Source of the DNA: Callorhinchus milii | Lineage: Eukaryota | NCBI RefSeq assembly: GCF_018977255.1 | Contig: NW_024704742.1 | Location: 47,494,001 to 47,558,000 of the forward strand | DNA length: 64,000 nucleotides | Reading direction: 5' to 3' | Shown: positions 1 through 64,000 of the stretch, piece after piece | Layout of the letters: every line of letters begins with the position of its first letter | Position numbering within the stretch: the stretch's first letter is position 1 | Program-made: the position numbers and the translations under genes | Notes under the pieces: generated by a model | Databases searched by the model: none | What the model was told of the DNA's origin: nothing | The model's input: only the letters and a program-made list of their open reading frames with translations

Positions 1-3000
1 CATAGTGATCTTCACAATTTAACAATATGTTTCCATGACACACCAAAAGTCGGAAATTCCACCTAGAAATAGCATGTATTTTGTCTTAAAATTGTATATC
101 CTGTGAAATTCTGGCGAATTCTTAATTTGGAAGCTGTTCTTTTCTTTAAGAACTGTGGAAAAGTGTTCCAAATTAAAATTTAAAAATGTAAAATTCTTAA
201 AATTTCACCCAGTCTTACAGGCTAAGACTAGCTGAAATTTCAGGCCTCTGGTGCTTAAAAAAAGCAATTTTTTGATAAGTTCTTAGAATGCGAAATAATG
301 TAATGAAAGCAATTGCATTATGATAGACCCCAGACATAAACTAAACACAATTTCTTAGATGACCCATGTGGCAAAACAATATCAATCCTATTTAAATTCT
401 TAATCTTGGAGGCATTAAATCACTGTGTGCACACAACAGCATTCCCATTGTATCACAACAGTAAATATAAGTATTGGTGTTTTCCAGCAGCTCTCTGCAC
501 TGTAGATAAAAACTTCTGTCGTGCAGTGGGAAATTCAAGCATTGCTTGATTACTCGTTTAGGGAGGAGAGAGAGAGAAACACAACAGTTCTTATTTTGAC
601 TGAGTTGAATGAACGTGAATACTGGGGAACAAAACATTCCATGCAATTAAGATATTGCTCGGCAGGGAGATCAGATTCATAGATTTACATAGATCGTACA
701 GCATGGAGCATGGAAACAGGCCATTTGTCCCAACTAGTCCATGCTGGTGCTTAAACCATACAAGTCTTCACCGATTCTTTATCCCCTCCCATATCCTTCT
801 ATTCCTTTCTCCCTTGTGTGTATGTGTATTCACAGGCAAGTTTTGCTTTGGTAGATTAGGATTGATGAATATCTGGGATATGCGAGTACAATGATCTGTG
901 GTAGCTGGCCTGCCAAATGAATTTGAGTCATTCTTTTTTTCTTTTAAAACAGTGGCACTGGCTTTCTGTACTTTAGAGGTGTGGGCATCTAGTATGTTAG
1001 CCTAGGAGTTTTTTTTAAACAAAAAACCCACTTGTAAAATGGGTGCAAATCAGGTAATGTTCACAACGTAAATAGTAAATGTGGTGACAGATTGTTTTGT
1101 TAAGTTTTATATAAAAAATTAGTCTCATTGCTTCATAAGAATTTTTTTAAAAAATTAATGTGGTAAAGTAAGGGTGTGGAACGAATATGAAACCTCTTGT
1201 TAGTAGTGAATGCCATGTATTGTGTCATTTACTGAGGTGGGAAGGGAAGGTTTGGACACTGTGCACAAACTTTCAACCAATTCTCACTGTTTAGATTTAC
1301 AGAATGTGAATTTTTACTTGTTTTGAGGGGGGAGGGTGTACCATATTTTTTAGATATTTGTTATTTTTGGGTGGAATAACCAGAGAGAGCATCAAGAAAC
1401 AATTGAAGCAAAGGCGAGAGATGCTGCACAGGTGAAATATATATTTTTGTATGTGGCAAAGATGATATTTTAGGGCACTGTACAAAGACAGTTACATTAA
1501 GCATTAATTGATCCCAAAAGAGTGGCTTGATGTGATTGACTGCTCGAAGCAACTCTATGCACCAACCAGGTCTGCTATGATGCATTATATTGCACATTAT
1601 ATTGTGAATCCTAAATGAAAATATTTACTTTTTTAATTTATTCCTTTGAACTTCTAGTTTTAATGTTAATATTTTAGAACTTTTATTGGTATAAATCTTT
1701 TTTCCACTAGAGATTTGCCGTAAGTGCTTGCATAACGCAACGTTCAATGCAGTATTTCTGAACTAGTTACAGTACAAATAAAATGTCCCTAACTACAGCA
1801 ACTTCTGATCTGCTGCCTGCTTAAAGAGAAGATCATAGTGATAGGGGTGGGGGGGAGTGGGGAAGGTGATTTAGAAAGCTTTTGCCAGCAATAATTAACC
1901 TTCTTTAAGAAGTCCTTACTTTGAGAACTAAAATTAAACACCCCAGTATCTTCACAAAAAAGACACAAAAAACAATGAATTTCAGAGTAGCTCGAACGAC
2001 AGGCATTTCATTCCATCCACAAAATTGTTCGATTGACTTCCCAGGTCGACTGTCCCTTGAATTTGCTTGCCTCAAGTTGGCCGACTGTGCTCAGATTTCA
2101 ACCAGACTGATAGGGTGGAAGGGAAAGTGAAGAGTGGAGGAGGATATTTGGGCAGTTCGTGTTGGTTGAGCCATTCATGGCATTTTTTTCTAAATAAAAA
2201 ACAGTTTGAATTTTCAAAGGTGCATTTTGCAATTTTTTCATTGCCCTCGTGATTTGTTGGAGGATTCTAATGTGTTCACCTCCAGTTTAAATAAATCCAT
2301 TAAGAGCTTAGAGTTATGATCTTTCATCAGAACTGAAAGCCTGGAAGCAGCTTGTTCAATCCAGAGGCCTAGAATTTCACCTTTTAGCTTCCAAGACCAT
2401 TTTGCCTCACAATTTAATATTGCGTAAGAGTGTGGAAAGTGCCTCATTTCAGTCTTAATTTGGAAGCAGGTTTCTGAGGAAAGATGGCTTCCAGATTAAG
2501 ACTAAAATTAATATATACTCATTATCTGATCCTTTGTGTGTGTCTGGTTAATGGTATTAAAATTTATAAACTTTGTAAAACGCTTGTTTTCTTGATCTGG
2601 CCTCATTTATTTCGTAAATGCTAATCAAGTACTTATCAAGCTCAGTCGTTTTGAGGGATAACAGAGGATCATGCCACAAATCTTAATCTATTCTCTTTTC
2701 AACGATGATTGACCTGCTCTTGATATCCAGCATTTTCTGGTTTTATTTTCAGCACTTTTTTTGGTACCTCATCCAAAAACATCATCTTCATTGGCTCTCT
2801 CACCCCGCCCTCCACCCGTGAAGATAATATTTACGGTTTAGAGACATCTCAGTTTATAATGTTCTACCTTGTGTGTGGCTAGTAATATTTCACCTGCTCA
2901 GCATCTCAGCATCTTGTTGCAACTCTGGACTGCACCAGCAGGTTTATTGCTGTTAGATTATAATAGGATAAAGTGTTGATGAGACGGAATAAGTAATTCT

Positions 3001-3270
3001 GGGTTTTCAAAAAGTCTTTTTAACTTTATTGAGGGAAAGGAAAAACAATAGTGCCTGCAGCCTGTAGAATTAAAGATGTGAAATTTTAAATACTTTTACT
3101 GTTTCTTTAACATTTCTAGGTTATTTGTCCTATGGGAGTTTAGTAATGACATTTTGTCATATCAAACTGTGAAAACAAATTTGTACTGTACAGTCTTATT
3201 CTATATTCAATATATATGTATTGTACATCTGTCAATAAATCTGTATATACATTAAAAAATGTGTTAGTCA
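1..3270 (+). other. Probable distal 3' UTR of the upstream gene (KLF3 expected by synteny)
   Basis: AT-rich, nearly free of LINE/SINE sequence, many TGTA motifs, ends in AATAAA (3234-3239) and ATTAAA (3251-3256). Identity is inferred only from the known KLF3-TLR10/1/6-FAM114A1-TMEM156 gene order; no coding sequence is visible. Confidence 0.5.
3234..3256 (+). terminator. Polyadenylation signals (AATAAA, ATTAAA)
   Basis: TGTA-rich upstream, ...GTCAATAAATCTGTATATACATTAAAAAAT..., GT/T-rich downstream. Confidence 0.55.
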
Positions 3271-3513
3271 TTTACTTGTCCATAAATATGTTGCATATTT
3301 TGAAATTGAGGAATTTCTGAATGGACTCAATTTTTCGATTAAAGAACAAGGTATTTTGAAATACCCACATCTGAATAATGTTAGTGCCATTATTCTTGGA
3401 TGGCGACTGCTGTTTTAAAGCCAGAGTTGCCTTTTGGTGTCAATTTACAAGATATCCATTTAGTTGTCATTATACTTTAAAGAAGCAGCATTGCCTCTAG
3501 TTTAACTCAATTT

Positions 3514-3770
3514 GTGTCAGCCTGGCTCAGTAGGTAGCACTCTCACCTCTGAGTCAGAAGGTAGTGAGTTCAAGCCCCACATTATCACCTGGAACTCACA
3601 GTCTAAGATGACACTCCAATTGCAATGTTGGAGGTGCCGTCCTTCAGATCTTATGGAGCGATTCAAAACAAAATTGGTTGCCGCATTCTTCCACAAACAG
3701 TCACCGCACTTTACATATATCCTGTGAAGTGCTTTGGGACGTTCTCCTGGCATAAAAGGCACTATACGAC
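3514..3770 (+). mobile_element. tRNA-derived Deu-domain SINE (SacSINE1-like), internally deleted
   Basis: Head TGGCTCAGTAGGTAGCACTCTCACCTCTGAGTCAGAAGG...GTTCAAG (A/B boxes); L2-like tail GTGCTTTGGGACGTTCTCCTGGCATAAAAGGCACTATA. Confidence 0.75.
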
Positions 3771-3959
3771 TATTAGCATTAATTTCTGCTTTATAATGTA
3801 ATGCCTCCATTTAATAACACAACAGCACTTTACATTTAGACAGCACTTTATTGTCTGAAGCAATTCACACAGCGGACTGTGAGTCCAACCCTGATGGGTT
3901 GCTGGTGAAGGTGGCCAACAGTGCAATCAAAAAACATCTCAAATCAACCCCGGTGATAA

Positions 3960-4975
3960 TGGAACAAATCTACTTCTCCTCCAGCTACGATTCCAGATCC
4001 ACCGATGTTCTCAGCTTGTCTGGTGGACATCAGAGCCTAGAAGAGTGAAAGCTTCCCAAAACTCAAGCCATGCTCATTGGCTCCCGTCGACGTCTTCTAT
4101 CCTGTGGCTCTGACTTCCTCAACCTTCCCGGCCTAGCCCTCAGACTTAACAAAAAGGCACACAACCTAGCCTTCAGATTCTTCCCTTCCCGCATCTGGTC
4201 CTCCACCTCTGTCATATTGCCCGTCTCCGACCATACCTTACCCTAGACGCAGCCAAAACACTCGTCCATGCGTTCATACCTTCCAACTGGACTTCTCAAA
4301 TGCTCTCTTGCCGGTCTCCCCAGTTCCACCAAGCATAGGATCCAACTGATCCAAAACTCTGCCGCCCACATACTCACCCGTACTAAACTGCGTACCCCCA
4401 TCACACCAGTTCCAGCCAAGCTCCACTGAATGGGTGGAATTCAAGATCCTCACATTGGTTTTCAAATGCCTTCATGCCCTGGCACCTCGCTACCTCTCTG
4501 ACCTGCTTACCCCACAATCCACTACCTACTGCCTCCGCTCGACTGTTTCTGGCCTGCTGCATGTCCCTCATGCCCTTCATTCCACCATTGGTGGCTGCGC
4601 TTTCAGCCTCTATGCCCCGAAAATCTGAAACACTCTTCCTCTATCCCTCCCTCTTGCCCTTTCCTTCCCCATTTTCAGGTAATTTCCCCCCTCGTCCCTC
4701 CCTCCCTTCCCTCCCCTCACCCTGACCATTTCCCCCTGCTCGGGTCCTGACCCAGCTGTGCAGCACCTTGGGACGTCTTCCTGACGTGAAAGGCGCTTTA
4801 TAAATGGAATCTTGTTGTTGTTGTTGTTGTCACGCGGAAGACCTTCCTATTCGACCGTGCCTACGGTCACCTCCCCCTCCATCCGGCTCGAAGTCGTGCT
4901 CCGCCACTGTCAAGCACTCTGGGACGCTGCCCAGCATGAGTGGTGCTATATAAATGCAAGTTGTTGTTGTTATTG
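3960..4975 (+). mobile_element. L2-clade LINE 3' fragment with a younger L2 tail nested at about 4685-4830
   Basis: ORF2 C-terminal remnants (EFKILTLVFKCLHALAPRYLSDLL); two separate (TTG)n tails; the older copy resumes after 4830. Confidence 0.85.
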
Positions 4976-5069
4976 TTCGAAAGAATTTGACTGACCTCAA
5001 TCAGAAGGTTAGGATGGGATGAAAGGCCTTCTTCATCCAAACCAATCTTGTGATCTTGTGCCATGGATC

Positions 5070-5965
5070 CGCGCAAACACTTTGCAAATAGTTGCTGTCA
5101 AGTGTTGTGACTGCTTTTGTCGGAATATACAGCAATGACCCACAAACAGCCATGAAGTGAATGATTAATTTTATTTGGGGGATCGTTGGCCAGGACACCG
5201 GGATAAACTCTCTTCTCTTCTGCCCTGTGGCTCTGACCTCCTCAACCTCCCCGAGCCCATCCTTCAGACTCACTGAACCAGTGCATAACCAAGGCATCAG
5301 GTTCGACCCACATCTTACCCCACATCCGGTCCCTGACGAGGACCGCCTTCCTCCACCTCCACCACATTGCCCGCTTACAACCGTACCTTACCCCAGACAC
5401 AGCTGAAACACTCGTCCATGTGTTCATCACCTCCCGCATCAACTATTCAAATGCTTGCCTCGCCTATCTCCCCAGTTCCACCATGCACAGGATCCAGCTG
5501 ATCCAAAACTCCGCCGCCTGCATACTCAGTTCCCACCAGGCTCCATTGGCTCCTAATCGACAAATGGATCGATTTTAAGATTCTCACACTTGTTTACAAA
5601 ACCCTTCAAACCCTGGCCTCTGCCTACCTCTCCAACCTACTTACTCCCTAACCCATTACCCGCTACCTCTGCTCGACTGGCTCCGGCCTCCTGCATGTCT
5701 CTCGTGCCCTCTGTTCCACCATCGGAGACTGCACTTTCGAATAATGGTATGAGATGTTTAATGTCCACCTAAACAGCCAGATGAGACTTCGGTTTAATGT
5801 GTCATCTGAAGTACAAAAATATTGCTTATGCAGCCCGTGGACATTTCTCAAATGTGGCAGCTGGCCCTCGACACCCAAAAGGTTGCATCAACTTGGCTTA
5901 GACTACGGAGGTTCAAGTCCTGACAACCCACAACTTTCTGACTCGGAGGCAAGTGTTACCATTTA
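5070..5965 (-). mobile_element. Deu-SINE (minus strand) split by a plus-strand L2 fragment (about 5221-5735)
   Basis: SINE sequence ...GGCCAGGACACCGGGATAAACTCTCTTCTCTTC breaks near 5220 and resumes at GAATAATGG...TCCACCTAAACAG near 5740. Confidence 0.7.
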
Positions 5966-6169
5966 GGCAGGCAGTCACACAGAGTTTATCTGCGCAATGT
6001 TTATCCACAATGGGCCCGATCCCAATTATTGTGGTTAATAATATATGAAAATAAATCCTTGCATTTCATACAGCACCTTATCACCTCTTTGAGATGTCTC
6101 AAAATGCTTCATGGGATTCACTGTGCAGTGTAGTGACTGTGCATTTTTGTCGGCTATAAACCATAAAAC

Positions 6170-7325
6170 AAATTGAACAACAACAAAATTACAAAATTAC
6201 ATTTATAGAGCGCCTTTCACGTCGGGAGGACGTCCCAAAGCTTTGAATAGTCAGACGTCAGGGCCCGAGCATGGGGGAGGAGGGGTGTAGGGGTGAGGGA
6301 AGGCAGAGAGGTGGGAGGGCGACGAAAGGCATGATCGAATAGAATGGTTTTGAGACCAGCCTTGAAGGAGGCAAGGGAGGAAGCGAGGCAAAGGGACTGA
6401 GGGATGGAGTTCCAGAGTGTGGGGGCAGAGAGGCTGAAAACCCGGCCACCGATGGTAGGGCGGGTCGTACGGGAGACATGGAGTGAGCCGGAGCTCACTG
6501 AACGGAGGGAGCGGGCAGATTGGTAGGGAGTCAGCAGGTCAGAGAGTAGGAGGGTGCAAGGCCATGGATGGCCTTGAAAGTGAGGACGAGGATCTTGAAC
6601 TTGCTCCTCTGAGGGATGGGGAGCCAGTAGAGTCGGGCGAGGGTGGGAGTGATGGGGTCACGGAGCCTGGTGCGTGAGTGTACACGAGCTGCAGAGTTAT
6701 GGATGATCTGCAGCTTGTGAAAGGAAGAGTTGGGAAGGCCGATGAGGAGGGAGTTTCCATAATTGAGCCTTGATGCAGCGAATGCGTGAGTGAGGATTTC
6801 GGCAGCCTGAGGGGTGAGGCAGTGGTGGAGTCTGGCAATGTTGCGGAGGTGGTGGTAGGCAGTGCTGGTCATGGCGCAGATGTGGGGGAGAAAGGTCAGT
6901 TCAGGGTCAAACAAGACACCCAGGTTCCTGACTGACTTAGTGAGGTTGAGCGTGGAGGCTGATGCTGCCAGCGCCCGAGCTGCAGAGGCGCTGGCTTGAG
7001 CCAATCAGAAGGGCCTCGGTATTGCTGACGTTGAGTTGGAGAAAGTTGTCCCTCGTCCAGGGCTTGACGTCGGACAGACAGTTGGTCAGGACGCCAGTAG
7101 TCCTGGAGTTGAGGGTGGAGGCAGAGAAATAGAGTTGGGTGTCATCCACATACATGTGGAAATTTACCCCATGTCTGCGGATGATGTCACCAACATCATC
7201 ATGTAGAGGGTGAAGAGGAGGGGACTGAGGACAGAGCCCTGAGGAACGCCGCACTAAACCTTACAGGGGCCGGAGTAGAAGCAGTTTGCTGTGATGAAAG
7301 TGGAGGCGGTGTGAAAGGTAGGACC
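6170..7325 (-). mobile_element. L2 LINE 3' part (end of RT domain plus C-terminus), frameshifted
   Basis: ORF fragments GVNFHMYVDDTQLY (YADD-like) and SRLNYGNSLLIGLP...LYWLPI; (CAA)n tail at about 6170-6190. Confidence 0.9.
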
Positions 7326-7799
7326 TGAATAAGGAATATGAAATGTATTCCCTGTGGACAGGTGGAAAGTTAAAAGAAGCTGGGTGTGTCTAGCAAATAG
7401 CCTGAAAATCTCCAGTCAAGACTTGCACCAACAAGCTTAATGATTCTCAGGAACATTTGATAACAAATCAAAATACATTAAGTACACCCATAACTCATTT
7501 GTAAGACTATATTTGCAATTTGCTGAGAACGTTTGGGCACCCTACCTTAGAAAAAGCACAAATGCTTTAACTAAGGTTTACAGTATAATTTGAGTAATTA
7601 AGATCTAACCTGTGAAGAGAAACTCACAGAAGTGAGCTTGCTTTAAAAGGAAGAAATTGATTAGGAGAGACATGATCATAGGCCTTAAAATGCTAAATAA
7701 AAGTGAGACGATGGAAATGTAATCTGTGATCGTAGAACTCAAAGATAAAAGTTTAAAAAAACAGCCTCAAGAGGGGACCCAGTGGAGTCAAAACTAACC

Positions 7800-8105
7800 A
7801 GCTGGGCTTGTGGGGAAATATCCGGTACCCAGAACAGGATTTGGCCATTTATCCTGAAAGGTTATAGGTTTGAACCTCTGGACTGTTTTTGTGTTAGCTG
7901 ATCTCAAGCACGCCACCATCATGGGGGCTTCTATTGGGCTCAGCGCTTCGGTTTGGGAAGGTGTCATTTTCCTACTCATGTTTCCTATCCAGAGATTCCT
8001 CCCAGAAAGTATGTGGTGTCAGGGAGAGGACAGGTTGGAGCTCAGTTGTGGTTCCCCCAGTGGCTTCCCAACACCGATTTTCAAGACTAACATGTGAAGA
8101 ATACA
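7800..8105 (+). mobile_element. Old SINE, AmnSINE2-like
   Basis: GTGTTAGCTGATCTCA...ATTGGGCTCAGCGC...GAGGACAGGTTGGAGCTCAGTTGTG...ACATGTGAAGA; related copies at about 8750-8880, 55460-55670 (-) and 56875-57240. Family name is from memory and needs a Dfam check. Confidence 0.55.
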
Positions 8106-8431
8106 ATACAATATAAATATACATTTACATGGAGCCTTTCATGTTGGGAAGACAGGGAACAGTCTATTTGAGGGAGTGTTTTTCAATCATAGAACCCGTC
8201 CACAGTAAGAGGAAAAGGAAGTCAAAATATATTTGGGAATTGGTGGTGTGGGGAGAGGGGCAGAGAAAATTGATTGTGGTGGAGAGTTATGAAAGAATAT
8301 AGTGTAAACATAATGAATTCCCATCAAATGTAGTTCATTCTATTCGGGTTAAGAGCTGCTTGAGCACCTAGGTGTGAATTGGACTGAAAGCATGATGGGC
8401 CAGTTGGCAAAGCCCTTGTTTAAAGTGAAAC

Positions 8432-8741
8432 TATAATAATAATAATCCTTGCATTTGATATAGCGCTTTTCACATCTTCTAGACATCTCAAAGCACTTCA
8501 CAGAATATGCTGTAAAGTGAATTGACCATATATTTGTGGGCGAAACGTGGCAGCCAATTGTGCACAGCAGTGTCCCACAAACAGTCGTGGATTGAAATGA
8601 CCAATTTATTATTGGTTTTTTTGGGGGGATTATTATTAGGCGTGTGGAGTAAGGAAACTTGCCCAAGGTTTCGCTCTGCCTGGAATTGAACCCAGGTGTC
8701 TCGCTTGCAAGCCGAGTGCTCTAACCACTGAGGTTAGGACT
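8432..8741 (-). mobile_element. tRNA(Ala)-headed SINE with Deu-like body and (ATT)n tail
   Basis: Reverse complement of the family seen at 29933 and 31540. Confidence 0.85.
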
Positions 8742-10059
8742 GAGGTTCACTTTCTGAGCTGTGTTAGTTGATCTCAGTCAATGTCATATTAAGGAAATAT
8801 AATTGTCTTCAGCACCGTGAACTAGGCAGGAAAAAAGATTACGGGCTCCCACACCCAACATTGTCCAGTGACTCTACTGAAAGGTGATGTGACAATTTTA
8901 CCTTGGTTACATTGGTCTAGTGTAGTTAGATCACCCTCTAGTGGCTTGTAACAAGTATAATGGATTGAAGTGTTTAAAATACTGTACAGTGCATCTATGA
9001 ATACTGAAAAAAGTATTTTTGACAATGGCGTTGTATTTCCGATCAGATATATGAAGCCTTAAAATTTCTCATGGTCTTAGCCTTGAATTTAAGATGGTGC
9101 AGAATTTTGAAAACTTCTTCAATGTAGTCTTCATTTTTATCTAGTTTTACCACCCACCAGTTCTCTGGAAGTTCGATTTAAATACACAATACAATACCAT
9201 TTCCATTTATATAGTAAACATATAGTTGATTAATTGAAATAAAAATCTCATGATTGCAGGATGTCTCAAAGCGCTTGACAATGCTGGATGAGCACCTGTG
9301 TTGGGATGTGGGAGCCTAGGGTGGTGAAGAGGTGAAAAATGGCCAAAAGTGCAGTCGCAGAGGTACAATTTGAGATATGCCCTGAATGAGGGGAGGGTGG
9401 GAGTGAGTTGGAGAGACTGTGTGATGCAGTTCCAGAGAGCAGGGGAGAATAAGTAACAGACAGCTCGTGTTATACAACATGAAACACAAATGGATTGACT
9501 ATTAACAGTATGAAGACTCTTTGAATAATCGTACAAAAGTCTAAAACTTGATCTCAGGGTCCAGATTTTTTTAAAAAACATTATAATAGAGTATCTCTCT
9601 TGTTTCAAAATATCCCAACCTATCTCAGATCGTAAAGTTAGATCAAAGCTTAAACTTTAAGTTTCTTCAAGAAAGTGAAATCCCAAGCTCCTGAGAAATA
9701 GGTGTGCTTTTATGAATGATGAAAAAAATTTTGTCTGCAAAAAAAAAGCACGCTGTGTCCATGGACTGCTTTTGGAATGGTCCATTTCACACCAAGCACT
9801 GGTTTAGGACATCAAATGAAAATGATGCACACTCAACGTATAATGTCATCAAAGAAAAACAGAACCCAAACTGGCAAATTGCTTGTCCATAAAACCAAGA
9901 ACTTAAACTTGTATCAGAAGGCCATTGAGACATGAATTTTATGCATGATTCAAGAGACAACAGTTTCTGTAGAAAGCTGCAAATTTCAGGAAAGTTGAGG
10001 TTAACACCTAAAAAAGACAGATTTATTGAACTGCATGGTTGCTTTCTGTTCTCCAAAGC

Positions 10060-10525
10060 TATAATAATATTCCTTACATTTGATACAGCGTCTTATCACG
10101 TTGTCCAGATCTCTCAAAGCGCTTCACAGATTGCAAAGCGTAGTGATTGTACATTTACTTTCATGTCGGGAGAACATCCCAAGGATTTGTAAGCAAATCC
10201 AGCAGACAATTTTCAAACAACGTCCGCACACAGCCATGAAGTAAATGACCAATTTTATCTGGAGGATTTTAGCCCAGATTGTTGGAACACCAAGAGAAAC
10301 TGGCTTCTCTTTTTGGACAGTGTAATGGATTTTTAACATCCACCTCTGAACAGAGGGGACCTCAGTTTTGCATGTCATCCAAAGGACGATACGTTCAACG
10401 ATGCAGGGATCCCCCAGCACTGTAGCGGAACGTCAGCTTAGGACTATGAGTTCAAAGAACCAATGTGGAGTTTGAACCCACAACTTTCTGACTCGGAGGC
10501 AAGAAAGTCACTAACTGAGCTAAAA
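10060..10525 (-). mobile_element. Deu-SINE (SacSINE1-like), near full length
   Basis: Tail AATAATAATATTCCTTACATTTGATACAGCG; head ...CTTTCTGACTCGGAGGC...CTAACTGAGCTA. Confidence 0.75.
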
Positions 10526-10909
10526 CTTACTGTAAAGTGTAGTGGACCATACATTTTTAAGCAACCGCATCAACCAATTTGCACATAGCAATCAATATTC
10601 CACAAATAGCCAGTAAGTGAATGAATAATTTAATTGATATACATTGATTGTCACAGCACAGAAATAAGCCATTCGGCCTAACAGACAGAGGAGACCGCAG
10701 TTTTGCATCTCATCCAAAGGACGATATCTCGAGCAATGCAGTGCTAACAAAGGTAATGTTCATGCTGGTGTTTATACTCCACACCAGCCTCTGCCCCTAA
10801 TTTTGTTCCCTGTACTCCTCTATACCCTTACAGTTTCAAACCTGCACATATCAAAAAGATGCAAACAGTAAAGAAATTAAAAGTTTTTGTACAGAATGAT
10901 GTTACTTGA

Positions 10910-11265
10910 AATTACATAGAATGTTACAGCACACATTTATTTGACCAACTAATCCATGCCAGTATTTATACTCCACATGAGCCTTTACTCCTCCTAATCC
11001 CTTTTCGCATAACCCTCGATTGACTTCTCCCGCATACATGCATCAAGTTTCTTCTCAAATACATTGATGCCTCTTGCTTCAATCACAGCTTCAAACAGTG
11101 AATTCCACATTTTCACCACCTTCTGCGTAAAGAAGTTCCCTCTAATACTCCTTTTAAATCTGCTACAGGCTATTTCTTATTTATGTCCCGCATTTAAGAC
11201 TGATCAATAAGTGGAACATCTTAGTGACACCCACCTTATCAAATGCTTATTACAATTTTAAACAC
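10910..11265 (-). mobile_element. Degenerate CR1 LINE 3' end just downstream of the TLR stop codon
   Basis: CATAGAATGTTACAGCAC tail; AATTCCACATTTTCACCACCTTCTGCGTAAAGAAG is the reverse of the CR1 FFTQRVV..WN segment. Confidence 0.6.
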
Positions 11266-11343
11266 AATTTAGTAAATAAGTGTTAAAAAAATGGATAAAT
11301 CCAAAGAGTGTATATTTGACATTTCTGGGACAATCTCTGCTTG

Positions 11344-13737
11344 TTATACCATTGTTGTTTCCTCAGATGATAATTCCAAGTTTATTTTTAATGTTGCTCG
11401 TAGATTAGCCCAGAATAGTCCATGTTTGTTTCTGTCTTTTGGCCATTCAATGTATGTTTTTCTTCCCATAAGTGATTTCAGTTTATGATATTTTGATGGA
11501 ATTAGATACTGAGGGATTGGTTCCAACAGAATTAATATCAACTTGTCAGACTTTTCACTTAATACTTGATGCTGTGCAAAGTACAGCTCATAATGACACC
11601 ACTCACTCTGAATGAAATGGGGGGATACAACAAATATAGATTTGTAACTCTTCTCTATGCATCTGATTATGTTTTCAATAATACTCCTGCCTGGAATGAA
11701 ATGCCTTTCATGAAGACAGATGCGCAATGGACATCCTCCTTCTTCCAGGTTGGGAATCAACTCCTCCTTCACCCAGCAGGAATCATGTTGACTGTAGGAA
11801 ACAAATGCATGAAAGACCAATCCTTCAGTTGGCTGACGGCCATCCTTCTTCATGGCTCTCTGTTTGGTCTGTGTCCATTGCCAGACCATCCTCAAATACC
11901 AAGGGAGGTCCAGGAAGTGACACATCACTCCAGTTACAACTGTTAGCACAGTTACGCTGCACAGCACAATTACCAATAACAGAGCTGTATTACAGTTTAC
12001 CTCAGATAAATGGAAATTCTTTAATAAAGTTCCTTTAAGATTTACTGGGGAGGCACATTGATAGGACTCTGGCCACCCGATCAACTGGAGAGTGGTGAGC
12101 TCCTGCTGAATCCTGCTGAACTCTCGCAGACCACAAGTGCATGTAAATGGATTGTGGGCAACATTTAGCACGTTCAGCTTTGAACAGCTTTTAACCAAAC
12201 TGCTGGAAACTTCATGAAGTAAATTTACATCAACAAACAGAATCTCCAGATTTACAAAGCTGCTACACTCAGGCAGAGTTACCAATTTGTTGCCTCCAAG
12301 GTACAATTCCTTCAAAGCTTCAAGTTTATTCAGATTGTTGGGAACACTAGATATCCGGTTATTATTCATATCGAGGATTTCTATACTACTGGGTAAGCAG
12401 CTGAAGACTGAATTTGTAAGTTTGTTTAAGGATAGGTTAAGTTTTACCAAACTCTCGGTCCATTGGCAGTTTGGATTCTCACCCAATGTAAGTTGGTTTT
12501 GACTAACATCCAGGTACTTAAGTATTGTCATAGTAACAGTCATGCTACTAATTTTCAGGAAGCTATCCAATTTACATTCACTTAAAATAAGAGTTTCCAG
12601 GAAATTCCAGTCTTGACAGTCTTGGAAAAAGAAATCTCGAGAAAATACGTTTCCAGAAAGGTCCATAAATTTATATTTGTTTCCGCTATTTGGGCAAGTC
12701 ATGAATATGAGGTTTGCTTGAGAAATTGTTATGTTTTCAACAGTTAGGCTAGCAAAAACATCATACAGATCATTTTGATCGAAATAATGGTCCATGATTA
12801 TTACATGTTTTAGAGAAAATGCTTGTAAAAATGATTCACAATAAGTGTTCACCTTGATCGGATTAACTTCCAATATAGTCAAATAAAATATACTGATATC
12901 TTTCATTGTAGAACACCAAATGATATTTACTATTTCTATTAAACTTTTCCAATTTAGTTTCATTTCTTGAAAGACCAATTTACTCACTTTTGAAGTAATA
13001 ATAGCCTCAGTAAAAGCATTTAAATAATGGCTGCAATCTTTTTCACATGCAATGTTTGATAGCTTTAAAGTCTCAGGGAAACTGAATGCATCGGTCAGCA
13101 TACTTTTCAGCAAATTTGTATCATTGGTTGTCGGTAAACTAATGTCAAGTTTTGTTGTTTTCAAAAGTTGTAAGGTACCACGTTCATACTTTGACAACCT
13201 TTCCAATCCTATGGAAACATTGTACAACTGTTTGTTGGAGATTTCTTTCAGATCAGTTTTCCACAACTTGATTTCTTTATTACTGCCCAAAAGTAAATAT
13301 TTCAGAGAGTTCAGAGAGCCAAATGCTTTCCCAAGTGTCAAGGTAAGAAAACTATTAGAAGAAATATCTAAATATTTGAGCGACCCAAGTCCTTGTAAAA
13401 AGTAACCTGAGGTGTTGGAGAGTTCATTCCTGGAAAGATCTAAACACTCCAATTCTTTATTGATGCTGAAAACATCCTCCATCAAATCCTTGATCAGATT
13501 GGACGACAAATTCAAACTCTTTAGCAAGGGAAGAGAGGCAAAGTCTGTGATCTGAATCTCAGTGATCTTGTTTTGTGATAAATCCAGCAGCTTTACATGA
13601 CTTGCTAAACGTTCTGGGACAGTGGTCAAAGACCTGAAGGAATTGTTTATAATAGTACCTTTTTCAGCAGTAAAACACAAACTGCAGCAGGTTTTACAAG
13701 TTACAATCCAGATGACAAAGAAGAGAATATTAGCCAT
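11344..13737 (-). CDS. TLR1: Toll-like receptor, TLR1 subfamily (TLR1/6/10-like), 797 aa, single coding exon
   Basis: Intact ORF. Likely start ATG at 13737 in a strong Kozak context (GCCATGG), followed by a signal peptide. LRRs, LRRCT (NPFTCTC...WPESYQCASP), TM plus DLPWYLRM, and TIR domain (FHAFVSYS; ICLHERHFIPG; SEWCHYELYFA; FWANLR). Adjacent to FAM114A1 as in other vertebrates. The track's ORF start at 13863 runs into the intron. Confidence 0.93.
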   Translation of the reverse strand: MANILFFVIWIVTCKTCCSLCFTAEKGTIINNSFRSLTTVPERLASHVKLLDLSQNKITEIQITDFASLPLLKSLNLSSNLIKDLMEDVFSINKELECLDLSRNELSNTSGYFLQGLGSLKYLDISSNSFLTLTLGKAFGSLNSLKYLLLGSNKEIKLWKTDLKEISNKQLYNVSIGLERLSKYERGTLQLLKTTKLDISLPTTNDTNLLKSMLTDAFSFPETLKLSNIACEKDCSHYLNAFTEAIITSKVSKLVFQEMKLNWKSLIEIVNIIWCSTMKDISIFYLTILEVNPIKVNTYCESFLQAFSLKHVIIMDHYFDQNDLYDVFASLTVENITISQANLIFMTCPNSGNKYKFMDLSGNVFSRDFFFQDCQDWNFLETLILSECKLDSFLKISSMTVTMTILKYLDVSQNQLTLGENPNCQWTESLVKLNLSLNKLTNSVFSCLPSSIEILDMNNNRISSVPNNLNKLEALKELYLGGNKLVTLPECSSFVNLEILFVDVNLLHEVSSSLVKSCSKLNVLNVAHNPFTCTCGLREFSRIQQELTTLQLIGWPESYQCASPVNLKGTLLKNFHLSEVNCNTALLLVIVLCSVTVLTVVTGVMCHFLDLPWYLRMVWQWTQTKQRAMKKDGRQPTEGLVFHAFVSYSQHDSCWVKEELIPNLEEGGCPLRICLHERHFIPGRSIIENIIRCIEKSYKSIFVVSPHFIQSEWCHYELYFAQHQVLSEKSDKLILILLEPIPQYLIPSKYHKLKSLMGRKTYIEWPKDRNKHGLFWANLRATLKINLELSSEETTMV

Positions 13738-13835
13738 GGCAGTTTGTTTTCTTGTAGTTATTGTCTCCTGCCCTTCTCCAGCTGACGTATATTTCACTTG
13801 TTTCCTCAGGCTATTTTGTTCAAATAATTGAAAAA

Positions 13836-13860
13836 ACTGAAACAAAAGAAAAATATAAAT
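13836..13860 (-). other. Splice acceptor of the TLR1 coding exon
   Basis: Minus strand TTTTTCTTTTGTTTCAG|, exon starts at 13836, 99 nt before the ATG; implies upstream non-coding exon(s). Confidence 0.7.
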
Positions 13861-15269
13861 CATTATTATTGTATCTTTAGAACAATATACAGATTATCCT
13901 AATTATTTAATATATTTCATGAAATAACGTTTGTGAAAACTCACAATGACAACAATAGAATGAAAGATGTAGTGTAAAAGTAGACATTGATTGTCTAAAT
14001 TTATTATTCAAAACTTAAATGACAAGTTGATTAAATGTTGAAATTGCTGAAAGTGAATATTTTTTAAAAAGTCACTACAAATCCTACAATAGTTCACTTA
14101 TTAATCAACACTTACTGTCCCAACATTTTCCTGTTCAGGAGGTCCTATGCCACTATTTGAAAAGACAAGGGAGTTTCTCCTGGTGTCCTGGCCAACACTC
14201 TCCCAAATAAAAAAAAAGCTCATTCAGGTTTTAAGCTGTTTATCGGACATTGCTCGGCGCAAATTGACTGTTGCGTTCACCTATAAAATGCATAGTCCCC
14301 ACACCTTACAATGAATCCTGTGAAATCCTTTGAGATGTTCTCCCAACTTGAAAGGTGATATATAAAATTGAAGGATTATTATTATTAATAAATCACTGTG
14401 CACTATTCAGGGCTACTGTGCGGAGCTATTGGTAATCTGGTGATGCAATAAGCAATATAAAGTCATCATAGCCTTTTAGAATTGCCCAGATTCTAATTTA
14501 ATGTATGTTCCTTGGGGCAGCAATTACACTGTACTCCAGCATTGAGTAGCTCCATCCCCTTGCATGCTCACAAAATGCCACAAGCTTGTTGATAAGAGTA
14601 GCTAGGCTGTGAAAGGGACCCTTTCATTACCAGCCTTGGATCTGCTCCACTTCTCCTGACTTGCTGGCATTTCCTATTGTAGGTTATTGCCATCCTCCAC
14701 CCCCTTTGATATAAAGAGACAGTAACTTCATATTAGAATTTATAATGTTCATTCAGTATTGGAAACAAAACATTTCTGAGGTATTGTATATTGAAGTGTA
14801 GAGTATTTACATGTTTTTAAATCAGATCTGATTGGTTCTTTAATATCAGACCAAACATTTTTAATACAACTTTTTCAATAAACGCATGATTATACTGTAT
14901 ATTTTTTCAATGTAATAGTGATTATCTAGCAGCTGTAAATATAAACATAATCAGATTTTTTTCACGCACAGCTCTCCGGACTAGGCTCCATGATCCTATC
15001 ACCCTGTCCTCACTCGGCTCCATTGGCTCCTGATCCCCCAACCCATCGAGTTCAAGATCCTCACCCTCACCTTTAAAACCCTTCTCACTCAACCTTACCT
15101 CTGCAACCTCCTTCAACCCTACCAGACCCAGCCACTTCCTCTGCTAGCACTAGCCTGTTTCATATCCCCTCAACCCTATCCTCCGCTACATCATCGGAGC
15201 GGGCTTTTGGTTTTCTACCCCTGCTCTCTGGAACTCCAACCGGGAGTTCCTCCGACTCTCTCCCTCCCA

Positions 15270-15480
15270 CTCTCTTGCCAACCTGCGCCTAATACTTTCC
15301 AGAATTAGGTAAGCAGGATGTGTCCCTCCAGGGAGAGAGTGCGCATTCCATTCCAACAACCTATCTCTGGGATTTCCATGTGTAGGTGGGATGCATGGAA
15401 ATCTCAGTTTGGTTTCGATACTCTTAAGCACGGTGACGGGTTTCTGCAAGTGTCAGACACCCGGCTGGCCCGTAAAAGAT
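15270..15480 (+). mobile_element. Partial copy of an unclassified structured interspersed repeat (also at 47385-47785 and 57760-58200)
   Basis: CTCTTGCCAACCTGCGCCTAATAC...GAATTAGG shared with the other two copies. Confidence 0.7.
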
Positions 15481-16479
15481 CTGAAGGACAGCACCTCAGA
15501 CAATGCAGCGGTTCCACAGCACTGCATCGGAATGTCAGGCAAGGAGATTATGAGCTGAATGTCTTGGGGCTTAAACCTACAAAAACAATAATACAACAAC
15601 TTGCATTTATACAGCGGCCTTCACACAGGGTAGCTTCTCAGAGTGCTACAGCCTTTTAATAGCCTTCTAACTCATAAGTGAAAGTGCCACCAACTGAGAC
15701 AAACGGAAAAGAAAATCGATCAAGTCTTTGAACTGACACTAAATACTGAAAAAAATGTTTTAAGGGATTTGCTTCACCATTCTAAAACCATTACATTTTG
15801 TTTAAACGGGAATAAGTTTTATTAGAAATAATGATGCAATACTTTACCAGAAAAGTTGTATATTCAGGAACAGCTTGGCAGGAATTCAGAATTTACCAGT
15901 ATATCCTTCCAAAGAAATAGCATGAGGTACACCAAATTTGCTCAGATAGTTTACAGATATCTTATAGATTACAAACTCATTCACGAACACTTTCCATTTT
16001 GCTTCACACACTAAAGGAAGAGGTGCAAACAATGGCGACTGTAAAAGAACTATAAATACTTACTTCCCCTTTTTGTCATCTGCAGCTTGAACATAGAATT
16101 GACATCGACTCTATCATACTTCCTCTCTTCAAGCCCGGAAAAGGGAAACGGGTATAAAACAGCAAAGTATTTGTCCACCTCAGATTGCCAGACCTATTAG
16201 GGCTTTTGACCAAGCAGTTAATCACATATCTACACATCCAACTCTGCCCCATCTGAGAGACAGTTTAGTCCTGGGAATACCTTGCTTCCTTACCGCACAA
16301 GATTTCTTCGACACGGTTCTCATAATTTGTATATATCCAGGGCTGATTGACTAATAAACCAACTCACCCATATTTTACAATGCACAGTACAAACAACCCT
16401 CAAAAGAGATTGAGTTTAGGGACCCCGGATCCCTTAACTTGGCCCTGGGTACATCAACCACATTAGGTCACATCAAGGC

Positions 16480-16870
16480 TCAACTACAGGAACTCCCTCT
16501 TCATCGGCCTTCCCAACTCGTCCCTTCACAAGCTGCAGATCATCCACAACTCTGCAGCTCGTGTACTCTTGCGCACCAGGCTCCACGGCCCCCATCACTC
16601 CCACCCTCGCCCGACTCCACTGGCTCCATTCAGCGGCCTCCAGTCTGCTCCATGTCTCCCGCCCGATCATCGGTGGCCGGGCTTTCAACCTCTCTGCCCC
16701 CACACTCTGGAACTCCATCCCACGGTCCCTTCGCCTCGCTTCCTCCCTCGCCTCCTTTGGTCTCCCTCCCACCTCTCCGCCTTCCCCCAACCCTCCCCCA
16801 CGCTCGAGTCCTGACCCCTGACCGTCCAGCGCTTTGGGACGTCCTCCCGACCTGAAAGGCGCTCTGTAAA
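16480..16870 (+). mobile_element. L2 LINE 3' fragment with internal deletions
   Basis: ITPTLARLHWL...[18 protein letters not shown]; tail GCGCTTTGGGACGTCCTCCCGAC. Confidence 0.85.
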
Positions 16871-16969
16871 AATGTCACTTTATAACCCTTGCATTTGAAA
16901 GAGCGCTTTTCACGTCGGGAGGACGTCCCAAAGCGCTTCGCAGAACACACTGTGAAGTGACTGTATATT

Positions 16970-17345
16970 TGTGGGCGAACGCGCGGCCAACAGCAACTTT
17001 GTGTTGTTGTTGCTGTTGGAGGTGAAAGAGATGAAGTTGAGACATCGCGCCCTCTGTTCAAATCTCCCGCCCCGTCCGCGGGGCGCGGCGCTGATTGGTG
17101 GACGTCGCGGAGGAGGCGGAGGGAGGAGGGGGAGGAGTCCGCCTATTTCCGGTGGGGCAGCGCTTGTCCCTGTGCGCGCGCGCGCGCGCGTGGGGTGGGT
17201 GGGGGGGATGGGTCTGGTCTGTCGACGTGGCGGAGTGGAAGTGCGGGGGGCGGGGCCTGGGGGGGAGCGCGAGGACAGCACAGCACAGCACAGTGGGGCT
17301 GACAGGTGAGTCTCGAGAGTCGGGTTTAAAACCTAACGGCCTTGG
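16970..17345 (+). promoter_or_regulatory. FAM114A1: CpG-island promoter and non-coding exon 1 of FAM114A1
   Basis: High GC and CpG density; GC boxes (CCCGCCCC about 17066, GGGGCGGGG about 17247), reverse CCAAT (CTGATTGG 17091), Ets-like TTCCGG; strong donor CAG|GTGAGT at 17305/17306. Confidence 0.75.
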
Positions 17346-17360
17346 CCTGGGCTCGAGCTC

Positions 17361-18358
17361 ACAGCCCCCCCCCCCCCCCCGCGGCCACAGCCACAGCCCC
17401 CCCCCCCCCCCCCGCGGCCACAGCCACAGCCCCCCCCCCCCCCCCCCCCCCGGCCACAGCCCGCCCCCCAGCCCTGCCCCTGCCCTGCCCTGCCCCCCCC
17501 CCAGCCCTGCCCTGCCTCCCCTGCCCCGCCCTGTCCTGCCCCCCCCAGCCCTGCCCTGCCCCCCCGCCCTGCCTCCCCTGCCCTGTCCTGTCCCCCCTGC
17601 CCTGTCCTGTCCTGCCCCCCCTGTCCTGCCCCCCTGTCCTGCCCCCCCTGCCCTGTCCTGCCCCCCTGCCCTGTCCTGCCCTGCCCTGTCCTGCCCCCCC
17701 TGCCCTGTCCTGCCCCCCTGCCCTGTCCTGCCCCCCTGCCCTGTCCTGCCTGCCCTGTCCTGCCCCCCTGCCCTGTCCTGCCCCCCCTGCCCTGTCCTGC
17801 CCCCCCTGCCCTGTCCTGCCCCCCTGCCCTGTCCTGCCCCCCCTGCCCTGTCCTGCCCCCCCTGCCCTGTCCTGCCCCCCCTGCCCTGTCCTGCCCCCCG
17901 CCCCCCCCCCTGCCCTGTCCTGCCCCCCCTGCCCTGTCCTGCCCGTCCTGCCCTGTCCTGCCCCCCCTGCCCTGTCCTGCCTGCCCTGTCCTGCCCCCCT
18001 GCCCTGTCCTGCCCTGTCCTGCCCCCCTGTCCTGCCCCCCCTGTCCTTTCCTGCCCCCCTGCCCTGCCCTGTCCTGCCCCCCCTGCCCTGTCCTGCCCCC
18101 CCTGCCCTGTCCTGCCCCCCTGCCCTGTCCTGCCCCCCCGCCCTGTCCTGCCTGCCCTGCCCTGCCCTGTCCTGCCACCCCCTGCCCTGCCCCCCCTGCC
18201 CTGTCCTGCCCTGTCCTGCCCCCCCTGCCCTGTCCTGCCTGCCCTGTCCTGCCCCCCTGCCCTGCCCTGTCCTGCCCCCCTGCCCTGTCCTGCCTGCCCT
18301 GTCCTGCCCCCCTGCCCTGCCCTGCCCCCCTGCCCTGTCCTGCCCCCCCTGCCCTGCT
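17361..18358. repeat. About 1 kb C-rich minisatellite (CCCTG/TCCTG/CCCCCCTG units)
   Basis: Directly visible; the minus strand reads GGGCAGGACAGGGCAGGGGGG repeatedly. Confidence 0.97.
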
Positions 18359-20179
18359 CCGGCACCAGCTTCTCGCCGACTTCGCGTGATTTATTCGAAG
18401 GTTTTTGCGGCTGTTTTGTGGCTCTCACCCCCCACCCCCCTTCCCCCCCAAAAAATATAACCCCTCACCAATTGCTCTCTTGTTTCGTCCTTCCCGTCAA
18501 AAGTTTCACGACTGCCGTTATATTATTATTACGAGTTCACAGCCGAGGTCGCTGCCCCGAGCGAGTGTCTGGACCCCGATGATGGTGATAAGGACAACAA
18601 CAATGGCGACAACAATAATAATAATAATAAGAATAATAATCCTTGTATTCGGTACAGAGCCTCATCACCGGGTCCAGACGTCTCAAAAGCGCTTCGCGGG
18701 TTAGTTACGTTGTAAAGTGCAGTGACCTCCGTGTGTTTTGCGGGTGAAATCTATTCCGAGCCTCAGCCTCCGTTTATATAGCGGCTTTATATCGGCCTTT
18801 CTTTCAAGAGAGGGCGTCTCAAGGGACTTCCGCGGGGATTGATTCACCCCTTATTATTACTTTATCGCTTGATCTTTGAGGCTTTTGAAATAATAATAAT
18901 AATTAATGATAATAATAATCCTCGCCTTTGATATTGCGCTTTTTCACGTCCTCTCGACGTCTCAAAGCGCTTCACGGAATAGACTGTAAAGTGAATTGGC
19001 CGTATATTTTCTGGGCGAGTACTGTCGTTCAAGATACCACGGAGAATGATCAGTGCTCTCGGCCGCTATCCTGCGTGGAGGGGTTTGGCTGTATTGAGTG
19101 TTGGGATCATTCAGCGGCAACTGAAGAATTGGCACACGGCCGAGAAGATACTATCAAATCAAATCCTGTGCACGCATCAAATGCACAGAACCGTTAAACC
19201 AGTGGATAGTGAGGTGGGAACCGATTGATGGGGACAGATCTGGAAATGAGTGCTAATGTTTAAATGGACTGATACTGGTCAGTTGCCTGAGAACTGAACA
19301 GAGGTAGAAATACACAAAAACAGCCCATACATTTCCAACCAACTTGTGCCTGTGTTTGTACTCCACACGAGCCTCCCTCCCTCTCTGTACTGCTCAATTC
19401 GCTTTGCTCTCGTAATTCCAATCCTCTAACCCCTCCGTTCCCTTTTTTGGGCAAAGTACCAGCGGGCAGGCAGCTTGTGTCATCTAAATGTACCACAGTT
19501 TGAGAAAATAATTCAATACACCTTCAAGGACAGACCAGACGGGGAGGGAAAAAATTGATTGGTGAAAAGGTCATTTTTAAAGCATCACAATGGCATCCAA
19601 AAATTGCTCCACCACTGCAAAGGCAGAAGTATCCGTGACATAAATGTTCTTTCTCCAGAGAATATCCTGTACATCAAGCAGGGTTGCAAGAACTCAGACC
19701 TGAGATCTTGCCAGAGCCAACCAAATAGCATACACGAGATTCGCGGAGATGATGTTTATATCTCTGGAGTTTTTATCAGTTGCCACGTAGGGGTTATAAC
19801 ATTCAGCCTTTTTTTAACCACTACTGCGGTTAGCACTTGGCAATGTTTTGACATGACGCGGTGCTGTACCAACTACAAATTATTGTACATTATTGTGATT
19901 TCCTTTGCCAAATGGTTAATCAAAAGCTAGTTTGCATATGTGAGCATGATAAATGGAGGACTTTGATGCACTCTATTTTTTAAATGTACATTTATATTTA
20001 AGAAATGTCAAATGCCACGACTTGAACAGACTTGAAGAGCTGAATGGCCTCCTCTGGTTTTCCTCTAATTGTTCAGACCAAAAGCAAGATAAAATAAAGA
20101 TGCGTTTTGATTAAAAATAATGGGTATAAGTTATGAAGCATTCTGTGACTAAACATTTGTTTGATAGGTATGATTGGCA

Positions 20180-40034
<19,855 letters not shown>

Positions 40035-40579
40035 ACTCTGGGGAATATGGGGACCATTTTTGTATTCCAAACACTAGAATTTGAATTTCAGATGGCCTTA
40101 GTTGAATAGACAGCAGCCTGATTCTTCACAGGATTGCCACAAAATTATAGAAAAGTCACTACAAGTATTTTGGGGATTGAAATGCCAGTCATCTTCACTA
40201 TAAAAATAGCCTTTTCATAAAAACTGGTGTATTTGTTGTACCCCATAACATTTACATTGACACTAAAAGTATGATAGTGATTTACAGTATATAAAATATT
40301 TTGGTTCTAAATATACTGTCTGAAGCTGAGAACTTGGAACAATTTGTAGCTATTTAAATCATTACTGAATATTAGTTTCCAATTGCATGGCACAAAAACT
40401 GCACTTTGTAATCTTTCAGTTTGCTTTATTTCTAACTATTTAATCAAAATGGAAGTGAAAAGCATTAGTTAAGCTTGATCCCTAACACTGTATTGGTTAC
40501 TTCACCAATTATTGCTTTTGTTTTTACTTTGTAAGGTAACATTTGACCCTGTTTGATTACCGAGTGTCATTTATTACTA

Positions 40580-41177
40580 CAGTGGAAGCCGGACACATCG
40601 GGGCCGACTATTTTGTCCGGCTTAAGTTACATCTGAGAGAAACCAAACTTCCATTAACTCTTCCTGCCCAGTAGAGGAGCAGCAGCACCTCCTCCCTCCC
40701 ATCACCATTTCCACTGGATAGAAAATTAATTGGATCAATTAGCAGTGGCTCCGATGTGATTGACAGCCATGGAGCCACATGTGAATGGATGGGCTCCAGC
40801 CATTCACAAGCGGCTCCAACGGTCAGTCAACCACGATTTGACTCCTCACATTCTCTCTTTTTCCCCAGTTCCTCTGCCCCCTCCCTGATTGACAGCCCAA
40901 CTCTAGCTGCTCATGAATAGCTGGAGTCCACTGTCAATCAATTGCAATTTGATTCCTCCCATCTCCCTCCTGGAGCCACTCGTGACACCGAAGGCCCGAA
41001 TGAGTACATTCAGTAGTGATCAGCGCAGCATTTTGACCGGAATAACTGGATTGTTTATGCCGAATTAACCAGCATATTTAAAACGGGTAAGAGTACAAAT
41101 GAATCAGGTCCGGGCATTTTGTCGAATTTGTACGACGTCTGAGGTTAACCGGCGCCCAGCTTAAGCAGCTTCCACTG
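40580..41177. mobile_element. Non-autonomous Tc1/mariner-superfamily (Tigger-like) element downstream of the FAM114A1 stop codon
   Basis: TA|CAGTGGAAGC ... GCTTCCACTG|TA: exact 10-bp TIR, TA target duplication, subterminal GCTTAAG/CCGG repeats. Confidence 0.8.
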
Positions 41178-41504
41178 TATAAAGTTGAAAGTAACTCAGC
41201 CCCATGCTTTATAGTAGGGGATTGTGAAAGTTATCTGTAGTGAAGTATTTATAATTTTATCACAATTGGAAATGGGCTTTAAAATGTACAGAATTGGTAA
41301 AATTTACACAGAACCGAGGTGGACCAACACTGAAGTATGGATTCCTTTGGTGGATCCCTTTGATCTGATTGGTTAGGTGTAGTTTTTCTATGCGATATAC
41401 ACCTATTTATTTTTAACTAATGTGTGCAAAATTAATGGTTACTATTACATGTTTAAACTGCTTTAAGCCTTGCTAACATTTTTTGCATTCCAAAAGTAGA
41501 ATGT

Positions 41505-41860
41505 GTGTCAGTCAGGCTCAGTTGGTAGTTGTCTCTCCGCTAATTCAGAAGGCTGTGGGTTCAAGACCCATATTGGGACTTTGAACTGGTATAGTCTAGG
41601 CTGACACTCCAATGAAATGCTGGGAGTGCACTGCATTGTTAGAGTTGCTGTCCTTCGGATGAGGCATTAAATGAAGGTCCAGAATGCCTTTTCAGGTTAA
41701 AGATTTGTGGCATTATTCGAAGAGAAAGGAATTTCTACCAGTGCCTTGGCCAAAAATCCTCCAAATAAATCATTCGATGCATGACTGCGTTTTACAAAAA
41801 CTCCTGAAAAGCACTTTGAGACGTCTTCCTGACATGAAAGGTGCTATATCAAATAAGTGT
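41505..41860 (+). mobile_element. Deu-SINE (SacSINE1-like)
   Basis: GGCTCAGTTGGTAG...GGGTTCAAG head; GCTGACACTCCA; tail GAAAGGTGCTATATCAAAT. Confidence 0.75.
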
Positions 41861-42014
41861 TGGACTTTAACATGGCATTCAAAAAATATTCTCTGCAATT
41901 TGTACTTAAAAAATTAAGAACACATTAAAAGACGAATTAATTACTGATACTTATTAAATTGCTATTTAATATAGTATTGATAAAAAGCAAAAACTGCTTG
42001 GAAATTATTCATCA

Positions 42015-42020
42015 AATAAA
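42015..42020 (+). terminator. Candidate FAM114A1 polyadenylation signal
   Basis: AATAAA followed by GT/T-rich sequence, about 2 kb after the stop codon. Confidence 0.45.
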
Positions 42021-43032
42021 AATACGTGTATTTTTCAGCGCCTCCAATTTTTCCACAAAGGAAGTTCAAGGTTAAGGTGTGAGGTTTATCACTCCAGTAG
42101 CTTTACGTCCATATTTTGACCCAAAATGCAACACAAGAAACTAAATTGTGTGAAGCCTTCAAATTTTCACATAGGAAATCTTTCACATGGGAATATCTGT
42201 GCAAGCATCTTCCTTAGCATTGAAGCTGGATAAGTATCATAGAATCATACAGAATTATACAGCACGGAAGGAGGCAATTCGGCCCATCATGTCTGTGCCG
42301 GCTCTTTAAAAAGTGCTATCCAAATCAATCCCACTACCCCACTCTCCCCATAGCCCTGCAAACTTGTCCTCCCCCAAATAATTACTCTCTTAAAAGTTGT
42401 TACCGAATCGACTTCCATCACCTTGTCAGGTAATGCATTCCAGATCCGAACAACTCGCTGCGTGAAAAAATTTCTCCTCACCTCCCCTCTGTTTCTTTTA
42501 ACAGCTATTTTAAATTGGTGTCCTCTGGTTACCGACCCAACCGCCAGTGAAAATAGTTTCTCCTTGTTCACCCTATCACTCATAATTTTGAAAACTTCTA
42601 TTAAGTCTCCTCTTAACCTCCTCTTCTCCAAGGAGAATAATCCCAGCTTCTCTAGCCTCTCCTGATAACTGAAGTCCTTTATTCCTGGTACCATCCTGGC
42701 AAATCTCCTTTGCACCCTCTCCAATGCCTTGACATCCTTCCTAAAGTGTGGGGCCCAGAACTGAACACAGTCTTGAACTGAGTCTAACCGGTGTTTAATA
42801 AAGCTTCATCGTAACTTCCTGACCTTTGTATTCTATGCCCCTATTTATAAAGCCTTGTATCCCATATGCTTTTTTAACAGCTTTATCTGCCTGTCCTGCC
42901 ACCTTCAAAGATTTACTTATATGAACCCCCAGGTCTCTCTGTTCCTTCACCCCCTTTAAGATTGTACCATCAGCTTATATTGCCTCTCCTCATTCTTCCT
43001 CCCAAAATGCATCACATCATATTTCTCCACAT

Positions 43033-43205
43033 TAACAACAACAACAAGATTACATTTATAGAGCGCCTTTCACGTCGGGAGGACGTCCCAAGGCACTGGA
43101 CAGTTGGGTTAGGACTCGAGCCTTGGGGGGAAAATGGTCAGGGTGAAGGGAGGGAACAAGGAGGGGATAGAGAGTCGAGAGGGGAGCTGAAGGCACGGTC
43201 AAAGA
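43033..43205 (-). mobile_element. Short L2 3' tail nested in CR1
   Basis: (AAC)n AAGATTACATTTATAGAGCGCCTTTCACGTCGGGAGGACGTCCCAAGG. Confidence 0.85.
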
Positions 43206-43754
43206 GAACTTCATCAGCCACCTGTCCGCCCATTTTAACACTCTGTATGTCCTCTTGCAGTTTGCTACTATCCTCCTCGCTGTTAATTACTTTAGTAATG
43301 AACTTACTAGCTTAGTATCATCTGCATCTACAGGAAAAGTGTACTCCCTATACTCAAGTCCAGGTCATTTATACGGATCAAAAACAGCAGTGGTGCCAAT
43401 ACCGACACTGAGGGATACCACTGCACACTTCCCTCCAGTCAGAAAAACAACCATTCACCACCACTCCCTGCTTTCGGTCTTCCAGACAGTTCTGTATCCA
43501 TACTGCCACTGTCGCTTTAATACAGTGGACTTCTATTTTGCTTACAAGTCATATGTGGCACTTTATCAAACGCCTTTTGAAAATCTATATAAACTACATC
43601 AACTTCACTACCTTCATCCACCCTCTCTGTTACTTCATCAAAAAACTCTTATTAGGTTTGTTTGACATGATTTGCCTTTAACAAATCCATGTTGGTTGTC
43701 CTTTATTAACCCATATTTTTCTAAGTGAAAATTTATTTTGTCCTGGATTATAGC

Positions 43755-45250
43755 CCTAAAAACAGCTGTCATCACCCCATCCTGAAAAAACCTTCCCGGA
43801 CCCATCCCTACTTTCCAGCTACTGCCCGATCTCTAATCTCCCATTCCTCTCCAAGGTTCTGGATCGAGTCATCGCTTCCCAGCTCCGCTCCTTTCTCGCC
43901 ATTCCCTCTTTGAACCCCTCCAATCCAGCTTCTGCACTGCCCACAGCACGGAAACAGCGCTGGTCAAAGTGACTAATAACATTCTGAACATCTGTGATCA
44001 GGGCTCCATCTGCCTCCTTGTCCTCCTCGACCTCTCTGTCACCTTTGACACTGTTGACCACTCCATCCTCATATACCACCTCTCCTCCTTACTTAATCTT
44101 CACGGACCTGCCCTTGCCTGTTTCGATTCCTATCTCTCTCACCATCTCCACTTTGTTGCCTCTAATGGTTTCTCCTACAGCCCCCGCACTGTCACGTCTG
44201 GCATCCCCCAGGGCTCTGTCCTTGGCCCTCTCCTCTTTAATATCTACATGCTCCCCCTTGGTGACATCATCCGCAAACATGGGGTCAACTTCCATATGTA
44301 TGCAGATGACACCCAACTCTATCTTTCTGCCTCCACCCTCAACTCCAGGACCACTGCTGTCCTGACAGAATGTCTGTCGGACATCAAGTCCTGGATGAGG
44401 GAAAATTTCCTACAGTTGAATGTGAACAAGACTGAGGCCCTCCTGATCGGCTCACGCCAGCGCCTCAGCACCTCAGACTCTGGCAACATCAACCTCCATG
44501 GTTGCACACTTCAACTCACCAGCCAGTCAGGGACCTGGTGTCTTGTTCGATCCTCAACTGTCTTTTCTTCCCCACATTCAAGCCATGACCCACTCTGCCT
44601 TCCCTCACCTCCGCAACATCGCCCGACTCCGCCATTGCCTCACCTCTCAGGCCGCTGAAACTCTTGTTCATGCCTTCATCACCTCCAGGCTCGACTGCAA
44701 ACTCCCTTCTTGTCAGCCTTCCCAACTCCTCCCTCCACAGGCTGCAGATAATCCAGAACTGTGCAGCCCGTGTCCTCTTCCGCACCAAACTCCGTGACCC
44801 AATTTCCCCCATTCTTTCCCGACTCCATTGGCTCCCTATCCTTCAAAATCCTGGTCCTCACCTACAAAGCCCTCCGTGGCCTCACCCCACCCTACCTTTG
44901 TGACCCCCTAACCCCCTACCAACCTGTCCGCTTCCTCTGCTCAGCCGGCTCTGGCCTGCTCCACGTCCCCCGACCCACCCGCCCCACCATTGGCAGGAGA
45001 GCCTTCAGCCACTCTGCCCCCAACCTCTGGAACTCCATCCCCCAATCACCCCGCCTCACCCCTTCCTTAGCCTCCTTCAAGTCCCACCTCAAGACCCTCC
45101 TCTTCGACCATGCCATCGGCCACCCCCCTTCCCCTCCCCTCTTCCCCCTGACTCCAGCTTGGGTCTGAAATGCTGTACACTGTCCAGCACCTTGGGACGT
45201 CCTCCCAACATGAAAGGCACGATACAAATGTAATCTTGTTGTCGTTGTTG
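43755..45250 (+). mobile_element. L2 LINE with RT domain, frameshifted, nested in CR1
   Basis: LLDLSVTFDTVDH...[17 protein letters not shown]...MYADDTQLY; (TTG)n-like tail. Confidence 0.92.
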
Positions 45251-47384
45251 GAGTCTCTAGAAGTTTCCTGACTACCGATAGGCTGACTGGCCTGTCGTTC
45301 CTGAGTTTATCCTTCTGTCCCTTTTTGTACAGGGGAGTAACATTTGCAATCTTCCAGTCTGGCACTACCCCGGTGTCCAAGGAGGATTGAAAGATTGTGG
45401 CCAGAGCCTCTGTTATTTCCACACTTACTTCCCTCACTAATAGGATAAATCCTGTCCGGACCGGGTGACTCATCCAACTTGAGCCCAACAACCTTTTTAG
45501 TACCTCCTCTCGGTTTATTCGTATCTTATCCAATTATTTTCTCTATCCTCTCCTCCAATACTGTGGCATTGGCTGCATCCTCTTCTTTTGTGAAGACAGA
45601 TGCAAAGTGCTCATTCAGTATGTCAGCCATGCCCTCTGTTTGCTCAGGAAGATTTCCTTTTTGGTAGCTCTTAAAAGAAAACCAAAAGAATTAAGGCCGT
45701 ATTTTAATTTTGCAAGTTTTAAAATGCAATGTTAATGGAGTAAATCTAGGCCTAGTTGGAATTTTGCCTCTAATTGTTGAATACAAATATTTTTAAAGAT
45801 GAAACAAATTAAGGCATGGAAATGTCACGGTTAGGTATGGTGAAAATATTAAGCATCATCAAAATTATTAAAAATGACAGATATGATTTGTTGGTAACTA
45901 AGTTACGTTTATGCAGTATTTCTAGGCAAACAAAAATATGGTAACACAAAATAATTTTTCTTTTTCCCCGTATTTCTTTTATGGTCCTGACATCCTAAAG
46001 TCAGATGCCAAAACTGGATATAATACTGTAACTACGGTCTAACTATGTTATACAAGCTTCACCCGTTCGTTTTATATTTTATGTTTGTACTTATAAAACC
46101 CAGGATTCCTTTGGGTTTCTTCACAGCTTTGTCCAACTTGTTTTCCCATCTTTAACTCCTAGGTCTCTGCTCCTCAATTCTATTCAGCACATACTCAGCC
46201 TCATTATTCTTCCTTCTAAAATATTTAACCTTTTTCTGCATTAAATTTTATCTGCAATCTCCGTGCCCAATCTATTAGTGATTCCGTATCCTGAAGTTGC
46301 TTATGTAAGATCCCTTTAGTTATTACAAATGTATTTTTCAAATTTTATTTGAAGAGCATGTATTAACATAAATCAATAACATACAAAAAAATCTGAATTC
46401 ATAGTGCATAGAAGAATATCATTCACCATTAAACCCAATTTGTATTTTCCACTTCATCTAATTTAGCTTAAAATCAGATGTGTTGTAAACGGGTCATAAT
46501 GGAATTTATATCCCTTTCATGGTGGTCACGATAACTCATTTGTGATTTTTGGTGCTTTATGAGTCAACACATCAGGCCACTTAGAATATAAATTGTATCT
46601 CACGGGCTTGATGTATCCAGTATTTATCTGATCTTGGGGTTTTTTCGGAGCACGTTGACCTTTGCATATCTAAAAAAAATTTAGAGGAACTATTCAAAAA
46701 GCTTATAAATATAGGAGCAATGATTTTATGACTTTGCCTCTTTAGGATTTTATGCTGAGTGTGCACTGAAAACTATTTGTGGTTGCTCCCAGCATTGAAC
46801 AGATTAGGAATAGGAAGATTAATTTGTAATGTTGAGGATAGTTGTGTGCTGCATACTATTTGGATTTTAAAGTTATTACCGTAGTCAGCTATTGCAACTA
46901 ACCCTTTAATAACATTGAAAATGGTCCCTTAAAAGCTCTTGATTTTTTTAAAGAACCTTTTTTGATGTGACTCCCCTATTAGTTCTCATACCTCCAACTT
47001 TCACACTCACAACTGTTTCCTTGCCTCTCTTACCATTTTTCTCTCAGTGATGTTCCCACCATCTTTCACTTTCCTCTCATACTGTTTTATTAGTTCCTCC
47101 CACTGTTTTCCATTCCTTATACTCCCTCATTCATATTATAATTCACTATCTTGTCCCACTCTCCCTTTTTTTGACTGAGAGTTTGAGCTTTTCGCAGGGA
47201 CTGCTTTTGAACAGTAAACAGTTGTGGTACCAGAAGAACAGGTTGAACACCTCTTTTCCTCCCTGCCCTCTTTCTCGCACCCCCCACGCACCCATAAATT
47301 TTATTCTCAATCTGGTTGAAGCATTTCCCAATTGATTATTTTGAAGAAAAAGAGCTGTTTATGATGTTAAACAACCAATTAGTA

Positions 47385-47785
47385 ATCGGGGTCTCCTCAA
47401 GAGCCTCCTTGAACTGGCTCAAAGGTGACATGTTTGGCAACAAACTCAGAATCGAGCCAATCCTCTGTGGCAGTGGCGGTAGTCCGGTTCCTGAGCCAGG
47501 CGAGTCTGCAGTATTCCAGGGCACTGCCAGCCAAAGCCCTAATGGATAGGGTGGTCATAGCTGGACAAGCAGGTCCCCAAGTCTTGGCTCTTGCCAACCT
47601 GCGCCTAATACCTTCTGGAATTAGGTGAACAGAATCCTTCCCTCCGGGGAGCTAGTGCGCATTTCATTCCAACAATTTATCTCTGGAATTTTCATGTGTA
47701 GTTGGGATGCAATGAATTCTCAGTTTGGATACTGAGATAAGCATGGTGGTGGGTTTCCACATGTGACAGACACCTGGCTGACAAA
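47385..47785 (+). mobile_element. Unclassified ancient interspersed repeat with hairpins and an A-rich end (most complete plus-strand copy)
   Basis: GGGGTCTCCT...AAGGTGACA...GAGCCAATCCTCTGTGGC...CCTAATACCTTCTGGAATTAGG...GCTGACAAAAAAA; homologous to 15270-15480 and 57760-58200. Confidence 0.7.
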
Positions 47786-49395
47786 AAAATGAAGTTAAAT
47801 TGTTGCTCATTTGGTTGAAGCTTGATGCTGTATATTTGGCCTTCCTTTAATGATCATAATCCTTGCATTTGATATAGTGCCTTAACATGTCGTTGAGATA
47901 TCTCAAAGTGCTGTACAGAATATATTGTACTGTGCATTTTGTGGGCAAAAAGCAGCAGCCAATTACGCACAACAGTATCCCACAAACAGTTGTTGATTGA
48001 TTTTTTTTGAGGGATTATTACCCCTGGAAAACGATCCACCAATCGATTTTGTAATGGTTAAAATGCAGAATGTAAAAATAAGCAGCCTTTACAATTCAGG
48101 CCCAAGTGACGACTAGGCAGAAGGACATTGGAACATTTTTGATTGATATTCTTTTCAGGTTTCTCTTGAAATTTTCAGAATAACATTTTTTCTTATGAGT
48201 CTATGTCCTTAAAAAGTAAGTTCTCTTTTGTACATTAAACATTTTGTTCCTACTTTTGTTGATGTTAAAGGGAGAAATGTGGGCGAGGACTCCAATAAAA
48301 TTATATATAGAGTAATCACATTAACAATTGCTCTTCAAAGGGACAGTGAGCAGAGTTTTCCTTCATTTTTATTATTTAATAAGTTTGTTTTATCTTCAAT
48401 AAACACTTTGTTAAGAAAAATTGTCTAGTAGGCCTTCAATTTTTGTGTTTGTTGTTCAAACTGGTATCCTAAAAGGGCTAAAAATGTGTGCTCTGGCAAT
48501 GATTGTAAGAGTTAAATTTGCTATTGATGTAAGTGCAGAAGTGAAAACTAACAAACTGAAAGTGTACGACTTTCAGCGCAAAACTTAGCTGTACAAGATG
48601 GGTTAAGTGGAATGTATGCAGAACTAGCCAATATTAAATGAGATCCATAATGTTACAAAACCACAGACTTAAAAAAGGCCCTGAGCTCTTCAAACGACGA
48701 TACAATTTATTGTATTATGAACTGCACTTGATTTATTTAACTTCCCGAGGTTACGTGTGTCAGAACTTTCTCCCTGAGCTCCAAAGGCAATTGAATGAAT
48801 TTCCAGATTTATCTAGTCCTCAATTATTCAAACCCAACCATTTGGTTTTCACAGATAACATTTCCCCAATACATAGCAATGCAAGTCTCATCATATTCCA
48901 GGAAATATGTGAATACCTCTGTCTCTACACACTGTAGCCATGTAATCTTAAATCATGTGCCCAAATTGATATCTTCCAGCTCCTTTTTAAAGTAATTAAT
49001 TGACCTAGCCTGAAGTGATTTTGCTGGGAATTTTTTTCCACACAGTCACTCGTCTGAAGGGAGGAAACACAGTTTATTTCTTGCCCATCTTAAAGTTTGT
49101 TAACTCTTTCCTCATTCTTTCAATTTTATTACATTGGTACACAATATTCAAGTTCCTCCGCATTTTAAACAATCAGCTCTCAATCATTTCGCTAAGGAAA
49201 GAAAATCAATCTGTCTTCTAAACATTTGTCATTGTTATCATTACCCTCTAATATGTCCACCTGAATGTAAGATAATCAAATACGTACATATTTGAATTGA
49301 AGTAATATAAATCAGTTATACAAATACTAGAATAGATGTCAGGAAATACTAAAGCAAATGTCAGGAATTCAGATTAACTGCCACAATCATTAAAC

Positions 49396-49537
49396 TTCAA
49401 AGATCTATGCACCAATTGAGTGATTACAAACGACCAATAGATTTTACTGTAAAACAACCCATTGGGTGAATTACTTTATTTTACAGTAAAATCTATTTGC
49501 CATGCGTAATCACTCAATTACTGCATAGATCTTTGAA
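49396..49537. repeat. 142-bp imperfect palindrome (fold-back / MITE-like)
   Basis: Arms TTCAAAGATCTATGCA..AATTGAGTGATTAC...ATAGATTTTACTGTAAAA pair with their reverse complement. Confidence 0.9.
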
Positions 49538-51084
49538 TCCTGTGGATAAATACATTCGCAGGAAGGGACAATGTGCAGGAAGTAACAACTGCTGGGAACT
49601 GTCAACCCAGAAGTTGGCCATTTTTGAGTACTGCTGCCTGGTAATCAGTGCCAAACACTGCGCAAACGATTTAAATAAACCCACACTCAACTGAGGAATT
49701 TTATAACAGGGTCACCCTTTATATGGAAAATTGTTACAATCTTCAGTATTCTGATCCCAAATCAGTTAGTAATCCAGCTTTGTGATTTGTCATGATTTCC
49801 AGGGATACAATAATGATTTGCATAGTAATTTTAGAATAACTGTTTAGAACTATCAAGTGTGTTTTGCACAAAAAAGGTAACCAGACACCTACAAATGTAA
49901 TACTGATGTATACGTCAGGTAATACACAGAAACATACAAATTTTCAACACAGGAGACCATTTTTCCAAACATTTCTGTACCAGTGCAAATTTCATTTTAT
50001 TTAACATTTTCAAATTTATACAAATAGAATATATATCTTTGTATCAATATGATAAAACTAAAATGCATATGCTACAGCCTCGTCTGTTCATGTCATAGCT
50101 TTTAGACATGACCACAGCATATCTCATTTGAAAACAACAATAAAATTACATTTCTAGTGCGCCTTTCACATCAGAAGGATATCCCAAACTGCTGGACAGT
50201 TAAGGGTTGCATCCAAACCTGGAGTTGGAATCAAGAGGGTTGGAGGGCAAGGGGCATGGGGGTGGGAGGATGACCAAAGGCACAGTCAAAGAGGAACATC
50301 TTGAGACGGATCTTGAAGGAGGCAAAGGAGGGGGCATTTTGTCAATAGCAGCTTGATGCAGGGATGTAATGGTTAGATGTGTGTTCTGGAGAGCTGAGAT
50401 CAGATGGGATGAAGGACCTTCTTCATCCAAACCAATTTGTGAATATGGTAAATAGACACAAAAGGCAGTTAAAATGTGTTAAATACCCACAAACTGCTAT
50501 GATAGCATAGTGATCACTGTAACCTTGTAATGAATGATTATTCTCACTGTAGAATGTGTAATTAAATTAATTTGCTCACAAGATAGAGTCAATCCACTTT
50601 ACAGTACATCCCGTGAAGCTCTTTGAGACATCTCAATGACGTGATAAGGCCTTATTTCAAATACAAGGATTATTATTATCTAGTAATTATTTTGTTTTAA
50701 GACAGTAAAAAGATTGACCAAATACATAACTAAATCACAATATGAAACCTATGCGTTTCAAGGGATCTTAAAGTTTCCAATTCTTGAAAACAACCCTTGA
50801 TTGCTACATTCTTGAAAGTTTGGGGGTTGATCTCCTTAGCAAGACTTCATGTTACTTCCAAAATATAAACAGAGTTCTATTCATCGACATGCTTTATACC
50901 ACAAGTCATTGCAAATTACCATCAGGGAAGAAATAACCTACTTTTGGCCATGTGGATTGTCTGAGTGGAGCATTACCAGGAGTGAGAGAAAGGTTTCATC
51001 ATCACTGCTGAATTCCAATCCTAGCTGAGCTAAATAAAGCCAGGTGCCTCTTTACGGAAGAAAGATATAAAAAAGGAAGTGTTT

Positions 51085-52213
51085 GGCTTTTCCTCCGGCC
51101 CCCGCACTGTCTCATGTGGTGTCCCTCAGGGCTCTGACCTCGGTCCCCTCCTCTTCACCCTCTATATGCTCCCCCTTGTTGACATCATCCGCAGACATGG
51201 AGTTAACTTCCTCATGTATACGGATGACACCCAACTCTACCTTTCCTCCTCTACCCTCAACTCCATGACCACCGATGTCCTGACAGCTGCCTGTCCGACA
51301 TCGAGTCCTGGACGAGAGATAACTTTCTTCAGCTCAACGTGCAAAAAACTGAGGCCCTCCTGATTGGCTCACGTCAGCGCCTCCGCACCTCAGGCGCTGA
51401 CAGCATCAGCATCCAAGGCTGCACTCTCCACCTCTCAAAGCCGCTCAGGAACCTCGGTGTTCTGTTCGACCCTGAGCTGTTCTTTCTCCCCCATATCCGC
51501 GCCACAACTGGCACCGCCTTCCATCACCTCCGGAATGTCGCCAGACTATGGCATTACCTCACCCCTCACGCTGCTGAAACTCTGGTCCACACCTTCATCA
51601 CCTCAAGGCTGGACTACGGGAACTCTCTCCTCGCCGGCCTTCCCGCCACCTCCCTCCACACGCTGCAGGTCATTCAGAACTCTGCAGCTCGTGTACTGTC
51701 CCGCACCAGGCTTCGGGAACACATCACTCCCACCCTCGCTCGCCTCCACTGGCTCCCCATCCCCCAGAGGATCGAATTCAAGATCCTCACCCTCACCTAC
51801 AAGGCCATTCACGGCCTCGCTCCCTCCTACCTCTCCGACCTACTATCCCCCTACCTACCTGCCCGTACCCTCCATTCCTCTGGCTCCGGTCTGCTCCACA
51901 TCCCCCGCCCCAACCGCCCTACCATCGGTGGTCGGGCCTTCAGCCTCTCAGCCCCGAGGCTCTGGAACTCCATCCCCCAGTGCCTTCGCCGCCTCCTCCC
52001 TTTCCTCCTTCAAGGCCGGTCTCAAGACCTTTCTCTTTGACCGAGCCTTCAGCTCCCCTCTCGACTCTCTACCCCCTCCTCGCTCCCTCCCTTCCCTCCC
52101 CTCACCCTGACCAAGTCCCCCCTGCTCGGGTCCTGACCAACTGTACAGCGCCTTGGGACATCCTCCCGACGTGAAAGGAGCTCTATAAATGGAATCTTGT
52201 TGTTGTTGTTGTT
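51085..52213 (+). mobile_element. Young L2 LINE 3' part
   Basis: [13 protein letters not shown]...YTDDTQLY; 233-aa ORF2 C-terminal segment; (TTG)n tail. Confidence 0.92.
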
Positions 52214-52764
52214 GACAGGTGCCTTTCCTACTAGATAACCAAGGTCTTCATCGGGATTCTGGTCTGGCAGAAATCCCACTCAACCCTCCCAGCTACAGGG
52301 CCAGGATTAACAAAGGAGAAACATTGGAATAAAAAAGGTAGTATTATCAGTACAAAAAAAGAATTAAACTACCTGCTCCATTGCTCAGATTGAATATATA
52401 TTGGCACATTATACAGTTCCTTTTTATATCCTCTGTATTTCTAATTAATGTTTTAGAACGAAACGTAATGATCTGCAAATCCATAAATTAATCCCGATAT
52501 TTACAAGTTGAAAGTGAAAGCTGTATGAAATTCTTCACCGTCTGACAGTTTATGTATTATTATAAATGAATGTTTCAGAATATATTGATCCATAAGCTCC
52601 ACCAAATATTGGATAGCATTTACATTTTAAATATCAATCATTCTAATTTTAATTATAATCCAGACCATTTGAAAAAAGTTTAATACTTTAAGTCTAATAG
52701 ATATAGTTTTATGTCATTGCTTCTTGTACCAGGGTATGGTCCTGGAGACACTGGTTGTCCTCTG

Positions 52765-53240
52765 GTAATAATAATAATCCTTGAACTTGGACGTGCTCCC
52801 GACGTGAAAGGCTCTATACAAATGAACCTTGCTATTGTTGTTGAATTTGGTATGGCACCTTTCACCTTGGGAGGACGTCTCAAAGTGCTTCACAGGTTAT
52901 ACGGTAAGGTGTATTTTGTGGGCAAACACAGCAGTGTCCCATAAACAGCCATGAAGTGAATGACCAATTTTATTTGGGGGGATTGTTGACTAAGACACTG
53001 GGAGAAGCATCCTTCTCTTTTCGAGTATTGCCATGGGATCTTTAATATCCAGAACAGAGAGACAGGGCTTCAATTGACATCTCATCTGAAGGATGGCACC
53101 TCTAACAAAATAGCACATACCCCAGCACTGCATTGGAGCATTAGCTTAGACTATATGAACTCGAAGTCATGAAATGAGGTTTGAACCCACAATCTGACTC
53201 TGAGGCTAATGGGCTACCAATTAAGCCAGACTGACTGACA
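52765..53240 (-). mobile_element. Deu-SINE with a tiny plus-strand L2 tail inserted in its 3' end
   Basis: SINE tail AATAATAATCCTTG|...|ATTTGGTATGGCACC is split by GACGTGAAAGGCTCTATACAAATG...TTGTTG, with an apparent TTGAA duplication. Confidence 0.7.
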
Positions 53241-53319
53241 GGCATAGCAACACCACCAACAAATTTCACTTGAATAATGACTTTCATGTCGAATAACATC
53301 TCAAAACACTTTACAAAGA

Positions 53320-55125
53320 TTAGAAAGAATGTACAGCACAGAAACGGGCCCAGCCAGTCCGCTCTGGCGTACTCCACACGAGTCTCCATCCATTTCTTTA
53401 CTCCCTCCCATAACCTTCTATTCTCCTCTCCCTCATGTCCAGCTTCCTCTTGAATGCATCTACACTATCTGATTCAACCACCGCTTCATGCAGCGAGTTC
53501 CACAATCTCACTGCCCTCTGTGTGAAGTAGTTTCTCCTAAATTCTCTTTTTCATCCACTTGTCGCTATTTTATAATTGTGTCCCCGGTTATGCAGTCCCC
53601 AACCAGTGGGGACAGCCTATTTATGTTAACCTTAACAAACCCTTTAATGAATTCAAACATTTCTGTTAATGCCCCCTTAAACAAAATAAGACCTAACCTA
53701 TCCAGTCTATCCGAATAGCAGTAGCCTGGCATGCCTTGATGTCATCCTATTTATTATATATTACAATAAATATATGATAAATACATAATATATAACATTC
53801 CACTTTATTATATATTCTGTGAAGTGCTTTGAGACATCTCAACGACATGATAAAAACACTATCAAATACAAGGATTATTATTATTATATTATCCTAGTAA
53901 GACAATGCTATACTCTTTCCATCACTGCTATATCCCTCCTATAGTGTGGAGACCAGAATTGTGGTCTAACCATGGTTTTGTATAAATTCAACTTCACATC
54001 CTCTAATATAAAGCTCAAGATCCCATCGGCCTTTTTTTCATAGCCTTATATTGTTACTTTGAGTGATTTCTGGTCTTAAACCCCAGATTTCTTTGCTCCT
54101 ATACTCCTCTTAGGTTCCTGTCTAGACTCTAGACAGTTTCTTTACTTTTCCTGCCAAAGTGAATTACTTCACATTTTCCTACATTAATCATAATTTGTCA
54201 TTTAAATACCCATTCTGCCAGAATGTTTATGTCTTCCTGCATTCTTCTGCAATCCCCTTCACTCTTTGCCCCACCTCTCCCCCTCCCAGTTTGGTGTTAT
54301 CTGCAAATTTTGATACCACACTTCTTATACCTGAATCCAAATAATTTATGTATATGATGTACAGTAGCAATACTAACACAGATCCCTGAAGAACACAACT
54401 CCCACCCTCGCTCGCCTCCACTGGCTCCCCATCCCCAGAGGATCGATTTCAAGATCCTCATCCTCACCTACAAGGCCATTCATGGCCTCGCTCCCTCCTA
54501 CCTCTCTGACCTACTATCCCCCTACCTACCTGCCCGTACCCTCCATTCCTCTGGCTCCGGTCTGCTCCACATCCCCCGCCCCAACCGCCCTACCATCGGT
54601 GGCCGGGCCTTCAGCCTCTCAGCCCCGAGGCTCTGGAACTCTATCCCCCAGTGCCTTCGCCGCCTCCTCCCTTTACTCCTTCAAGGCCGGTCTCAAGACC
54701 TTTCTCTTTGACCGAGCCTTCGGCTCCCCTCTCGACTCTCTACCCTCTTCTCGCTCCCTCCCTTCCGTCCCCTCACCCTGACCATTTCCCCCCTGCTCGG
54801 GTCCTGACCCAACTGTACAGCGCCTTGGGACGTCCTCCCGACGTGAAATGCGCTCTATAAATGGAATCTTGTTGTTGTTGTTGTTGTATTACTTCTTTCC
54901 AGCCTGAGAAGATACCCTTAACTCCTACCCTTTGCTTTTGGTCTCCTAAGCATTCTTTAATCCATTCTGCTACCTCTCCCACAATTCCACATGCCCTTAT
55001 TTTAGTCATGAGCGTCTTATGTGACACTTTATCAAAAGCTTTCCAGAAATCCAGATACACTACATCCACTTCATTTTCCTCATCCAGTAAGGTTGGTCAA
55101 GCATGACCTTCCTTTTGCTGTTCTT
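53320..55125 (-). mobile_element. Degenerate CR1 LINE with nested SINE tail (about 53800-53885) and L2 (54398-54885)
   Basis: DVVYLDFWKAFDKVSH; SKFADNTKLGG; GSVL motifs. Confidence 0.85.
54398..54885 (+). mobile_element. Young 5'-truncated L2, near-identical to 51726-52213
   Basis: Comparison by eye shows only scattered substitutions over about 490 bp. Confidence 0.9.
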
Positions 55126-55779
55126 ATTTATATCACAGAGACAACATAGAAACCCCAAACAAGGCAGGAGATGGAGGCGAGTGAAGGTGCAGTGAAAGGG
55201 GGGGGGGGAATTAAAAAGTCTTCTGAAGGCAGGGAACAGATGGTGCGATATGACAAAATTCTGGGAGACAATTTCAGAGAGTAGAGATAAAGGGCCAAAA
55301 GTTCACCCAGCATCGGAAAGGAAGAGAAGGGCATCGAACATGGAGTTGGAAGAGCAGAGGCAGGGGAGTGGGACTTCAGGAGATCCCAGAGGTAGGATTG
55401 GGCAAGAGAGGCACAAGTGGTCACATCTGAGTGTGAATGGTGGGTGTTGATAGGCTATTTAACTGCAAGGGGAATTGCAGCCAAACCCAATGCTCTTTTC
55501 ATCTAAAGAACTTGCATATATCTTCAGACAGAGGAGATGGATACTGGCTCCCTAATTGATTTTGCCCTCACTAATATAGAGATCTGAAGCCACATTTAGC
55601 ACCTCAGGTACAACCCCAGCATGATCCACCAACTCAAAACACACTCAGTATAGAAATGTGGGATCTTCCCATAAACTTGCCCAGTTTTGGCAATCACTTT
55701 TAAGTTTGCTTTTTTTTTTTCCCTTTACCAAAAATGGATGTTAGACCTCAAGAACCACTTCAGTTGTTTTATACATAGT

Positions 55780-55973
55780 TCAGCCTGGAAAGTTAGACTC
55801 AGTTCGCTGAGGGTTTATCCAAACAACAGAACTAGACGGACCTCCCAAAACGGGGCTAATGAGCACAGAACTGGCAGCTCTTACAAGTATAGACTTTTTT
55901 TTCTTCTTGCGTGCAGCATTATTGTGTGTCTCACTGTCCGAACACGCTTGAGATATCTGTCGGAGTGGTATGG
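55780..55973 (-). CDS. Putative terminal exon of the unrecognised gene
   Basis: Strong acceptor TTTTCTTTCTCCTCAG|; [35 protein letters not shown]...NFPG*. Confidence 0.6.
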
Positions 55974-58900
55974 CTGAGGAGAAAGAAAATAATATTAGTC
56001 CAGGTAACCAGATAAGTTTGTAGACATAACTGACATATTGGGGGTTGTTTTGTGATTTCATTTCCAAATGTATTGTTGTGGATTATGTGATATTCATTGG
56101 TTAGTTATATGAAATTGTACATATAAATTACTATGTAATGCAATAGAATTATGTAATTTAATGTTATATTTATAAATTCACCGTAATCTCAAAGAGACCT
56201 AACAGTTCAGATCAGGTGGAAGAACTAAGTTGCATTGAACTAAGTCTCTGGATATTGATCCAAAGTGACTGACCTTTAAAATAATCTGTACCAACTGAAT
56301 GCACAAGCGTAACAAAGGGATCACACAGTTTTGAGCCTTTGCTCTCGCTTATCATGCCACAGTTCTTTCTCATTATACTTTTGGTTAATGTGGCAAAGGA
56401 TTATGTTTTTCAGTCAGTGTGAATTGTTTGATAATTCCTTTCAAAAAGAACCACAGAAATAAGTTTAGTAATTAAATTACCTGAAGGATGATTATTCGTC
56501 AGAAAGTTTTCTTGGACGGTAAGCACGTTAGCATATTCAGCTGCTTCAATATCATCACTGGCTGGTCGCTGTAAACTTTTCCATGGCAATGTGGAGTCGC
56601 TCATTTCTTCACATTTAAAAAAGTGATACAATTTAGGTTAGGTTTATTATTTTGACTACTATCATATTCAGAAATGATTAAGCAAACAGGTACACTCTTG
56701 TTGACCCATGAGTCACCTAAATTGACTTTCACAAGCCTGAAACTTTTTTGGGGGAGGGAGGAATTATTACCCCAGGAAAGCATCTGCCAATCGAATAGCA
56801 ACCAGATTCCTACTTACTGCCAGGTAAGTGGAGTAAGGAAACTTGCCTAAGGTTTTTTCCTGTTTTTTCCTGATTCTCAATCTGTGTCAAGTTAGTTAAT
56901 CTCCCCTCGGGCAACATTTGAAGCACTTTATTTGGCTTCAAATTTCTCCACGTTATGAGTAAAATAAATTAACCACTTAGTTTCATTCTCCCAATTGCTA
57001 TCCACTGTTGTACTGTGGGTGCGTGTGGTTGTTGGGTGAGAACAGAATCAGGCTCAGTTGTGATTCCTTCCACAGTTGAAAGTTGTGATTCCTTGACAAT
57101 CATTGTCTGGACTCACACGTGAAGAATAATCGCTTGGACAAGGTCTTAGGAGAGTTGTTGGTGCCCTTGGAGCTGAACTTGGCAAGGTTCAGTATTTTAA
57201 TAGAAAAAGTGGAAGAGAAAATTGCCGGGAAGTAGAAAATTCTCATTAAATAATTCATTCAAAACTTCAATCAAAATTTAGCAAAAAGCATTCATAGCCA
57301 AGGATCCTTTGATTATAAAATGTGGTTCACTGTGCTTATCAGCATTTCGCATACCCAAAGTCCCAGTGGCAAAGTGAGGCATCCCACAAACACATCATGT
57401 ACAATATAGTTGCCTCCACTCTGCCTAACAATAAGCAATATTGCCATCCTCAGAACAGCACTGTCTTCTGCAACAAACATTATTTAAAAAGCTTGAATGG
57501 TCTCACCAGATAAAAAGCTCTAAATGAGATGAGATAAAGTATATGTTATCATGTTAGCAGGGTTACAGAAACTAGAATCAGGAATTACATGAATTAGAAT
57601 AATCAGGAGCTGCAGACATATCTGATTGATGTAACCCATTATTTTTTTAGTGATGGTATCAGTTGGGTAATTTTGCAGAAACCTACACCAGACTTAAAAA
57701 TATCCAAACTAGACAAGAAATCCACTCAAATATGCTATCTATGAATGGAAATGTTCATGCGTCTGGAATGTGCACTCTCCCCCTGGAGAGATGCAACCTA
57801 CATACCTAATTCCAGAAAATATTTGGTGCAGGTTAGTGAGAGCCAAGGCTTGGAACCTGAATGTATGCCTAGGATAAACACATTTTAATAAGCTAAAATT
57901 ACACAGCTTGCTATTGAGAGTACCAGCTGGAAAGCTTCCTGTTGCTTGTCCAGCTGGGATAACCTTATCTGTAAGGGCATTGGTATGCTGGGTATAAGAG
58001 CCTAGTGGAAAAAAATGACTGCCTTAGTGATCAGTCTGCCCCTCCAAGTCTGCTGATAAGGCAGGCTGACTGGTCTGTCATCAGCAACACCTTGGAGACC
58101 TGCTTGTCTGCCTGACTGAGGAATTGGACTGCTGAAACGCCACAGAAGATTGGCTGTGAGGTGTGTCACCTTGGAGGTAGCTCAGCCCCAAGGAGACCTT
58201 GTTTACTGAGCAATACAGCTTAGCATGAAATGTGTAACAGAAATGTCACCATCCTCCTGCCCACAGCTTAGATACATATCCCTACCTATTGAGCAAAGGT
58301 TCGACCTGTTGGAAGTGCAGTGCTTGACCAGCAAGTTCAGGATCCGCATTCTCACCTTCAATTCCCTCCACAGTCTTGCCCCACCCTACCTCTGTAACCT
58401 CCTTCAACCCTAAAGACCTGTCTGCTCCCCTCACTCAGCAAACATCAGCCTGTTTCATGTCCCCCAACCTAATTGCCTCACTATTGGCAAGCAAGCTTTC
58501 AGCCATTTCAGCCCTGCTTTCTAGAACTCCATCCCACAGTCCAGCCAACTCACTCCCCACATTCAAAGCTCATCTCAAGACATACCTCTTTGACCATGCT
58601 TTCAGTCATCTTTCCCCTCCCCATCCCCTTGAGCTCCCAACCCCAACTCGGCTGCCCAGTCACCATATCAAGTACTTTGAAGGGCCCTCCTGACATGAAA
58701 GGCACCTTATAACAATAACAAATTGTATTGTAAAATACTGCAGTGGGTGAATTCCAGAATGAGAGAACTTTTTGTTCGTTCTTGGCCCAAAAGCATCAAT
58801 ACAAAAATTTGCTTCTACTGAAGACAGAACAAAGAACAAAATAATCCGACATTCGGGAAAGTGGTTATTTGTGAAAATACCTTCAACATTTGATGAATGA

Positions 58901-61900
58901 TGTTCATGTTCAAATGTTATAGACAGTTTCCTGTTTTTGTAAGACATCACATCTGCTTGAGAAAACATACAAAAATATTACTTGCCAGTCACCACTGTAG
59001 GTATTCTCCATAGTAGTTCTTGCATTAACGCAAAATCTAAGAAAAGTGTAGCATGTGTGTATTTTGTAGACAAAGGCAGCAGCCAATTTGTACACAGCAA
59101 TGTTCCTTAGACAGCCATGAATTATATGACAAATTTTACTTATATTTAATATCCTGTTTAATTGTGAATGTATATTTAGAATATTAATAATATTATTATA
59201 ATAATAATTGTGAATATTGTAAACACACCGCAGTACAGAAGTCATTGGCACACCTTACTTGACTTGAAGCTACTAATTACCTGAAAATTCATTCCAATTT
59301 TATATACTGTATATATAAATGCAAAGATCGAGTTGTGTCACCACTCTACGAGCCTCAAACAAGATCTTTGCATAAACATACTGGATAATTAGGAGCTAAT
59401 TAAGTGCAATCATAATATAGGAAAATCCATATGCATAAATAAAATCTGTGCAGGAAACTGTTGATTGCATCTGAAAGCTATGGTGAAGTACCTAAATTCG
59501 CATAAGTGGGCACTGTAGTTTCTGTTGATTGAATCTCACTGGAAGTAGTTAAATGATCTGCGGGCCAGGTCTCATTTTCTTCCTGTTGAATATCATTGGC
59601 GTATAAACTGGATTCATCATCCAATAATCCAATGCAATTATAATCCAAGTTTTCACCTGCATTGAAAAAAATGATCACTAACATTGACAAAGGAATGGAT
59701 TTGCCACTGTGGGCATAACAAAACAGAGGGTATATAGGACATCATCTGTATATGGGGTATATAGGCCTCTCCTCTTACCTCAACCTTCAAGGTTCTGTCC
59801 TTGAATGGTTCTATCTCTCACACCGGCTCCACTTTGTCTCCACAAATGGCTTCTCCTCCAGCTCCCACACCATCTCATGTGGTGTTCCTCAGGGCTCTGT
59901 CCTCGGTCCTCTCCACTTCAAACTCACCTTCAAGGCCCTCCATGGTCTTGCCCCCTCCTACCTCTCCGACCTGCTAACTCCTTATCAACCTGTCCACTCC
60001 CTCCACTCAGCAGCCTCCGGCCTGTTCCTTGTCCCTCCGGTTGGCCCGCTCCACCGACGGCGGTCGGGCATTCAGCCTCTCTGCCCCCACTCTATGGAAC
60101 TCCATTCCACATTCCCTTTGCTTCACTCCCTCCTTTGCCTCCTTCAAGGCTCGTCTCAAGACCCTCCTCTTTGACCGAGCCTTCGGCCAACCTCCTTCCC
60201 CGCTCTCCACTGTCCCTGATCCCAACCCCCCGCTAAGGTCTTAATCCCTGAGAGTTCAGCATCTAGGGACGTCCTCCTGACATGAAAGGTGCCTTTTAAA
60301 TGTAATTTTGTATTGTGTCATGTTCAGCAAACTTAAGAAAGTACAAAGTTATAATTCATATTTTTTTTAAAAAAAGGATCAGGAACAAATATTCTACATT
60401 AATATCTCCTTTTTTTAAGTATAAATCAGTGTGTGGCTTCTACCAAAGCCTTTGAAGTCTTTGGTTGATGCTCTTACTCACATCACTGGGGATAGGAACA
60501 TTGGATCAGTAACTTTACACAGCAGTTTCAACTATAACAACCCATAGCATCTATATACATAAAAGAACAGCAAAATTACATTTATATAGCGCCTTTCACA
60601 TCGGGAGGACGTCCCAAGGTACTGAACCATCTTGAATATGATGTTATGATTAATTAACAGAATATGATTAATTAGAAAGGTAGGGTCTAACTAAGTTTTC
60701 TAATGTGAATGTTTCTAATGTGAATGTTGTTATGTAGGCAAACACACCAGCTAATTTGCACCTCCATTATCCTAAAAACAACATTGGGATAAGTAGCCAA
60801 TAAACTACCCCATTGATCCTTGGTAAACCTATTTGCATACCATCATAAAAAAAATCACTGCATTTGATATAAGGCCTTAACACATTATCTAGAAATCTTA
60901 AAGGCTTTCACATGATATACTCTAAAGTGATGTGATAGTGTGTATTTTTTATTATTATTATTGATGACAAGATACATCCCAAGTCCCTTGTAAGAGAACA
61001 TAATTTCCTTAATGGTCAACGAGACTGATATGAATTCAAATTCAGTCCTCAGATTCACATTCCAAGAGAATGCTGCTTTTGACTCTCTGTAGCAAAGTCC
61101 TAAATTTACCTGAATGTTTATTCCTAGAATCCATTTATACTGAGGAAATACCTTTGCTAGTCGATGGCTCAATTCCAATATTAGAGAACTTCCTGCTTTT
61201 TCTTGGCTCAAAGACATTTGTAGTGAAGCTTTCTTCTGCTGAAAACAGGGAGATTAGAATTATCCAAAATTCTGGGAAATGGTTCAGAAATATGCAAATA
61301 AGAAAATATATTTTACTTGTGAAAATACCTTCAACATTTAATGGGCCATAATGCCATTCAGCTGCTGTAGACAGTTTTCTATATTTTTTTCCTTGAGAAA
61401 ATATAAACATTTAGTTGAGACTCACAACTGTAAGGTTTTCTCCACAGCAGCTTTTGCATTAATATGAAACTGAAGGATGTTTGAGACACAACAGAGTACA
61501 ACATTATCCAATATTCTAGGGTACAATTCAATAATATTAAAGAAAACATACTATGATTAGATAGAGGACATTATTCTGTCAAAGTCCCGTTGAAAAGACA
61601 GGAAGCTCTGGGGAATGTGAGAGCCTGGGGGAAGAGAGTAGACATGGCGAATGTAGGAGCTCAGGGGAATGCCAGAGACCTTGGAAAACCCAGATTATAA
61701 ACTTAAACCCTAGTCTGGGAATTGAACCCTCAATCTTCTGACCAGAAGGCATAATTCCACGAAAAATAAACTAAAATCACACTGCTCAGAAATATTTAGT
61801 GAAGCAATCAGTTTTGCTAATGAAATTACCTTCAACAGCTGGTCGATAGTTTTCATATTCGGATATGGTAACTAGTCTCCTGTTTTTGGAAGCCTTTATG

Positions 61901-61904
61901 TTTG
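55780..61904 (-). CDS. 3' part of an unrecognised multi-exon gene with a tyrosine-motif-rich hydrophilic C-terminus, at the TMEM156 syntenic position
   Basis: Exons 61830-61904, 61329-61391, 61152-61238, 59492-59656, 58881-58955, 56481-56606 and 55780-55973 have AG/GT ends. The six internal exons are 75/63/87/165/75/126 nt (phase 1-1) and splice into about 261 aa without a stop. Confidence 0.7.
56481..56606 (-). CDS. Exon D of the unrecognised gene (EYANV motif)
   Basis: Branch-like CCTAAC, ...[54 protein letters not shown]. Confidence 0.7.
57760..58200 (-). mobile_element. Third copy of the structured repeat of 47385-47785
   Basis: Reverse complement shares GGTCTCCT..AAGGTGACA..AGCCAATC.TCTGTGGC..CAGCTGGACAAGCA..CTGGAATTAGGT. 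Confidence 0.65.
58325..58720 (+). mobile_element. L2 LINE 3' fragment
   Basis: [38 protein letters not shown]; tail. Confidence 0.8.
58881..58955 (-). CDS. Exon A'' of the unrecognised gene (duplicated module)
   Basis: [42 protein letters not shown], 75 nt. Confidence 0.65.
59492..59656 (-). CDS. Exon C of the unrecognised gene (LDYNCI, LYAND, TYANL motifs)
   Basis: [38 protein letters not shown]...[14 protein letters not shown], 165 nt. Confidence 0.75.
59765..60320 (+). mobile_element. L2 LINE fragment with a large internal deletion
   Basis: [11 protein letters not shown] joined almost directly to [18 protein letters not shown]; tail. Confidence 0.85.
61152..61238 (-). CDS. Exon B of the unrecognised gene
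   Basis: [48 protein letters not shown], 87 nt. Confidence 0.7.
61329..61391 (-). CDS. Exon A' of the unrecognised gene
   Basis: [38 protein letters not shown], 63 nt. Confidence 0.7.
61830..61904 (-). CDS. Exon A of the unrecognised gene (EYENY motif)
   Basis: [42 protein letters not shown], 75 nt. Confidence 0.7.
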
Positions 61905-62380
61905 CTTGAGAAAACACACACAAGTAATTCAATTGAGATTCACACGGAAGATATCATTTTGCACAGTAGCCCGCATCAACACAACACAAAATATATAGGA
62001 AAATATATTTTCCTATACCTTTCTATTTAATGATCTGTTTCCATTTTGAAATAACATATTTTGCTTACTTTTTTCCACTAGTTCCACTTTTTCCAAGAAG
62101 CATTAGTATGGCCTAATTGTTTTTTTTGTGAGGGGAATTCCCTCCCTCCCACACCCCACCCACTACAAGAATCAATCAAATTTCAAAACACTCATATTTA
62201 AAAGTGAAAGTAGCTTGATCTGATTCCCGGTGTCAAAGACTCACACAACACCATTCAAATTCCTGCTCCTCAAACTACCAAAAGGCAGCACAGGTACCAG
62301 ACCATTCAGTAATGACTTCATGATCAATGATTAATCCAATAAATATAACCAAGAGCAGTTAAATCTGCATTCCTGGTCTT

Positions 62381-62718
62381 AATAATAATAATCCTTGCAT
62401 TTAATATAATGTCTTATCAAGTCTTCGAGACGTCTCAAAGTGCTTCACATAGTATATTGTAAAGTGAATTGTCTGCATATTTTGTGGGCAAAACAGGACA
62501 GCCAGTTGCATACAGCAATGTCCCACAAACAGTCGTGGATTGAAGTGACCAACTTATTACTATTATTATTTTTTGAAGCGATCCTCCAACTGGGTTCCTA
62601 CTTACTGCTGGGTAAACAGAGACGCCTGGAGTAAGAAAACTTGCCTAAGGTTTCACCCCCGCCGGGAATCAAACCCAAGTCCTCTCGCTTGCGAGGCGAG
62701 TATTGTAACCACTACAGG
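62381..62718 (-). mobile_element. tRNA(Ala)-headed SINE
   Basis: Reverse complement of the 29933 family. Confidence 0.8.
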
Positions 62719-63809
62719 GCAGATCTTTAGCCAAAAGGCTGAGAAGTGATCCCTGATCGTACTTCTAAAAGATAATTGTATCAAGTTGAATGAAAAACCA
62801 AAATGATACACAAATTGCTTTGCTTGCTTCTTGTGCAAACTTATTGTGGTGTATATCATTTGCACATGATACAAGGAATTGTGTTTACCTCTATTTACTG
62901 AAAAAGCAGATCCAAGCAATTTCCATCATCCAAAAGAATAGTGCAAAAATTTAAACTTTGGGAGATTAAATTTATTGATCTGTCAGTCACTAACCTCTGA
63001 GTAATACACAAATTACAGTTTGCTTATGATTTGATTGAGCAGTTTCTTCATTGCACAAAGGTGGAAAGAAGCAGTAAAACACCTTAATGAAGTTTCATGC
63101 CATTCTGGAGAGAATTGAATTAAAATCTTGAAAAATTGTTTTACAGCACTGAAAGGGCAGCCACAAAGGAGCAGGGAGACAAAAGGCTAAAAGTGGAGAT
63201 CAGAGAGAAAATGTGGTCAGTTACTTGGCTTTCACGTCTAACTCTTGAGCGACAAAAGAAAGTGAATTGGTCTAACCTATAAATATGAAGCTTCATCATT
63301 TGCACTTTAATAATATTTTTTAATAATATTCACCAACAAAATATAGTCAATTCACTTTACAGTATATTCTGTGAACCACTTTGAGACGTCTCAATGATGT
63401 GATAAGGCGCTATATCAAATTCAGGGATTCTTATTATTATGAGAAGTGATACATTACACAAAAAATTGGTTTAAAAATAATTTACAAAGATAGTCTGTAC
63501 ATTTCAGTTAGTTTTTTTAAAAGAAATAAAGATAGATTATATTTTTAACGTCCTTCCATGCAACACATCATTCATAAGCTGTGCAGGCAAACTGCTCCTA
63601 GCTCCTCTTAATGCTGCAATGTAACTGCCCGTGAGATATGCACAAGGGCAGCCTAAGGTGAATTATATTGTGATTTTTTCTCTCCCTTTCTGTAATGAAA
63701 TTCCTTATCTCACCTCTGCTTGGCACCTCAATCTAATGACCCCATTGATGGGAACTCAGCATGCACGGTGCGAGCGGCTTTTGCTCACCCTGAGGCCACG
63801 CTGTTGTCA

Positions 63810-64000
63810 TTGTTTGTGTGTGTCTCTCTCTCCTCTGTAGGTATTTGTGAGTGTTTCTATGAGAGTGTGTCTGAGTGTGTGTGTGAGTGTGTATCTCTCT
63901 GTGTCTGTGAGTGTTTGTGTGTGTCTATAAGTGTTTATCTCTGCGTGTGTCTCTCTCTCCTTGTCTATGAGAGTGTGTCCCACTCTGTGTCTGTGAGTGT
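63810..64000. repeat. GT/CT-rich low-complexity simple repeat
   Basis: Degenerate (GT)n, (CT)n and GAGTGT units. Confidence 0.85.

Follow-up and report, generated by a model that had tools for sequence, protein, structure and literature searches.

A candidate receptor family of cartilaginous fishes with a multi-YxN cytoplasmic tail, encoded in Callorhinchus milii at the syntenic position of TMEM156

Which protein carries the tyrosine-rich tail encoded on the minus strand near the TLR and FAM114A genes of Callorhinchus milii, and what might this tail do? LAT, NTAL and similar scaffolds with multiple YxN motifs occupy a central place in antigen-receptor signalling, and how they arose is obscure; phosphorylated Y-x-N is the SH2 ligand of the GRB2 family, and transmembrane adaptors of the LAT, NTAL and LAX type bear arrays of acid-flanked YxN motifs. 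The 3' exons of the gene in question occupy positions 55780-61904 (minus strand) of the 64,000-nt stretch of genomic DNA analysed here (the window). A first-pass annotation had taken them for an unrecognised gene; however, NCBI already annotates the locus as LOC103175892 ("uncharacterized protein"), a name not found in the literature. From its first to its last coding exon the minus-strand gene extends over some 29 kb (G000:C1:47549780-47578777).

The part of the gene inside the window consists of seven exons (A, B, C, D, E, G and H), whose positions and ends are as first placed: all have an AG acceptor and all but the terminal exon H a GT donor, and the internal exons A to G are divisible by three in length and in phase 1 throughout. 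Spliced together they amount to 785 nt, or 260 codons and a stop, in agreement with the peptide of about 261 residues proposed earlier, and six of the seven (A, C, D, E, G and H) are shared with both NCBI models, XP_042196097.1 (253 aa) and XP_007887375.1 (631 aa), but exon B is present in neither. Exon A (61830-61904, 75 nt) encodes EYENY, and in the older 631-aa model its splice donor is not the GT at 61830 but a GC at 61818, 12 nt downstream. Exon B (61329-61391, 63 nt), a paralogue of exons A and E, is bounded by AG and GT and has a phase-1 reading frame without stops; it is an unsupported candidate cassette exon. It is followed by exon C (61152-61238, 87 nt), which contributes RKFS, and by exon D (59492-59656, 165 nt), a D-type repeat exon that encodes a 16-residue stretch together with TYANL and is homologous to shark exons with the pattern [VL]Y.N.IQ.E. 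Exon E (58881-58955; SYKNR and RKLS) is 71-73% identical at the DNA level to exons A and B, flanks included; its acceptor is a tandem NAGNAG, at which NCBI chooses 58952, 3 nt further in than the 58955 of the first-pass annotation, with the loss of one Ala. Downstream lies a pseudo-exon, F' (58738-58817, 80 nt), a copy of exon C that is 69% identical in DNA to the region of that exon. Its GT donor is gone ("ta" follows the pseudo-exon), and it appears in no model. Exon G (56481-56606, 126 nt, phase 1-1) encodes EYANV, ends in HPS and aligns with shark exons that carry [DE]EY[AT]N[VI]...HPS or EY[AE]NFL, and the start of the last coding exon, H (55780-55973, 194 nt, stop codon at 55782-55780), aligns across the G/H junction with Heterodontus "...SAVPSL..." before a poly-Lys stretch and the C-terminus. 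The canonical AATAAA is absent within 0.8 kb of the stop codon and the first ATTAAA occurs only at 54961; an Rfam scan of 55000-64000 gave no match. The earlier annotation had missed a short coding exon at 62321-62279, the alternative first coding exon of the 253-aa model, which supplies 14 codons beginning with the ATG at 62321; a TAA in the same frame precedes this ATG by four codons. The 141 nt around this exon occur in two more genome copies at 74-75% identity.

In the earlier annotation the 5' part of the gene, with any transmembrane (TM) segment, had not been identifiable within the window, and extension of the model beyond position 64000 accounts for this: the signal-peptide, ectodomain and TM exons of the 631-aa form are all found there, and the window exons encode its cytoplasmic tail. 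The older model XP_007887375.1 belongs to the same locus and falls into the protein cluster of XP_042196097.1; 13 exons of the present assembly, separated by 12 introns that are all in phase 1, give its exact sequence. The protein comprises a signal peptide (first exon, C1:47578690-47578777, minus strand), an ectodomain of about 280 residues with 16 N-x-S/T sequons and 11 Cys, one TM helix (exon C1:47564945-47565055, minus strand) and a hydrophilic tail of about 320 residues. Hydrophobic segments are confined to residues 1-28 and 283-307, and the 253-aa form contains none. When ectodomain exon e3 (L002:9283-9555) was searched against proteins of at least 161 aa, there was no match and hence no current model carrying this exon, a blank that was expected since XP_007887375.1 is not a cluster representative.

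Evidence from RNA is sparse: contigs from four Logan runs (X1, X6, X7 and X8), whose RNA nature is a guess rather than a matter of record, were mapped to the locus, and the matches listed comprise 32 of about 24,800 pieces. Among these, one 308-nt X1 contig joins 61150-61240 to 59438-59654 and so corresponds to the C-D junction, but it overruns the exon D donor by 54 nt; the other junctions and exon B are covered by no contig among the matches listed, which is not evidence either way. Also among the matches listed, an X1 contig over 55659-55837 covers the end of exon H, and a 594-nt X1 contig is placed with its first 100 nt only, on 61806-61905, so that it ends at the exon A acceptor, with no other piece of the remaining 494 nt on 55000-64000. 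Together with the older automatic model, the phase compatibility of the exons and the shark models, this last contig suggests that TM segment and tail are carried on one mRNA in C. milii. Most of the contig depth stems from interspersed intron repeats, and most of the joints listed are repeat artefacts.

The tail is assembled from small phase 1-1 exons of recurring types, namely A-type (e7, A, B and E), C-type (C and F') and D-type (D' and D), and an upstream copy of the D-type, D', has lost both tyrosines. These exons have been duplicated in tandem, and the locus would represent a clean case of phase-1 exon duplication building a multivalent docking tail. In the Atlas structure model of the 253-aa protein (pLDDT 0.38, pTM 0.09) the low confidence points to a cytoplasmic tail that is predicted to be disordered.

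The gene, annotated but unstudied, belongs to a conserved family of probable cartilaginous-fish receptors. With the ectodomain as query, six proteins were found at E ≤ 10 among 313 candidates: the matches from the ray Mobula and the sharks Scyliorhinus and Cetorhinus cover the full query at 48-49% identity (E 6.6e-87 to 5.9e-79), and P0006 from the shark Heterodontus is 48% identical over 74% of the query (E 2.6e-58). All of these orthologues are named "uncharacterized", and the NCBI proteins of the family come from six species. The ectodomain measures 293-307 residues in four species, and in the Scyliorhinus (518 aa), Cetorhinus (447 aa) and Heterodontus (305-374 aa) proteins the TM segment runs on into a long tail. 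These tails are homologous to that of C. milii, as the 253-aa protein aligns with Heterodontus P0008 over 129 aa, colinear across exons D, E and G (BLASTP E 2e-7), and with Scyliorhinus P0004 (E 2e-4). A blind phmmer search of the 253-aa protein against 1.84 billion representatives returned only the protein itself, since the tail is too divergent. The models from two Mobula species all stop 12 residues beyond the juxtamembrane segment, and none of them contains a YxN. For the Mobula protein P0003, AlphaFold2 with a five-sequence alignment gave a poor model of mostly beta hairpins (mean pLDDT 38.6, pTM 0.34), and the family profile had 0 matches at E ≤ 10 among PDB sequences.

Every motif listed earlier for the spliced window tail, i.e., EYENY, LYAND, TYANL, SYKNR, EYANV, LDYNCI, RKLS and RKFS, is present, and the proposed YxN array has withstood comparison with chance and with relatives. 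Measured against 20,000 shuffles, YxN occurs at 5 of 8 tyrosines in the C. milii tail (expected 0.65, p 1e-4), at 5 of 9 in Scyliorhinus (p 2e-4), at 4 of 6 in Cetorhinus (p 1.5e-4) and at 6 of 9 in Heterodontus (p 5e-5), so that each of the four long tails is enriched roughly 8-fold, while the ectodomains hold 0-1 YxN among 5-9 tyrosines. Two YxN positions are kept between chimaera and sharks, one in the D-type exons ([VL]Y.N.IQ.E) and one in exon G ([DE]EY[AT]N[VIF]), although within the Heterodontus alignment only two of four C. milii YxN motifs face a YxN. The remaining motifs fared less well. The site LDYNCI does fit the ITIM-like pattern attributed to it but is found in C. milii only (one of four species); Scyliorhinus and Heterodontus have none, and the ITIM-type site of Cetorhinus, ITYQGI, is a different one. 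Likewise, the repeated basophilic sites RKLS and RKFS exist in C. milii, yet similar sites are missing from the aligned shark tails. An ITIM-bearing inhibitory receptor, for which a conserved [SIVL]xYxx[IVL] in the tail would be expected, was rejected as a candidate.

From these observations we consider it probable (about 60%) that LOC103175892 encodes a type I membrane receptor whose disordered multi-YxN tail docks SH2 adaptors of the GRB2 family after phosphorylation, a function suggested by the presence and conservation of the Y-x-N ligand motif. Engagement of the ectodomain would lead Src- or Syk-type kinases to phosphorylate the tail tyrosines, and the resulting pYxN sites could dock the SH2 domains of GRB2, GADS or GRAP, such that the tail might act as a multivalent scaffold in the manner of LAT or NTAL, with the difference that it is attached to a true receptor ectodomain.

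With LAT, NTAL/LAT2, LAX1, PAG1, LIME1 and SIT1 the family would share a disordered tail with several acid-flanked YxN motifs, of which there are 4-6 per tail in four species. The ectodomain of transmembrane adaptors is just a few residues long, and next to the membrane they bear a CxxC palmitoylation site. LOC103175892, in contrast, has an ectodomain of about 280 aa, and the juxtamembrane sequence of the aligned proteins reads FK[EKR]D[SP]SC, in which a single Cys (Ser in Heterodontus) lies about 10 residues past the TM segment. Membership in the adaptor class was rejected on both counts, as the extracellular part is far from very short in the four species (293-307 residues) and CxxC is absent. 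The family proteins gave no Pfam match to the LAT, NTAL, LAX, PAG, LIME or SIT families; the nearest Atlas feature cluster of the 253-aa protein is that of the PAG/LIME1 transmembrane adaptors (0.75), to be taken as a lead only, as all Atlas look-up scores here stay below 0.8. Single GRB2 sites are known from CD28 (YMNM), CD22 (YENV), SHC (YVNV) and HGAL/GCSAM, and these motifs, compared from general knowledge, resemble the pY-x-N-[VIF] type of the family, which differs in having an array of 4-6 motifs formed by exon duplication and no homology beyond the motif; HGAL has a sub-threshold match on the Scyliorhinus tail (E 0.12). What is defined here is a conserved, probable receptor family of cartilaginous fishes that combines a YxN scaffold with an ectodomain of considerable size.

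Several other explanations would account for parts of the data. The current RefSeq model XP_042196097.1, with neither signal peptide nor TM, would make the product a soluble 253-aa protein that starts at the alternative first exon and serves as an adaptor phosphorylated on tyrosine in the cytosol, whereas the ectodomain and TM exons further upstream would form a separate or decayed unit, and it fits this reading that no model of at least 161 aa with exon e3 stands as a cluster representative. However, the uniform phase of the long-form introns (12 of 12), the intact ectodomain exons in the present assembly and the attachment of a homologous tail to a TM segment in three shark species argue for a membrane-bound product, and the two diverged genome copies of its surroundings suggest that the alternative first exon is repeat-derived; the X1 contig that ends at the exon A acceptor with 494 more letters unplaced on 55000-64000, among the matches listed, points weakly in the same direction. 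We therefore regard a soluble adaptor as unlikely. Less likely again is that the tyrosine motifs act as YxxPhi sorting signals, recognised by AP-2 or AP-1 for endocytosis or lysosomal targeting, instead of docking SH2 domains: although the +3 residue is hydrophobic in YANV, YANL, YINV, YTNV, YANF and YANI, it is E, K or D in the conserved D-type motif (YAND, YLNE, YLNK, YFNK), which does not fit YxxPhi, and the feature common to the 4-6 motifs of each tail is the roughly 8-fold enriched Asn at +2, a residue not required for binding by adaptor proteins. Moreover, acidic residues ahead of the tyrosine, as in several of these motifs, favour tyrosine kinases. That the tail is drifting sequence produced by exon duplication, with YxN motifs that all go back to a single ancestral motif and are devoid of present function, would be in line with the tandem duplications, the dead F', the tyrosine-free D' and the tail-less Mobula models, yet it seems highly improbable, as the motifs reside in the non-paralogous exon types A, D, E and G, are significantly enriched in each of four species, and have been kept across the lineages of the Palaeozoic chimaera-shark split while the residues around them in the Heterodontus alignment are only about 28% identical.

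Whether the receptor-like gene descends from TMEM156, which in the earlier annotation was said to occupy this slot and strand in mammals, is a separate matter on which position and profile evidence diverge. LOC103175892 (minus) sits between FAM114A (plus; DUF719 exons at window 24390-28456 confirm its identity) and a KLHL-like gene (plus; BACK exon at C1:47649635 in the genome scan), with RFC1 (minus, C1:47752986) beyond the latter and the TLR gene (LRR and TIR, minus) at window 11347-13893; no Pfam match was obtained for two large plus-strand ORFs (window 20174-20560 and 26304-26690). This is the same interval as in chicken, for which the order KLHL5-TMEM156-FAM114A1-TLR1B is given in a section of a study on that species (PMC5767321), so that the positional claim has been borne out. 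Among the 135 ORFs of at least 80 aa in the 64-70 kb or so that begin just upstream of the first exon, Pfam recognised only two reverse-transcriptase fragments, and at the syntenic TMEM156 position there is no candidate other than LOC103175892. The search for the TMEM156 Pfam domain turned out differently: against a gathering cut-off of 27 bits, the best PF15106 score among eight family proteins was 13.1 bits (P0005, E 0.061, residues 270-323 on profile positions 155-209), the other seven proteins and four single-exon or ORF translations had no match, and a whole-genome scan yielded only a low-complexity repeat on another chromosome (C4, E 0.104). More broadly, no Pfam family reaches its cut-off on the 253-aa and 631-aa proteins, the six orthologues or the single exons and ORFs. 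Among the Atlas clusters of the ectodomain, C17orf78/DUF4711 is nearest (0.79) and TMEM156 ranks fifth (0.76), all below chance-match level.

These profile and cluster results would suit a cartilaginous-fish-specific receptor that is unrelated to TMEM156 and merely shares its interval, TMEM156 proper having been lost or gone undetected; this is a serious possibility, if short of an even chance, and is opposed by the agreement in position and strand with chicken, by the lack of any other Pfam-recognisable gene in the interval and by the fact that the one weak PF15106 match is colinear, covering the final Cys of the ectodomain together with the TM segment. TMEM156 itself begins with a hydrophobic leader, followed by an ectodomain rich in Cys and sequons and a single TM segment, a build which LOC103175892 matches in addition to slot and strand relative to TLR1, FAM114A1, KLHL5 and RFC1. 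The two differ in the tail, which in mammalian TMEM156 is short and poor in tyrosine and in sharks and chimaera comprises 130-320 aa with 4-6 YxN; it is long in four species and short in the Mobula models, the tetrapod properties being taken from general knowledge. A tentative scenario would have TMEM156 begin as a GRB2-coupled surface receptor beside the TLR1 cluster, with chimaeras and sharks keeping the tail and expanding it by exon duplication and manta rays and tetrapods keeping only ectodomain and TM segment. We know of no function of TMEM156 in any vertebrate, so that, if orthology holds, the shark tail would point to its former role and provide a first testable function, and the gene would show that the most ancient jawed vertebrates to possess adaptive immunity have a counterpart of the LAT/NTAL scaffold that is fused to a receptor. 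The terms "TMEM156" and "cytoplasmic tail" were not found together in the literature, and a passage of the 2018 chicken study states "no literature available" on TMEM156 (PMC5767321). In human tumours, an excerpt of another report describes a correlation of TMEM156 expression with immune signalling genes (PMC8507526).

The seven segments that the first-pass annotation had read as exons of a multi-tyrosine tail were found by sequence inspection on the minus strand at 55780-61904 (A 61904-61830, B 61391-61329, C 61238-61152, D 59656-59492, E 58955-58881, G 56606-56481 and H 55973-55780). Each of the seven is preceded by a pyrimidine tract and an AG acceptor, and every one except the last is followed by a GT donor; the internal exons A, B, C, D, E and G measure 75, 63, 87, 165, 75 and 126 nt with phase 1 throughout, and splicing gives 785 nt, that is 260 codons and a stop, whose translation contains every motif quoted for the tail. 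The observation is real, and the main inference drawn from it, that of a TMEM156 orthologue or an undescribed adaptor or receptor, is a good one. The gene had also been called unrecognised; it is annotated by NCBI as LOC103175892, but under an uncharacterised name, and is hence a locus already known but unstudied.

A search for longer proteins with exon D returned a single match among 7 candidates, P0001, "uncharacterized protein LOC103175892 [Callorhinchus milii]" (253 aa), the current model, which joins a 14-codon first exon (62321-62279) to exons A, C, D, E, G and H, takes an acceptor for exon E at 58952, 3 nt further in, and leaves exon B unused. The second member of its 90% cluster, P0002, is an older RefSeq model of the same locus with 631 aa and is reproduced exactly by 13 minus-strand exons of the present assembly, in the window and the 30 kb beyond, with every intron in phase 1. 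These are, in numbering continued past 64000, a signal exon (84777-84690), three ectodomain exons (77872-77579, 73602-73291 and 72126-71989), a transmembrane (TM) exon (71055-70945), an upstream copy of exon D termed D' (65146-64997, C1:47558997-47559146, L002 997-1146), an A-type exon termed e7 (64756-64685), and A (with a GC donor at 61818), C, D, E, G and H. D' has neither tyrosine of exon D, yet is part of the 631-aa model. Kyte-Doolittle windows place hydrophobic segments in P0002 only at residues 1-28 and 283-307 and none in P0001, and the P0002 ectodomain contains 16 N-x-S/T sequons and 11 Cys.

Four sequencing runs, presumed to be RNA although none is recorded as such, were compared with the locus as Logan contigs, 32 of about 24,800 pieces being listed. 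Among these matches are three contigs of run X1. One of 308 nt joins 61150-61240 to 59438-59654, skipping the 1.5-kb C-D intron; it bears out this one of the predicted junctions but extends 54 nt beyond the donor of exon D. Another of 177 nt covers 55659-55837, and one of 594 nt aligns on 61806-61905 by its first 100 nt only, so that its fit ends at the acceptor of exon A; no further piece of it on 55000-64000 is among the matches listed. Most of the joints listed trace to intronic interspersed repeats with tRNA-like SINE heads and tails (56806-57106, 60418-60718, 62224-62825 and 63127-63427), where in each of the four runs the summed contig depth per bin ranges from thousands to over 100,000. 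A tail-only transcript may exist in addition to the receptor form. The current model P0001 starts at 62321, four codons downstream of a TAA in the same frame. Since 141 nt around its first exon (62240-62380, minus strand) have two further genomic copies of 74-75% identity (C1:112151726 and C2:107836616), this exon is suggested to be a repeat-derived exon or promoter and a possible alternative start. The form with ectodomain, TM segment and tail is favoured over the tail-only form, because the exons of the ectodomain are intact and their phases compatible, because the TM segment is joined to the tail in sharks and because the long form is reproduced from the assembly unbroken.

A phmmer search with P0001 against 1.84 billion representatives matched only itself. 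P0002 residues 1-314, comprising ectodomain and TM segment, matched 6 proteins among 313 candidates, all named "uncharacterized": P0003 of Mobula birostris (316 aa, 49% identity), P0004 of Scyliorhinus canicula (LOC119962984, 518 aa, 48%) and P0005 of Cetorhinus maximus (LOC144683384, 447 aa, 48%) cover the whole query, and the Heterodontus francisci proteins P0006 (256 aa, 48%), P0007 (305 aa, 70%) and P0008 (348 aa, 70%) cover 74%, 18% and 18% of it; their clusters contribute Mobula hypostoma and more isoforms. The conserved TM segment continues into a tail of 134-297 residues in Scyliorhinus, Cetorhinus and Heterodontus. P0001 aligns with P0008 over 129 residues colinear across D, E and G (E 2e-7) and again across the G/H junction (E 7e-7), and with P0004 at E 2e-4; as judged from these alignments, the shark tails are homologous to that in the window. 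The gene is a member of a conserved chondrichthyan family of predicted type I glycoproteins. The models of both Mobula species (P0003, P0009-P0011) all end 12 residues past the juxtamembrane segment, reflecting either batoid tail loss or incomplete annotation. The PDB held no relative by sequence, and fold prediction of P0003 gave a pLDDT of 38.6, too low for a usable model.

Against 20,000 shuffles, YxN is enriched in the tails of C. milii (5 of 8 Tyr, expected 0.65, p 1e-4), Scyliorhinus (5 of 9, 0.78, p 2e-4), Cetorhinus (4 of 6, 0.39, p 1.5e-4) and Heterodontus (6 of 9, 0.69, p 5e-5); of the 5-9 Tyr in the ectodomains, 0-1 stand in a YxN. Chimaera and sharks have two motif positions in common, one in a D-type exon ('[VL]Y.N.IQ.E', read by eye in 6 of 7 copies, C. 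milii D' being the exception) and one in a G-type or last exon ('[DE]EY[AT]N[VI]' or 'EY[AE]NFL'). The ITIM-like LDYNCI and the basophilic sites RKLS and RKFS are present in C. milii, but the former is absent from the tails of these three sharks and the latter have no counterpart where these align. Several tail motifs would also fit the YxxPhi pattern. The residue at +3 of the conserved D-type motif is E, K or D, unlike in YxxPhi, so that Asn at +2 is the feature common to the motifs. We infer that the tail would function as an array of docking motifs of the GRB2 type, built by exon duplication.

Self-comparison of the gene's DNA aligns D' with D (80% identity over 103 nt), A with E (73% over 106 nt), the B region with the E region (71% over 168 nt) and the C region with F' (58738-58817), a pseudo-exon copy that has lost its donor (69% over 123 nt). 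The latter two identities indicate that B and C, and E and F', represent one duplicated two-exon unit. Being in phase 1-1, extra exon copies could be inserted without breaking the frame; copy number varies among species, with two near-identical D-type exons in Scyliorhinus.

Strands at the locus are presumably the same as in human. On one side lie a TLR1/6-type gene (11347-13893, minus strand), whose single exon of 849 codons encodes LRR and TIR domains, and DUF719 (FAM114A) exons (24390-28456, plus); on the other lies a BACK-domain exon (C1:47649635, plus) with RFC1 beyond it (C1:47752986, minus). The order in chicken is WDR19, RFC1, KLHL5, TMEM156, FAM114A1, TLR1B, TLR1A (PMC5767321), so that LOC103175892 occupies the TMEM156 slot, as the first-pass annotation had placed it. 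The TMEM156 Pfam family PF15106 stayed below its cut-off of 27 bits in all 8 family proteins, scoring 13.1 bits in one of them, where the match spans the last Cys of the ectodomain and the TM segment; a whole-genome scan gave a single low-complexity match on a different chromosome, and Atlas scores for the relationship were at chance level. LOC103175892 may be an orthologue of TMEM156. A Pfam scan of the 135 ORFs with at least 80 aa in 70 kb (stretches L004 and L008-L013), of which about 64 kb lies upstream of the gene given its first exon at L004 690-777, gave only 2 hits, both to reverse-transcriptase fragments. The interval between FAM114A and LOC103175892 is filled by reverse-transcriptase-like ORFs and SINE/LINE tails (42287-45533, 51228-52174 and 54358-55096). 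Between the TLR and FAM114A genes, some 1.5 kb of GC-rich repeat (17058-18582) has several open frames on each strand, giving ORFs of 343-495 aa (GGRTGQ.../PPCPVL...), and resembles a minisatellite rather than a gene.
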